Source: Gammaproteobacteria bacterium | GTDB lineage: Bacteria > Pseudomonadota > Gammaproteobacteria > GRL18 | Direction of reading: 5' to 3' | DNA length: 45,444 nucleotides | Assembly (NCBI GenBank): GCA_027011205.1 | Contig: JALVAL010000631.1 | Coordinates: 1 to 45,444 of the forward strand | Part shown: in pieces, positions 1 through 45,444 of the stretch | How positions within the stretch are numbered: the first letter of the stretch is position 1 | How the letters are laid out: every line of letters starts with the position of its first letter | Notes under the pieces: generated by a model | Told to the model about the DNA's origin: nothing | The model's input: only the letters and a program-made list of their open reading frames with translations | Database searches by the model: none | Made by a program: the position numbers and the translations under genes

Positions 1-145
1 TCCACAACCAAGACACATCGTCTTCATCGCCATTCTTCAAAGTCAACTGAAGAGCGGTGTTGAGTTTCCCATTAACATATATTTCACCTATACGGCAATT
101 TCCATTAAGCCCTTGAACCAGCCCTAGTAACGCCCTAACAAAATA
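1..145. repeat. Terminal overlap copy 1. It is identical to 45300-45444 except at position 127 (G here, A at 45426). This marks circular or permuted genome closure.
   Basis: Direct comparison of the window ends gives 144/145 identical bases. The repeat lies inside a coding frame that reads through the junction. Confidence 0.95.
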
Positions 146-556
146 ATCATAGGCAACTATTACTTCTTGGGTTCTTGTGTGCGTTTCTACGTCCGCATCC
201 TTTCCATCAGCGTCAAGCTCCTGAACCGTATAAGTCTGATATTGTTTAACCGGGACAGTCCATTTGTCGAAAACCTGAATAATTTGAGGAGCCATCAGTT
301 TCGTTCCGCAAAGGTACGGAATAGGAGCATTCTCCGCATAGCTCATCATTTGGAGGTCGTTGGGCTTGGGCGTTTCTAACTGCCCCGGTTCCATAGAAGG
401 CATATGAGGTGGGGAAGGGGCAAATACCGTTGCTTGAAGAACCCCGCCTATCATTCCGCCAATTCCACCGCCTATCGCAGCTCCCGCCGGACCAAAGAAG
501 TATCCTCCAATGGCCATCCCTACAACAGAAAATATTATCCCTACAAACTTAGACAC
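1..556 (-). CDS. Tail hub / host-specificity protein (lambda gpJ / RcGTA g15-like), N-terminal segment. It continues into 45444..41842 across the circular junction.
   Basis: Hand translation of the minus strand shows the frame of ORF 41842..45345 has no stop up to the window end. The same frame stays open from 145 up to a stop at 569-571. GTG at 556-554 is preceded by the SD-like GAGGAGAGAGG, and an alternative ATG lies at 517-515. The N-terminus VSKFVGIIFSVVGMAIGGYFFGPAGAAIGGGIGGMIGG is the Gly-rich hydrophobic leader seen in g15-like proteins. Confidence 0.8.
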   Translation of the reverse strand, partial: MSKFVGIIFSVVGMAIGGYFFGPAGAAIGGGIGGMIGGVLQATVFAPSPPHMPSMEPGQLETPKPNDLQMMSYAENAPIPYLCGTKLMAPQIIQVFDKWTVPVKQYQTYTVQELDADGKDADVETHTRTQEVIVAYDYFVRALLGLVQGLNGNCRIGEIYVNGKLNTALQLTLKNGDEDDVSWLW

Positions 557-896
557 AGGCCTCTCTCCTCAATAACGGATGGGCGAATATGGTCCATTCC
601 GCCGTTGTCCTTTTAATTGCTTCCAATTGAGACACTTTTACCTTTCCGTAGGATGAATGGGTGAATCGTTCCTGGTCTAAAAATACTCCGAAATGTATCT
701 CTACATATCTTTGGATCACAAGGATATCTCCAGCCTGCGGCTCATCCGTTTCAAAAAACCCTGCCCTTAATGCTTGTCTCCGGACATCGCTTATGTTCTT
801 CGCATCTCCTTTGGGAAGAGAGATTCCAAAGTTGTCTTGACAATAATCAATCACATACTTGAAACAAGCTGGCTCTGTCCGGCGTATAGACAACAT
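549..896 (-). CDS. NlpC/P60-family peptidase (lambda gpK C-terminal domain / RcGTA g14-like tail-tip protein).
   Basis: The Cys motif PACFKYVIDY..FGISLP and the His motif GDILVI..HFGVFL..FTHSS fit NlpC/P60. It sits between the L-like and J-like genes. The start at 896 forms an ATGA overlap with the upstream stop. The listed longer ORF start at 971 would overlap the upstream gene by 76 nt. Confidence 0.65.
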   Translation of the reverse strand: MLSIRRTEPACFKYVIDYCQDNFGISLPKGDAKNISDVRRQALRAGFFETDEPQAGDILVIQRYVEIHFGVFLDQERFTHSSYGKVKVSQLEAIKRTTAEWTIFAHPLLRREACV

Positions 897-1570
897 CAGA
901 ACACAATATCTCCTGCTTTGGGGATATATAGAAATCCCCCAAAATTCTCTACCTGTCCATATTTTACGCAATCAGAAAAAGTCTTCTCGCATACAGGTCT
1001 AACATCCGCAGCCCCCACCTCGAATTCATCAGGATCGGCCATATACAGATATTGACCGGAAACTTGATAGGCTACCTCGCTGATTCCTGATTGAACGAGT
1101 TCACGGTAATTCGATGATAAATCCGCATCAACTTTAACGTAATTTTGCCCCACGTCCGTGATATTGACGCTAATTTTATTAGCATCTATATTGTAAAGGC
1201 AAGCCCCTTTTCCGAAAGAGAAGGAGCAAGCCCTTCCATATATCCGTCCCGGAACCAAGAGATTGAAATTATTGTCATCAACTATAGCGTATGAATACAA
1301 ATCACCATCCCAACTCTCTGTAACAACAATCCCGCTGACCAATAAGACCTCCTGACCATTTATCACCTCGTAAGCCCGGAGTCTCTGTCCCTTTTCAAAA
1401 AATTGAGTAGGAACTTGGATCGTTATTCCGGCAGGACCCGCCATGGCATCCATCTTGACATTCAGGTCGATGGCTTGAAATTTGCCCCCTTCCACTCCGG
1501 TTGACGTCCAGATCTCTCCAGTAGAAACATCTACCAGTTTGTAATATATATTGATATATTTCAGACTCAT
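896..1570 (-). CDS. Minor tail protein (lambda gpL-like / RcGTA g13-like, DUF2163 plus BR0599-type C-terminus).
   Basis: The C-terminal motif CEKTFSDCVKYGQVENFGGFLYIP matches the BR0599 Cys-containing signature. Its size (224 aa) and its position between the M-like and K-like genes also fit. Confidence 0.7.
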   Translation of the reverse strand: MSLKYINIYYKLVDVSTGEIWTSTGVEGGKFQAIDLNVKMDAMAGPAGITIQVPTQFFEKGQRLRAYEVINGQEVLLVSGIVVTESWDGDLYSYAIVDDNNFNLLVPGRIYGRACSFSFGKGACLYNIDANKISVNITDVGQNYVKVDADLSSNYRELVQSGISEVAYQVSGQYLYMADPDEFEVGAADVRPVCEKTFSDCVKYGQVENFGGFLYIPKAGDIVF

Positions 1571-1908
1571 GTGCTCTCTACAACAATCTGAACAATCATA
1601 TCATAACGGTTAGGGCCTACAAAAGTAACATTAGGAGGTGTGTCATTAAACCAAGCTGTTTTCACTCCTCCTGTCTCTATGTCATGCCAATCAAATGAAG
1701 AGGTTCGGTTTTGTTCATAAAAATTAATAAGTGTGTTCTTGTCATCAATATATATGGCTTTGTAAACAAGCCCATATATCTTTCTCAACACACCATGAAC
1801 AACTTTTATAGGCTCTCCATCCCCTGCTCTAAAATCCTTGACATTAGAATCATCATATCCGAGCGTGGTTCGATAAGAAGGGACAGGATCTTGCGGGTAA
1901 GTAGCCAT
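1567..1908 (-). CDS. Minor tail protein (lambda gpM-like / distal tail component).
   Basis: It is 113 aa, lies immediately downstream of the tape measure, and abuts its stop (stop 1909-1911, start 1908). The call rests on size and synteny only. Confidence 0.45.
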   Translation of the reverse strand: MATYPQDPVPSYRTTLGYDDSNVKDFRAGDGEPIKVVHGVLRKIYGLVYKAIYIDDKNTLINFYEQNRTSSFDWHDIETGGVKTAWFNDTPPNVTFVGPNRYDMIVQIVVEST

Positions 1909-4251
1909 CTAAAATCTCCTAAATCCTGATACAGTCCCAGAACTTGTCATTTGTTGAGCATATCGATAAAGGACATCTTGGACACCTTTAGAATCAAGAG
2001 CATACACATTTATAACAGTCTGAGAAACTTCCTTGGTGCCTTCCTTCTCCTTCTCCTTCTCTCTGCGGATCTGTTCCGGTGTGCGAACCTCTTCATCATA
2101 TCGTAAGATAGCAGGAAACTCGCCAGGTTTCAAGCCATCATGAAGTCGAGGAACAGAAGATATCCAACTCTTTGGGAAATACCGAGCAGGACCTCTATTA
2201 ATTCCGACATACCCTGTATGTTGTGCGTACCAAGGGATATCAAATGAAGCACCTTCTGTAGCTGACACTATGTCTGCATTAGCAGCCCATCCTGCTCCTG
2301 TACTCATATTAACCGCTCCAGCACTGGTAGAAGCCATATTCCCGGCTCCACCTGCTCCGAAGAAACTGCCTGCTAAACCAACAGCCCATCCTACAGCTTT
2401 CTGAATAAGCCCACCCTTTCCGCCTTGGCCCCATAAGGCCATCTGTAACTGTGCGGCCATCCAATCAGCCAGCATCCGATTTAACATCATCTGAAAACTT
2501 CTGAGTAAGTTTTTGAAATTCCCTTCCATGATATTCATAAAGAAATCACTGGAGGCTGATTGCATTGATCGCATAGCGCCAATCCAAAACTGCGACATGG
2601 AATCAGATGTGTCCTTAGCAACTTGCTTGACTTTCTTCAACTCCTCTTGTTGTCTGGTGTACAGCCCGATGGAAAGTTTTGCATACTTTGAGTACGAAAT
2701 AGCTCCGGAATCGTACAATTTTTGAAGTTCTTCGTTCAAAAGGTTATATTTTACCCTGATAGACTCAATTCTTCTTTCATATTCAGGAAGAGCTTTAAGA
2801 GTCAAATCATCTATAAGCTTCTTGTATTCTTCGAGCTTATTCTTCCCTCCTTTTTTGGAACTAAAATCAGACACATCCAGAACTAATTTAGATTTCGCCT
2901 TAGAAACAGACTCAAAAGCTGAATTAACAACAGATGTGTATTGCTTTATTTTATCAATCGCAGACTGAACTCTCTGTTCCATCGCCCCAGGAGCTTCTTC
3001 AGGCTGCGAAGAAGGACGAGGACTAGGCCCTTCTTCGTACAAAGGAGTTGACTTAAGATAAGTCTTTCCAGAACCTGGCTTCATAGCCTTAGCCAGTAAT
3101 TGAGAAGCAATCAATGGATGGGTTTTGGTTTGTTCATCCTGCCATTGTCTCAGTTTTCGCAAGATAGTCAATGCGCCCAATAAGGTAGCAGTTCCTTTCT
3201 TGCCGAGCACAAAAGCTCCGATAACACCTACTTCTTGAGCCCAAGTAGGAAGTTGTTTGAACTCTTTCCAAACAGCCTTTACAGTGTCTCCCATATCAGA
3301 GAGAATAGGATGAAGAGTGTCATATATTGATGCAATTCCTAAAGCAGTTCTCTCAAAAACACGAACAACAGCATCAGAAACACTCTTGGCCCACTCATCC
3401 AGTTTCCCCTCCTTTTTCAAACGCTCAATTTGGTCATTAACAACCCTTAGAGAAGCAGCAAGATATTTCCCAAGGCCTGAAGACATTAATTTATCTTCAA
3501 CCTGCTCAACATAAGAAATGAAAACTTCCCATTGCCCTTTGAGAGTGTCCATAAGCCGAGACATCTGTCCGCCAAAACGACTCTCCATATAATGGATAAA
3601 CGCCTCATAAACATCCTTCATAGACACAGCTCCTGAGGCGATAGCATCATTCAATTTGTCTATATCCTTCTTGGTAACATTAAATGCACCGCTTAGAACC
3701 TCATTGACATTAATCCCGGCCTGGATAAGCTGGTTGAGGTCCTGAGCCATGAGCTTCCCTGCTGAATTGATCTGTCCAAGGGCAAAGGCAATCCTGCCGA
3801 AAACTTGCTTATCTCCAAAAGCAGCGGCAGTGTCCCCTAATGCTCTCATCGCCTCAATTGTAGGGTCAAGCCCATAGGCCTTCATAGTCATATAAGACTT
3901 CATCACTTCGCCAATTCGAAACGGTGTGTCTTGTGCAAAATCAAGAAGTTCTTTCCATTTCTTTGCCGCAGCAGTCTGCGTACCTTCTAATGTTGAGAGA
4001 GTCTTTCTATACTGTTCAAAGGCATTTGATGTGGAAATGACGTCTCTAATTACAATCCCTGCTCCAAACCCCATCAAAGCAGTTCTGAGAGAGAATAATG
4101 AGTCCTTAACACGACTAATTGTGGATCTCAATTTACCAAAGGCTCCCTTGACACGACGAGCTCTCGGAATAATAGAATTCAATGCTTCATTTACTTCTCT
4201 TGCTCCTGCTCGTGCTCCGCTCGAATCTATAAATATATCAATGCCTGGCAT
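1909..4251 (-). CDS. Tail tape measure protein.
   Basis: The 780-aa protein is helix-rich. The core motif GDTAAAFGDKQVFGRIAFALGQINSAGKLMAQDLNQLIQAGINV is typical of TMP core regions, and a Gly-rich hydrophobic segment lies near the C-terminus. It follows the G/GT chaperones. Confidence 0.9.
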   Translation of the reverse strand: MPGIDIFIDSSGARAGAREVNEALNSIIPRARRVKGAFGKLRSTISRVKDSLFSLRTALMGFGAGIVIRDVISTSNAFEQYRKTLSTLEGTQTAAAKKWKELLDFAQDTPFRIGEVMKSYMTMKAYGLDPTIEAMRALGDTAAAFGDKQVFGRIAFALGQINSAGKLMAQDLNQLIQAGINVNEVLSGAFNVTKKDIDKLNDAIASGAVSMKDVYEAFIHYMESRFGGQMSRLMDTLKGQWEVFISYVEQVEDKLMSSGLGKYLAASLRVVNDQIERLKKEGKLDEWAKSVSDAVVRVFERTALGIASIYDTLHPILSDMGDTVKAVWKEFKQLPTWAQEVGVIGAFVLGKKGTATLLGALTILRKLRQWQDEQTKTHPLIASQLLAKAMKPGSGKTYLKSTPLYEEGPSPRPSSQPEEAPGAMEQRVQSAIDKIKQYTSVVNSAFESVSKAKSKLVLDVSDFSSKKGGKNKLEEYKKLIDDLTLKALPEYERRIESIRVKYNLLNEELQKLYDSGAISYSKYAKLSIGLYTRQQEELKKVKQVAKDTSDSMSQFWIGAMRSMQSASSDFFMNIMEGNFKNLLRSFQMMLNRMLADWMAAQLQMALWGQGGKGGLIQKAVGWAVGLAGSFFGAGGAGNMASTSAGAVNMSTGAGWAANADIVSATEGASFDIPWYAQHTGYVGINRGPARYFPKSWISSVPRLHDGLKPGEFPAILRYDEEVRTPEQIRREKEKEKEGTKEVSQTVINVYALDSKGVQDVLYRYAQQMTSSGTVSGFRRF

Positions 4252-4255
4252 TTTA

Positions 4256-4962
4256 TCAATCCTCTTTGGCCATTTTCAAATAATATATGTCAAGAACAGT
4301 TACCCATTTTGTAATATAAGACCACTTGTCTTGAGGAATGTCAAATAAGGTTAGATAGCTGAGAATCTCTCTCATTTTAATTGCCTCAATCACAAACCCT
4401 ACATTCCTTGTAAAATTCAGTGCCTCAAATGTGTTCCAAACATCTTGAAGGTCTGCAAAAAGCTCTGGCTTGTTCTCAATAGCGGGAATGTGATGTCCCT
4501 CTTCAACAAGTGAATAGAGCCATTCTTCTTTCTCTCCATAATGGAACCACCATTCAAGGCACTCTTTTAGTTTTTTTCAGTCTCAGCATCCTCCTTACAA
4601 CGGAAAAGCTCCATACTCTCCGAACATGACTCAACAAAATCCCTGAAATCAGGATATTCTGTCAAATATTCATATGCTTTCTCTGGAGAATAAGGAATGG
4701 AGTTTCCATCCTCCTCAAATCCACGCCAATCAAGAACAATTGTCTCTGCGGTACATTTAGCAAGAATTTTATCAAAAACATCCTGACTCAATGTACCTTT
4801 CCTGATAGCTGATTTGTAAGGGAGGGTCAAACGCTCAAGCATTGACTTGAATCGAGGATTGCCTACTCTAGCAATCAGAATTGAAGACGAGTCATCAATG
4901 TCCACCCACACCCCTTCCTTCTCAGCTATTGGATCAGTTTTGAATATTTTCTTTATGTCCAT
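4256..4962 (-). CDS. Tail assembly chaperone frameshift product (gpGT-like), made by a -1 slip in the A7 run at 4571-4577.
   Basis: Hand translation shows the -1 frame is open from the slippery site (KKLKECLEWWFHYGEKEEW...YYLKMAKED) to TGA at 4258-4256, 4 nt before the tape-measure ATG. This frame has no early start codon of its own. Confidence 0.7.
4567..4580 (-). promoter_or_regulatory. Programmed -1 ribosomal frameshift site (A AAA AAC heptamer within an A7 run).
   Basis: The minus strand reads CTGAAAAAAACTAA. The heptamer lies in the zero frame immediately before the G stop codon. Confidence 0.65.
4567..4962 (-). CDS. Tail assembly chaperone (gpG-like).
   Basis: The 131-aa acidic protein sits between the tail tube and the tape measure. 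It ends in a slippery A7 run (GAA AAA AAC TAA). Confidence 0.75.
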   Translation of the reverse strand: MDIKKIFKTDPIAEKEGVWVDIDDSSSILIARVGNPRFKSMLERLTLPYKSAIRKGTLSQDVFDKILAKCTAETIVLDWRGFEEDGNSIPYSPEKAYEYLTEYPDFRDFVESCSESMELFRCKEDAETEKN

Positions 4963-4974
4963 AAACTCTCCTTA

Positions 4975-6117
4975 TTATGATCCAAAACGATCTATTTGCA
5001 TGGTCCATCCATATGTAGGATGAACAATAGCCTGAAATCCCATGTTCTCCATAACATCCTGATTTTTCCCCGGAACGGAAATGTCATCAGAGGAGAATTT
5101 TATTCTTGGAAACGTAAATATATAAGTCTTATTGTTCTTTGTAACTCGGAAAGAGAAACTTGATGTAGTATTGTTGATAAATTTATCATACATACTGCCA
5201 TCAGCAAAATAGATGGACATATTCCCTTTCACATCACAGTCACCTTCTGCAAGATCCGCATTACCAAGAACACCAATAGCAGAGAGCCCTCGAACATTGT
5301 TATTCACACTGAAATCGACACTCTGTATGAATGTGTCAGAAATTACAGAACCTCCCTCCATTATGTTTCCAACATTGGCAACAGCGTTCATAACATCTTC
5401 GGTAGATCCTTGATTTGGTGCTCCTGTACCCACAGTAGAAGTAGTCCTGCCCACAGTTTTCCCGATAAAAGTCAATGTTCCTGTAACAACCGAATTCGCA
5501 GCCACTTTCATTGCCAGCTGAGAAACAACCATCCCTGTCCAATGGAAGAATTGTCCTTTATCCTGATGCTCTCTTTCAATTGTGAAAGACTTCTCTGTAG
5601 TACCATCAGTTAGTATTGAGCCCGTGATAGAAATAGACGACCCAGAACTCTCAGTAGTCAATGTTCCGTCCGTAATAATCAATTGATGTTGGGCAACAGC
5701 GCTGACATGCCAAAACCCATCATTATTTGAACTTCCGGACACTTTTATCCACTGCCCTGCCTTAACTGAAGAAAAATCAGTAGAGGTCGAGTCAATTGTA
5801 TTACCAACTCCGTCAAAAGAAATGTCAGACCCTGAGATGCTCAAATCACTGGACCAACTGTTATACAGCGCAGATTCCAAGAAATCATCTGGCCCTCCAT
5901 ACCTCAATTCAAAGTTAATTGTACCTCCAGGATTAGCCCCTGTCTGGATCAGATCTTCAATCTTGCGATCAGATCGAATTGTTTCTGACTGAATAGTAGA
6001 TATGTTATAAGACAGCGAATCGCTCGTATCGCCAAAATTGGTGAAAGCAATAGAAGGAATTTCTCCCCAAGTGCTCTCAACTCCATACCTGATCTGTGTT
6101 CTGTTTGCACTACTCAT
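4975..6117 (-). CDS. Major tail tube protein with an internal beta-rich insertion domain.
   Basis: It lies between the tail terminator and the chaperones. It is 380 aa and Ser/Thr/Gly-rich, with an N-terminus (YGVESTWGE..F....S.SL) resembling tail tube families. Confidence 0.65.
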   Translation of the reverse strand: MSSANRTQIRYGVESTWGEIPSIAFTNFGDTSDSLSYNISTIQSETIRSDRKIEDLIQTGANPGGTINFELRYGGPDDFLESALYNSWSSDLSISGSDISFDGVGNTIDSTSTDFSSVKAGQWIKVSGSSNNDGFWHVSAVAQHQLIITDGTLTTESSGSSISITGSILTDGTTEKSFTIEREHQDKGQFFHWTGMVVSQLAMKVAANSVVTGTLTFIGKTVGRTTSTVGTGAPNQGSTEDVMNAVANVGNIMEGGSVISDTFIQSVDFSVNNNVRGLSAIGVLGNADLAEGDCDVKGNMSIYFADGSMYDKFINNTTSSFSFRVTKNNKTYIFTFPRIKFSSDDISVPGKNQDVMENMGFQAIVHPTYGWTMQIDRFGS

Positions 6118-6119
6118 TG

Positions 6120-6515
6120 TTATTTCACCTCATCATAATAAAATGGGATTGTCACTTTATATTGAACCCAATCTCCAGGAGGCGTAAAAGGTGTCATACT
6201 ACCAGTCAAACACACGAGACCTTCCTGATCAAAATGATAAAACAAATCAATTAAATCAGATGCTAAACTGAAGGCCTTATGTGTTCCTGTATTTTTAGGA
6301 ACCATCACTGATATATCAATAATTCCGAACCACCTATTCAACGCTGCATTATCTCCTAAAGATATCTGACTCCCTTCCCCAGGGATAACGAAAACCTCAA
6401 TATAAGAAACTCCTCTTTCTGGGTTATAAGGCAAATTAGCAAACGCAAAAGGCGTCTGCGTCCATTCAGACTTTATTCGCCCTTCAACAAGCTTTCGTAT
6501 CTTATCAAGACTCAC
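6120..6515 (-). CDS. Tail terminator protein (gpU-like / DUF4128-like).
   Basis: It is 131 aa and lies directly upstream of the tube gene. The pattern TPFAFANLPYNPERGVSYIEVFVIPGE...RWFGIIDISV resembles tail terminator families. Confidence 0.55.
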   Translation of the reverse strand: MSLDKIRKLVEGRIKSEWTQTPFAFANLPYNPERGVSYIEVFVIPGEGSQISLGDNAALNRWFGIIDISVMVPKNTGTHKAFSLASDLIDLFYHFDQEGLVCLTGSMTPFTPPGDWVQYKVTIPFYYDEVK

Positions 6516-6724
6516 TTCTTGCGCCTCTTACAACTTGGGAAGGATGGATATCTCTTACAAACAGCTTGCCGCACTTTCTTTATCTCAAAAGGAGTCCCAA
6601 ACTGTGATACTCTTGCTAAGGCATTAGCAGCATGACTCCTGTCATAAATAGGATATTTCCTTTTCTCTGGAATTGCAAATGAAGACTTGGGCAATCTCTT
6701 CCGTTTAGAGTAAGATAACTTCAT
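6512..6724 (-). CDS. Small basic conserved phage protein of unknown function.
   Basis: The 70-aa, Lys/Arg-rich protein carries the motif FAIPEKRKYPIYDRSHAANALAR. Its ends overlap both neighbours, which suggests translational coupling. Confidence 0.5.
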   Translation of the reverse strand: MKLSYSKRKRLPKSSFAIPEKRKYPIYDRSHAANALARVSQFGTPFEIKKVRQAVCKRYPSFPSCKRRKK

Positions 6725-7188
6725 AGTTTGATATCCTTTAACATTCTCACAAGAGCATTTCTAACTGAAATGAGCGTCACACGAACCATGCCAGCAGGGG
6801 CTTGCCTGGAAAAGCCAGCAGCAGTGACTTTCTTAGTTGGACCATGCCACAGTCCAAACTCAGCCGTCTCTGCATAATCCATATGATTAGATATAACAAC
6901 AATATCTCCACATTGAGCTTTGTTGATTGTTGAATTTGCAGAGTGAAAAGCAACAAAAGAAGCTCCTGCAGACGCCAACCTGCCTCCATGAATATTTACT
7001 CTCGCATCCGGAACCTTATTAAGCCCTACTTGCCATGAAGCTCTTAACGCTCCTGTATCAACAGGAGTACGCATCACCACCCCCTTAAAAACATCCATAG
7101 CAGTCTTTCTCAACACTTTGTCTAATGAGATATTGAGAGTATCTGATAATTTTTTCAGGTCGGCTTCAAATTTGGCAAGGTCTCTCAT
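6721..7188 (-). CDS. HK97 gp10-family neck / tail-completion protein.
   Basis: The motif RTPVDTGALRASWQV is characteristic of the HK97 gp10 family. It lies in the neck module. Confidence 0.65.
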   Translation of the reverse strand: MRDLAKFEADLKKLSDTLNISLDKVLRKTAMDVFKGVVMRTPVDTGALRASWQVGLNKVPDARVNIHGGRLASAGASFVAFHSANSTINKAQCGDIVVISNHMDYAETAEFGLWHGPTKKVTAAGFSRQAPAGMVRVTLISVRNALVRMLKDIKL

Positions 7189-7556
7189 TTCAGTCCTCCT
7201 GCAGGACGCATTGCTGTTTCAACAATGACGGAATTATTCGACAAAATCTTTGTTATTTCATACTCTTCTTTATCTGTCCGAACAACTCTGTGCACTTGTA
7301 TGTCATCAGATTGAGGATTAGCCAGAAACACTCCTTTACAAACATCATCAGACAAGTGATATTTATCTATCTCTTGAGCTGTGAATGTCTGAATCAATAA
7401 CAAGTAGGAAGAGGAATGGGTGAAAATATTGTTATGCTCGCCGGTAGAAGGGTCATACGACAATTCCAAAACTCCAACATCAGCATTTTGCACAAGCCCT
7501 TCTCTTTTGAGAGCTGTGAAATATTTCTTTGCTAATTGTTGGAGTTGTCTTAACAT
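7185..7556 (-). CDS. Head closure / head-tail adaptor protein.
   Basis: It is 123 aa and lies between the connector-like and gp10-like genes. The call rests on synteny only. Confidence 0.4.
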   Translation of the reverse strand: MLRQLQQLAKKYFTALKREGLVQNADVGVLELSYDPSTGEHNNIFTHSSSYLLLIQTFTAQEIDKYHLSDDVCKGVFLANPQSDDIQVHRVVRTDKEEYEITKILSNNSVIVETAMRPAGGLK

Positions 7557-8056
7557 CTAAAAAGTCTCACTTCCGAATTTTTTATGTTCTTACTGGGAGT
7601 TCCCCAATAAGAAATAAAATTAATAATATAATCTGGAATAAATTCCGAATCAGTGTCAGACACCTTAAAAGATAACCCCGCACCAAGAGAAACAGATTTA
7701 AAAATAGAAGAATTGTTTAAAGGGTTATTTTCCAAAAGATAAACAGCTAACAAAGCGGTGGCTATTTTAAGCTCTGGAAGAATTTCATTATCAGGAACAA
7801 CATTCCCCATTTTATCAAACAAACCTGTTCGAGGGTGCTGGAGAGCTTGTATAGTAGGATTTGTTGGGGACCCATTCCATTCAATATAATTGTCAAGAAT
7901 GTTAGTGGCCCATCTCAAAGAAGCTTCCTGCTTGCTCAATTCGAAAGATCGCCAATCATCTACCGACAATGAATGATTGTTTAATAAATCATCAGCCTCT
8001 TCAACCGATATATAAGAATCAGCATCAGAGGCTCCTGGAGAAGTGACGAGAGACAT
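7550..8056 (-). CDS. Head-tail connector protein (gp6-like / DnaT-like fold).
   Basis: The N-terminal motif DADSYISVEEADDLL is typical of gp6-like connector proteins. It lies after the capsid gene. Confidence 0.55.
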   Translation of the reverse strand: MSLVTSPGASDADSYISVEEADDLLNNHSLSVDDWRSFELSKQEASLRWATNILDNYIEWNGSPTNPTIQALQHPRTGLFDKMGNVVPDNEILPELKIATALLAVYLLENNPLNNSSIFKSVSLGAGLSFKVSDTDSEFIPDYIINFISYWGTPSKNIKNSEVRLFRC

Positions 8057-8196
8057 TATTCAGCCTTCTTATCTTCTTTCCGTTTCTTCTCTTTATAAAC
8101 CTTGTGTACTTTGGGGTCAAAGTCTTCTTTGTTGATGACCATGAACCCATCCTTTGAATCATGAACAACTTTTACCGTTTCTTTCTTATACATCAT
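8056..8196 (-). CDS. Small Lys-rich hypothetical protein.
   Basis: I chose the start at the internal MMYKKETVKV because the longer listed ORF (to 8256) would include the terminator hairpin. The product is 46 aa. Confidence 0.35.
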   Translation of the reverse strand: MMYKKETVKVVHDSKDGFMVINKEDFDPKVHKVYKEKKRKEDKKAE

Positions 8197-8215
8197 ATCA
8201 AACACCCCATAAATT

Positions 8216-8254
8216 ACAAAAAGGCAGGGCGCACTTGCTATAATGCGCCCCACC
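8216..8254 (-). terminator. Rho-independent terminator or attenuator downstream of the major capsid gene.
   Basis: The minus strand reads GGTGGGGCGCA-TTATAGCAAG-TGCGCCCTGCC followed by TTTTTGT. This gives a GC-rich stem (7 perfect bp, extendable to about 11 with wobbles) plus a T tract. Confidence 0.6.
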
Positions 8255-8284
8255 AAGGACCAGGAGGATAGGAGAGAAGGAGGA

Positions 8285-9406
8285 CTAACCCGCTATACGG
8301 GCAGCAAGACGGGCATCCACGAGTTTTGTGCCCCACATTGCATCAACTTCCCACATGAGCTGCTTGTACTGCCGAATAAGCTCCAGCCGGAACACCAGTC
8401 CTGACACAGGATCAGCCATCGTAAAGGCATTCTGCTCATTATACACTTCTTTGAGACCTGCATCAGGCTGTCTCATTGCAAGGGCAAAGGCGTCACGATG
8501 GGCAACAATATTGACCACATGGGAATCTTTAAAAGTGAGGGCTGCGTTATTTGCAAAAGCAGTCTTGGCAGCAGGTGTATAAGTAATAATGTTGGAAGCA
8601 TAAGACTTCACAACATATGTCTGAGAATCACCTGCTACAGTAAATATATCACCCTCAAGAATAGTTCCAGACCCAGTGTCAATCTGTACTGTAGTATCGC
8701 CCACTTCATGATCGCTCTGATTAACAAGATACCCAGAAGCAGTGCCGGCGGTGTGGGTGGGCACATCATCATCTGCGACCCAATCAATACCAAATTTACG
8801 ACCTATCTCACCCTGGATTTTGACATCATTGGACCCGACCTTCTCAGCATCAGAGAACTGCGGCAGGGCAAGAGCGTTGGCTTCAGCATCCCAGTCAAGC
8901 ACACCAAACCTGGGATATTTGAAAGCTCTTTGCTGATTAAGAACTTTCCTGGCAGAAGTGGCGGCGGAGACATCGCTGGCAAAAGGAGTAGTGCCGGGAG
9001 TGCCGGTGAATCCATATATGCCTTTGTATTCATTGAACACAGACTGATTGATAGCACGAGCGAGCGCCTCAAAAGCTTCTTCCATCTGCTTTGGGATAAA
9101 AAACTCCTTAGCTGCAATCTTTTGCAAATCAGCATCAGTTAAACCGAAATCAGCCTTTTTCCAATTGTTCAAAGGAATCTGTACATACTCAATGGTAGTA
9201 TCCTCAGGAGCAGGAGGAGTTGGGGCCGGAGTTACATCTGAAACTGTACGGGCCTGACTAATAGGAACATCAACAGTCTGACCTTTCTTCTTGGCCTCTG
9301 TAGAATAATCTATATTAACAAGACGAGTCATCAAAACCCTGGACCTTAGGACTTCAAGCCCTGTGGCAAGAATTTTTGGCATTATTTTAAGTATATCATT
9401 TGCCAT
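8285..9406 (-). CDS. Major capsid protein (P22 coat-like, HK97 fold).
   Basis: It is 373 aa, follows the scaffold gene, has a strong SD (AAAGGAG) and a terminator behind it. The N-terminal pattern ILKIMPKILATGLEVLRSRVLMTRLVN resembles the P22 coat family. Confidence 0.8.
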   Translation of the reverse strand: MANDILKIMPKILATGLEVLRSRVLMTRLVNIDYSTEAKKKGQTVDVPISQARTVSDVTPAPTPPAPEDTTIEYVQIPLNNWKKADFGLTDADLQKIAAKEFFIPKQMEEAFEALARAINQSVFNEYKGIYGFTGTPGTTPFASDVSAATSARKVLNQQRAFKYPRFGVLDWDAEANALALPQFSDAEKVGSNDVKIQGEIGRKFGIDWVADDDVPTHTAGTASGYLVNQSDHEVGDTTVQIDTGSGTILEGDIFTVAGDSQTYVVKSYASNIITYTPAAKTAFANNAALTFKDSHVVNIVAHRDAFALAMRQPDAGLKEVYNEQNAFTMADPVSGLVFRLELIRQYKQLMWEVDAMWGTKLVDARLAARIAG

Positions 9407-9470
9407 CTTAAATCTCCTTTTATATTATCAAAATTTATTCCTCCGGAACACAGCAAGCCTCCCTGAGACT

Positions 9471-10268
9471 TTACACAATATCGATTTTACCCGATACAAG
9501 GTTAGAAATAAGTTCTGCTGAACCACCATTTTCAGTAGCAGTCTGACGAAGTTGATCAATAGAAATATAGGCCTTACCATTTCTATCAATGCTATTAGAA
9601 CCCCCGCCAGAGCCCCCGCCAGAGCCCCCGCCAGAAGATCCTTCAAAAAGGTATGGGGCCTGTTCAACAAGAGACTCTGCCCAATCTTTAAAAGTCAATG
9701 GACCATCATCAGTTTGTATTACTTCACCTTTTTCGTCAAAAGGCATTACTTCCCCATCATCGGTAACACGCCAAGTCTGCTTTGCCCTAAGGAGAATATC
9801 ATTAATTGCACCCTCCCTGGGCTTGGCAACAGAAAGCACCGCCTTCTGAACCTCTGCGTCCACCAGGGTTGTGGAAAGCTTGTTTTTGTAAAGCTCCGCA
9901 GCCTTGCTGGCCTCTTCCGCCTTTTTCTCAAGCTCTTTCAGCTTGTCTTCAAAGGACTGCTTGATTTTCATAGCCCTTTTCTGAACAAGCTCATCTATCT
10001 TACCTGCGCTAAGGAGTTTCTCTTCCTCAATCGCCTGAAATTTTTCCTTGAGTTCTTTATATTCTGCAAGATCAACTCCCGACAACTTTTTCTCCAACTC
10101 TTCAAGCTTTTTCATAAGCCTGATATTATTGTCACGAAATTCATCAAGTTTTCCTTTAGGAACAACTGGGTCTTTAAGTTTTAAATGCCATGCTCCGTTA
10201 CGTTCTTCATAAAGGTCCTTAACATCTTCTGGAATTTCGTTTTGTGATTTGTACTGTAACTTAAGCAT
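9471..10268 (-). CDS. Scaffolding protein.
   Basis: The 265-aa protein is highly charged (coiled-coil-like, Lys/Glu-rich) and lies between the head morphogenesis and capsid genes. It has a (SGGG)3 linker before a small C-terminal domain. Confidence 0.7.
   Translation of the reverse strand: MLKLQYKSQNEIPEDVKDLYEERNGAWHLKLKDPVVPKGKLDEFRDNNIRLMKKLEELEKKLSGVDLAEYKELKEKFQAIEEEKLLSAGKIDELVQKRAMKIKQSFEDKLKELEKKAEEASKAAELYKNKLSTTLVDAEVQKAVLSVAKPREGAINDILLRAKQTWRVTDDGEVMPFDEKGEVIQTDDGPLTFKDWAESLVEQAPYLFEGSSGGGSGGGSGGGSNSIDRNGKAYISIDQLRQTATENGGSAELISNLVSGKIDIV
9601..9636. repeat. A 12-bp tandem repeat in 3 copies (cccccgccagag) that encodes the SGGG linker of the scaffold protein.
   Basis: Read directly: 9601-9612 and 9613-9624 are identical, and 9625-9636 differs by one base. 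Confidence 0.9.
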
Positions 10269-10270
10269 TT

Positions 10271-11374
10271 TTACCCTCCGGGTTTACCATATTTTTTGTA
10301 AAGTTCATCTAATGTAAGGGGATTTCCCTTTTGATCAACAAGTTGAGACACATTCGTTATTTTCCCTTTTTTCCATAACTCATAGCGTTTAACACCTAAA
10401 ATTTCTATTACATCTTTTTTTCCTTGTTTTCCTTTCTTTTCATGATCTTTTAACCAATCATTATAACTTTTTGTTTCTGGAATCGCACCATCTATAGATG
10501 CCCGTTGTCCTGGTTTCAACCTATTGACAGTCTTATTAAATTTTAAATTTTTATTTAATTCGTCATAAGAAACCGTTATAGGAACAGTAGTAGACCTGCA
10601 ATTCCAATGAATAGGCGGCCAACCCCTCCACTTCATACCATGGCCAATAGGCTCTTTGTCCTCTAACCTCCACCTACGATTATCAAGCGTAGCACAAATA
10701 AAAGTGGTTCTAGTATCCAGTGTGGCAACCCACATAACCTGGGAAATCACATCACTATTGCCCTCATAAATCTGCCTCCGCACATCCTGGAAGATGTTCT
10801 GGAAACCTGTCCTTGACAACGCTTCCGCATGGTTCTGCGGGATAACCAACGAGTCCTTTACACGCTCGATCAACTCGTCTATCGACTCACCATCTAAAAT
10901 GCCTTCTGTCATTTCTGCCTTGTAACGGTATTTGTAGTCAATAGACTGTTTTTCCCACCACTCTTTTGTAGTATGCCCTTCAAACACCTGTTCACTTACA
11001 ATCGTCGCAATAGCCTCTTTAGTAAGCACCGGATGAATGACACCTGCACCAAACTCTCTGTTGTATATCTTAGGGAATATTTGAGCTTCAGCATGTCCAT
11101 ACTGAGTCATTAAGCTGGTATGAGTCGATGCCATTTTGTTATAAGTATCCGTAATCAGATTATTGGCCTGCGTAAGCAAATTTTCAATTACAACCTTCTG
11201 ATTTACAGGAAACGCAACGCCAGTAGGGTTAGTCTGAGCAACAAACGCAATTAACTCGTCCCTAAGATTCTGTAGGTGCTTTAACACCTGTTTTGTGCCC
11301 AATGCAGACACTCTCTCAAGCTCCGTTTGATGCCTGATAAGTGCATCCTGAATTCTGGTGTTAAACGATTCCAT
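10271..11374 (-). CDS. Head morphogenesis protein (Mu gpF / SPP1 gp7 family).
   Basis: The motif LDTRTTFICATLDNRRW....WPPIHWNCRSTTVP matches the Mu F signature. It lies downstream of the portal. Confidence 0.8.
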   Translation of the reverse strand: MESFNTRIQDALIRHQTELERVSALGTKQVLKHLQNLRDELIAFVAQTNPTGVAFPVNQKVVIENLLTQANNLITDTYNKMASTHTSLMTQYGHAEAQIFPKIYNREFGAGVIHPVLTKEAIATIVSEQVFEGHTTKEWWEKQSIDYKYRYKAEMTEGILDGESIDELIERVKDSLVIPQNHAEALSRTGFQNIFQDVRRQIYEGNSDVISQVMWVATLDTRTTFICATLDNRRWRLEDKEPIGHGMKWRGWPPIHWNCRSTTVPITVSYDELNKNLKFNKTVNRLKPGQRASIDGAIPETKSYNDWLKDHEKKGKQGKKDVIEILGVKRYELWKKGKITNVSQLVDQKGNPLTLDELYKKYGKPGG

Positions 11375-11412
11375 TATTCATCGGAGAAAGAAAGCCTTCG
11401 TAATCAAGCTTC

Positions 11413-12825
11413 TCACTCATTTTTTAGCGGTACCCCCTCAGACGACTCCTCTTCTGATGGTATATTATTAACAGGCGGTGGACTTCCCATAAGAATCATG
11501 TCACCCTCTATTCTTGCCTTTTCCTCTTCAGCAGTGATACCATCTTCTATAATTTCACCTTTCTGGAAGTTATAGAACAATGTTTCCCAAGAAATAGTAC
11601 CTGACTGGTAAGCTTTGACCAGAGCAGTTACTTCATTTGGCGTCATCGAAACAGCAGTAAAATCAGTATTGAAACTTACAACTACATCGCCTGATTTGCC
11701 TTCCCACATGGCCACAAATTCAAAAACCCGTGTAAAAAGGTCAGATAAAGTAAGTGATATGGACGAAAGCACATTGTGCTCACCCATATTCCGCACCTTG
11801 TAAGTCTCTGCCGCTTCAACACCCTTTTTTGGAACATCCAGAAGCCGTGTGCCGATAATGGCCATCTGATACTCTTTCTGCTCTAATGCCTTTTCAAGAG
11901 AACTCAGGCCCTGACCAGTAAACTCCAGAAACCCCGCCTTTGCACCAGGGTCCTCTGAAATCCAAGCAACAGAACTGCCAATCTTAAGCGTTATATCAGC
12001 CGGAAATCCAGCAACCCATGCCGTTGGAAGTGCCGTAAAATGCCTACCATGCTCAAGATCCGCAGATGAATTGTAATGAGAAAGGTTTATATCCACCAGA
12101 TCAATAAGTGGTGGCTTTATAACCTCTGCACCTACCTTTTGCCAATTAGAAAAGATAAATGGGATCTCATGTATTCTGGATCCCCTCATGGTAGGTACAA
12201 TTTGTTCCACCAATGTGTAATCTTTTGTCGTTGAATCCAGCCGATATATTTCCTGGACATAAACACCGTCTCTGAGCACAAGCACTCTATATTGTTCTTT
12301 TATCTGGTCTTCAAATTCATCTATTTCTTCTGTATATTCCTCCCTGATTACCACCATGGTAAGCATTAACTTATCTCCCACCAATTCAACTTTCCAATTG
12401 ATGATATCCTCTGCCTTATAAACAACAAGATAGCACCGATTGGTGATATTATTTAAAGGTGGCATATCTACCAAAATACCAACCCTGCCAGTAGTGAGAA
12501 GCTCATTAAGTGTATATTTGGAAAAATCAGTAAGAGAATTGTTCTGGACAGTGACATGTTTGTCTCTGTCTACCTCAGGATATACAAACTGATAAGACTT
12601 GCGGAAAATAGCACCCACCAGGGCGTCAAGAGTTCGTGATGAGGCATTATAAAAGGTAGCACGTTTTTTATAAGCCGAATACTCATCGCTACTCTGGCCA
12701 GATAAAGATGGAAGATAAACTTCACCTTTTGCCTTTACAGCATCAGCACCCTCAATGACGTCACGGCATCTAGTCCACTTGTGCCTGTAAGCTTCATATT
12801 GTCTATGTGTAGAATTAACTGGCAT
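11413..12825 (-). CDS. Portal protein (DUF4055-type).
   Basis: It is 470 aa and lies directly after TerL. The N-terminal pattern YEAYRHKWTRCRDVIEGADAVKAKGEVYLPSL...YKKRATFYNASSRT fits DUF4055-type portals. Confidence 0.8.
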   Translation of the reverse strand: MPVNSTHRQYEAYRHKWTRCRDVIEGADAVKAKGEVYLPSLSGQSSDEYSAYKKRATFYNASSRTLDALVGAIFRKSYQFVYPEVDRDKHVTVQNNSLTDFSKYTLNELLTTGRVGILVDMPPLNNITNRCYLVVYKAEDIINWKVELVGDKLMLTMVVIREEYTEEIDEFEDQIKEQYRVLVLRDGVYVQEIYRLDSTTKDYTLVEQIVPTMRGSRIHEIPFIFSNWQKVGAEVIKPPLIDLVDINLSHYNSSADLEHGRHFTALPTAWVAGFPADITLKIGSSVAWISEDPGAKAGFLEFTGQGLSSLEKALEQKEYQMAIIGTRLLDVPKKGVEAAETYKVRNMGEHNVLSSISLTLSDLFTRVFEFVAMWEGKSGDVVVSFNTDFTAVSMTPNEVTALVKAYQSGTISWETLFYNFQKGEIIEDGITAEEEKARIEGDMILMGSPPPVNNIPSEEESSEGVPLKNE

Positions 12826-12847
12826 CTTCTTTCCTCATCTTACCTAC

Positions 12848-12876
12848 ATTATAACATACAAAAAAGCTTCTGTCAA
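12848..12876 (-). promoter_or_regulatory. Consensus sigma70-type promoter upstream of the portal gene (TTGACA-17 nt-TATAAT).
   Basis: The minus strand reads TTGACAGAAGCTTTTTTGTATGTTATAAT, with the -35 at 12876-12871 and the -10 at 12853-12848. It lies in the 56-nt TerL-portal gap. Confidence 0.6.
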
Positions 12877-12881
12877 TGGCT

Positions 12882-14156
12882 TTATGTGCCTTGAACTTTA
12901 GCAATACCAGCACGGAGTTTATGAACTGGAAATAAATACGCTATCGGATATGAAAAAGCATCTGTCACATGATCATATTTACCATCTTTAGACGGTAAAC
13001 CATTATCATCATAAACTTGCTGTTCAAGCGCCTCCGTTAAATTAGGACATCTGGCCACATCAACAAAAAGCCTCCGCTCCCCTTCACCGTTGCAAAACAT
13101 AGTATTGGTGGCAATAACCCTGTCCTTAACAGAAGGGTTAGCACGATTTGCTCTTACTGTGAAACCAGCATCCCTTAATAAAGAAAGATCCGATATAGAA
13201 GCATTTATAGTCTTTCTTGCAGACCCACTGGCATCAGGATACACTATTACTGATTTCCCAGGGTATCTTTCTTTAATAACGGATATAGTTTCATTGGTAT
13301 CAAAGGTATTGATTATTTCATCAATGGCGACAGCTACCTTTTCAGCATCTGATGACGGTTGTCTTATATCGAAAATTACAGCACACCCCTTCCCAACATT
13401 GAAATCCATACCAACATGGATTGGATTTACAGATGATATTGAATCAACAGACATCCTGTTCTTTTCTCTATCAAACTCTGCCCACACTCCCAGTTTATTG
13501 ATGTTTACAAACTTCCCAAGCAGATAAGCATCTATAAGAGACTTTGGGTATTTTTTAATCAAAGTTGGAATAAAATCATCCGGTAAATTAGCAATATTAT
13601 CATAAGTGGACATCCTAATAAGAGTTGAATCTTCCAGAGGCTCTTTTTCAAAGTTATGGTACATATACTTATAGCCTTCTGGCGTTGAAATAAGATATAA
13701 CTGGTTCTTGGCACCTTCTATGCGTTGCCTCATCCTAGCCATCATCTTATCAATTACCTTTTCAGCCAATTCATACGGCAAAAGATCCACTTCATCGCCA
13801 TAGGCACTAAGAATGGAAAAACCAATCATAGTTTCAGGCTTTAAAGCTGACCTGAAATAAATAATACCATACCCAGGTACACTGATATATCTTGCCTGTT
13901 TATTACTATGATATGGTGTCTTGGTATTGGTTAAAAACTCCTCTAACATGGGGTATGCAATATCGAAGCACAACTGATATCCAGGAGCAAAATAACAAAG
14001 ATTCGCCCCTGGGTTTGAAAAATAATCATAAAGCATCTTTAAAATGAGAACGAACGTTTTTCCAGAACCATATCCGGCAACACAGGCCACATACTTATTA
14101 TCCGCCAGAAAAAGCTTTCTCTGCGAAGGATTAAGCTTTACTCTCATTACCCTCAC
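12882..14156 (-). CDS. terL: Terminase large subunit.
   Basis: It has Walker A (GYGSGKT) and a Walker B-like GDEVDLL, is 424 aa, and lies adjacent to the portal. Confidence 0.9.
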   Translation of the reverse strand: MRVMRVKLNPSQRKLFLADNKYVACVAGYGSGKTFVLILKMLYDYFSNPGANLCYFAPGYQLCFDIAYPMLEEFLTNTKTPYHSNKQARYISVPGYGIIYFRSALKPETMIGFSILSAYGDEVDLLPYELAEKVIDKMMARMRQRIEGAKNQLYLISTPEGYKYMYHNFEKEPLEDSTLIRMSTYDNIANLPDDFIPTLIKKYPKSLIDAYLLGKFVNINKLGVWAEFDREKNRMSVDSISSVNPIHVGMDFNVGKGCAVIFDIRQPSSDAEKVAVAIDEIINTFDTNETISVIKERYPGKSVIVYPDASGSARKTINASISDLSLLRDAGFTVRANRANPSVKDRVIATNTMFCNGEGERRLFVDVARCPNLTEALEQQVYDDNGLPSKDGKYDHVTDAFSYPIAYLFPVHKLRAGIAKVQGT

Positions 14157-14577
14157 TTAAATCAATCACAATTGGGGATGGTGGTACTGAATCAGAGCCA
14201 ATAATACCGTGAATATGAAATTCAAGCCTGGTAAGTTTATCCTGGACTGATGCTAATTTCTCCAGGACCTGCACCCTTCTTAATGCGTCCATGTCCCTGA
14301 GTTCCTCACCAATCAGCACTGTTGCCACCTGCAGCATCTGCTGTTTCTGCCTGACCGCTGCCTTATTAGCATTCTTAATATAATCTTCATCAGCAAACTT
14401 AACAGGGCCTGGCTCAGGATCATAGGCCAACACCGCAGGGCCTGGTTTAAACCCTTCTTTATATGCTACCTTCTGCAATTCCTCAAAGGATAAACCAAAC
14501 CGCTCAAGAGCAATATCCAACTCTTCACGAGATTGGGAATTAAGATATATGGCAGCTAACACTTGTAAATTTTGCAT
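14131..14577 (-). CDS. Putative terminase small subunit.
   Basis: The 148-aa ORF overlaps the TerL start. The call rests on position only. Confidence 0.45.
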   Translation of the reverse strand: MQNLQVLAAIYLNSQSREELDIALERFGLSFEELQKVAYKEGFKPGPAVLAYDPEPGPVKFADEDYIKNANKAAVRQKQQMLQVATVLIGEELRDMDALRRVQVLEKLASVQDKLTRLEFHIHGIIGSDSVPPSPIVIDLSEGNESKA

Positions 14578-14584
14578 ATTAACC

Positions 14585-14785
14585 TCATTTACTTTTATAT
14601 GGCATGTATGGGTAAAGTGGGCAATCGACTATCTGGCAATTCAGTTTACCATCAACATAACCGGCATTACAATCAGCACACTTTGCAATAATAGCCTCTC
14701 CTCTGGTAAGCCTTTCACCATTTAAATGACGCATCATGTGCTTTTTCCCTGGTGATTGTGCCCAGCTTTTTACCTCATTGTGCAC
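14585..14785 (-). CDS. Small Cys-rich (zinc-binding-like) protein, the first gene of the leftward arm.
   Basis: GTG start with an AGGAG SD 10 nt upstream. The Cys pattern is CADC....C....C within 66 aa. Confidence 0.5.
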   Translation of the reverse strand: MHNEVKSWAQSPGKKHMMRHLNGERLTRGEAIIAKCADCNAGYVDGKLNCQIVDCPLYPYMPYKSK

Positions 14786-14819
14786 TGCCTTTTAGCTCCT
14801 TTTTTTTTCTTTTTCTTTT

Positions 14820-14849
14820 ATTTTAACATAAAACTAAATATTGTGTCAA
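14820..14849 (-). promoter_or_regulatory. Candidate sigma70-type promoter for the leftward (structural) arm.
   Basis: The minus strand has TTGACA (14849-14844), an 18-nt spacer and TAAAAT (14825-14820). An A-rich leader and the SD of the 14785 gene follow. Confidence 0.45.
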
Positions 14850-14982
14850 GTAACTATTATTTACACCTAATAGGGCCTAATAATAACTGGCGCACAACAA
14901 AAAACCAAAGGAAATAGCGAAGTGCACAAAAAGTATTATATAGACTACACCAGAGCCTGACCTTGAATATTAAATCAAATAC

Positions 14983-15011
14983 TTGACAAATGAATCTTGA
15001 TGTGTTTTAAT
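14983..15011 (+). promoter_or_regulatory. Rightward early promoter, copy 1 (TTGACA-17-TTTAAT with an upstream TGT extended -10).
   Basis: Read directly. It lies inside copy 1 (14971-15021) of a 51-bp direct repeat. Confidence 0.55.
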
Positions 15012-15055
15012 GTAAATACAATACGACAAAAACAACATCAAAATAAATCAAATAC

Positions 15056-15084
15056 TTGACAAATGAATCTTGATGTGTTTTAAT
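15056..15084 (+). promoter_or_regulatory. Rightward early promoter, copy 2 (same sequence, 73 bp downstream of copy 1).
   Basis: Read directly. It lies inside repeat copy 2 (15044-15094), about 50 nt upstream of the ATG at 15134. Confidence 0.55.
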
Positions 15085-15133
15085 GTAAGTACAAAATAAA
15101 ACAGTGCTAACAGCACAATGAAAGGAGACCGAT

Positions 15134-15709
15134 ATGAAGGTTAAAGTAACAACAGGAAAGTTTGAAGGACAGACTGGAACAGTGATATCTGAGAACAGAG
15201 GATGGTTTACCGTTAAACTCGATAATGGTGAAACTGCCAATCTCCGTAAAAATCAGTTTGAGGAGACAACCAACCAGGAAACTAAATCCAGTAAACGCAA
15301 CGTATTCCGCAAAAGTCGCAATGAATATTACAAGGGCTTTGGGAAAACTGCTAGTGGAAATGCCACCGTTGATAATGGCGACGAAGTAGCAGAAAAACTC
15401 AGAGGACTTACCTCTCATCAAGTCCTGGATACCCTGGCAGATGAATTGGCTGTCCTGCCATTTAAGGTAGCACTTAGCAAAAACTTCCAGAAGAAATACA
15501 AAAGAGCTGCTGAAAGGTACGGCTGGAAAGAATGGCCAGAAGGAGTTGACCAGTGGGTACACCTCCTGTGGGAAGGCAAAAACGCAGGGCTTGTCAGGGC
15601 AAATGCCGGAAACGTGCTCAGAGGAGCATATAGAAGACAAGCACAGGCACAGGAAACTGAGCAGGATGATGCCCAAGAAAAAGCCACCGCAGTGCTGTAC
15701 GGAGGGTAA
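15134..15709 (+). CDS. Early protein with an N-terminal KOW-like motif and a basic/acidic C-terminal region. Function unknown.
   Basis: Strong SD (AAAGGAG). The N-terminus KVKVTTGKFEGQTGTVISENRGWFTVKLDNGETANL resembles KOW (NusG / L24-type) motifs. It is the first gene after the tandem promoters. Confidence 0.6.
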   Translation: MKVKVTTGKFEGQTGTVISENRGWFTVKLDNGETANLRKNQFEETTNQETKSSKRNVFRKSRNEYYKGFGKTASGNATVDNGDEVAEKLRGLTSHQVLDTLADELAVLPFKVALSKNFQKKYKRAAERYGWKEWPEGVDQWVHLLWEGKNAGLVRANAGNVLRGAYRRQAQAQETEQDDAQEKATAVLYGG

Positions 15710-15730
15710 GAACCCAGGCCCAGGAGCATA

Positions 15731-15772
15731 CAAAAAAGCCAAGGGAGGCGGTTCTCTTAGCTTCCCTTGGCT
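15731..15772 (-). terminator. Intrinsic terminator oriented for minus-strand transcription, with no minus-strand ORF upstream of it.
   Basis: A perfect 10-bp stem joins agccaaggga (15737-15746) and tcccttggct (15763-15772) with a 16-nt loop. On the minus strand TTTTTTGT follows. On the plus strand no T tract follows. Confidence 0.5.
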
Positions 15773-15891
15773 TCTGGATATGAACAAAGCTTTATTGGTC
15801 CTATCGGGTATAAACCCAACCCCAGGAAGCATATAGCAGAAACACAACTTAACAAGCTAGCACGCCACTTACTTTTTTTAAAAAGAAAACG

Positions 15892-15961
15892 TGTCTGTCT
15901 GTCTCCTTCCTATATCTTTATACGTTATGATATATAAAATAGACAAATAGACAGACAGACA
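15892..15961. repeat. Perfect 13-bp inverted repeat built from (GTCT)3 / (AGAC)3, with a 44-bp AT-rich spacer containing a nested TATATC/GATATA palindrome. Candidate origin or operator.
   Basis: Read directly: tgtctgtctgtct at 15892-15904 and agacagacagaca at 15949-15961. An extra ATAGACA half-site lies at 15939-15945. Confidence 0.85.
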
Positions 15962-15973
15962 ATAGTTCTTTTT

Positions 15974-16003
15974 ATTTTAAAAATATTTGACAACGTTTAG
16001 CAA
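15974..16003 (-). promoter_or_regulatory. Weak candidate minus-strand promoter (TTGCTA-18-TAAAAT) pointing into the inverted repeat and the orphan terminator.
   Basis: The minus strand has TTGCTA at 16003-15998 and TAAAAT at 15979-15974. Confidence 0.3.
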
Positions 16004-16051
16004 GCGCCGTGCCAAATGGATTAATTTTTCATCGAAGTACAAACACTGATC

Positions 16052-16080
16052 TTGACAGAAGCTTCCGTCCATGCTAAAAT
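16052..16080 (+). promoter_or_regulatory. Sigma70-type promoter for the replication operon (TTGACA-17-TAAAAT).
   Basis: Read directly: cTTGACAgaagcttccgtccatgcTAAAAT, about 50 nt upstream of the GTG at 16133. Confidence 0.6.
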
Positions 16081-16132
16081 AACTTTGTGCGCCTCTTAAG
16101 CATTAATAATATATATAAAAGGAGATACTGCC

Positions 16133-17932
16133 GTGCCAAACCCCAAACTTGATTTAATTTATAATCTTTACAAGCTCCCAGATAAATGGAAATCTGGTAT
16201 ACATTCTATTAGAGATCCTAAGACAAATAAAATAAAAGTGATTGATACCACTGTAGATCAGTATATCCATGCAAAGCCAGACCCTAAGGGTAAAAAGCCT
16301 AAGATTGTTGAAACAAAGCTTACAACGCCGCCGATAGAAGAATTTCCCTGGGTACAACATGATCCACCAAAGTCTGCCATTGGATATGCACCTATATCCA
16401 GGGCCATGGCAGAGGATTTGGACACTGCCACAGTAACGTGGTGCGTTATAGATATTGATGGAAATCCTAATATTGCTGATGGTCTATACAATGCTGTTTC
16501 CAGCATTGTTTCTAACATCAAAGCTGCCAATAATCAAAATATTCTGTATAATCCCTTACCAGTTAATATATTACCATCATACTCCCGCACAGGTGTACAT
16601 GTGGTCCTCTTTTTTAATAAGCCAATTCTCGTAAACCATGTAAGGGGTTACGTTGCTGTTGTAAAGCTTATTCTTGCTTATGGTTTGCGTAATTTTCATC
16701 TAAAATGCACCTCTCAGGGCTTTGAGTCTTTCAAATTTGATAAAGTGTTCCTGGATAACCCTGGCCTCAGAGTGCTTTTACCAAACCCAGCGGATTTTCC
16801 GGAGGAGCCTGTTATTATAAATATATCTAAGATTGTACCGGTACCGCCATGCATGCAGTCAGTCATTGATCTTGCGGATTCAATTAATATGCTTGATCAT
16901 GATGGAACATTACCAAGTATTATTAAAAAAGGTGAACGCAACAACACCACATATCAACTTACACTTTATCTTAGGTACTTTGGAGTAAAAAATCCTACGG
17001 CTCTTATTTATTATATTATGAAGGGATATAATGACGCTGGAAGAGACAAAACTATTAAAAGTGCTAATAAACAATATAAAAGATGCTTGGAAGAAGGAAG
17101 CGGAATTGGATTTGGATGTAAAAGATGCCCATCTGATAGAAAGGAAAATTGTAAAATAGGTGGTGCTGTGTCTCAGGCCAAGGTAATAGATACCTTGGAA
17201 AAATTCAAACTTAAAATTGAGATTGAAAAAGGCACCAAAAATGAAGCGTATATTTTAACCTTTCTCGATGCTATCGAGTATCGATTTAACTTCAAGGAAC
17301 TTTCCAGTTGGCATACAGTTAAATCCAAATTGATTCAATCGGGCGCTGGTGTTGATGAAATCAGAAAGATTGACAAAAAATTATGGGGAGAAATGTGGGA
17401 TTTTTTATTAGAAAGTGCCGAAGTGAAGCGCACAGACAATCCAACATATTTGATGGTAAGAAATCACATTATTAATAGCATACACACTGCGGTAAAGGAT
17501 CCGGCTGTTCTTTTAAGGAGTAAAGATAAGTTCATCGGGTTTTTTGACAATAGCTTTCATGTTTCTATTGATAAATTGGTATATTCCAGCAAAAAGATGT
17601 ATAAGCCACAGGATGTGGCAACTGCACTTAAGATTTATTTTGATGTGGAGCCGACACCTTATACTGGTGTATATAAAATAAAATCAGATGAACTCGTGCC
17701 GCCTTTGGAAGTGGATGCCAAGGACAATTTACTTGCATCCGGAAAGCAGGTTTCTTATGATGATATCAGAAAAGGATTCCAGTTTATGGGTGCGGAATAT
17801 TGTACGACTATAAACGGACGACTTTATCTTATTCCATCGGAACTGATTCAGGAGGATAAGGGCTTGCGGACAATAGTAAAGGAAGAGATCCTGAAAAAAA
17901 GACGGAGTATCAAGAGAAATCGTGATTTTTAA
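16133..17932 (+). CDS. Primase-polymerase (archaeo-eukaryotic primase superfamily) with a PriCT-like and C-terminal extension.
   Basis: GTG start with an AGGAG SD. AEP motifs are present: VIDIDG (DxD), SRTGVHVVLFF (sGxGxH) and LDNPGLRVLLPN (motif III-like). The PriCT-like stretch is KKGERNNTTYQLTLYL, and a Cys cluster reads CKRCPSDRKENC. Confidence 0.6.
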   Translation: MPNPKLDLIYNLYKLPDKWKSGIHSIRDPKTNKIKVIDTTVDQYIHAKPDPKGKKPKIVETKLTTPPIEEFPWVQHDPPKSAIGYAPISRAMAEDLDTATVTWCVIDIDGNPNIADGLYNAVSSIVSNIKAANNQNILYNPLPVNILPSYSRTGVHVVLFFNKPILVNHVRGYVAVVKLILAYGLRNFHLKCTSQGFESFKFDKVFLDNPGLRVLLPNPADFPEEPVIINISKIVPVPPCMQSVIDLADSINMLDHDGTLPSIIKKGERNNTTYQLTLYLRYFGVKNPTALIYYIMKGYNDAGRDKTIKSANKQYKRCLEEGSGIGFGCKRCPSDRKENCKIGGAVSQAKVIDTLEKFKLKIEIEKGTKNEAYILTFLDAIEYRFNFKELSSWHTVKSKLIQSGAGVDEIRKIDKKLWGEMWDFLLESAEVKRTDNPTYLMVRNHIINSIHTAVKDPAVLLRSKDKFIGFFDNSFHVSIDKLVYSSKKMYKPQDVATALKIYFDVEPTPYTGVYKIKSDELVPPLEVDAKDNLLASGKQVSYDDIRKGFQFMGAEYCTTINGRLYLIPSELIQEDKGLRTIVKEEILKKRRSIKRNRDF

Positions 17933-17960
17933 GATTAACGTTGAATATTTAGGTAATAAA

Positions 17961-18122
17961 ATGCAAAGGATATGTGACAAGGAGCCGTCCATTGAATGGA
18001 TCCGGAAAGAATGGTTGGAGTCCTTTGGGTATCCCCTGCCTGTGGACTATGACAAGAAATATAAAAAAGGACTCACACTTGATATAGGAGCATTAATAGA
18101 TGAATATAATAGGAGAAGATAA
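17961..18122 (+). CDS. Small hypothetical protein.
   Basis: A 53-aa ORF from an internal ATG of the listed ORF 17922..18122. It fills the gap between the primase and the helicase. Confidence 0.35.
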   Translation: MQRICDKEPSIEWIRKEWLESFGYPLPVDYDKKYKKGLTLDIGALIDEYNRRR

Positions 18123-19566
18123 AGAAGCATATTTTGTAAAATGCCGGTTTGAGCACAACCACTTGTTAGAGGGCCTGGACAAGCGGTGGAACAAGAGAAC
18201 ACGCTCATGGCGGGTGTACAAAAGCAGGTTAAATATTGCGTTGTTGGTTGACTTGGGGCTTTTACCAAAAGATCAGCTTTCAAGTCCACCAATGGTGCCT
18301 GCACCATTGGATCTAATTTTTCATACGGAACCCAGGTTATACCAGGAAGGTGCAGTTCGTTTTCTTTTATCTCTTCCTTATGGTGCTTTAATTGCGCCTA
18401 TGGGGTCCGGCAAGACAAAAATCATGATTGATGTTATCAACAATCTCATTGGAATCAGGGATATTAAGGCTTTGATCATTGGCTTGGTGTCTATCAAAAA
18501 GAACTGGGAAGATGAAATAAAGATGCACGCTCCAGAAACCCTGCCTTTTTGCAGGATAGAGGGTATTGAGTCGCTTTCTTCTTCAAAGAAGTTAAATAAG
18601 GAGCTTCAGAAATATGTGGATGACCGTACTTTGGTGGTCATTGATGAGGCCCACACCATAAAGAATCCGAATGCCAAAAGGACCAAAAATGCATATAAGA
18701 TTGCAAAACCTGCCAGAAGGCGGTATGTAATGACAGGGACACCAGTGCTAAATGGCAAGGAGGATTTGTTTTCCATATATGGTTTCTTAAACCCTGATAT
18801 CATAGGTATTAGTACCTTTATAGGGTTTAAAAATAGATATTGCATCAGAGGCGGATTTGAAAATAGGCAGATTGTAGGTTATAAGAATGAGGATGAGCTT
18901 ATGGAGAATATCTCCAAGTACACCTTCTTTATATCCAAGAAAGATGCTATGCCGCATCTGCCCCCACAGACTGATGTTAAGAGGGAGTGCAAGATGACTC
19001 CGAAACAACGGGAGCTTATCAATGTGGTGCTGAATGATGGGGAACTAAACCCGCTCACCAAATTGCTCCGGATCCTGCAGATATCTGGCGGTTATGATCC
19101 TGTTTCACGTGAAACATTTACGGCACCAAAGATCAAGCTCCTGGATGAGATTGTGGAAACAGGAGAAACACTGGTAATATATGCAAATTTCATTTCAGAG
19201 ATCCGCACTATATCTGAACGATATAACGCACCATTTATTGATGGTGGCATATCGCCTAAGGACCGCCATGAAATTGTCCAGGACTTCCAGAATGGTGCGT
19301 TTCCTGTGATAGTTGCTCATCCTGCAGTGGGGTCTACTGGCATCAACCTACATTGCGCATCTACTATGGTTTTTTACAGTTATTCACATAATCTTGGCCA
19401 TTATCAACAGGCCAAAGGCAGGATTGCCAGGATGCAACAGATTAACCCCATGGTGTATTACCACCTCATCACCAAAGGCACTTTAGATGCAAGAGTGTTA
19501 TGGTGTCTGCAGCATAAAAAGAGCATTCTGAAGAATGTAGAAGAGATTTTATCACAATTGGATTGA
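18100..19566 (+). CDS. SNF2-family helicase / DNA translocase.
   Basis: Motif I is APMGSGKT, motif II is VIDEAHTIKN, motif III is MTGTPVLNGKEDLFSIYGFLNP and motif VI is QQAKGRIARMQQ. Confidence 0.85.
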   Translation: MNIIGEDKEAYFVKCRFEHNHLLEGLDKRWNKRTRSWRVYKSRLNIALLVDLGLLPKDQLSSPPMVPAPLDLIFHTEPRLYQEGAVRFLLSLPYGALIAPMGSGKTKIMIDVINNLIGIRDIKALIIGLVSIKKNWEDEIKMHAPETLPFCRIEGIESLSSSKKLNKELQKYVDDRTLVVIDEAHTIKNPNAKRTKNAYKIAKPARRRYVMTGTPVLNGKEDLFSIYGFLNPDIIGISTFIGFKNRYCIRGGFENRQIVGYKNEDELMENISKYTFFISKKDAMPHLPPQTDVKRECKMTPKQRELINVVLNDGELNPLTKLLRILQISGGYDPVSRETFTAPKIKLLDEIVETGETLVIYANFISEIRTISERYNAPFIDGGISPKDRHEIVQDFQNGAFPVIVAHPAVGSTGINLHCASTMVFYSYSHNLGHYQQAKGRIARMQQINPMVYYHLITKGTLDARVLWCLQHKKSILKNVEEILSQLD

Positions 19567-19588
19567 TCCGAATGGGTCAACATAATAC

Positions 19589-19617
19589 TTGTGAAGAGTC
19601 CCAAGGTATGGTATAAT
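19589..19617 (+). promoter_or_regulatory. Candidate promoter upstream of the HNH gene (TTGTGA-17-TATAAT with a TGG-type extended -10).
   Basis: Read directly. A 7-bp stem / 3-nt loop hairpin (19629-19645, TGCTGGT gat ACCAGCA) follows in the leader. Confidence 0.5.
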
Positions 19618-19679
19618 GGTCCTATCGCTGCTGGTGATACCAGCAATTACTAATATCTTATAAAAGGAGGTACATACTT

Positions 19680-19982
19680 ATGGATGTATCAAAGGCAGAA
19701 AGGGCATTTGAAAAAATGCCGGTGGAAGATGTTTTTGAACTCAATCCAGAAACCGGTGAGCTTTTTTGGAAGATCACCAGAAACAACAAAAAGGCCGGAA
19801 CACGTGCTGGCACTTTCCATGCAAGAAGTGGATTCAGGAAAATAATGTTCAATTACTGCAGTTTTTCTGAACACCAGATTGTGTGGAGGCTTGTACATGG
19901 GTATTGGCCAGAGAAGCCCATCATTCACATCAATGGAGATAAAACAGACAACAGACCAGAGAACTTGAAAGAGAAAGAATAA
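19680..19982 (+). CDS. HNH endonuclease (HNH_3-type), probably a free-standing homing endonuclease.
   Basis: The motif HQIVWRLVHGYWPEKPIIHINGDKTDNRPENL matches the family. It has a strong SD (AAAAGGAGG) and its own promoter. Confidence 0.8.
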   Translation: MDVSKAERAFEKMPVEDVFELNPETGELFWKITRNNKKAGTRAGTFHARSGFRKIMFNYCSFSEHQIVWRLVHGYWPEKPIIHINGDKTDNRPENLKEKE

Positions 19983-20371
19983 TGCGCAAACTTATCGAAG
20001 AATTTAAAGAAATCAAAGACGAATTGGCAAAGATCAAAGAACAAAAGAAGGAACTACAAAAGAAGTTCGATGAATATCGGTTCAAGTTGATTCCTGAGGC
20101 CATGGAAGAAGCCGGTTTGGAGCGTGCTACATTTGATGGGATAGGTACTGTGTATCTGACATCAGATATATACTTCAGTATTCCGGCACCCAAAAAGGAG
20201 GATGCTTTTAGATGGCTGCATCACCATGGTCACGGGGATCTTATCACGGAAACCGTGAATGCGTCCTCAGGAAAGGCTTGGGCAAAGGAGATGCTCCAGA
20301 AAGGTGAACAGTTACCTGAAGATTTATTTAAAATAACGCCTTATACCAGGGCAGTATTAAAGAAAGGATAA
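19982..20371 (+). CDS. Hypothetical protein with an N-terminal coiled coil, possibly Gp157-like.
   Basis: It is 129 aa with a Lys/Glu-rich helix followed by a globular part. The family assignment is from memory only. Confidence 0.45.
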   Translation: MRKLIEEFKEIKDELAKIKEQKKELQKKFDEYRFKLIPEAMEEAGLERATFDGIGTVYLTSDIYFSIPAPKKEDAFRWLHHHGHGDLITETVNASSGKAWAKEMLQKGEQLPEDLFKITPYTRAVLKKG

Positions 20372-20376
20372 GAACG

Positions 20377-21075
20377 ATGACAGACGAAATTATGAAAACA
20401 GAAGGAATCATTACCGAAGAAAGACCGGACTGGATGGAGATTGAAGAGGGTGATAACAGGGGATCTGAAGAGGTCACACACGAAGACCTGATTATCCCAA
20501 GGCTCAGCATCATCCAGGGCTTGAGTCCGGAACTTAAGAAAAAGGATCCGGCTTATATCGAAGGTGCCGAAATCGGTATGATCTTTAACACTGTTACCCG
20601 TGAGCTTTATGGGGATTCAGTGGTGGTGATACCGGTACTCTTTAAGAAGTTTTATATCATCTGGAAGCTTCGAGATGAGGGTGGCGGATTTGCTGGCCAA
20701 TATGACACATTTAAAGAGGCTGAAAATGCACTTGTAGAATTTGAAGATCCAAACAAGTACGAGATAGTGGACACTCCAACAAACCTATGTTTGCTCCCAA
20801 ATGGCCAGGAAGTTATGGTACCCATGCCCAAATCCAAGGCCAAGGTAGCCAGGCAATGGAACAGCCTGGTGAGGATGGCAGGAGGGCCACGCTGGAGCCG
20901 TGCATATAAATTATACACGGTAGATGAGACATCAGATAAGGGTGATTATGTGAATTACGCTGTGGCCATGATAGGATATCCATCAAAGGAACTCTTTGAT
21001 AAGGCCACGGAGCTTTATGAACAAATTACCAGCGGTGCGGTGAATGTCTCTATGAATGAAGATGAGCCGTTTTAG
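20377..21075 (+). CDS. Conserved replication/recombination-module protein of unknown function.
   Basis: It is 232 aa with an acidic N- and C-terminus and the motif DLIIPRLSIIQGLS. I cannot assign a family with confidence. Confidence 0.5.
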   Translation: MTDEIMKTEGIITEERPDWMEIEEGDNRGSEEVTHEDLIIPRLSIIQGLSPELKKKDPAYIEGAEIGMIFNTVTRELYGDSVVVIPVLFKKFYIIWKLRDEGGGFAGQYDTFKEAENALVEFEDPNKYEIVDTPTNLCLLPNGQEVMVPMPKSKAKVARQWNSLVRMAGGPRWSRAYKLYTVDETSDKGDYVNYAVAMIGYPSKELFDKATELYEQITSGAVNVSMNEDEPF

Positions 21076-21114
21076 CAAATTGATCCGAATGAAAATCTTA
21101 CAGATTTCCATTTA

Positions 21115-22116
21115 GTGAACGTTAAGGTGATCATAGGCTGCCCTGGTGCAGGAAAGAGCACATATCTGGCCAGGGCAGCCAACCGGCTTGATCCCAAGAA
21201 AACTATAATAGTATCTTTTTCAAGAAAGGCTGCAAAAAGCATCAACAATAAACTTGGAAAAGAATATAGGGCTTCAACCATACATAGTTATTGTTGCAGG
21301 GCATCAGGTATAAGACCTGAAGACATTATAACAGACTATGATATATCAAAAGAAGCTATGGAGGTATACAACCATGCATGTAACATAACTGAAGAGATGA
21401 TAACTGAAGAAAGCATTATTGAAGCATGTTTGCATAAAGGGTATTACAACATTGATGAAATCACAGATGAAATAAGCAAATACATACAATATAAGGAGGA
21501 CCACGTACTTTATGACTTTAATGATATGTTAAAAGTGTTCACTCCATATAAGGTGCCGGAAAACTTGCTTATAGATGAGGCCCAGGACTTATATCCGGCT
21601 TTAAAAGGGGTAATAGACAGGCTCATAAAAGCCGGACTTAAGAATTTGTGGCTTGTTGGAGATCCGGACCAGTGCATATACCAATTCAACGGATCAGATC
21701 CAAAGATTATGACTTCATATGGTGGAGAAATCAAATATCTGGATCAATCACACAGATGCCCAGAAGAGGTAGTGAAATTTGCTAAACAAATCTTGCCGCA
21801 TGCAAGATTTAAACCTACAGATAATAAAGGGGAGGTGATATATACAGATAAGATCCCAAAAGATGCAGAAGTTGTTCTTGTAAGAACCAAGTATGTGCAG
21901 GTAAATAGTGATAAGACTATGACTATGCACAAAGCAAAGGGACTTCAATGGAACAGAGTTGCAATATATGATGACATAGGGAGTACAAAAGTAAACGTTA
22001 ATAACGAAGAAGAGAAACGATTAATGTATACTGCTATTACAAGAAGCCGTGATGTGGTATATATTGTGAAAGGAAACTATGATTATTTATATCGATACAG
22101 AAACGACTGGCGTTAA
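21115..22116 (+). CDS. Superfamily 1 DNA helicase (UvrD/Dda-like, compact form).
   Basis: Walker A is GCPGAGKST and Walker B is LLIDEAQDL. The C-terminal motifs are MTMHKAKGLQWNRV and YTAITRSRDVVYIV. The GTG start has no clear SD. Confidence 0.75.
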   Translation: MNVKVIIGCPGAGKSTYLARAANRLDPKKTIIVSFSRKAAKSINNKLGKEYRASTIHSYCCRASGIRPEDIITDYDISKEAMEVYNHACNITEEMITEESIIEACLHKGYYNIDEITDEISKYIQYKEDHVLYDFNDMLKVFTPYKVPENLLIDEAQDLYPALKGVIDRLIKAGLKNLWLVGDPDQCIYQFNGSDPKIMTSYGGEIKYLDQSHRCPEEVVKFAKQILPHARFKPTDNKGEVIYTDKIPKDAEVVLVRTKYVQVNSDKTMTMHKAKGLQWNRVAIYDDIGSTKVNVNNEEEKRLMYTAITRSRDVVYIVKGNYDYLYRYRNDWR

Positions 22117-23806
22117 TTTGTTCACTGGTGATAAGATATTCGGTATAAGCTGGGCATTGGGTGATACTGAACCCAGGTACATTGATGTGCGAAATCAGGA
22201 TATTGCACCATTTAAACGAGACCTTAATAAAGCAGATCTGGTGGTCGCACATAATGTAAAGTTTGATGCTCATGCTCTTTATCAAATAGGCATAGACCTT
22301 ATCCATTATAACTTGGATTGCACAATGGTGCGTGCTCAGCTTCTTGATGAGCACAAGTTCAATTATGACCTGGATAGTCTGACCGGTGAAAAGTTGGACA
22401 TTATAGATGATCTGGCGGACATGTTTGGGGGCAAGGCCACCAAGAATGTACAGATGAAAAATCTGCATAAAGTATCGCCAGAATTTGTGGCCAGGTATGC
22501 CAAGCAGGATATTGTTGCACTCCGCAAGCTTTATAAGGAACAAGAGGAGCAGGAATTTCCGCCTGTATATGAGCTTGAGCGGAAAGTAATCAAGGTGCTG
22601 ATCCAGATGGAAAGAAGGGGTATCAGGGTAGATACCGGCAAAATTGATGAGACTATTTATTCTGTCAAAAAGATGATAGATGCCAAGCAAAAGGAGCTTG
22701 ATAGCATTGCCGGAAAGCATCTTAATGTAAATTCTACTCCTCAGATGCGGGGATTTCTGGTAAAGAAAAGGCTCAAGAGCGGGAAATTTGAGCTTGTAGA
22801 TGGCACTATAGCGGGGGCCACCAAGGCTGATGCTGCGTCTCTTGATGCTGATACCCTCAAGCAAATGACATATCCGCCGGCAAAGCTGATATTGGATATC
22901 AGAAGGTATAAAAAGATCCTTGATACTTTTTTGGTGTCTCAGATTCAGGGGCATTTGGTAAATGGACGTGTACATCCCAATTTCAATCAGACCAGGGTGG
23001 TAACAGGCAGGCTTTCATGCAACAGTCCAAATTTGCAGGCTATTCCCAAAAGGGATCCTGAAATGAAGAAGTTGCTCCGGAGCTTGTTTATTCCAGAAGA
23101 GGGCGCAAAGCTTCTGAGGTGTGATTATGAGCAGAGCGATGTGAGAGGGTTTGCACATTATATATCGCTCAGGGATCCTGACCATCCTATTAAAAAGGCA
23201 TATCAAAAGGACCCGTACACTGATTTTCACACTTTGGTTGCTGAAATGATGGACATTCCCAGGGACCCTAACCCAGAAACAGGTAATGCTAAGCAACTTA
23301 ACCTTGCTCAGATTTTTGGTATGGGTGCAGGAAAGCTTGCACAAACCATGGGGCTTAATTACACCATAAATGAAGAAGGCTTTCTGGTGCCAGGAGAAGA
23401 GGCTCAAAGGTTATTTGATTTATATCACGAGACCATACCAGGAGTGGGTAACATGTCTAAAAAAGCTGCGCACCGTGCAAGGCTCAGGGGATATGTAATA
23501 TCTATCCTGGGAAGGTACCTCAGGTTTCCGGATAAAAGATTCTGTCATAAGGCAGCTGGATACCTGTATCAAGCATGGACAGCGGATATCATAAAAGCAG
23601 CTATGGTAAGCACCTATAAAGTGCAGCCTCTCCATTTATCGGTGCACGATGAGCTTATATTTTCAGTATATGATATGGAGCTTATCAGCGTGATCAAGCA
23701 CAAAATGGAAAGTGTGCTGGATGGAATATCTGATATCCCAATTCGTACTGTACCAGAAATAGGCGACAATTGGGCATCTACTAAACCAATAACCGAAGGT
23801 TATTGA
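22079..23806 (+). CDS. Family A DNA polymerase with a 3'-5' proofreading exonuclease domain and no 5' nuclease domain.
   Basis: Exo motifs are YIDTETTG and HNVKFD. Pol motif A is LLRCDYEQSDVRGFAH, motif B is NAKQLNLAQIFGMGAGKLA and motif C is SVHDELIF. Confidence 0.9.
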   Translation: MIIYIDTETTGVNLFTGDKIFGISWALGDTEPRYIDVRNQDIAPFKRDLNKADLVVAHNVKFDAHALYQIGIDLIHYNLDCTMVRAQLLDEHKFNYDLDSLTGEKLDIIDDLADMFGGKATKNVQMKNLHKVSPEFVARYAKQDIVALRKLYKEQEEQEFPPVYELERKVIKVLIQMERRGIRVDTGKIDETIYSVKKMIDAKQKELDSIAGKHLNVNSTPQMRGFLVKKRLKSGKFELVDGTIAGATKADAASLDADTLKQMTYPPAKLILDIRRYKKILDTFLVSQIQGHLVNGRVHPNFNQTRVVTGRLSCNSPNLQAIPKRDPEMKKLLRSLFIPEEGAKLLRCDYEQSDVRGFAHYISLRDPDHPIKKAYQKDPYTDFHTLVAEMMDIPRDPNPETGNAKQLNLAQIFGMGAGKLAQTMGLNYTINEEGFLVPGEEAQRLFDLYHETIPGVGNMSKKAAHRARLRGYVISILGRYLRFPDKRFCHKAAGYLYQAWTADIIKAAMVSTYKVQPLHLSVHDELIFSVYDMELISVIKHKMESVLDGISDIPIRTVPEIGDNWASTKPITEGY

Positions 23807-23845
23807 TTCGGATCAGTGAAAGGAAAAAAGAAAAGGAGAAACGAA

Positions 23846-24220
23846 ATGAATCAAGCAATACTTATTGGAAACCTTGGAAATGACCCAGAACTATCATACA
23901 GCAGAAACGGTGACCCATATACCAAATTTAACATAGCCACCAATGAAAGAGATGGCAAGACCAACTGGCACCGCATCATATGTTTTGGTAAGACTGCTGA
24001 AAACTGTGAAAGGTACCTCAAAAAAGGTAGCAAAGTAGCTGTGTTGGGTAGAATTGAGTATGGCCAGTATGAAGACAGAGATGGTATAACCAGATATACC
24101 ACGGACATCATTGCATTTAACGTGGAATTTTTAGACACCAAAACCGATAACAATAATAAGCATATTCCACCAACAAGATATAAAAAGAGGTTTGACGATG
24201 AATCCGATATCCCATTTTAA
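23846..24220 (+). CDS. ssb: Single-stranded DNA-binding protein.
   Basis: The OB-fold N-terminus is MNQAILIGNLGNDPEL and the acidic C-terminal tip is DDESDIPF. An AGGAG SD precedes the internal ATG at 23846. Confidence 0.9.
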   Translation: MNQAILIGNLGNDPELSYSRNGDPYTKFNIATNERDGKTNWHRIICFGKTAENCERYLKKGSKVAVLGRIEYGQYEDRDGITRYTTDIIAFNVEFLDTKTDNNNKHIPPTRYKKRFDDESDIPF

Positions 24221-24506
24221 ACAATGCAGCACCTCTGAATGCCACAACAGAGCTGTAGCTAAGTCAACGCTTACTGGCCAGTTTTATTGTATAAGATGCG
24301 CCATACAAACTACTGTTAATATTGGACCAGATGCAGTGGAAACTTTACCCGATGCAGTGTGGCCATGGAATGACACTATAACATGCAGGTCATGTGGCAG
24401 GTTGGTATCATTGCAATTGCTGCATCGAAATAACACCTGTCCATTTTGTGCAAAAGAAGCCATTAAACTAAATGTAGAATACTTAGAAGGAGTTGGACAT
24501 GATTGA
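24198..24506 (+). CDS. Cys-rich double zinc-ribbon-like protein of unknown function.
   Basis: It carries CxxxxC, CxxC, CxxC and CxxC pairs (8 Cys in 102 aa). An AGAGG SD lies 7 nt before the ATG. Its ends overlap the SSB and PurA-like genes. Confidence 0.5.
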   Translation: MNPISHFKQCSTSECHNRAVAKSTLTGQFYCIRCAIQTTVNIGPDAVETLPDAVWPWNDTITCRSCGRLVSLQLLHRNNTCPFCAKEAIKLNVEYLEGVGHD

Positions 24507-25443
24507 TCCCGAAGTACACATAATTTGTGGAATGCAATTTGGAAGCGAAGGAAAACGCCTATTCCTGGATGTATATTCCAGGTATTTTGAGCCTGATGTC
24601 ATTGTAACGAATGCCTATCCTAATTCTGGTGGATATGATGGTAAAGGCAAAAAATGGTCAGCCATCCCATGTAGTTACCATGCAACAATAATGATATCGC
24701 CTGGATCTGCCATCAATATGGCAGCATTGAGAAGAGAAGGACACGGAAAAGAGGTACTTATCCATAAGAACGCTGCAGTGGTAAATAGTCATGCCTTGGA
24801 AGCTGAAAAGGAACTTGTCAGGATTGGGTCCACCATGACAGGGGGAATGGAAGCTGTAGTAACTAAAATGCGAAGAAATAGTGGTATAAAATGCACCGCT
24901 GGGCAGTGGCATTTAGAAGGAGTAATCAATAATGATGAATGGTTCGATAGGCTTTTATCAGCTAAAAGAATCCTGGTATTTGTTGCCCAGGGGCATAGCC
25001 TATCACTTAATTTTGGGATGTGGCCACATTGCACATCCAGGAATACCTCACCCCAGCAGGCTCTTGCAGATGCAGGCATCCCTATTCAGTGGGTAAAGCG
25101 AATAATAGGCTGTGCTCGTACATACCCTATCAGAGTTGCTAATAGATATGATGATAACGGCAATATGATAGGGTGGTCAGGCCCATGTTATCCGGATCAG
25201 AAGGAGATCACCTGGGAAGATATAGGAGTGCCACCTGAATATACCAGTATCAGCAAAAAGAAACGTAGAGTATTTACGTTTTCTGTGAAGCAATATAAGG
25301 AAGCTTTGCTTACCAATGGCATCACTGATGTTTTTCTTAATTTTATGAATTATGATCCTGATTTTGATGTTCCTGAAGAAGTATCATGGTGGGGTTGGGG
25401 ACCAAAATTGGAAGATATTGAATGGTACCCCACAAGAAATTAA
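24499..25443 (+). CDS. purZ: Adenylosuccinate synthetase (PurA)-family enzyme, candidate PurZ (N6-succino-2-amino-2'-deoxyadenylate synthase).
   Basis: Blocks collinear with PurA: HIICGMQFGSEGKRLFLD (P-loop region), IGSTMTGGMEAVVTKMRR (IGTT.rGIGPaY.dK region), FVAQGHSLSLNFGMWPHCTSRNTS (GAQG...D...G.YP.vTSsn region) and SKKKRRV (GR.RR region). MazG-like and HD genes follow immediately. Confidence 0.6.
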   Translation: MIDPEVHIICGMQFGSEGKRLFLDVYSRYFEPDVIVTNAYPNSGGYDGKGKKWSAIPCSYHATIMISPGSAINMAALRREGHGKEVLIHKNAAVVNSHALEAEKELVRIGSTMTGGMEAVVTKMRRNSGIKCTAGQWHLEGVINNDEWFDRLLSAKRILVFVAQGHSLSLNFGMWPHCTSRNTSPQQALADAGIPIQWVKRIIGCARTYPIRVANRYDDNGNMIGWSGPCYPDQKEITWEDIGVPPEYTSISKKKRRVFTFSVKQYKEALLTNGITDVFLNFMNYDPDFDVPEEVSWWGWGPKLEDIEWYPTRN

Positions 25444-25451
25444 TTTGTCCG

Positions 25452-25745
25452 ATGATTAAAATAAATATAGAGCACCCCACTACCATGGCAGCCATTACGG
25501 TGTGGGGTGCCAAAGGCCAAATTGCTATTTTACAAGAGGAATGTGCTGAACTTATATCCGCTACTGCTCGATTTAACAGGGAAAGAACAGGTACGGATCC
25601 TGTTGCAGAAGAGGTGGCGGACGTTATCGTTTCACTCATGTCAGTAATCAATGTCCTGGACATCGAAGAACAAGTTAAATTACATATGAACCACAAAATC
25701 AAACGACTTGAAAGGAGAATTAATGAAATATCCAGCACCGTTTAA
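25452..25745 (+). CDS. mazZ: MazG-like nucleoside triphosphate pyrophosphohydrolase, candidate MazZ.
   Basis: The EExxE and ExxD signatures are ILQEECAELISA and VAEEVADVIVSL. It is a small all-helical protein. The start is uncertain (25422, 25452 or 25485). Confidence 0.55.
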   Translation: MIKINIEHPTTMAAITVWGAKGQIAILQEECAELISATARFNRERTGTDPVAEEVADVIVSLMSVINVLDIEEQVKLHMNHKIKRLERRINEISSTV

Positions 25746-26148
25746 AGATAATGAAGCTTTAAGGATGCAATATATATCTAGATGGGGCATTATATCTATG
25801 AACCGTCAACAATCTGTAGCAGAGCATTGCTACAACGCTATGGTTTATGTTACCAAAATCTGTAAACTGGTAGGCAAATCACCGGAAAAGTATGTGATGT
25901 ACTTGCTTTTTCATGAACTTGATGAAGCATATACTGGAGATATCCCATCACCGCTTAAAGATAAAGAGCCTATTTATTACGGCTGCCCCATATGTAAACT
26001 GGCGGATATGGTTGAAGCATATGTATATCTTAACAATCATTGTAATGATACGTCTGAAATAAGACTATGGGTAAGAAACCGGCTTGAAGAAAAAATGAAA
26101 CCGCTTCTTAAAATGCTCAATCTTAAACTTGAGGACATAACCAAATGA
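25723..26148 (+). CDS. datZ: HD-domain phosphohydrolase (YfbR-like deoxynucleotidase fold), candidate DatZ-type dATP triphosphohydrolase.
   Basis: The motifs are RWGII....QSVAEHCYN, LFHELDEAYTGDIPSPLK (H..HD..E..tGD). An AAAGGAG SD precedes the ATG at 25723. Confidence 0.55.
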   Translation: MKYPAPFKDNEALRMQYISRWGIISMNRQQSVAEHCYNAMVYVTKICKLVGKSPEKYVMYLLFHELDEAYTGDIPSPLKDKEPIYYGCPICKLADMVEAYVYLNNHCNDTSEIRLWVRNRLEEKMKPLLKMLNLKLEDITK

Positions 26149-26732
26149 ACAAATACCTATTTGTAGATACAGAAACCACAGGGTTTAATCCAAGCATTCA
26201 CACGGTGCACCAGGTGGCAGGTATTATTTCCATAGATGGGAAAGAGGTTGATGAGTTCAATTTTGAAATGCGACCACATCCAGATAAGCAAATAGAAGAA
26301 AAGGCCCTGGCGGTTTCAGGACTCAAAATATCTGACGTTATTTCACGAGACCTTACATCTGGCCAGGCATGCACAGAATTTCGGCTGATATTGGAGCAGC
26401 ATGTTGATAAATATAATAAGGCAGATAAATTCATCCTTGTGGCTTATAATGCTTCATTTGATGCAAGTTTTTTGAATGCCTGGTTCAAATCCCATGGTAA
26501 CGACTTCTTTTTTGGTCTGGTTCATGGTGGTGCTTATCTGGATCCGCTACAGTTGGCACTATTCCTGGAGATAAAAGAAAAGAAACGCATATTTCTGCCA
26601 AATCGAAAGCTTGAAACTGTAGCCAGTACCCTGGGGATCAAGCTTGATAACGCACATGATGCTCTGGCAGATATCAGAGCCACAAAGCAAGTGTTATCAG
26701 AACTCTGGAAGAGGTTATTCAAAAATGAGTGA
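26145..26732 (+). CDS. DnaQ-like (DEDDh) 3'-5' exonuclease.
   Basis: Exo I is LFVDTETTG, Exo II is LVAYNASFDASFL and Exo III is NAHDALADIRAT. Confidence 0.8.
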   Translation: MNKYLFVDTETTGFNPSIHTVHQVAGIISIDGKEVDEFNFEMRPHPDKQIEEKALAVSGLKISDVISRDLTSGQACTEFRLILEQHVDKYNKADKFILVAYNASFDASFLNAWFKSHGNDFFFGLVHGGAYLDPLQLALFLEIKEKKRIFLPNRKLETVASTLGIKLDNAHDALADIRATKQVLSELWKRLFKNE

Positions 26733-27027
26733 AAAGACACTTTGGAGATGGTTAAGGGATCATGGGTTTGATGGCCTTCGCATTGAGGGATGCAGCACTC
26801 CGGTGGGCATGCCCGATGTTATCACGCCAGAGGGATTTGTAGAGCTTAAAGACTGGTCAGGAAATACCAGGCACACTCTCACCAGGGAGCAATTAAGTTT
26901 CCTGGAGAAATATGGAGGTAGCTGTATAGTGAAAACTAAAACCGGTGTATACCAAATAAAAGACTGTTTTGAAAATTTGCTGGAATATTGCCCTGAATGG
27001 GTTGAAAAACATGGAAGAAAAGTTTAA
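26725..27027 (+). CDS. VRR-NUC domain nuclease.
   Basis: The PD-(D/E)xK pattern GMPDVITPEGFVELKDWSGN...LTREQLSFLEKYGG matches. The ATG at 26725 overlaps the end of the upstream gene. Confidence 0.6.
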   Translation: MSEKTLWRWLRDHGFDGLRIEGCSTPVGMPDVITPEGFVELKDWSGNTRHTLTREQLSFLEKYGGSCIVKTKTGVYQIKDCFENLLEYCPEWVEKHGRKV

Positions 27028-27313
27028 ATTCAAAAAACCCGTACTTTCACCAGAACAGAAGTTGATCGTTGCTATTATAAAGCAAGCTATACGAGATTCA
27101 AAACTTAAACCAGGGATCAATATGGAGCAAGATGCCTGTATTCAGTCTGCCAAGGACTTTTTATCTGGTGGAAGTGGTATGCTGCAAATGTACTTGGAAT
27201 TGCTTGGGATAGATGCTGAATCTGGTATACAAATAATAAATCGAATGATTAAAAAAATAAATAAACCAGACGGTAGACATGACACAAAACACTTACAGGC
27301 TCGTAATAAATAA
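27011..27313 (+). CDS. Hypothetical protein.
   Basis: A 100-aa ORF from an internal ATG that overlaps the VRR-NUC stop region. I recognised no motif. Confidence 0.45.
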   Translation: MEEKFKFKKPVLSPEQKLIVAIIKQAIRDSKLKPGINMEQDACIQSAKDFLSGGSGMLQMYLELLGIDAESGIQIINRMIKKINKPDGRHDTKHLQARNK

Positions 27314-27335
27314 AAATGTAGGAGGAATTGAGATA

Positions 27336-27524
27336 ATGAGAATAATGTTGTTAATGATAGTGCTGTGTTTTATGGTGATATTTTTATTGCTCCCATTGTA
27401 TCATGCAGCTAATGGAAACTTTGTTGGGATATTGATAGTAATTGGAGAAATATTATTGTTTTTTCATGGGTATGAGTTTGTAAAAAAATCACAAAAACAA
27501 GCAAAAGAAGAGGCATCGATATGA
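27336..27524 (+). CDS. Small membrane protein with two hydrophobic segments and a charged C-terminus (holin-like architecture).
   Basis: The product reads MRIMLLMIVLCFMVIFLLLPLY...FVGILIVIGEILLFFHGY..KKSQKQAKEE. A GGAGG SD precedes it. Confidence 0.5.
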   Translation: MRIMLLMIVLCFMVIFLLLPLYHAANGNFVGILIVIGEILLFFHGYEFVKKSQKQAKEEASI

Positions 27525-27697
27525 ATTTTATACCGATTAGTTACTACTACACTTGGTTAATTCATGAAGATATGTCAATTGAGCAAACATTATGGCATAT
27601 AAGACAGGCGTTTCGTGAAGGCCAAATATCCCTAATAGAGTATCAAAGACTTTTTAACCATGTAAAAAGTATAGAAAAAGAAAATTTTGGAGAATGA
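27521..27697 (+). CDS. Small hypothetical protein of 58 aa, absent from the ORF track.
   Basis: Hand translation gives MNFIPISYYYTWLIHEDMSIEQTLWHIRQAFREGQISLIEYQRLFNHVKSIEKENFGE. ATGA start/stop overlaps at both ends (27521-27524 and 27694-27697) suggest translational coupling. Confidence 0.4.
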   Translation: MNFIPISYYYTWLIHEDMSIEQTLWHIRQAFREGQISLIEYQRLFNHVKSIEKENFGE

Positions 27698-27909
27698 CAA
27701 TGATGAAAATAATAATAACAATTGTTATGATAGCCTGTATGATATTTTTTATATTAAATGCCAATGTTATAATTACTAAGGTATTCGGCCCTGTTAAAAT
27801 GCCGTTTGAAGTAAAAGCCTGTATGGAACGCCATGCAAATATGATCCATTGTGATAAGCAGTATGATTATTGGTTTTCATGGTGTCACCATGAAAATAGA
27901 TATTTTTAA
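27694..27909 (+). CDS. Small membrane-anchored Cys/His-rich protein.
   Basis: The N-terminal hydrophobic segment is MMKIIITIVMIACMIFFILNANVII. The product is 71 aa. Confidence 0.45.
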   Translation: MTMMKIIITIVMIACMIFFILNANVIITKVFGPVKMPFEVKACMERHANMIHCDKQYDYWFSWCHHENRYF

Positions 27910-27928
27910 TATATGGAGAAGATTGAAA

Positions 27929-28405
27929 ATGAGAAGTTGGAATAGTTATTTTAGAAACATAGTAAGAGAAGTATCAGGGCGCAGTAATTGTGTCAAACGA
28001 CAAGTAGGCTGTGTGATTGTAAAGGACAAACGCATAATCGCTACTGGATACAATGGCCTACCTTCAGGCTTTCCAAATTGCAATGAAAACGGATGTTTGT
28101 ATCCCACACGAAAAAGCGGAGAGTCCTTAAACAAAATACCGTGTATCCATGCAGAAGAAAACGCTCTGCTTCAATGTGCCATGTACGGAGTGTCTTGTAA
28201 AGGAGCTACTGCTTATGTTAGCATAACACCCTGTAATACCTGTTTAACTAAGATGATCCAAGCAGGTATTCATACCATATTCGTTGAGAAATTTTATTAC
28301 TTGGGAGAAGATGAAGAATCACAGCGAATATGGCTGCTTGAACAAGCCAAACAATGTAACGGATTTCAATTGATATTATTACCCAAGATAGAAATTGAAA
28401 AATAA
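27929..28405 (+). CDS. Deoxycytidylate (dCMP) deaminase.
   Basis: The zinc motifs CIHAEENAL and TPCNTCLKMI-type (PCxxC) are present, and the ComEB-like N-terminus is W..YF...A..VS.RS.C.KRQVGCVIV. I chose the internal ATG at 27929. Confidence 0.85.
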   Translation: MRSWNSYFRNIVREVSGRSNCVKRQVGCVIVKDKRIIATGYNGLPSGFPNCNENGCLYPTRKSGESLNKIPCIHAEENALLQCAMYGVSCKGATAYVSITPCNTCLTKMIQAGIHTIFVEKFYYLGEDEESQRIWLLEQAKQCNGFQLILLPKIEIEK

Positions 28406-28846
28406 TCAGGAGCCGAAACAAGTATAAAACAAATGGTCTCCTACCTTATATAAGTATTCAATTTTTTTAGCCCACGAAGGATGTACATCAACCCCATGGT
28501 AGTGTGTGGGCTTTCTCTTTACCATGTCATTCAACATTCCTGTATAAACTGCATGAGCAATAAGACTGTTTTCTCTCCATATGTAATCAACTTCTCTTTT
28601 CCGATGAATGATTCTCATTATATTACTATCCTGAAAACAGGAGAATTGCGTTGGAGCAAGGATGATTTCTCGAAGATTTCTTCCCCAATTCCAATGCCCT
28701 GGATGTTTTGACCTTTCCATAGCACACATAGCAACTAATACACGTCCTTCCCAGGATTGGTCTTCTGCTTCTCCGACAATGAGCCCGGACAACAGTTCTA
28801 AATCACTCCATGTCTGTATTTCGTGCCTTATATTTATAACATTCAT
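28406..28846 (-). CDS. Endolysin, SleB-type cell wall hydrolase (Hydrolase_2 family).
   Basis: The motifs are LIVGEAEDQSWEGRVLVAMCAMERS and LAPTQFSCF. There is no signal peptide. It is the last gene of the leftward arm. Confidence 0.7.
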   Translation of the reverse strand: MNVINIRHEIQTWSDLELLSGLIVGEAEDQSWEGRVLVAMCAMERSKHPGHWNWGRNLREIILAPTQFSCFQDSNIMRIIHRKREVDYIWRENSLIAHAVYTGMLNDMVKRKPTHYHGVDVHPSWAKKIEYLYKVGDHLFYTCFGS

Positions 28847-28988
28847 CTAATATCCTTTCAATATCAGCTATATCGTCTTTGATAATACCCAAACAATATT
28901 TTCCGTAAGATTTTTGCAAATTGTACTGAATGGTTATCAATTTAGTTCTTATGACATGGTTTGCTTTAAGACATTTTTTACTTATCAT
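28803..28988 (-). CDS. Small hypothetical protein.
   Basis: The 61-aa ORF has an ATGA overlap with the upstream stop at 28985-28988. No motif was recognised. Confidence 0.35.
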   Translation of the reverse strand: MISKKCLKANHVIRTKLITIQYNLQKSYGKYCLGIIKDDIADIERILDECYKYKARNTDME

Positions 28989-29314
28989 ACTATCTGAAAA
29001 ACACCTTTTCTGATTGTACGTTTGTTTGATGAGGTGTCAAACATAGCAATTCGATAATAATATCTTCCAGGTGATAAATCGGAGGTGTCAGATTCTTGAG
29101 GAGTGAATGACAATTCTCCTGTGTTATTAGTTTGATCTGGGTCGACAACGCCGTTCACAGAAAAAATAATAGGAGAGCCGGAATCCTCTTTTGACACTGA
29201 CATGGTAAAAGTATATCCGGTTAGATTAATTTTCTCTCCTGTACTCTTATTCTTAATAGTTAGCTGAATTGGGTAATGATCCCCTGCAGCCCATTCTATA
29301 TCTCTAAGGTCCAT
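28985..29314 (-). CDS. Small beta-sandwich (Ig-like) protein, probably virion-associated.
   Basis: The 109-aa product shows the pattern P.QLTIKN...G..INLTGYTFTMSV....G....F.V.G.V......G.L.F.......L.PG.Y.Y.I, typical of phage Ig-like or fiber accessory domains. Confidence 0.4.
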   Translation of the reverse strand: MDLRDIEWAAGDHYPIQLTIKNKSTGEKINLTGYTFTMSVSKEDSGSPIIFSVNGVVDPDQTNNTGELSFTPQESDTSDLSPGRYYYRIAMFDTSSNKRTIRKGVFQIV

Positions 29315-29496
29315 GATAATTCCTCACATATTTCAATACAATATGGCTCAATTGATATTATTTCAGGATCCATTTCTATGTTGTAAATAGGGGTCGAACA
29401 AGAAAGATCTATGTTTTGATCAAATGAAATTTCAATCCATTCTTTCAATATGACTTGAGAAGATTCGCTGCTTTCACTATCATATCCGTCTGTCAT
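29296..29496 (-). CDS. Small acidic hypothetical protein.
   Basis: I chose the internal ATG at 29496 because it forms an ATGA overlap with the stop of the 29493..29645 ORF. Confidence 0.35.
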   Translation of the reverse strand: MTDGYDSESSESSQVILKEWIEISFDQNIDLSCSTPIYNIEMDPEIISIEPYCIEICEELSWTLEI

Positions 29497-29645
29497 ATAC
29501 ATCTTACATAATCCTCTGCTCCGCACCAAGGACAGAACCATTTTCTGTCTTTAACAGATCCTTCAATATGAGCATCTCCTATTGACCACCATCTATTGCA
29601 TTTCACACATTGGAAATGATATAATATCTCTCTTTTTATTTTCAT
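29493..29645 (-). CDS. Zinc-ribbon protein of 50 aa, absent from the ORF track.
   Basis: Hand translation gives MKIKREILYHFQCVKCNRWWSIGDAHIEGSVKDRKWFCPWCGAEDYVRCI (CxxC...CxxC). ATGA overlaps occur at both ends. Confidence 0.45.
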   Translation of the reverse strand: MKIKREILYHFQCVKCNRWWSIGDAHIEGSVKDRKWFCPWCGAEDYVRCI

Positions 29646-30295
29646 GTACTATAAATCTTAATAGTTTGGGTTAGTTGTCCGCCAGACACAACCTTATCAA
29701 GCAAAGTTTCCCCAGTGTCTGGGTCTGTGACAATGATTCTGTTGGGTCTTCTTTCTTCGTCTCCAGCCAGTCTTCTTCTTATCCAATCAAGTTTATGCTG
29801 CTCTTCTGGTGACAGTCCGCTGCCTGTATTAACGATATAACTCAAAAGGTCTGCCGCACCTTCCAGTCTCGCTATCGGAGGCGGAACACAATCAATCCGA
29901 TCATTATCGAAAAGGGAATTGTCTGATTGAGCATACAGATTTCCCTTAAATCGAGTCTCATGAGGATAATTAGCCAGAACGATCTTCCAACCGTTATCGT
30001 TTAAGAGGGTGAAATCAACCGATTGGTAAAGTTCATTTCCTTGCTCGTCGTAGCCTCGGAAAGCCCCACCTGACCGGCCAAAAGCTAACAGCCCCCATTG
30101 ATGAGCAAAAGCCCAATCAACCCAACGGCTCCAGAGGTCTTTTTTAATATCTACATATACCAGAGCGTCTGCAGACGGATCGGTGCTGGTGTAAATACGG
30201 TAGCCGTTTGGGTCTGTTGTATATGTAGGATGAGGCGGAACCTCATATATCCGCCTCAAATCCCCGTCGAAATACCAAGTAGGAGAGGCCATCAA
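29642..30295 (-). CDS. Hypothetical late protein, possibly structural or a fiber accessory.
   Basis: It is a 217-aa ORF in the late arm with no recognised motif. Confidence 0.5.
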   Translation of the reverse strand: MMASPTWYFDGDLRRIYEVPPHPTYTTDPNGYRIYTSTDPSADALVYVDIKKDLWSRWVDWAFAHQWGLLAFGRSGGAFRGYDEQGNELYQSVDFTLLNDNGWKIVLANYPHETRFKGNLYAQSDNSLFDNDRIDCVPPPIARLEGAADLLSYIVNTGSGLSPEEQHKLDWIRRRLAGDEERRPNRIIVTDPDTGETLLDKVVSGGQLTQTIKIYST

Positions 30296-30304
30296 AAACC
30301 TCCA

Positions 30305-31915
30305 TTATGCCGATGTGTAACTTGGATCGGCTTTTGGTGACAAGGTTACAGTCAAGTTTTCATCTTGGATCGTAAAATCCATATCTCCAGGTTCCACATA
30401 ACCTGGTCTGCCCCAGGCTATTGTACAATCAATCGGTGTTCCTGGAGTATGACCATCAACGTCATAGGAGCCATAAGCAATCGTTATTGCGTCGCTCCCC
30501 GTAATAGACACATCTTCTTGATCTGTGCCGTCTTCGTCCTGAAGCGGCACAGCATCATGCGTCCCGAAAGTGTCTTTATGGTAGATGCTGAAATGTCCTC
30601 CAACCAGAATGGACGGAGAACTTATAGTCAGGGCAACGATAGTCGGCCACTGGCGTACAGTACCACTGTGGTCAACAAGACGGAGGTCATTACGTTGTGC
30701 AGCGGGGTAATTAAGCAAATATGAATATACTGTGAAGACATCCCCACTGAATTCTGTAAGGATATTGTGTTTATCTCCCCGAATTGCGTCCCCAGTATTG
30801 TCACTGTTTATGTTGGTAGGTTGTCTGAGAAGGTAGTTAATCTTCTCGTGTATTGTCTGATGGGTTTTATGGTCTCCGTCTATATGACCGTCAAAATCGT
30901 AGGTTGTACCGTCAACATCACCTTGGTACAACCCGTCCGAATCTACATAGTATTTAATGTTTTGATAGTCAGCCCCATTAGCAATCTCTGTATCAGTGTG
31001 ATAAGGCGTCCCCGTTGACGGGTCGGCCAGTTTTGGGTCAATGGCGTTATTTGCTGAAACGGGGTATATTTCAGCGTACTGGAGATCGTGTGCTTCGAAA
31101 ACAATCGTTTTTCCAGGCTCGGCACACCGAGTGTACCATGTTCCCCTCTTATCATCTCCATCAGTATCATGAATAAGGACTAACTGGTTAATGTAACCAG
31201 TCATAACTGCCTCATTAGGGGCATTCATCTCTGGATCATTATAATACCAGAATGTCATTTGATCGGTCGAAGCATGAAGATTGCCTGTTGACCTAAGCAA
31301 CGCATACGCTTTAGTGTAGCTGGATGTTTCTGTTTCTCTGATTTCCAAGGCAGAATCCCTAATAGCATTTAGAGTATCTGAGTCGTGAGGCTCCCAGCCG
31401 TCCTTATTTGCCAGGCTTTTGGCCCTTGGCTCGATAGAGGTGAATACAGACGGATACTTGTCCAAGTCCGTATTATACCATTCGTCAACGCACCACGAGG
31501 CGAAAACCAGCCCTTGAACCCCATCAACAAAGCTCAACCCGTTGGCCTCTAAAAACTGATAAGTCTTTTTAAAAGCAAGGACGTTGATATCAGCCCCTGC
31601 GCTCTCGTCTGCGGAAGCATTGTCAACGTCCGTACAAGTAATGCTATGGGCTGACACCGAGGTAACATCGCCTCGGTAGCCCTCATTTGTACTGTTTGAC
31701 GTGTGACTGAGGGTTATTCTATCCCCAACAACAATTCCCCTGTTTACAATACCTCCGTTTTCCGAGGAGGCTGTAAAATCGGTAGATGTAGAGTTGATTG
31801 TGGTTGTTCCATTCCCATTATTGGTAATACTGATATCAGTACCGCCTTTATCAGCTATATGGAATTTTACATTTGTACCAAGAACAAGACTTGATTTGCT
31901 CGTTATTTTTGCCAT
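30305..31915 (-). CDS. Large late protein, probably a virion fiber or decoration component.
   Basis: It is 536 aa. Its N-terminal module is shared with the tail tube insertion (TINSTSTDF...). Its C-terminal motif TLSPKADPSYTSA is shared with the neighbouring gene. Confidence 0.6.
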   Translation of the reverse strand: MAKITSKSSLVLGTNVKFHIADKGGTDISITNNGNGTTTINSTSTDFTASSENGGIVNRGIVVGDRITLSHTSNSTNEGYRGDVTSVSAHSITCTDVDNASADESAGADINVLAFKKTYQFLEANGLSFVDGVQGLVFASWCVDEWYNTDLDKYPSVFTSIEPRAKSLANKDGWEPHDSDTLNAIRDSALEIRETETSSYTKAYALLRSTGNLHASTDQMTFWYYNDPEMNAPNEAVMTGYINQLVLIHDTDGDDKRGTWYTRCAEPGKTIVFEAHDLQYAEIYPVSANNAIDPKLADPSTGTPYHTDTEIANGADYQNIKYYVDSDGLYQGDVDGTTYDFDGHIDGDHKTHQTIHEKINYLLRQPTNINSDNTGDAIRGDKHNILTEFSGDVFTVYSYLLNYPAAQRNDLRLVDHSGTVRQWPTIVALTISSPSILVGGHFSIYHKDTFGTHDAVPLQDEDGTDQEDVSITGSDAITIAYGSYDVDGHTPGTPIDCTIAWGRPGYVEPGDMDFTIQDENLTVTLSPKADPSYTSA

Positions 31916-31927
31916 CTAAAAATCTCC

Positions 31928-33505
31928 TTAACTATAACTCGGATCGGGCTTAGCAGTGACTGCTATGGTAGAATTGTTTGTATCCAAGGTGAAATTTACG
32001 GGATCAATTACATACCCAGGACACACAAACAATGCTCTTGCCGGATCATCAGACACATCATAGGTATATTCATATTCCCCACCTGTAACAGACGCTTCAT
32101 GGTCGAGGGTATATGCTCCTTGAACCACTCTGGCTTCTGTGTTTTCTGGCAACCCTGTAAAAGTTTTTGTTCGTTTGTTGTAAAGAATGGTATTTCCTCC
32201 GCCTGATTCATTTATCTTTGTCGGGTCAATCTCTGTTCCGTCCTCCTGATAAATCGTCAGAGTGCCTGCGCTATAATGCGTTATTTCCGAGGTGCAGTTA
32301 TCGAATGTATAGTTGCTCAGGTGAACCGTGTCGTCTCCAAGAGTAACGCCATTAAATGAGTAGAAGAGTTTGATATTTTTAGGCGTATTAAGAGATGAAA
32401 TCATGAAATATGTGTTGACGTTAAAAATACAGTCATCCATATTGGCGCCGTTTGCTGTGACCTCATCGCAGAAATTGAACGTCGCTCGGATATAATCAGC
32501 AGAACAGAATTTGAGGCTATGTGCCCCGTAAAGTGTAGATTGATTAACCAGGAACGTGCCTGCAACGGTATGGAAATCCATATCCCATGACACTAAATCT
32601 AGGTCTGCCACCCTGGTAGCATGGTTTGTCCACTTGAGCGTTGTATCGTCGCCGGTGTTGACGAACCCATGAAATTCGTCGCCTGTCGAACTGCTTACAT
32701 TAGAGCCGTCGTAATAGCTATGCGAGGCAAAGATAAACAGCCGTTTGTCTTCCAGCATATAAACAGATTGACCGGTATCGCCCAGGGAGAATTTACCGTT
32801 GAGGAAAAATACTCCATTGTACTCTTCAACGATACCCATACGACGAGATTTGTCTTCTGTATAATCAAGTATCCCTGTTATATCTATCGGGTCGCTTTCC
32901 GTTCCGCCTGCAAACTTGACCCCAGGGCCTTTGTGGAAAATATCTATCCAAAATTCGGGAGAATTTACTCCCGTTAGATTCGAACTAAACTTTGTAATGA
33001 AACCAACAGCCGTCACATCGGACAGGTCAACTGTCCCATTTGTGTTTATTGGAGTCATGCTGGATGGTTTGAACACGTGTCGAGTCCAGCCCGACCGTAG
33101 TGTATCTATCCCTCCCACATAATACTCATTATAGTTACAGGAAGAATCATTCAGAGAATCGCTTGATGTATTTTTAGAAAGAGTCCCAGTATAAATTCTG
33201 AGTCTCAACCCTCCGTTGGCAATCGTGTCAAGATTGCCGAAAATTTTATCCGAGATGTTATACCAACACCACAGATAGTCAGATGATAAATCCTGGCTGG
33301 ATGTAAACTCTATAGCAATTCCCGTAACCCAGGCAGCAGCAAACCCAGGCTTGTAAGCCCCCGCCTGAGAACCCTGCTTGACGATGCTTGTGCTTACAGA
33401 CACATCGCCCGTTGTCCCTCCTATTTCCCATAGGCGATCATCAAGGTTTGATGCCTCGAAATCATCAAGAACGGTTAATTCTTCTATAATGGTAGGAGTT
33501 GCCAT
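31928..33505 (-). CDS. Large late protein, probably a virion fiber or carbohydrate-binding component.
   Basis: It is 525 aa, has a GAGGAG SD, and ends in AVTAKPDPSYS. Confidence 0.6.
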   Translation of the reverse strand: MATPTIIEELTVLDDFEASNLDDRLWEIGGTTGDVSVSTSIVKQGSQAGAYKPGFAAAWVTGIAIEFTSSQDLSSDYLWCWYNISDKIFGNLDTIANGGLRLRIYTGTLSKNTSSDSLNDSSCNYNEYYVGGIDTLRSGWTRHVFKPSSMTPINTNGTVDLSDVTAVGFITKFSSNLTGVNSPEFWIDIFHKGPGVKFAGGTESDPIDITGILDYTEDKSRRMGIVEEYNGVFFLNGKFSLGDTGQSVYMLEDKRLFIFASHSYYDGSNVSSSTGDEFHGFVNTGDDTTLKWTNHATRVADLDLVSWDMDFHTVAGTFLVNQSTLYGAHSLKFCSADYIRATFNFCDEVTANGANMDDCIFNVNTYFMISSLNTPKNIKLFYSFNGVTLGDDTVHLSNYTFDNCTSEITHYSAGTLTIYQEDGTEIDPTKINESGGGNTILYNKRTKTFTGLPENTEARVVQGAYTLDHEASVTGGEYEYTYDVSDDPARALFVCPGYVIDPVNFTLDTNNSTIAVTAKPDPSYS

Positions 33506-33506
33506 A

Positions 33507-33932
33507 TTACTCCTCGCCTGCTATCTTTGGCCCGCCTTCTACCTCGAAAATTAAGGCTATTCCCATACGAGTGTATGCGAACAGCTTTTCTTTGGATATT
33601 GTTCCGTTCGCTATCTCTGTACCAACATCAGAGATAGCTTGTTGTATCTGGCCTTGTATGATTTCAGCGTCCTTATTTTCTCGGAGGCAGAGGTATTTCA
33701 CAAATTCAGGCATGAAATCCTGTGTCGAGACAGAAATTACCTCATCATCGTATACAACGTGACCATCTTCGTCTGTCCCGTAGAGTTTCCCTGTGGCGTT
33801 TACAGCAAATTTGTCTGGATCGGATGTTGTATTTTTCTTACCTTGAGTAAATGCAAACTGCATTACGTGGAGTTTATCCAGCGTAATTGCTGGAATGGTT
33901 TTTGCTTCCGAGCTATCTATTTTGATTGCCAT
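33507..33932 (-). CDS. Hypothetical late protein.
   Basis: The 141-aa ORF is tightly coupled to both neighbours. Confidence 0.5.
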   Translation of the reverse strand: MAIKIDSSEAKTIPAITLDKLHVMQFAFTQGKKNTTSDPDKFAVNATGKLYGTDEDGHVVYDDEVISVSTQDFMPEFVKYLCLRENKDAEIIQGQIQQAISDVGTEIANGTISKEKLFAYTRMGIALIFEVEGGPKIAGEE

Positions 33933-34219
33933 TATTTCACCGCCTTTGCTGTTTCGATTAAAGCCTGGATTAAGGCTTTTAAGAAAACCTCTGTGTTGTT
34001 AGGCCCGTTTCCAAGGCCACCAGTCTGTACATCAACTGCTCCTGTCTTTGGATCAACATGAAATACAAGACCGTCCTGAACTTCCCTGTTCGAATCCACC
34101 TTAATCTCAGTTGTTGAATTAGCTGATGTAAATGTGTATCTGTATGTTGCTCCGCCGGAAAATGAAGCGCATCCAGAAATCAGCACACAAATACTCAGCA
34201 AGCTTAACAATCTCATCAT
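33932..34219 (-). CDS. Lipoprotein.
   Basis: The signal peptide carries a lipobox: MMRLLSLLSICVLISGC. Confidence 0.65.
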   Translation of the reverse strand: MMRLLSLLSICVLISGCASFSGGATYRYTFTSANSTTEIKVDSNREVQDGLVFHVDPKTGAVDVQTGGLGNGPNNTEVFLKALIQALIETAKAVK

Positions 34220-34635
34220 TGTGTCACCTCAATCTGGATATCAGGAGTAGAAACAAAACGGATATGAAGAACTGTTGCCGGCTCCCAGTCTTGTGTTGCA
34301 GGGGGCGAAGCCCATTCGCTTTTTTGCTCTGCGAGGTCGACTGCCCGAACCGTGCATTCAGCCTTGCCTCTTGTGACTGGGACTTTGCCAGACCACTCAA
34401 ACGTCTTAAAGTAGTGGCGGTTTGTGTCAGATATCTTTAGGTTTGGGTCATCCACAGGAACCCGAACAATACTGGCATTGTCGCCAGGCACACAAGATAT
34501 TTCGTACCTTGCAATATCTGGAGGGAGATCGTGTTCCCAGGCAAGGCCGATTAGCCTGCTTTCCACGCTTGCATCTGCGGCGAAAACCATAGAAACTTGA
34601 ATTAAACTGAGTAAAAGAAACCATATAATTCTCAT
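34216..34635 (-). CDS. Exported protein with a fibronectin-III-like domain.
   Basis: The signal peptide is MRIIWFLLLSLIQVSMVFA|AD. An FN3-like pattern follows: LAWEHDLPPDIARYEI. Confidence 0.55.
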   Translation of the reverse strand: MRIIWFLLLSLIQVSMVFAADASVESRLIGLAWEHDLPPDIARYEISCVPGDNASIVRVPVDDPNLKISDTNRHYFKTFEWSGKVPVTRGKAECTVRAVDLAEQKSEWASPPATQDWEPATVLHIRFVSTPDIQIEVTQ

Positions 34636-36281
34636 TTATCTACCTCCTTAATAAACATTCTTGAATCGCCAATATCAGGTCTGATTCTAAATTCATCTGC
34701 ACCAATGTCTGGCGTATCCACAATAGAGTCGCCGTCGATATCTTTAGCCCAATTAGGCCAAGGCTTGTGAATATCTGAGATTTTGACACCCGCATTACGG
34801 GCTGGAGATTGACGGGATATGTGATATCCCGTCAGAAGAGGGTCATCAGTTTTAGAATTTACGTCGTGTGAGGTTGCTGATTTCCATCCATTGAAATCGT
34901 GATATATGTGGTAATTGCTTTCGAATTTACTACTTCCATCAGGATAGTATAAATTATAATTTATATCATTATTGCCATCGTTTGAGTCAGTAAACCTATA
35001 AGCAATATGCTCACCAGTTGGATTGTACGATAAATTGTTCAAAAACCTAATATTAGCGATATTATGGCCTAAGTTAACATTATATTCGTAACCGCTAATA
35101 AAATTATTGACTATAGTGGTTGTTAGGTGAATATGGTCAAGAAAAAATCCCCAATCACCTTTATTCCCTTGCAACACATTGTATGCCACAAAGGATTCTG
35201 CGTGATTGCCATTGTTCGCCTCTTGCAAGGCTATACCATACGTTTCTACATCATTTAGGATGTTTCGTTTAATTTTTAAGCCCCTATAATGCGAATTAGG
35301 AGCACAATAACATACGATCCCTTTATAGCTTTTATCGGCATAATTTTCTACGATTACTACATTATCACCATTTTGTACTGAAACCAATTCTCCGTCTGCC
35401 AAAGAACCTGCTTCACTCCATTTGTAATTCGCATTATTTGTATAAAATGTGTTATAAAATTTATTATGTTTGATTGATACATTCCGGCTACGCTCAGGGC
35501 CGTCACCATGAGACGCAATAGTGACGTCTTGGGCTACACGGTTAAACACACACCGTTCCACTACAATATCGTTATTGTCAGTATTCCGTGCTTTAAGATG
35601 TATTCCTGCGGATGCGATATCATAAAAATAGCAATTTTTTACTTGTATATCACTTACTCCCGATGTTGAATCACTATGTACTCCATACACAACATTTCTA
35701 AACGATAAACCGCTGAAATGAAAATGTGAATGCCCCTGCAAATCAAACACAGCTCTCACCATTAACCGTTTAACATCATGATTATTAGGCGTTCCGCTTG
35801 ACGGTCTATAGTAAGTATCCGCTCCGTCATAATACCATACACCATCGTTCAGTGCCGTATTGGAGGCTTTCGCCTGATAAATACTGTCCTCTAAAAGAAA
35901 ACCTGTGTATACAGGACTTGTATATCTCCCATCTCCTAAAGATGTCCAAGAGCTAAAGCTGTCAACAACAGACATCTTAGGGCTTACTCCAAATAACGGC
36001 TTGATAATTATTGGGTGCTCAGCCGTTCCGTTTACGGTGACTCTGCTACGAGTGTTGGTGTCAGAACAAATGTAGACTGTGTCACCAGCCTGAACACCAC
36101 CAGAACCGTAAACAATGTAAACTAATTCTGCCCATGCACCAGACTGGCCATTAGCTGAAGCGCATTCGTGACTTGTACCGTCACCATTATGTGAACAGTT
36201 GGCATTTACATACCAATCAACCCCAAAAACAGAAGAAACTCCAAACACCAACATACATACTATTGCATATACGATTTTCAT
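34632..36281 (-). CDS. Signal-peptide right-handed beta-helix (pectate-lyase fold) protein, paralog A.
   Basis: The signal peptide is MKIVYAIVCMLVFGVSSVFG|VDWYV. The N-terminal motif is WYV..NCSHNGDGTS..C. Repeats rich in N/G/V/I fill the middle. The C-terminal motif is SPARNAGV.ISDIH....DIDGD...DTPDIGADEF. Confidence 0.7.
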   Translation of the reverse strand: MKIVYAIVCMLVFGVSSVFGVDWYVNANCSHNGDGTSHECASANGQSGAWAELVYIVYGSGGVQAGDTVYICSDTNTRSRVTVNGTAEHPIIIKPLFGVSPKMSVVDSFSSWTSLGDGRYTSPVYTGFLLEDSIYQAKASNTALNDGVWYYDGADTYYRPSSGTPNNHDVKRLMVRAVFDLQGHSHFHFSGLSFRNVVYGVHSDSTSGVSDIQVKNCYFYDIASAGIHLKARNTDNNDIVVERCVFNRVAQDVTIASHGDGPERSRNVSIKHNKFYNTFYTNNANYKWSEAGSLADGELVSVQNGDNVVIVENYADKSYKGIVCYCAPNSHYRGLKIKRNILNDVETYGIALQEANNGNHAESFVAYNVLQGNKGDWGFFLDHIHLTTTIVNNFISGYEYNVNLGHNIANIRFLNNLSYNPTGEHIAYRFTDSNDGNNDINYNLYYPDGSSKFESNYHIYHDFNGWKSATSHDVNSKTDDPLLTGYHISRQSPARNAGVKISDIHKPWPNWAKDIDGDSIVDTPDIGADEFRIRPDIGDSRMFIKEVDK

Positions 36282-36452
36282 TTATTTCTCCCTTTTGCCA
36301 AGCTGATACCCAATAGCTGTGCCTGTGGCGATCGAGCCTAAAGATAAAATAATATCTCGAATTAGTGGCGCTGCTTCCTTGGTTGGAGGGTGCCAAAGCA
36401 CGCCGAGTCCTAACAATGTCATGGCTAATATCACAAAATGCTTGTCCATCAT
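36282..36452 (-). CDS. Small two-segment membrane protein of 56 aa, absent from the ORF track, with holin-like architecture.
   Basis: Hand translation gives MMDKHFVILAMTLLGLGVLWHPPTKEAAPLIRDIILSLGSIATGTAIGYQLGKREK. The ATG follows the upstream TGA directly, and the stop TAA abuts the next ATG (36281). Confidence 0.5.
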   Translation of the reverse strand: MMDKHFVILAMTLLGLGVLWHPPTKEAAPLIRDIILSLGSIATGTAIGYQLGKREK

Positions 36453-38225
36453 TCACTCCTGTATTCCTATTGTGGAAAATGTAGATAGGGGTTCAATTGT
36501 GTTTATTCGTGACGAACCTCTGACAGGTCGTGCCATGAATTCATCAGCACCAATGTCTGGATTATTAATCACATATTGCAGGTCAATATCTCTTGCTGGG
36601 GAAGATTGATCGTGAATACCAGATATTTGAACTCCTGCATTGACTGCTGGAGAAGTTTTTGCAATATGAAAACCTAAGAGCATAGGATTGTCTGTTGAAG
36701 CATGACCAGACAGATCGATCTCTTGCGACGTTGTGGTACTATGCCCAGGATGTTCAAAGCCATAAATCAAATTATTAGAGGAATCGCTAATTACTTGATC
36801 TTGTACATTACTATCAACTGCCAATCCACCAATAGCACCATTAGCCGCCGTTAAAAGATTGTTTTTTATAATATAAATATCATCATAATTCCGACTTGCT
36901 CTCACACATTGCCTTGTGTGATCCAAACTGTCAGGCACAAAATCAGGAAAATTGCCGCAATCAACAAAAGAATTGTTATAGACTGTTACAGTGTCACCCG
37001 AACCCGTATTTTTAGCAGATAACCGCACGCCCTGCCCAACATGAACACCTACATTGTAATAAAATGTATTGTTTTCGGAACTATGATCCATATATGCCCT
37101 GGCGGTATTCTCGGCTATATTGTGATGAACTTTGCTATGACTCGCCCCTTCATCTAAATAATAACAGGACCCGTCTGGCCAATACTCACCATAATGATAA
37201 TCAGCACAATAGTTGTGCATTATTTCTAAGCCCGGATCAGGCTTAGTAGAATAATGATTCGACCAGTAAACTCCTCCTACAGATCTGGTGTATCCGTTGT
37301 GAAAAAGATAATTACGAAGGATTTTACAATCTTCAAAAACTCCATTAAAATATATAGGCACACACAGTATGTTTGACAACACATTTGAATCGATTATTAA
37401 ATTACTACTTGGGCGTGTGTCTGTTCCTGCACTTTTGATTCCATAAAACAATTGATCGAAACTACAGCCAGATATATGAACTTTCGATATAGGATAAGTA
37501 TTGGAAGAAACGTAGATTCCTACATAACTTTTATAGAACCTTATATTTTTGATTTTTGCATTAGTGATATTACGCAACCGGATAGTTGTGTTCTGTGCAG
37601 TCTGAAAATGGATCTCTCCATAATACGTGAACGGGTTAATTGATGAGGGAGAATAAATATAGAACCCATTAGGGTTTTCGCCAGATAGTGATTGATAGTC
37701 CCACTCCCCCCACTCATCTAATGCTTGGTGGGCTCCACCATTATGATATTGTCGCTGTTTTCCTGGTGTCCAATCCGCACCAAGTCCCAGAATGAAAGGA
37801 GGATTGCTCGCATAAGAGCTATCAGTTACGCAAAACCACACGTTTGTGTCGTGTAGGGTGCAAGTAGGTGGTGAGCTTTGATAATCATAATAATTGATAA
37901 TTATAGGATCTGAACCTGAACCGTAGGCCCCAAAGATTAAGCCATCTCCATCGGCAATGATCCGTTGGTGAGTGATATTATGCTTTGAACTCCAATCATC
38001 TATTGTGCCTCGCTTCCAATAAACATGTGTATTGTCAGTCGTTATGACCCAATTAGTGGGTGCTGTGTTATAAGCTCCAACTCCTCCTTCAGAAGTTGAA
38101 CATGTTTGAGCAGTTCCGTCACCATTATATTCACAAGAAGGGTTGATAAACACATCTATTGCTTCTGCATTACTGCAAAAACAAAACAACACAAACAAAT
38201 AGGATAAAATTATAGAACGTTTCAT
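36453..38225 (-). CDS. Signal-peptide right-handed beta-helix protein, paralog B.
   Basis: The signal peptide is MKRSIILSYLFVLFCFCSNAEA|IDVFI. The N-terminal motif is C.YNGDGTA..C and the C-terminal motif is SPAVNAGVQISGIHD...ARDIDLQYVINNPDIGADEF. Confidence 0.7.
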   Translation of the reverse strand: MKRSIILSYLFVLFCFCSNAEAIDVFINPSCEYNGDGTAQTCSTSEGGVGAYNTAPTNWVITTDNTHVYWKRGTIDDWSSKHNITHQRIIADGDGLIFGAYGSGSDPIIINYYDYQSSPPTCTLHDTNVWFCVTDSSYASNPPFILGLGADWTPGKQRQYHNGGAHQALDEWGEWDYQSLSGENPNGFYIYSPSSINPFTYYGEIHFQTAQNTTIRLRNITNAKIKNIRFYKSYVGIYVSSNTYPISKVHISGCSFDQLFYGIKSAGTDTRPSSNLIIDSNVLSNILCVPIYFNGVFEDCKILRNYLFHNGYTRSVGGVYWSNHYSTKPDPGLEIMHNYCADYHYGEYWPDGSCYYLDEGASHSKVHHNIAENTARAYMDHSSENNTFYYNVGVHVGQGVRLSAKNTGSGDTVTVYNNSFVDCGNFPDFVPDSLDHTRQCVRASRNYDDIYIIKNNLLTAANGAIGGLAVDSNVQDQVISDSSNNLIYGFEHPGHSTTTSQEIDLSGHASTDNPMLLGFHIAKTSPAVNAGVQISGIHDQSSPARDIDLQYVINNPDIGADEFMARPVRGSSRINTIEPLSTFSTIGIQE

Positions 38226-39637
38226 CTCGGAAGATCCTTTTCACGCCTTATTAAACCACTTTTAATTTTAGGAGGGATATGAAATTCATCACAGCCAATG
38301 TCCGGACTATTTACAATATATTGTAAATCTATATCGTTTTCAGGATAAGCCTTGTCATGGATACCGGAAATTGAAGTCCCTGAATTGATAGATGATGAAT
38401 GATAATTATCTATATGTCCATCTCCGTTCAAGAAAGGATTGCCTACAATCGAATGCGAGCCCATGCTTATGTTGTGCGTATTGTCCGACAAATTTCCAAA
38501 ATACAAATTGTAGTCATTGTCAATCGCTACATTTGACCACAATCCATAATCAGGGCTCCCGGCCATGATATTATTCTTAACCTCTATATTCGAAGAATCT
38601 CCAGATACATATATCCCATAACAACTATCTCCAGAGACATTGTCATAAAAGTTGAAAACTGTATTATTTATCACTCCAAGATCATGGCTTCTATTCGTTA
38701 CAGCAATCCCTCCACGATTAAGTCCGCTAACCATATTGTAACGAACGACTCCTGATGCGGAAGAAAGCCATATTCCATAATATCCATTCATGATACGATT
38801 ATGATGGATATTTTCGTCTGTTCCAGAAACATAAACAACATTGGAATGGGTAGTTTCTGTTCCGTAATTTTGACTTTTGAGCCAGTTGTATGAAATCGTT
38901 GCGTTATTCCCTTGTATAATAATACATTGTTTTGGTTCATAAAAACTACTTATGTCTATGTGGTTATACTTGATGATATAACCTGTATGACTGCCTGAGC
39001 ATTGAAGACCGTCCCCTCTTCCCGATGATCCGGAGTTTGTAATTCCAAAGATTGTATTATTTTCAAAGGTGAAATCGTTCCCTCGTTGATAAATCATATC
39101 GCCGGGGCCATTGTATATAACGGAATCCTTTATAGTATTGTGGTTCCCCCTTGAAATAATTAGGGATCTGGTATTATCCGTGCTCTGGAGGTCGTGGACT
39201 TCACAATGTATAACTTTATTGAAAGTGCCGTCTGTTTCGTCAGCAGCAGTTAAATATACATTTACATAATCGCTACCAAAAACCTCCAAATCCTTAATTA
39301 CCACATTGGTGGCGTGATGACCCGCCCCATCATACCACGCATAAGTCTTCAACGCAGCGTGATGACCGCTGAAGTCAATCTTGCCAACTCCGTCACCTGT
39401 AAGGGTTATGTTGCTATGTTGTATCCCGATATCATGAATAGGATAGAGCGTGTCACAAATATGAAGCGTGTCGCCATCTGACATATTATCCCAATTAATT
39501 CCTGTCCAGCCGTACCACGCATTATCGCAAGAAGTCCCGTCTTGCGATCCACTCCCTGTATTAGCCACATACCAATCACTTCCAAAAGCCGACAGATTAG
39601 TGAATAAGATTATAAAACAAAAACAAATAAAAAACAA
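38222..39637 (-). CDS. Right-handed beta-helix protein, paralog C. The annotated TTG start is doubtful; see the T-tract frame break at 39610-39675.
   Basis: The hydrophobic N-terminus FFICFCFIILFTNLSAFG|SDWYV is followed by DGTSCDNAW. The C-terminal motif is SGIHDKAYPENDIDLQYIVNSPDIGCDEF. Confidence 0.65.
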   Translation of the reverse strand: MFFICFCFIILFTNLSAFGSDWYVANTGSGSQDGTSCDNAWYGWTGINWDNMSDGDTLHICDTLYPIHDIGIQHSNITLTGDGVGKIDFSGHHAALKTYAWYDGAGHHATNVVIKDLEVFGSDYVNVYLTAADETDGTFNKVIHCEVHDLQSTDNTRSLIISRGNHNTIKDSVIYNGPGDMIYQRGNDFTFENNTIFGITNSGSSGRGDGLQCSGSHTGYIIKYNHIDISSFYEPKQCIIIQGNNATISYNWLKSQNYGTETTHSNVVYVSGTDENIHHNRIMNGYYGIWLSSASGVVRYNMVSGLNRGGIAVTNRSHDLGVINNTVFNFYDNVSGDSCYGIYVSGDSSNIEVKNNIMAGSPDYGLWSNVAIDNDYNLYFGNLSDNTHNISMGSHSIVGNPFLNGDGHIDNYHSSSINSGTSISGIHDKAYPENDIDLQYIVNSPDIGCDEFHIPPKIKSGLIRREKDLPR

Positions 39638-39671
39638 ATAAAAAACAATGATTTCATTATATGCAAATCCT

Positions 39672-40211
39672 CTACGGAATAACTCGCATTTTCACAGAGC
39701 CTGCAGTCGTGTCATTCAAATTCGTGAAGTACACGACAGACACTCTCTTGTCGTTAATGATCTTTAATTCATCAGCATCGTTCTCTGAATTACTCGCCTT
39801 CAATACAGCAGGATAAGGAGACACAGATGAATTTAATTGAACCATTATATCAACTGTGCCTAAATTATAGAATTTAATAGACAATGTTTCTGGATCAACA
39901 ATCACACTAACTGTACCACCAGCAGGGATGTCAATATCCTGATCATAAACCGAAAGTGGAGCGTAAGGCTCATCAGAAACTTTCAGCCATATGTCTGATC
40001 CGTAGATAGTGTCAAGAAGCAAATAAGTTTCAACCTCCTGTCCCGGCTGAACTGCTTTCTGACAAGCGTACGGCTCATATGTAGCATCCTTGTAACAAGT
40101 GTCTATAAAAGTTTGTTTCTGTCCACTGACATTTTGGTAAGTTCCTGCGTATGAAACAACACAAGAAAGGAGAAAAATTATCAAAGTTGTAACAGATATT
40201 ATTGTTCTCAT
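39672..40211 (-). CDS. Exported protein (signal peptide, possible lipobox LLSC).
   Basis: The N-terminus reads MRTIISVTTLIIFLLSCVVSYAG. The product is 179 aa and beta-rich. Confidence 0.55.
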   Translation of the reverse strand: MRTIISVTTLIIFLLSCVVSYAGTYQNVSGQKQTFIDTCYKDATYEPYACQKAVQPGQEVETYLLLDTIYGSDIWLKVSDEPYAPLSVYDQDIDIPAGGTVSVIVDPETLSIKFYNLGTVDIMVQLNSSVSPYPAVLKASNSENDADELKIINDKRVSVVYFTNLNDTTAGSVKMRVIP

Positions 40212-40214
40212 ATT

Positions 40215-40526
40215 CTATGAGCCTCCTTGAAGTAATGACAATATAGTGTTTTGATGTGTTCGATATTCTTCTAAATTCTGATCTATTCTCTTCTCTAACT
40301 GACTAACGAGAACATCTAACTTGTCTGACAATTTATCAACACTCTGTACAACAAGTTTTGTTTTCTCGTCATTTATCTGTCTGACAAGATTACAATCTGT
40401 TTTCTTCATAAACTCCTCCTCAAGTTTTACAACAGAACGCCTAATAAAGAACCAAGCCAAAGCTCCTGCAGACGCACTTCCACCAGCTCCTCCAATAACC
40501 AGTGCATCCAAAACAGAAAAGTCCAT
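40215..40526 (-). CDS. Membrane-anchored coiled-coil protein.
   Basis: The start at 40526 forms an ATGA overlap with the fiber stop. MDFSVLDALVIGGAGGSASAGALAWFFIRR is a TM segment, followed by a heptad-like helix. Confidence 0.5.
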   Translation of the reverse strand: MDFSVLDALVIGGAGGSASAGALAWFFIRRSVVKLEEEFMKKTDCNLVRQINDEKTKLVVQSVDKLSDKLDVLVSQLEKRIDQNLEEYRTHQNTILSLLQGGS

Positions 40527-41830
40527 CACACCACACTCCAATTGCTCCCATCAAAACACAACCTGACCACACCGTAGTTGGTGCTGATTGTGAAAGATGA
40601 AGCTCCGTCAATAGTAGCATCTCCATGAGGATTAACCACTATGTTGTTTGTTCCCGCATTTCCCGAAGCATCCTTGATAAGAACCTCATGACCAGGCCAC
40701 TGAGCCTCAGGAGTCATATCAATGGAAATCCCTGCCGAACTAACATCAGCCATAATCACCTCATCCAACTGTCTCACACTGTAGCTGTTTGAAGTGTTGA
40801 TAGGCGAAATTACAGGCCGATGAAGCATAAAAGCAGGCGGATAGGCCAGATTATCAATTCCTTTGTAAGGAGCATAAGCATATCCGGTCACCCATACATT
40901 CGGAATCCCGTTATGTATTCCGAATTGAGTAATAGACAAATCTCCGTCCGCTTCAATCTGTTTCACTTGGTCAACATAAACACGCACTTTGTCCGATGCC
41001 ATTGCTACGGAGATCAAATATTCCTGGTCCTGAAGAAAGTTGTAAAGGGCTTGAGTAGTTTCGGTTCCGATTTTGAGGGTGATAGCAGAGAAGGTAGAGT
41101 TGAAAAACAACTCAAAAGCATCAGTCCATAATATTCTCCCTGATTCCCTGGCCGATGACGCCATAGGGATACAACGAATCCCAAAGTTCATCTTATAGCT
41201 TTTAGACAAATTCCAGACCAGATTACAATCGTATCTCTTGTTCTCTTTGGTAGAAAAAGGGGTAACGTGAGATTTGGGTTCTACTTGAATGTGAGCCGCC
41301 CATTTCCCTGAGCCCAGAACTTTGAGCTTGTAGGTTGTAGAGGCGGAAAGGGTTATGTTTGCAGGGCTATTGGTGATGGTTTCTTCCAAGGTCGCTCCCT
41401 GGTATATTTCCAAGGTCGCATCGCCTTCAAACGACACAATGTGATTGGTCTCGCTTCCTGTAGTAAAATTAACCGACACATCTGACGAACCGTCTGGGAT
41501 AGAGATTTTCTTTGTCCCCATAACCCGGTCAAAGATAGCGGTTGTCGGCGAACCCGTATATGTCCAATCGGAAGGAGAAAAAGACTCAGCCGAAGGAATA
41601 AGATTATCAGTTTCTTCAAACGCAGGCAGCCCATAAACCCCGTCTCGCACTCTTCCCAACGTGTAGGGTGGTAATGTTCCTGTGACCTCGTCGAATCTCA
41701 ACACTCCTTCCGGAGGTACAATTTGGGAGTGAAACAGAAAATCTGAGTCGCCCCAATTTGTGTTTACATCCCTGTCCCAGTTCATTTGGTTAGTTTGTAT
41801 TGTAGCAAATCCGTAATGTTCTGTTGACAT
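40526..41830 (-). CDS. Tail fiber / receptor-binding protein.
   Basis: It is 434 aa, lies immediately after the hub gene and has an AGGAGG SD. The C-terminal pattern LIKDASGNAGTNNIVVNPHGDATIDGASSFTISTNYGVVRL is common in phage fiber tips. Confidence 0.6.
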   Translation of the reverse strand: MSTEHYGFATIQTNQMNWDRDVNTNWGDSDFLFHSQIVPPEGVLRFDEVTGTLPPYTLGRVRDGVYGLPAFEETDNLIPSAESFSPSDWTYTGSPTTAIFDRVMGTKKISIPDGSSDVSVNFTTGSETNHIVSFEGDATLEIYQGATLEETITNSPANITLSASTTYKLKVLGSGKWAAHIQVEPKSHVTPFSTKENKRYDCNLVWNLSKSYKMNFGIRCIPMASSARESGRILWTDAFELFFNSTFSAITLKIGTETTQALYNFLQDQEYLISVAMASDKVRVYVDQVKQIEADGDLSITQFGIHNGIPNVWVTGYAYAPYKGIDNLAYPPAFMLHRPVISPINTSNSYSVRQLDEVIMADVSSAGISIDMTPEAQWPGHEVLIKDASGNAGTNNIVVNPHGDATIDGASSFTISTNYGVVRLCFDGSNWSVV

Positions 41831-41841
41831 TATTTGGCCTC

Positions 41842-44800
41842 CTAATCCACCGGAACATAAGCCCTGTAGTCCCCGTAGTATATTACCACGTCCGTGGGCT
41901 TATAGTCCAATTCTGCCTCAACCGTTGAATTCCAATCGCTCCCATCTATAGTCATTTTCAACAAATCATAATTGATCTGAGGAGCTTGTCCGCCGGGATA
42001 TGTCCCCGCCCCGAACCCCCTGATAAGAGGGGCAACAATCCATTTTCCTTTCCTCTGATATACACGGCCCCCTATCCCATAGGATATATCGTTTCCGAGG
42101 TATGATTCGTCTGACATTTGGTTCCCGTACATGACTTGGGCGTGAATATCATACGACAGTCCAAGCCCGTCTTCTGGAACGGGATCGTTTCCAGGGAAAG
42201 AAAGGGAAAAGAGCTGTTGGCTGCTATCTTTTATTCTTGTTCCGTCATATCCCCTCTGAAGGTATGTTCCATAAAGCCCTGGGGCCAAGGCTATTAACTC
42301 CTTATTGTCTGTAATATAATATCCGGTCTCATACCCTTCAATTCTCACCATCGTTTCATTATCAAGCGAAAGAGAGGTTGACGTAGAAATTTGTGTAACG
42401 AAGAAAGAAGATTGATTTCCGTCACCAAAGGTAGCAGTAACCATAACCCAAGCAATATCCGGGCCATAGTCCGCCGAAACATACCATTTGTCAAACGAGT
42501 TAGCAAAATACGCCAAAGTCAAGGTCGGCGACGGGGCTGGCGGAGCCTCCGGATAATCCACCGGGGAAATTTGTTGCGAAAGTATATCGTGAAAAGGTTG
42601 CGACTCCTCATAACCAGAGTAATTCAACAAGCCCGATTCGTCCACTTGAAGATTCATAACCCGGTAATAACTGTCTTTGAGGTTTGTGATTATCCTCACC
42701 CGGTCCCCCACGTGGAAACGCTCCCAGCTTTGGAGTTTGAAGGTGTTGCGGTTATACACCGTGCTAGCAGCTATATACCGGGCCATCATACGGGCCACCA
42801 GCCCATCGGGAGCAATGCTTTGGTTGAGTCTTGAATCTTCCCAATTCAGATTACTTCCGATCATTACCTCATAGGTTTCAACTCTGGTTTTAAGCCCCTT
42901 GTTTTCAAAGTTCGTAGTATCAAAATATGTAACGGAGGCTCGAATATTTGTTTTAATTCCATCCATTATATCCAATGTCCCTTCAATAACATTGGATGAA
43001 TCTACATTATAACTCCCGGTAGTATAAGGCCAATCCTGTATATAGCCTCCTGAAATTTCATAACGCTTTCCTGAATGAATTACGTGATCGAACGGTTCAT
43101 CTATGAAATAGCCGGTTCCGTCTTGTTGAACATTAACCGGATAATCCTTTACATTATACAACGCCCCGTCATCGTCGGGTTTTATGTACTTTGCGGTCAA
43201 CTGACCGTCGTCCACATAAAAGAGGATAGGCATTTGCTTGCTCAAGGTTTTGAGCAACTCTTGGAAAGGAACGGGGTTGTCTATATAAACATTCCAATAC
43301 CAGCCATCGGAGCGAGCTTGTTGAAAAGCGGAAGAGATAGCCGATGTGTTAATGTTCAAAGAGATATTGCGCCTCTGTTCAAAATCATTAACAACAATAT
43401 CCGATACAGGATCAGGATAAGGATATTTCATCCAATGCCCAACTGGTATTCTATATCCATCATCCCAAAAAGACCTTCCTGACCCCATAAGGGTGAAAAG
43501 AGGCCGTGAATCAATATTCCAAAGACTGAACTCTCTCAAAGGCAGATTTCCATCATGAGCATTGTCAACTATGCTCTTATAGTAAAACAACTGAACTGTA
43601 TTACAAACAGTCAAAGTGGTTCCTTTAGGAAGTCCACCCTGAACTGCTTTAGGGTCGAAAAACAAATTGGGCTCGGTCGCTCCGCTGTCTATTGAAGGGC
43701 ACCCCACTTCAGCAAAATAAATCTTCTTGCTGTTCGGAACCCAATCTGTCTGACTGTTTTGAGAGCCGTCTGGATTGTAATTGTAATGATTGTGAGAAAC
43801 CCAATATTTAAGGTTCTTGGCAGCAAAAGCAGGATCGGTTATCGGGGCTGTTCCTCCAACATCGTCTTTCCAATCATCATAATCAGTTATGTAATAATCC
43901 CAATCCCTTCCCTTGGTCCAACCGTCGTAATAATCCTGATAAGCCAAGGTATGGTGTTCTGTCACGCCGTAATAAGCATCGATGAAAACCTCGTCTTGAA
44001 AAGCGAAAAGATCGTCCAACGGTCTCCACCAATACCCGTCATCATCCTTGAATCCGTTTACTTCGCTCCAGTCAGCCGAATACCCAACTAAAACATCGCC
44101 CCAGCCCGCATCGGAAAACTTATTTCTCACCTCTTCCACAATATCCATCAAATACGGAATTGAGGTAAAATGAAACGTCCCGTGAGCATCGGTATAAGTT
44201 CTCACATCGCTCCGATGAGGAGAAGCGTATGTTTTTTGTTGGTTGATTTTTACCAATTCAGAGCAAGCTATGAATCGTTTTGGTTTGAGATTATTATTTA
44301 TGAGAAGGTTAGCATAATAGAGACACTGACTCTTAACCTGGGTCAATAATTCACCTATAGTTTTATGCTCTGGCAACAAGTTGCCTCGCCAAGGCTTTTC
44401 TCCCGGAGGATCAGCAACCTCCATAAAGGAATAGAAAGAAAATTCAAACCCTTGAGAAATAGCATACTGAATCCCTTGAATAAGCCCGTCGTCTGCTGGC
44501 GTTCCTCCATAACAAGGGATTCCGTCTGAATCAAAATAAATCTGCTTTATCTGAGGTTCTCCGTATTGATTGAGAAATTGAACACCCCCTACAGTCGGAT
44601 TATAGTCTGTACAACCTTCCGGGAATCTGGTCTCATACGACACCACTGTGTCTTCGCCTTGACGAACAACCCCGGTATGATATTCCACCCCCCCCGCATT
44701 AACAGGCTTGACCTTCAATTTCATTATTTCTGTATTTTTAGTCTCGGTTCCTACTTGGATGGTGAATCCCATTATTTCTTCATACTTAGGTATTACAAGA

Positions 44801-45444
44801 GTCACAGGGATCAACTCAAACGCATGCATAGGAACAAAACTGTCATCAGCCAAGTCCCAGAACCAAGGAGCAACAAAAGTAAGCCCGATAACATTATCAG
44901 TTCCACCGATGAAATCTTTGACCTCCTTAATAGAGGCTGAAAAATCGGTCTTGCTCTCTGGATTTGTATCATAGGGTTGGTAATCCTTGTTAAAAGGCCA
45001 TTTGTTATAAGTAAGAGCATTCAAAGGCTCCCACTTATCCTTGTAATAATCCACCAGCTTCCATACTTCGGAGTTGTTAAAACACCCGATACTGGTGGAT
45101 ATCACATTTACCCATGCTCCTTTTTGATTATTGTTCTCTGGAAGGGTGGTGGCTAAAAAATCATATTCATCCGAGCCAGGAGTCCGAGTCACAGACACTT
45201 GAAGCGAAGGCATCATGAAAATATTCCGCCCCACTGATCCGTCTAACTCAGCATAGAAAAGGTCTTTGTATTTTTGAGGGTTATCGTAATTGTACTCATT
45301 CCACAACCAAGACACATCGTCTTCATCGCCATTCTTCAAAGTCAACTGAAGAGCGGTGTTGAGTTTCCCATTAACATATATTTCACCTATACGGCAATTT
45401 CCATTAAGCCCTTGAACCAGCCCTAATAACGCCCTAACAAAATA
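41842..45444 (-). CDS. Tail hub / host-specificity protein (lambda gpJ / RcGTA g15-like), C-terminal 1200 codons. The 5' end continues at 145..556 of the window.
   Basis: The listed TTG at 45345 is internal, and the frame is open to the window edge. KKIYFAEVGCPSIDSGATEPNLFFDPK resembles the GTA TIM-barrel-like domain signature. The joined product is about 1337 aa. Confidence 0.85.
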   Translation of the reverse strand, partial: YFVRALLGLVQGLNGNCRIGEIYVNGKLNTALQLTLKNGDEDDVSWLWNEYNYDNPQKYKDLFYAELDGSVGRNIFMMPSLQVSVTRTPGSDEYDFLATTLPENNNQKGAWVNVISTSIGCFNNSEVWKLVDYYKDKWEPLNALTYNKWPFNKDYQPYDTNPESKTDFSASIKEVKDFIGGTDNVIGLTFVAPWFWDLADDSFVPMHAFELIPVTLVIPKYEEIMGFTIQVGTETKNTEIMKLKVKPVNAGGVEYHTGVVRQGEDTVVSYETRFPEGCTDYNPTVGGVQFLNQYGEPQIKQIYFDSDGIPCYGGTPADDGLIQGIQYAISQGFEFSFYSFMEVADPPGEKPWRGNLLPEHKTIGELLTQVKSQCLYYANLLINNNLKPKRFIACSELVKINQQKTYASPHRSDVRTYTDAHGTFHFTSIPYLMDIVEEVRNKFSDAGWGDVLVGYSADWSEVNGFKDDDGYWWRPLDDLFAFQDEVFIDAYYGVTEHHTLAYQDYYDGWTKGRDWDYYITDYDDWKDDVGGTAPITDPAFAAKNLKYWVSHNHYNYNPDGSQNSQTDWVPNSKKIYFAEVGCPSIDSGATEPNLFFDPKAVQGGLPKGTTLTVCNTVQLFYYKSIVDNAHDGNLPLREFSLWNIDSRPLFTLMGSGRSFWDDGYRIPVGHWMKYPYPDPVSDIVVNDFEQRRNISLNINTSAISSAFQQARSDGWYWNVYIDNPVPFQELLKTLSKQMPILFYVDDGQLTAKYIKPDDDGALYNVKDYPVNVQQDGTGYFIDEPFDHVIHSGKRYEISGGYIQDWPYTTGSYNVDSSNVIEGTLDIMDGIKTNIRASVTYFDTTNFENKGLKTRVETYEVMIGSNLNWEDSRLNQSIAPDGLVARMMARYIAASTVYNRNTFKLQSWERFHVGDRVRIITNLKDSYYRVMNLQVDESGLLNYSGYEESQPFHDILSQQISPVDYPEAPPAPSPTLTLAYFANSFDKWYVSADYGPDIAWVMVTATFGDGNQSSFFVTQISTSTSLSLDNETMVRIEGYETGYYITDNKELIALAPGLYGTYLQRGYDGTRIKDSSQQLFSLSFPGNDPVPEDGLGLSYDIHAQVMYGNQMSDESYLGNDISYGIGGRVYQRKGKWIVAPLIRGFGAGTYPGGQAPQINYDLLKMTIDGSDWNSTVEAELDYKPTDVVIYYGDYRAYVPVD
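45300..45444. repeat. Terminal overlap copy 2, which matches 1-145.
   Basis: Direct comparison of the window ends. The single mismatch at 45426 is synonymous (TTA vs CTA, both Leu) in the minus-strand frame. Confidence 0.95.

Follow-up and report, generated by a model that had tools for sequence, protein, structure and literature searches.

The question raised by this locus is whether three neighbouring genes, encoding a PurA-like enzyme (ORF1), a small MazG-type protein (ORF2), and a YfbR-like HD hydrolase (ORF3), belong to a phage with 2-aminoadenine (Z) in place of adenine (A) in its DNA. Sequencing reads Z as A, and the genes have to be judged by their families, residues, and context. The window (the whole analysed stretch of 45,444 nucleotides, ~45 kb) is most likely, with a probability of about 0.72, an essentially complete genome of an uncultured tailed phage that carries a module for dZTP supply and dATP exclusion and has Z for A in its DNA. 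This reading is the best one because ORF1 is closest to PurZ, ORF3 is DatZ-like and has the Trp/Ile pair of DatZ, the polymerase passes the DpoZ threshold, and the module recurs in relatives. A DNA-level search of 50,697 phage DNA records gave no match to the window, which means that it does not represent a known isolate; in the triad, PADLOC matched no defence system.

The genes of Table 1, from the UvrD-like helicase to the DEDDh exonuclease, form one co-oriented block; every ORF is intact, the ribosome-binding sites are good, and stop and start codons are coupled. The ATG of ORF1 is preceded by the ribosome-binding site GAAGGAG, and an alternative upstream TTG at 24493 gives 316 aa. For ORF2, the ATG at 25452 (97 aa) is the likelier start, because homologues begin at Met11 of ORF2; from this ATG, ORF2 would not overlap ORF1. 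Of the three overlapping co-oriented ORFs described in the first-pass annotation, all are present on the plus strand, while the ORF1/ORF2 overlap disappears with this start. ORF3 probably begins at ATG 25723, downstream of an AAAGGAG site, giving 141 aa. The DatZ-like and exonuclease genes share an ATGA overlap and are translationally coupled. The triad does lie, as described earlier, downstream of a proofreading family-A polymerase and SSB.

Table 1. Genes of the replication and nucleotide-metabolism block of the window.
Feature	Coordinates	Strand	Supporting matches
UvrD/PcrA-like SF1 helicase	21115..22116	+	Pfam UvrD-helicase 3.4e-18; PHROG 1967 DNA helicase 1e-51
DpoZ-type family-A DNA polymerase, 575 aa	22079..23806	+	3'-5' exonuclease domain; NCBIfam phage_DpoZ_1
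SSB	23816..24220	+	Pfam SSB 2.3e-31; PHROG 44
Small Cys-rich Zn-ribbon-like ORF, 104 aa	24192..24506	+	Pfam Zn_ribbon_Elf1 23.2 bits, below cut-off (weak)
ORF1, PurZ-like (putative succino-amino-deoxyadenylate synthase), His-less subclass, 314 aa	24499..25443	+	PHROG 1211 4.6e-51
ORF2, small all-alpha MazG-type (putative NTP pyrophosphohydrolase), MazZ slot, 107 aa	25422..25745	+	PHROG 2245 6e-19
ORF3, DatZ-like, YfbR-like HD (putative dATP triphosphohydrolase), short form, 146 aa	25708..26148	+	Pfam YfbR-like; PHROG 7076
DEDDh RNase T/DnaQ-like 3'-5' exonuclease	26145..26732	+	Pfam RNase_T 1.5e-14; PHROG 192 4.8e-35

By every measure, i.e., sequence, predicted structure, and phylogeny, the predicted product of ORF1 is closest to PurZ. 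Its membership in the adenylosuccinate-synthetase family, proposed earlier, is seen in Pfam (Adenylsucc_synt, 1.1e-13). A phmmer search of PDB yields strong matches to S-2L PurZ (7odx, 1.8e-47) and phiVC8 PurZ (6fko, 2e-41), and much weaker ones to PurZ0 (7vf6, 3.9e-9) and PurA (1e-8 or weaker). In Foldseek, the AF2 model (pTM 0.85) is best matched by S-2L PurZ (7odx, TM 0.85), followed by 6fko (0.83), archaeal PurA (0.75), and PurZ0 (0.73). In a neighbour-joining (distance) tree of 150 sequences (332 columns, 200 bootstraps), the His-less clade that contains ORF1 is monophyletic (200/200) and groups with canonical PurZ (172/200), with PurZ0 and PurA-type proteins outside. The structural and phylogenetic checks suggested in the first-pass annotation both place the protein with PurZ; it is outside cellular PurA and without the IMP/GTP-type residues that had been named as evidence against a PurZ. 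Among NCBIfam models, PurZ (NF038379) is the best by 130 bits, with PurA models at 75 bits or less; the PurZ score, 205.6 bits, is below the curated cut-off of 300 and counts against the Z reading (for comparison, the relative P0002 scores 234.7 bits and the canonical PurZ P0067 scores 421.3 bits).

At the position of PurA Asp13, ORF1 has Ser (S16 within QFGSEGKR), as do 44/44 clade members; Ser in place of Asp13 is used as a criterion for PurZ in PMC12884076. The dGMP pocket is retained (G15-S16, N42, G110-S111-T112, R126, Q164, C178-T179, R212-V213), and so is the Arg pair by the Asp loop (R256-R257). The PurZ-specific ANR..GW insertion, which follows R240-V241 in S-2L numbering and excludes 2'-OH (residue list in PMC8342488), is present as ANRYDDNGNMIGW. 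Tyr203 of PurZ is His in the window protein and Tyr in 39/44 clade members. The donor pocket is predicted to be of the ATP/dATP type (retained N281-F282-N284 and G301-P302), the reference residues of this pocket being N305, F306, Q308/N297, and G335-P336 (PMC8342488); in PurZ0 and PurA, the third position is taken by Asp.

The clade of ORF1 is tight and metagenomic, and all of its members have lost the His of the GHT motif: PNAGHT is replaced by PNSGG (His to Gly, Thr deleted) in 44/44. In PurA, the equivalent His (H41 of E. coli) is treated as catalytic, His41 and Asp13 being regarded as the acid–base pair of the family; mutation of His41 severely impairs catalysis by E. coli PurA. Outside the clade, this His is conserved in all 100 sequences aligned, and its loss is a point against the Z reading. 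It is present in 82/82 canonical PurZ, 3/3 PurZ0, 14/14 cellular PurA-like proteins, 6/6 proteins from predatory-bacterial and Clostridium MAGs, and E. coli PurA; upon realignment of 150 representatives, P0212 is the only one outside the clade truly lacking it. Further, 43–44 of the 44 members show H52 replaced by G45 with T53 deleted, G27 by R20 in the P-loop, and Y192 by H166 (QGH). In S-2L PurZ, G51-H52-T53 is the triphosphate-contacting motif (PMC8342488). A PurZ-like enzyme of this clade would work without the triphosphate-contacting His, and the clade-specific Arg20 and/or His166 are candidates for replacing its role. Within the clade, dN/dS is 0.11–0.12 (pairs with unsaturated dS only, three IMG/VR loci being left out), showing purifying selection. 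ORF1 is the shortest member, 314 aa compared with 324–383. One member, P0040, on a contig of 135–229 kb, has neither MazZ nor DatZ among its neighbours, which counts against the Z reading. No description of a His-less PurZ was found in the literature searched, which did not cover the Science papers of 2021 or the PurZ0 paper of 2023; the subgroup is apparently undescribed.

ORF2 is a small MazG-type protein with both metal motifs reported earlier, EExxE (E39-E40-x-x-E43) and ExxD (E64-x-x-D67), its Pfam MazG score of 20.9 bits being slightly below the gathering score of 22; E39, E40, E43, E63, E64, and D67 are invariant among seven ORF2 homologues. The AF2 model is all-helical (pLDDT 88.9), and its top Foldseek matches are MazG, HisE, and dCTPase, all weak (E ≥0.24). 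A direct sequence search of PDB with ORF2 found nothing, while the seven-sequence profile matched YpjD, a generic MazG (2gta, 6e-4), and MazZ only at 0.45 (7ody). ORF2 matches neither PF18909 nor PF04447 (the latter at E ≤1), and S-2L MazZ scores 44.4 bits on PF04447. With S-2L MazZ, 33% identity is seen over only 57 aa, a local match over the metal-binding helices. The guanine-reading residues of S-2L MazZ, N20 and D60 (and K31; PMC8342488), are absent: the N20 region is deleted, D60 is S74, and K31 is I36, again against the Z reading. Membership in the MazZ/DUF550 family was dropped given these Foldseek and 7ody values and an hhalign probability of 13.5% against MazZ-1. Judged by its profiles, ORF2 is a generic MazG-type enzyme outside this family, another point against the Z reading. 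Its earlier assignment as MazZ holds for the superfamily and for the position between purZ and datZ, and fails for the family; likewise, the proposed match to the purZ-mazZ-datZ set stands for the PurZ-like and DatZ-like genes, with ORF2 outside the MazZ family and ORF1 His-less.

In the relatives L092, L093, and L094, the genes for the PurZ-like and DatZ-like proteins flank an orthologue of ORF2, while L001 and L003 have PF18909 genes in the same slot. BLASTP showed no similarity between ORF2 and the latter, hence they are analogues, not orthologues. DUF5664 has been shown by experiment to be a dATP/dGTP pyrophosphohydrolase. A middle gene of either the ORF2-type MazG or the DUF5664/PF18909 kind fits a conserved functional slot, and the alternation of the two types in it supports the picture of "functional convergence" in the evolution of the Z pathway.

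ORF3 is a member of the YfbR-like family (PF12917, 45.2 bits compared with a cut-off of 25.9) and matches PHROG 7076, dATP triphosphohydrolase (6e-20). The suggested comparison with DatZ gives DatZ as the closest PDB entry (6zpa, 1.9e-6; YfbR, 3e-4). H40, H69, E73, D78, and D100 are conserved, H40, H69, and D100 being positions of the H...HD...D metal-ligand set, and W26-G27-I28 of the SRWGI motif corresponds to the W20/I22 pair of DatZ, which confers deoxyribose and adenine specificity and has been reported only in dZ-enriched contigs. The family assignment made in the first-pass annotation is thus correct, while the HD dyad is not: it reads H69-E70 (LLFHELDEAYTGD), which counts against the Z reading. 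The same H-E dyad is seen in the independent relative L094, and H-D in 7/8 DatZ sequences compared with ORF3.

The polymerase scores 511.4 bits with NCBIfam phage_DpoZ_1 (NF038380), narrowly above the curated cut-off of 500, which is evidence additional to the first-pass annotation; polymerases of 6/7 relatives also exceed it (532–764 bits), and that of L012 reaches 471 bits in a partial match. In PDB, phiVC8 DpoZ is the closest entry (7pbk, 1.5e-77; Klenow, 3.7e-41), and the window polymerase shares 37% identity with SH-Ab 15497 DpoZ and 33% with phiVC8 DpoZ. The signature of phiVC8-like DpoZ, i.e., the helix-O Tyr-to-Phe change F459, L455, G548, and helix-O insertion 2 (PMC8599892), is seen in pairwise alignment as F413, L409, G494, and the insertion DPNPETG; S583 is absent, the window polymerase having the canonical Glu.

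The same module order is found in at least eight independent related viral contigs (L001, L003/L004, L012, L092, L093, L094, and L095 among them), hence the arrangement is not due to chance. The UvrD/PcrA-like helicase is gene 1 of the conserved replication/Z module; its place is that of a PcrA-like helicase in SH-Ab 15497 and of the helicases in L001, L003, and L092–L094. The Zn-ribbon-like ORF sits between SSB and ORF1, directly upstream of the PurZ-like gene; small ORFs fill this slot in relatives, with a weak zf-C2H2 match in L092. In eight related contexts, the DatZ-like gene has an RNase_T gene downstream, mostly directly, with one to three small ORFs between them in L093 and L094. PHROG 192, matched by the window exonuclease, is labelled "DNA polymerase exonuclease subunit"; the protein is 53% identical to its L003 orthologue.

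To the observed families, fold, clade placement, substrate-pocket conservation, gene order, module recurrence, and purifying selection, we add catalytic activities and the presence of Z, all inferred from the homologous systems of S-2L, phiVC8, and SH-Ab 15497. In the proposed pathway, ORF2 would hydrolyse dGTP, and perhaps dATP as well, yielding the monophosphate; ORF1 would condense dGMP with aspartate, using ATP or dATP, to succino-2-amino-deoxyadenylate; host PurB, a kinase, and NDK would carry this product on to dZTP; ORF3 would remove dATP; and the DpoZ-type polymerase would copy the genome, placing Z opposite T.

Several other readings have to be weighed. The H52, G27, and Y192 changes are fixed in 43–44 of the 44 clade members together with A50 to S and, in the Asp loop, TTVT to TSVS; one sublineage also has the adenine-binding Asn altered (LNF to LGF), the clade stands apart from every other representative by a gap of 256 bits, and ORF1 is below the curated PurZ threshold. 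These observations might point to a changed chemistry (nucleotide substrate, donor, nucleophile, or product), resulting in another purine modification or in an enzyme mainly consuming (d)ATP or dGMP. We consider this unlikely: the base, sugar, and phosphate parts of the dGMP pocket are all kept (S16, N42, T112, R126, Q164, T179, R212-V213), the Arg pair by the Asp loop is kept, the changes of this loop are conservative (Thr to Ser), and the PurZ-like gene stays among DatZ-like and DpoZ-type genes. To our knowledge, A-to-Z replacement is the sole known rationale for the latter two. Similarly unlikely is a functionally distinct third PurZ class, in which the remodelled active site, devoid of Asp13 and of a His41 equivalent and with the P-loop Arg and the QGH His gained, would alter chemistry along with mechanism; through a different substrate, donor, or nucleophile, these phages would then have a modified purine distinct from simple 2-aminoadenine.

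The module might also be only partly functional, the H-E DatZ-like protein and the small MazG leaving dATP exclusion incomplete and the genome with mixed A/Z or ordinary A. Consistent with this are the deviating metal-binding dyad of ORF3, the substrate range of ORF2, which is not predictable from sequence or profile comparisons, and the minimal length of the window PurZ-like protein within its clade. However, the dyad recurs in the independent L094 and Glu can coordinate metal, the ORFs are intact with good translation signals, S-2L PurZ itself consumes dATP (PMC8342488), and DpoZ proofreading is a further filter against A (PMC8599892), so that this reading is improbable as well. Far less probable is an auxiliary PurA converting IMP to adenylosuccinate and boosting host AMP, next to hydrolases for generic nucleotide-pool housekeeping, although ORF1 does match the general adenylosuccinate synthetase family in Pfam and its relatives are named "adenylosuccinate synthase" in public sources. 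Ser replaces the catalytic Asp13, Asn replaces the GTP-specific Asp of the (T/N)KxD motif, the 2'-OH-excluding insertion found only in PurZ is present, PurA models score at most 75 bits compared with 206 for PurZ, and the tree and structure agree in grouping ORF1 with PurZ; as far as sequence can show, this reading is already refuted. A Z genome hence stays the preferred interpretation.

Z-genome phages and the purZ, datZ, mazZ, and dpoZ genes are already known, and by itself the cluster contributes a further uncultured lineage. What is new is a PurZ subclass, coherent and maintained by selection, without both residues regarded as the acid–base pair of the family: Asp13 has already been lost in PurZ, and in this clade the His is gone as well. 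Should these enzymes be active, it would follow that phosphoryl transfer in the family can be supported by a different set of residues; curated PurZ HMM thresholds would overlook real Z-genome phages; and the 314-aa PurZ, 97-aa MazG, and 141-aa DatZ would offer compact parts for Z-DNA engineering.

Among known systems, the Z-cluster of Acinetobacter phage SH-Ab 15497 comprises PurZ, a DUF5664-DUF550 dATP/dGTP pyrophosphohydrolase, dATPase/DatZ, and DpoZ. The order of helicase, DpoZ, SSB, PurZ, NTP pyrophosphohydrolase, and HD dATPase is the same as in the window, in agreement with the replication context described in the first-pass annotation; both polymerases pass DpoZ_1, and PurZ is of the ATP type with the ANR insertion. 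However, the PurZ proteins are only 36% identical, the window enzyme lacking the GHT His and having the P-loop Arg; the middle gene is a 97–107-aa generic MazG in the window and a 385-aa PF18909+PF04447 fusion in SH-Ab 15497; the DatZ-like protein of the window is ~60 aa shorter; and its added DEDDh exonuclease shows no BLASTP similarity to the one ORF compared, of 208 aa, downstream of DatZ in SH-Ab 15497.

Cyanophage S-2L (PDB 7ODX, 7ODY, 6ZPA) shares the purZ-mazZ-datZ order with short overlaps, is the top match of ORF1 in both sequence and structure and that of ORF3 in PDB, and has a stand-alone all-alpha NTP-PPase of ~105 aa as the middle gene. It differs in its MazZ, which belongs to PF04447 and has the N20 and D60 missing from ORF2, and in its PurZ, which retains H52-T53 (PMC8342488); S-2L is described in PMC8065100 as replicating with PrimPol, not DpoZ.

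The PurZ0 systems of Arthrobacter, Gordonia, and Microbacterium phages (PDB 7VF6), with PurZ0 accompanied by DutZ/DmtZ/DUF5664-1, share two features with the window clade: Ser in place of Asp13, and a P-loop with Glu as its third residue (GSE). PurZ0 is, however, only a weak match to the window protein (3.9e-9, TM 0.73), is placed outside the grouping of PurZ with the clade, carries a donor motif of the PurA-like L-D (Asp) kind, compared with N-F-x-N in the window, lacks the ANR insertion, and is partnered by DutZ and DmtZ, not DatZ. Cellular PurA (E. coli, and the short archaeal enzyme of P. horikoshii, 5K7X) shares the fold and two-step ligase scaffold, and the P-loop Lys and the GST, QG, R-V, and RR motifs are conserved; PurA uses IMP and has Asp13, His41, and a GTP-specific Asp, which in the window protein are replaced by Ser, Gly, and Asn, respectively.

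The window, i.e., the entire contig of 45,444 bp, has a tailed-phage layout, with minus-strand structural and packaging genes (terminase, portal, major head protein, endolysin) at either end and a plus-strand replication block at about 16.1-28.4 kb; tRNA genes and a terminal repeat were not found in it. The three ORFs proposed by the first-pass annotation are present at the expected positions, and Pfam and PHROGs confirm the families: adenylosuccinate synthetase, MazG-type, and YfbR-like HD for ORF1, ORF2, and ORF3, respectively. The later ORF2 start is preferred because homologues begin at Met11 of ORF2. The plus-strand block opens with a gene whose product has no matches in Pfam or PHROG. 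The Pam3-like gene pair always lies 5' of the block of helicase and DpoZ (aminoadenine-incorporating PolA) in this lineage (window and loci L001, L003, L092-L094 of relatives). Since the replication block includes a dCMP deaminase gene (Pfam, 4.3e-23), the pyrimidine pool would also be adjusted by the phage.

Genes of the replication block considered here
Feature	Coordinates	Strand	Comment
599-aa gene	16133-17932	+	first gene of the plus-strand block
SNF2-type helicase	18100-19566		adjoins the 599-aa gene
HNH endonuclease	19680-19982		adjoins the 599-aa gene
Pam3 gp33-like (DUF7307) and Pam3 gp34-like pair	19982-21075		conserved
ORF1, PurZ-like	24499-25443	+	314 aa; GAAGGAG upstream of the start
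ORF2, MazG-type	25422-25745	+	likelier start ATG 25452
ORF3, DatZ-like	25708-26148	+	likelier start ATG 25723, after AAAGGAG
DEDDh (RNase T/DnaQ-like) exonuclease	26145-26732		translationally coupled to ORF3
dCMP deaminase	27851-28405	+	closes the replication block

ORF1 belongs to the adenylosuccinate synthetase family (Pfam) and to the PHROG PurZ family (4.6e-51). By sequence, the nearest solved structures are PurZ of the Z-genome phages S-2L (1.8e-47) and phiVC8 (2e-41), while PurZ0, the other PurZ type, and archaeal and bacterial PurA score 4e-9 or weaker. The AlphaFold model (pLDDT 80, pTM 0.85) superimposes on S-2L PurZ with TM 0.85 and on phiVC8 PurZ with TM 0.83, compared with 0.75 for archaeal PurA, 0.73 for PurZ0, and 0.72 or less for bacterial PurA. 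In the bootstrapped NJ tree of 150 aligned sequences (the ORF1 clade, reference PurZ, PurZ0, E. coli PurA, and cellular PurA-like proteins), the ORF1 clade is monophyletic in 200/200 replicates and joined with canonical PurZ in 172/200; PurZ0 and PurA-type sequences fall outside. Residue by residue, against the S-2L PurZ ligand contacts tabulated in PMC8342488, ORF1 has Ser (S16) where PurA has Asp13; keeps the dGMP pocket (N42, G110-S111-T112, R126, Q164, T179, R212-V213), the PurZ-specific insertion after R-V, and the Arg pair behind the Asp loop; and retains the ATP-type donor motifs N281-F282-x-N284 and G301-P302. Placement within PurA or an unrelated clade, together with IMP/GTP-type residues, had been named in advance as evidence against a 2-aminoadenine (Z) genome; sequence, model, tree, and residues point the other way. 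The structure matches, the NJ placement, and the PurZ-type pocket rule out PurA, and ORF1, as judged from sequence and predicted fold, is a PurZ relative.

The identity of ORF1 to any PurZ is at most 37% (50,697 phage records searched), and to about 45 metagenomic proteins it is 50-58%. Active-site changes unite the 44 full-length members of this clade and are absent from the 106 other aligned sequences. The triphosphate-contacting motif PN(A/S)GHT becomes PNSGG in 44/44 members, His being replaced by Gly and Thr deleted; the P-loop reads GS(E/C)xKR, compared with GS(T/C)GKG elsewhere, with the Gly-to-Arg change in 44/44; QG(F/Y)SL becomes QGHSL in 43/44; and the Asp loop has TSVS in place of TTVT. 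The His is present in all 82 canonical PurZ, 3/3 PurZ0, 14/14 cellular PurA-like proteins, 6/6 proteins from predatory-bacterial and Clostridium MAGs, and E. coli PurA, where it is His41, regarded as a catalytic residue. On the NCBIfam PurZ model (cut-off 300 bits), ORF1 scores 205.6 and its relative P0002 234.7, compared with 421 for one canonical PurZ. We found no description of a His-less PurZ subclass in the papers accessible to the search; PurZ and PurZ0 are the types named in the current classification.

In an exhaustive profile search over 1.84 billion representatives, the clade proved compact (a single cluster at 50% identity, 579 bits; the next score is 323 bits). Among the best 150 representatives, the His is absent from only one other protein, P0212, which has PNSGGW, retains both loops in canonical form (P-loop GSCGKG, TTVTK), and is unrelated to the clade; it suggests that PurZ-like proteins lost the His more than once. 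The nearest sister of the clade, P0059 (on a 1.1-kb contig), looks like an evolutionary intermediate, because clade-like loops (TSVSK Asp loop, GSE P-loop) are combined with retained His and P-loop Gly; its donor motif is of the Asp type (ALTFCDY). With dN/dS of 0.11-0.12 (three pairs with unsaturated dS) and 71 invariant columns over 43 members, the clade genes, by their sequences, are not decaying. IMG/VR lists six members as viral genomes, and one lies within the Desulfobulbus sp. Tol-SR assembly. Samples in which the clade occurs include SRR19237657, SRR7216773, JGI 3300024999, and the Desulfobulbus Tol-SR enrichment. Another, P0040 (L002/L013, 10001-10975), is found in a 135-229 kb jumbo-phage-like contig labelled Candidatus Omnitrophota. 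Its surroundings include a DNA ligase gene, a TROVE (Ro60-like) gene, and numerous small genes of no known family; the 10 kb inspected to each side hold no MazZ- or DatZ-like gene.

Other synthetase-like proteins were also met. Fusion proteins of ~530 aa, with an N-terminal P-loop/kinase-like and an adenylosuccinate-synthetase-like domain, are widespread in bacteria and archaea (L029 5425-7044, Terriglobus roseus DSM 18391; L028, L030, L038, L041, L043, L051, L069, L080, L082). Their synthetase-like domain keeps the His and a PurA-like Asp-type donor motif; it also carries Ser where PurA has Asp13, which is partly a selection effect, because the scan pattern required 'GS'. In T. roseus, a DUF7002 gene follows the fusion gene and a Schlafen/AlbA_2 gene lies beside it, an arrangement resembling a defence island. 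PurZ-like genes with GSTGKG, PNAGHT, and NFxNY motifs occur in very long, apparently chromosomal contigs (L020, L021, L024; 264 kb, 611 kb, and 1.0 Mb) of Clostridium, Bdellovibrionales, and Micavibrio MAGs, the hosts being a Clostridium and predatory bacteria; these genes form a separate branch beside PurZ and may be prophage-borne or cellular.

ORF2 is a small all-alpha protein among the MazG-type NTP pyrophosphohydrolases (Pfam, PHROGs), with a confident, helical predicted model and with E39, E40, E43, E63, E64, and D67 invariant in seven homologues. PF04447, detected in S-2L MazZ, is absent from ORF2, as are the guanine-reading residues of S-2L MazZ; the ORF2 profile matches 7ODY with E 0.45, compared with 6e-4 for B. 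subtilis YpjD, and the hhalign probability against MazZ is 13.5%. On these grounds ORF2 cannot be assigned to the MazZ family, and a MazZ role would be assigned by position: in L092, L093, and L094, ORF2 orthologues are flanked by the PurZ-like and DatZ-like genes. A PF18909 (DUF5664) gene fills the same slot in L001, L003/L004, L012, and L095; DUF5664 has recently been shown to hydrolyze dATP and dGTP.

ORF3 combines the YfbR-like HD domain (Pfam) with membership in the PHROG dATP triphosphohydrolase family (6e-20), and its top PDB match is S-2L DatZ (1.9e-6), with YfbR behind. In an alignment with eight DatZ sequences, H40, H69, E73, G77-D78, K84, and D100 are invariant. The W26-x-I28 pair occupies the position of W20/I22, which make DatZ specific for deoxyribose and adenine and which, in a dZ-enrichment metagenome study, were confined to dZ-modified contigs. 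An insertion of about 25 aa is missing from the short ORF3 protein, and the H-D dyad of the first-pass annotation is a misreading of H69-E70, with Glu for Asp. The H-E dyad also occurs in the relative L094 (8318-9454), in a 378-aa fusion of a DatZ-like domain with an HNH_3 endonuclease domain at its C terminus.

The analysis shows homology, fold, conserved residues, synteny, and selection; the pathway we infer is one in which ORF2 would supply dGMP and perhaps also remove dATP, ORF1 would join dGMP and Asp with ATP or dATP, host enzymes would complete dZTP, ORF3 would destroy dATP, and DpoZ would replicate with Z. As ORF1 lacks the His, the phosphoryl-transfer step would need different support. 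Candidate stand-ins are R20, adjoining the P-loop Lys, and H166, adjoining the base-pocket Gln, because these are the only clade-specific gains of basic or imidazole side chains near the active site.

The exonuclease has homologues 3' of the DatZ-like gene, directly or past a few small ORFs, in eight related contigs. It shows no BLASTP similarity to the one ORF compared, of 208 aa, downstream of DatZ in phage SH-Ab 15497, and may serve the Z module as an additional enzyme for proofreading or for recycling nucleotides.

Overall, in support of the first-pass annotation, the sequences probably (at about 0.7) describe a cluster of the Z-genome type, and the phage lineage that carries it is new and uncultured. 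The cluster is not routine, because its His-less synthetase subclass is missed by curated models, a non-MazZ MazG would take the place of MazZ, and the module includes an extra exonuclease. The upstream polymerase scores 511.4 bits on the curated NCBIfam DpoZ model (cut-off 500), which polymerases of 6/7 relatives also pass; it matches phiVC8 DpoZ best in PDB (1.5e-77, compared with 3.7e-41 for Klenow) and shows the DpoZ signature residues of helix O (Phe and Leu), the Gly of motif 6, and the insertion in helix O. The module is present in 8/9 sampled clade contexts. The order helicase, DpoZ, SSB, PurZ, NTP-PPase, DatZ is shared with the Acinetobacter phage SH-Ab 15497.

Follow-up and report, generated by a model that had tools for sequence, protein, structure and literature searches.

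A recurrent phage gene module of signal-peptide-bearing beta-helix paralogs with a proposed role at the host envelope

Three paralogous genes in the late operon of an uncultured tailed phage encode right-handed beta-helix proteins (A, B and C) of a family that carries Sec signal peptides. On balance, we take them to be non-virion glycan-processing enzymes, exported late in infection and acting on the host surface polysaccharide in egress or receptor destruction. As judged by sequence comparison, the real core of the locus is a portable module made up of a p179-family exported protein, a small transmembrane (TM) protein and between one and three beta-helix genes with signal peptides. The window, i.e. 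the whole 45,444-nt stretch of DNA analysed, is by a modest preference read as a complete ~45.3-kb siphovirus-type phage, with the eight-gene block forming a composite, "envelope-acting" stretch of its late operon.

The block occupies positions 33932-40526 on the minus strand of this 45-kb genome and consists of eight consecutive co-oriented ORFs, all found where the first-pass annotation had placed them (Table 1). Neighbouring genes either touch or share 1-4 nt, and both Shine-Dalgarno motifs and start/stop coupling support the start codons; such motifs lie directly 5' of the hydrophobic N-termini of p179, B, p56, A, p139 and p95, and B begins in an ATGA overlap with the stop of C. The block sits among tail and lysis genes. 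The order GTA-TIM gene, 434-aa gene, block is kept at loci L001 and L004. The p108 ORF spans 40215-40541, and its true start is likely at 40526, where an ATG shares bases with the stop codon (TGA) of the 434-aa gene.

Table 1. Features of the block and of related genes in the window (a slash indicates the predicted signal peptidase site)
Feature	Positions	Strand	Properties
Endolysin, SleB-like Hydrolase_2	28406..28846	-	Pfam PF07486, E=4e-11; no signal peptide or SAR domain
p95	33932..34219	-	lipoprotein, lipobox ISGC, +2 residue Ala, conserved amphipathic C-terminal helix
p139	34216..34635	-	signal peptide (VFA/ADAS), ~120-aa domain, two Cys
Paralog A, 549 aa	34632..36281	-	signal peptide MKIVYAIVCMLVFGVSSVFG/VDWYV (site VFG/VDWY); beta-helix glycan-enzyme fold
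p56, 56 aa	36282..36452	-	two TM segments, charged C-terminus (...QLGKREK)
Paralog B, 590 aa	36453..38225	-	signal peptide MKRSIILSYLFVLFCFCSNAEA/IDVF (site AEA/IDVF); beta-helix membership by profile homology
Paralog C, 471 aa as ORF	38222..39637	-	right-handed beta-helix protein
Disrupted C start	39627..39657	-	ATG 39657; TTGTTTTTTAT twice, 39648-39638 and 39637-39627
p179	39672..40211	-	Sec signal peptide (...SYA/GTYQN), ~157-aa mature domain, no fold assigned
p108, 103 aa from ATG	40215..40526	-	TM segment, RR, charged helical domain, one Cys
434-aa tail/baseplate-type protein	40526..41830	-	PHROG baseplate, E=8.7e-9; immediately precedes the block
GTA-TIM host-specificity protein	41842-45345		GTA_TIM Pfam, E=2.6e-24; precedes the 434-aa gene; runs across the window junction

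Signal peptides were called with a heuristic of our own, based on K/R in the n-region, an h-region and a small-x-small site. By this measure, all three elements are found in p179, B, A and p139. Strongly hydrophobic N-termini occur in seven of the eight block genes and in 3 of the 50 other genes of the window (Fisher p=3e-6), a non-random clustering. The earlier claim that export or membrane N-termini run through the whole block thus holds under the heuristic, the segment of p108 (21 residues, Gly/Ala-rich) being a weak one.

True paralogy links A, B and C, which share the right-handed beta-helix glycan-enzyme fold. This relationship, proposed on first reading, is borne out by two methods: BLASTP between the C-terminal modules gives pairwise E values of 8e-18, 9e-16 and 8e-9, and hhalign aligns the B and A subfamilies over their full length (99.8% probability, E=3e-30, 512 columns) and C with both of them across its C-terminal ~180 columns (~99% probability). 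The N-terminal motif quoted in the first-pass annotation is only partly common to the three, since B has DVFI and C does not have the first Cys; the N-terminal Cys pair is conserved in A and B. C matches Pfam Beta_helix (E=6.9e-9) and NosD (E=2.3e-8), B has no direct Pfam match, and 7 of 16 family members match Beta_helix (best E=4.5e-24). The AlphaFold2 model of A has a pLDDT of 54 overall and of 70-86 over core residues 180-420. Foldseek, run on this model, retrieved only right-handed beta-helix carbohydrate-active enzymes, depolymerases and tailspikes (3vst at E=3e-6), RbmB (9ozl) having the best target coverage among the structural neighbours with a target-normalised TM-score of 0.58. The fold search that had been recommended therefore places A, as modelled, in the beta-helix carbohydrate-enzyme class; the model of B is poor (pLDDT 42), and with models this weak the groove and the substrate class are unreadable. 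None of the three proteins has a sequence match in 50,697 GenBank phage records.

In this genome, the signal-peptide start of C is broken by an 11-nt tandem duplication. A Shine-Dalgarno motif, AGAGGA, lies 10 nt upstream of the ATG at 39657, which the duplication has put out of frame with C, and the annotated ORF opens at a TTG that no Shine-Dalgarno motif precedes. Deletion of one 11-nt copy in silico brings MKSLFFICFCFIILFTNLSAFG/SDWYV and C back into one frame. P0003, the public call of this gene, starts at codon 24, after the hydrophobic segment.

Orthologs sharing 43-77% identity with the window's proteins keep signal peptides, even though the sequence of these peptides diverges. The B ortholog P0002 (77% identity) carries MKKILVLIFCLWSSVAFG/TDIY, and a second B ortholog, the B-like gene of L004, carries ...VWA/TDWY; the C ortholog P0004 (51% identity) has an intact MKLIFTLVFCLWSSLTFA/ADWYV (...TFA/ADWYV), and the A ortholog P0006 (43-45% identity) combines Pfam Beta_helix with a signal peptide ending ...VGA/TDWYV. 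Further away, 117 of the 146 best distant relatives (about 80%) have signal-peptide-like N-termini by the heuristic. Relatives devoid of a signal peptide, such as P0010, P0015 and a 528-aa protein of L006, begin exactly at the predicted mature "xxYYV" N-terminus, as MA(S/T)(Y/W)YV. The beta-helix cap motif stands at the very start of the mature protein, which leaves no room for a virion-adaptor domain. Since all three beta-helix proteins bear secretion signals, they are probably sent to the host envelope rather than built into the particle.

The search of related genomes that had been suggested recovered the pairing of p179-family and beta-helix genes at L001, L003, L004 and L005; the cassette recurs in unrelated environmental phages. 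Homologs of p179 with signal peptides (BLASTP E=1e-17 to 1e-42) lie directly upstream of beta-helix genes at all four loci, L005 being a Mu-like prophage, which marks p179, by sequence homology, as a conserved partner gene just upstream of the beta-helix genes; the protein has no match in Pfam, PDB, PHROG or GenBank phages. Likewise, p56 is kept beside the beta-helix genes at L001 (90% identity) and L004 (54% identity, E=2e-12). Similar small two-TM genes occur in the L005 module, where a 48-aa gene lies between the p179 homolog and the beta-helix gene, and in the L006 lysis cassette (hhalign probability ≤24%, not significant). By analogy, p56 may be a holin or a module-specific membrane protein. 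The remaining small exported protein, p139, has no Pfam match, so that its former label of "FN3-like" is without Pfam support; a small signal-peptide protein of L007 (9701-10048) that follows the beta-helix gene gives a non-significant E=0.21 against it.

Members of the family occur in five phage contexts, and lysis genes adjoin them in three of the five. At L007, a lysozyme gene is followed by two genes and then a signal-peptide beta-helix gene, while at L009 seven genes in a row encode signal-peptide proteins, three or more of the beta-helix type, ahead of genes for a TM plus helical protein, a GH108 endolysin and a lipoprotein. At L005, the module is located away from the tail and structural genes. 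A bacterial member, P0035, adjoins a locus with Wzy, Wzx, glycosyltransferases and an epimerase.

The first-pass annotation had offered a secreted battery as one possible role for the block of eight exported or membrane proteins. Export of the beta-helix proteins agrees with the conserved signal peptides and the missing adaptor, but the single battery does not stand. The L004 homolog of p95 (17843-18145; 45% identity, E=4e-28) lies between a Hydrolase_2 endolysin gene, whose stop its start overlaps, and a gene for a TM plus helical protein, and at L006 proteins of the p108 and p56 architectures directly precede the endolysin. With such lysis-linked counterparts, up to three of the eight proteins are more simply read as lysis-type proteins. 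From its homology, p95 would be lysis-associated and o-spanin-like. By its architecture, which also adjoins the endolysin at L004 (18231-18545), L006 (16009-16359) and L009 (12069-12284), p108 resembles a lysis-cassette protein of the i-spanin or antiholin kind; homology to these TM plus helical proteins is not significant (E=0.068; hhalign probability 4.7%), and its acidic N-terminus together with the RR after the TM segment predicts, by the positive-inside rule, a cytoplasmic helical domain, a poor fit to an i-spanin. Beside the window's own endolysin, no holin or spanin is encoded on the same strand, and the small neighbours have neither a TM segment nor a lipobox.

The following is our inference on how the proteins are exported, what they catalyse and on which substrate, and what the phage gains. 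The core module would comprise p179, p56 and the triplicated C, B and A genes with their divergent cores, with p139 as a further small exported protein. Its products would be made late in infection and translocated via the host Sec system, signal peptidase I cutting the beta-helix proteins just before the conserved "xxYYV/DWYV" N-terminus. They would then fold in the oxidising extracytoplasmic space and stay out of the virion, whose assembly is cytoplasmic. Their target would be the host's own surface polysaccharide (capsule, EPS, O-antigen or sheath), which they would bind and most likely cleave or modify, either during its periplasmic transit or at the surface, the three divergent cores corresponding to three specificities. 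Two points speak against this: a Sec signal by itself brings a protein no further than the periplasm if the host is diderm, and the start of C is disrupted in this genome. Progeny would leave a glycan-embedded cell more easily, and receptor glycans on the infected cell and on debris would be destroyed; together these effects should reduce both progeny loss and superinfection. Interleaved with the module would be the lysis-type proteins: p95 as an outer-membrane lipoprotein, p108 as a TM plus helical protein and p56 perhaps as a holin. The mechanism has precedents: the periplasmic beta-helix lyase VexL, an export substrate of Sec, degrades capsule on its way through the periplasm, a cytosolic form of the enzyme failing to do so (PMC6003464), and phage phiNIT1 makes non-structural capsule-lytic enzymes (PMC6966330).

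The proteins could instead be exported non-enzymes, glycan-binding or adhesion proteins ("NosD-like") that alter how the infected host sticks to its neighbours or to the matrix. We give this a minor share of the probability. The 16-member family alignment has no invariant acidic or basic core residue, conservation being confined to an Asn ladder, the C-terminal motif and some of the glycines, which means that a common catalytic site is not demonstrated and that the proteins could be binders; the NosD match of C and the small exported partners p179 and p139, which could be binding modules, point the same way, and Narayanan et al. (2026; PMC13452462) propose this role for viral NosD-like proteins. 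However, the structural neighbours are nearly all enzymes (GH120, GH136, GH110, PL6, RbmB, phage depolymerases), the bacterial member lies beside a polysaccharide synthesis and export locus, as known processing enzymes do, and expression from the late operon near lysis genes would leave little time for an adhesion benefit.

Rather less likely is a Sec-dependent accessory lysis, by which beta-helix "exolysins" would build up beyond the membrane and, on triggering by p56, break through a layer other than peptidoglycan (sheath, capsule or S-layer glycan) alongside the endolysin. Secreted endolysins such as Lys44 set a precedent (PMC6116005). The pairing of p56 with beta-helix genes in three phages fits this idea, as do the two-TM gene of the L005 module, with no endolysin in the L005 stretch examined, and the beta-helix genes placed directly after the lysis genes at L007 and before them at L009. 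Against it, an ordinary cytoplasmic Hydrolase_2 endolysin is encoded 5 kb away in the window, p56 is assigned as a holin by architecture only, and no family member has any likeness to a peptidoglycan hydrolase.

We consider it unlikely, a little more so than accessory lysis, that the module serves as a moron or in superinfection exclusion, chiefly altering or stripping a surface glycan and thereby keeping other phages from adsorbing to an infected or lysogenic cell. The Mu-like prophage does carry the module outside its structural genes, and the window's lipoprotein adjoins receptor-binding-type genes, an arrangement known from Llp/Cor-type exclusion. Soluble depolymerase makes cells insensitive to capsule-dependent phages (PMC6966330). 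Yet the module of the window is part of the late operon, with no sign of a separate promoter, the window yielded no lysogeny genes, PADLOC gave no match, and the L004 homolog of p95 is coupled to an endolysin gene rather than to a receptor-binding one. Finally, it is very improbable that the three paralogs are tailspikes or tail fibres of the usual virion kind, with hydrophobic N-termini that are start-codon artefacts or uncleaved segments: their tail-fibre-region position between the 434-aa baseplate-type gene and p141/p525/p536, their tailspike fold, the public call of C past its hydrophobic segment and the relatives devoid of signal peptides would suit this, but for A and B the upstream starts are pinned down by Shine-Dalgarno motifs and start/stop overlap, signal peptides are conserved in orthologs and most relatives, no adaptor domain separates signal peptide from beta-helix cap, the Mu-like prophage has its module away from any tail gene, and signal-peptide-free tail candidates are already present (p434, p525, p536, p217).

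The glycan-processing enzymes that we favour share with the virion tailspike depolymerases (P22, Sf6, Klebsiella capsule) the right-handed parallel beta-helix (Foldseek 2vbk, 9k4a, 7w1c, 8bke), the location in the tail-fibre region and the presence of several paralogs with divergent, specificity-type cores. They differ from them by cleavable-type Sec signal peptides, by having no N-terminal virion-attachment domain and by the occurrence of the module away from tail genes at L005; the statement that phage depolymerases normally have no Sec signals is true of the characterised ones. Periplasmic or secreted bacterial enzymes (VexL, RbmB, AlgG/AlgL-type, WceF) have the same combination of signal peptide and beta-helix and, in VexL, disulfide-stabilised termini, which we count as a likeness; they work on capsule or EPS that the producing cell itself makes, and have no detectable sequence similarity to A, B or C, whose genes are phage-encoded and lie in a late lytic operon. 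PghP and LevP of phiNIT1, which are capsule- or EPS-degrading, non-virion and produced late (PMC6966330), resemble A, B and C as proposed here, but have other folds and are described as freed at the burst, not as Sec-exported during infection. Lysis proteins (Rz/Rz1 spanins, class II holins, Lys44) are resembled by the lipoprotein p95, by p108 with its TM, helical domain and Cys, and by the two-TM p56; no match to a sequence family was found, p95 is not proline-rich, and the three genes lie scattered in the window, at 5-11 kb from its endolysin. Also close is the report of Narayanan et al. (2026, ISME J; PMC13452462) on NosD/CASH-type beta-helix proteins of sediment viruses, one of them with a signal peptide, for which roles in lysis or egress and activity during infection were discussed. 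Phage-encoded NosD/CASH-type beta-helix proteins in environmental viromes were thus already known; distinctive here are triplicated genes, a signal peptide that is a conserved family trait, the conserved exported p179-family partner with small TM proteins, and a cassette that recurs near lysis genes across phage types.

Eight minus-strand ORFs lie between a 434-aa baseplate-type tail gene and the signal-free late genes p141, p525, p536 and p217 (pNN gives the length in aa), each abutting its neighbour or overlapping it by 1-4 nt. In transcription order they are p108, p179, the beta-helix paralogs C and B (471 and 590 aa), p56, the third paralog A (549 aa), p139 and p95. Start and stop codons overlap between p108 (ATG at 40526) and the 434-aa gene, and between B and C (as ATGA). 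For p179, B, p56, A, p139 and p95, a Shine-Dalgarno (SD) motif directly precedes the hydrophobic N-terminus. Signal peptides were scored by a simple rule-based scan for a positive n-region, a hydrophobic h-region of about 10-15 residues and small residues at -3/-1. By this rule, p179 (SYA/GTYQN, the slash marking the predicted cleavage), B (AEA/IDVF), A (VFG/VDWY), p139 (VFA/ADAS) and all orthologs carry the features of Sec substrates cleaved by signal peptidase I. The p56 protein has two hydrophobic segments and p108 a weaker Gly/Ala-rich one. Seven of the eight block genes have strongly hydrophobic N-termini, versus 3 of the 50 other genes (Fisher p=3e-6). Layout, SD-backed starts, signals and this enrichment thus bear out the run of eight exported or membrane-type proteins recorded in the first-pass annotation. 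The lipoprotein named there is also borne out: p95 has the lipobox ISGC at residues 14-17, matching the signal peptidase II pattern [LVI][ASTVI][GAS]C at the end of the h-region, and its homolog in the related phage locus L004 has LTGC. The description of p139 as FN3-like finds no profile support, as no Pfam family matches at E≤0.1.

The block sits in an uncultured phage's genome, whose first 126 bases recur at its end, and which is therefore circularly assembled, complete and about 45.3 kb long. The late operon, on the minus strand, comprises genes for terminase, portal, major capsid, tape measure, a GTA-TIM host-specificity protein and the 434-aa protein; the plus-strand replication module encodes DNA polymerase, helicases and PurZ-like and DatZ-like proteins, the last two suggesting a 2-aminoadenine (Z-base) genome. 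No integrase or repressor was found among the window ORFs scanned, and no tRNA in the window. A promoter scan performed at chance level (46 found, 46.5 expected) and so gave no evidence that the block is transcribed separately. The GTA-TIM gene runs across the window junction; its product, 1167 aa as listed, gains about 190 N-terminal residues past the junction, including a Gly-rich hydrophobic stretch (compare the 1325-aa homolog in L001). The signal-free 536-aa and 525-aa proteins, whose gene order is kept in L004, have a common C-terminal motif (…SPKADPSYTSA and …TAKPDPSYS); they are likely to be the true fibres or receptor-binding proteins, built with a common C-terminal module.

Coordinates of features in the window and in loci carrying relatives of the block genes
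Contig	Feature	Position	Strand	Remark
Window	End overlap	1-126; 45300-45425		126 bp
Window	PurZ-like adenylosuccinate-synthetase homolog	24493-25443	+	phrog_1211 (2-aminooxy adenylosuccinate synthetase), Pfam Adenylsucc_synt
Window	DatZ-like dATP triphosphohydrolase	25708-26148	+	phrog_7076
Window	81-aa protein	27279-27524	+	two TM segments, charged tail
Window	71-aa protein	27694-27909	+	one TM segment
Window	dCMP deaminase	27851-28405		
Window	Endolysin	28406-28846	-	cytoplasmic, SleB-like Hydrolase_2
Window	536-aa protein	30305-31915	-	signal-free
Window	525-aa protein	31928-33505	-	signal-free
Window	Eight-gene block	33932-40526	-	p108 to p95
Window	11-nt tandem duplication	39627-39657	-	TTGTTTTTTAT twice, in signal-peptide coding start of C
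Window	GTA-TIM tail gene	41842-45444 + 1-548	-	
L001	P0002, ortholog of B	6803-8536		
L001	CxC/CxxC protein	8536-8886		C-terminal TM anchor
L003	P0004, ortholog of C	558-1937		
L006	Signal-less beta-helix member	10375-11961		
L007	CxC/CxxC protein	6649-6957		C-terminal TM anchor
L009 (Logan SRR27710291)	Seven signal-peptide late genes	1794-13386		805, 158, 383, 377, 568, 201, 886 aa

The export signals of the beta-helix proteins are best judged from their relatives. Close orthologs are rare, one for each paralog in 5.8 billion clusters: P0002 for B (77% identity), P0004 for C (51%) and P0006 for A (43%). Each of them, like a B-like gene in L004, has its own distinct canonical signal peptide, ending just before the mature start DWYV/DIYI. 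An exhaustive HMM search retrieved 1,273 relatives at E≤1e-3, and 117 of the best 146 of these have a rule-based signal peptide, several more obvious ones being missed by the rule. The few relatives without a signal begin exactly at MA(S/T)(Y/W)YV, that is, at the mature N-terminus, indicating that the hydrophobic segment is a separable, conserved N-terminal extension. On this comparative evidence the signal peptides of the beta-helix proteins appear to be real. A Cys pair kept near the N-termini of A and B would be consistent with folding outside the cytoplasm. Signal-less members beginning at the mature N-terminus include the relatives P0010 and P0015 and one protein in L006, whose gene lies two genes downstream of a signal-peptide-bearing member; the family may thus switch between exported and possibly virion-bound forms.

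Paralog C has a broken start. Its ORF begins at a TTG without SD motif, and an SD-preceded ATG 20 nt upstream is put in another frame by the doubling of the 11-mer. A single copy would give a product beginning MKSLFFICFCFIILFTNLSAFG/SDWYV, and only in that case does C show the features of a Sec signal peptide; the public gene call puts the start at codon 24. The duplication could reflect pseudogenisation, slipped-strand on/off switching or an error of assembly.

The paralogy of A, B and C, proposed in the first pass from motifs, is upheld by two kinds of comparison. BLASTP joins the three via their C-terminal ~80-130 residues (E=8e-18, 9e-16 and 8e-9). In profile-profile comparisons homology between the A and B subfamilies extends over the full length (99.8% probability, E=3e-30, 512 columns), and C has its last ~180 columns in common with both (~99% probability). 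As to the N-terminal motif quoted as common to all three, part of it is indeed common, and the full motif does not extend to every paralog. The DNA identity of the C-terminal module is only 69-79% among the paralogs, meaning that the paralogy is old and ruling out recent gene conversion between these modules. The window copies of B and C carry the C-terminal variant DIDLQY(V/I)(I/V)N, unlike their orthologs P0002 and P0004, which carry the A-type variant …WP(D/N)WA(K/H)DIDGD(S/A)…; this indicates that C-terminal modules have been shuffled among paralogs.

A right-handed parallel beta-helix is supported as the fold class. Paralog C matches Pfam Beta_helix (PF13229, E=6.9e-9) and NosD (PF05048, E=2.3e-8), and 7 of 16 aligned family members match Beta_helix (best E=4.5e-24). 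A and B have no direct match to either family; hhalign and HMM homology tie them to the matching members. For A, AF2 gives a modest model (pLDDT 54 overall, 70-86 in the core), whose structural matches in PDB and BFVD are exclusively right-handed beta-helix proteins: carbohydrate-active enzymes, phage depolymerases and tailspikes. The model of B (pLDDT 42) has a short-strand pattern only and is too poor to use. Among the 50 best matches listed, those of A scatter over GH120, GH136, GH110, PL6, RbmB and others, with query-normalised TM-scores of at most 0.43. No acidic or basic core residue is invariant across the 16 aligned members, and neither catalytic residues, a groove nor a CAZy family emerged for A, B or C; no particular substrate or catalytic mechanism is supported. 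PDB sequence searches with A, B, C and the p179 profile yielded nothing beyond noise. For the eight block proteins, PHROGs, NCBIfam and PADLOC offered no useful match bar a sub-threshold choice-of-anchor-Q match on B. The structural matches of A speak for enzymes acting on glycans, and the variable core leaves room for the rival reading that the beta-helix proteins are non-enzymatic adhesion proteins.

Comparison of three related phage loci and six loci with more distant members shows that the eight block genes are not one unit; the core is a portable module. Homologs of p179 (E=1e-17 to 1e-42), all with signal peptides predicted to be cleaved before a conserved GTYxN, lie immediately upstream of beta-helix genes at four loci, namely the related siphoviruses L001, L003 and L004, and L005, a Mu-like prophage (GCA_027015955.1) whose genes include MuA/B, GemA, Gam and a Mu portal. 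In L005 a 48-aa 2-TM gene separates the two, and p56 is conserved beside beta-helix genes in L001 and L004. The survey of distant members covered six contigs of at least 18 kb, five of them phage; the sixth, L010, is bacterial, its member adjoining a Wzy/Wzx/glycosyltransferase/epimerase locus. Besides L005, the phages are a lambda-J-type siphovirus (L006), in which the beta-helix gene comes after gpJ and a small protein with a signal peptide; a phage with a P22-type portal (L007), in which lysozyme and two further genes are followed by a beta-helix gene with a signal peptide and then by a small signal-peptide protein; one with an SU10-type portal (L008); and L009. The last is a more extreme case than the window, with seven consecutive signal-peptide late proteins, at least three of them of beta-helix type (805, 377 and 568 aa) and the 886-aa one so called from its N-terminal motif only. 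Similarity of p179 to the ~150-aa signal-peptide proteins of L006, L007 and L009, and of p139 to p115 of L007, has low probability, leaving an architectural analogy. The small proteins with N-terminal CxC/CxxC, a helical domain and a C-terminal TM anchor in L001 and L007 adjoin beta-helix or lysis genes in two unrelated phages and are weakly similar (hhalign probability 5%). Among 50,697 GenBank phage records, A, B, C and p179 (tblastn) and the block region (megablast) had no match, and no close relatives were found in IMG/VR (queried with A, the 434-aa protein and the GTA-TIM alignment), JGI metagenome contigs or GTDB genomes.

Of the small proteins, p95, p108 and perhaps p56 most plausibly belong to a lysis cassette that has become dispersed, given the arrangements in L004, L006 and L009 and a window endolysin with no TM or lipoprotein gene beside it. 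The p95 protein is 45% identical (E=4e-28) to a lipoprotein in L004 whose gene start overlaps the endolysin stop and which is followed by an N-terminal-TM plus helical protein of p108 architecture. In L006 the endolysin is directly preceded by a homolog of this TM plus helical protein (E=1e-12) and by a 2-TM protein of 66 aa, and in L009 the genes after the seven-gene run encode, in a row, a TM plus helical protein, a GH108 endolysin and a lipoprotein. The assignment of p95, from sequence, is firm; p108 and p56 are putative members by architecture, since similarity of p108 to the TM plus helical proteins and of p56 to the small TM proteins of L005 and L006 (hhalign 24% for the L006 cassette protein) has low probability. 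The resemblance of p95 to the L009 lipoprotein is likewise of low probability and was treated as architectural analogy. p108 and p95 do not form an adjacent, overlapping or embedded spanin pair, being 6 kb from each other and 5-11 kb from the endolysin, and the acidic N-terminus of p108 with RR after its TM segment would favour an N-out/C-in orientation, which argues against a classical i-spanin topology. A Cys in its helical domain recurs in the L004 and L006 analogs. p56 has class II holin-like size, two hydrophobic segments and a KREK tail, and does not adjoin the endolysin. Two very hydrophobic proteins of 81 and 71 aa, at the end of the early operon and facing the endolysin, are alternative holin candidates. 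A second rival reading is that the exported proteins form a Sec-dependent accessory lysis system.

What A, B, C and their partners do is inferred throughout, from export and activity to substrate and benefit. The beta-helix proteins and their small partners would be late proteins that are exported by Sec and stay out of the virion. Their target would be the surface polysaccharide of the host itself, attacked in transit or in place, which could ease escape from a glycan-embedded cell and strip receptor glycans from the infected cell and debris. Superinfection exclusion is a third rival. Plain tailspikes are the weakest alternative: tailspikes are among the structural matches of A, and a virion tailspike should have a particle-attachment domain and no secretion signal, whereas in A, B and C the beta-helix cap directly follows the signal-like segment with no adaptor domain between. 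A more far-reaching form of the export reading is one we advance tentatively, thinking it somewhat unlikely as a whole: that a p179-family protein, a small TM protein and one or more signal-peptide beta-helix enzymes make up a mobile, phage-specific "fourth step" egress and receptor-destroying cassette, Sec-exported late, that dismantles the host extracellular glycan from inside, and that has spread horizontally among unrelated environmental phages (GTA-tail siphoviruses, Mu-like phages, possibly others) while being absent from all cultured phage genomes searched.

The data point to a conserved phage enzyme family routed via the host secretion system, linked to lysis genes and found in unrelated phages, and suggest a distinct, largely unstudied strategy, the late remodelling of host surface glycans from within. 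If confirmed, it would be a new class in the phage lysis and egress toolkit, would help explain escape from matrix-embedded hosts, provided these metagenome-derived phages infect such hosts, and would offer monomeric, naturally secreted glycan-active enzymes for biotechnology. The beta-helix fold and phage depolymerases are well known; the latter are usually regarded as components of the virion that serve in entry, and non-virion depolymerases are known. What is new is the signal peptide as a conserved trait of phage-borne members, the triplication of the beta-helix genes, the dedicated exported partner (the p179 family) with small TM proteins, and a module that turns up again in unrelated types of phage, often next to lysis genes. 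In 2026, "NosD-like" beta-helix genes, one with a signal peptide, were described in sediment viruses with similar hypotheses (PMC13452462), and these now gain a concrete, testable genomic context. Each step of the proposed mechanism is plausible in view of known systems: VexL is a periplasmic, Sec-exported beta-helix lyase that degrades capsule in transit and is inactive in its cytosolic form (PMC6003464), phage phiNIT1 makes non-structural capsule-lytic enzymes (PMC6966330), and secreted endolysins exist (PMC6116005).
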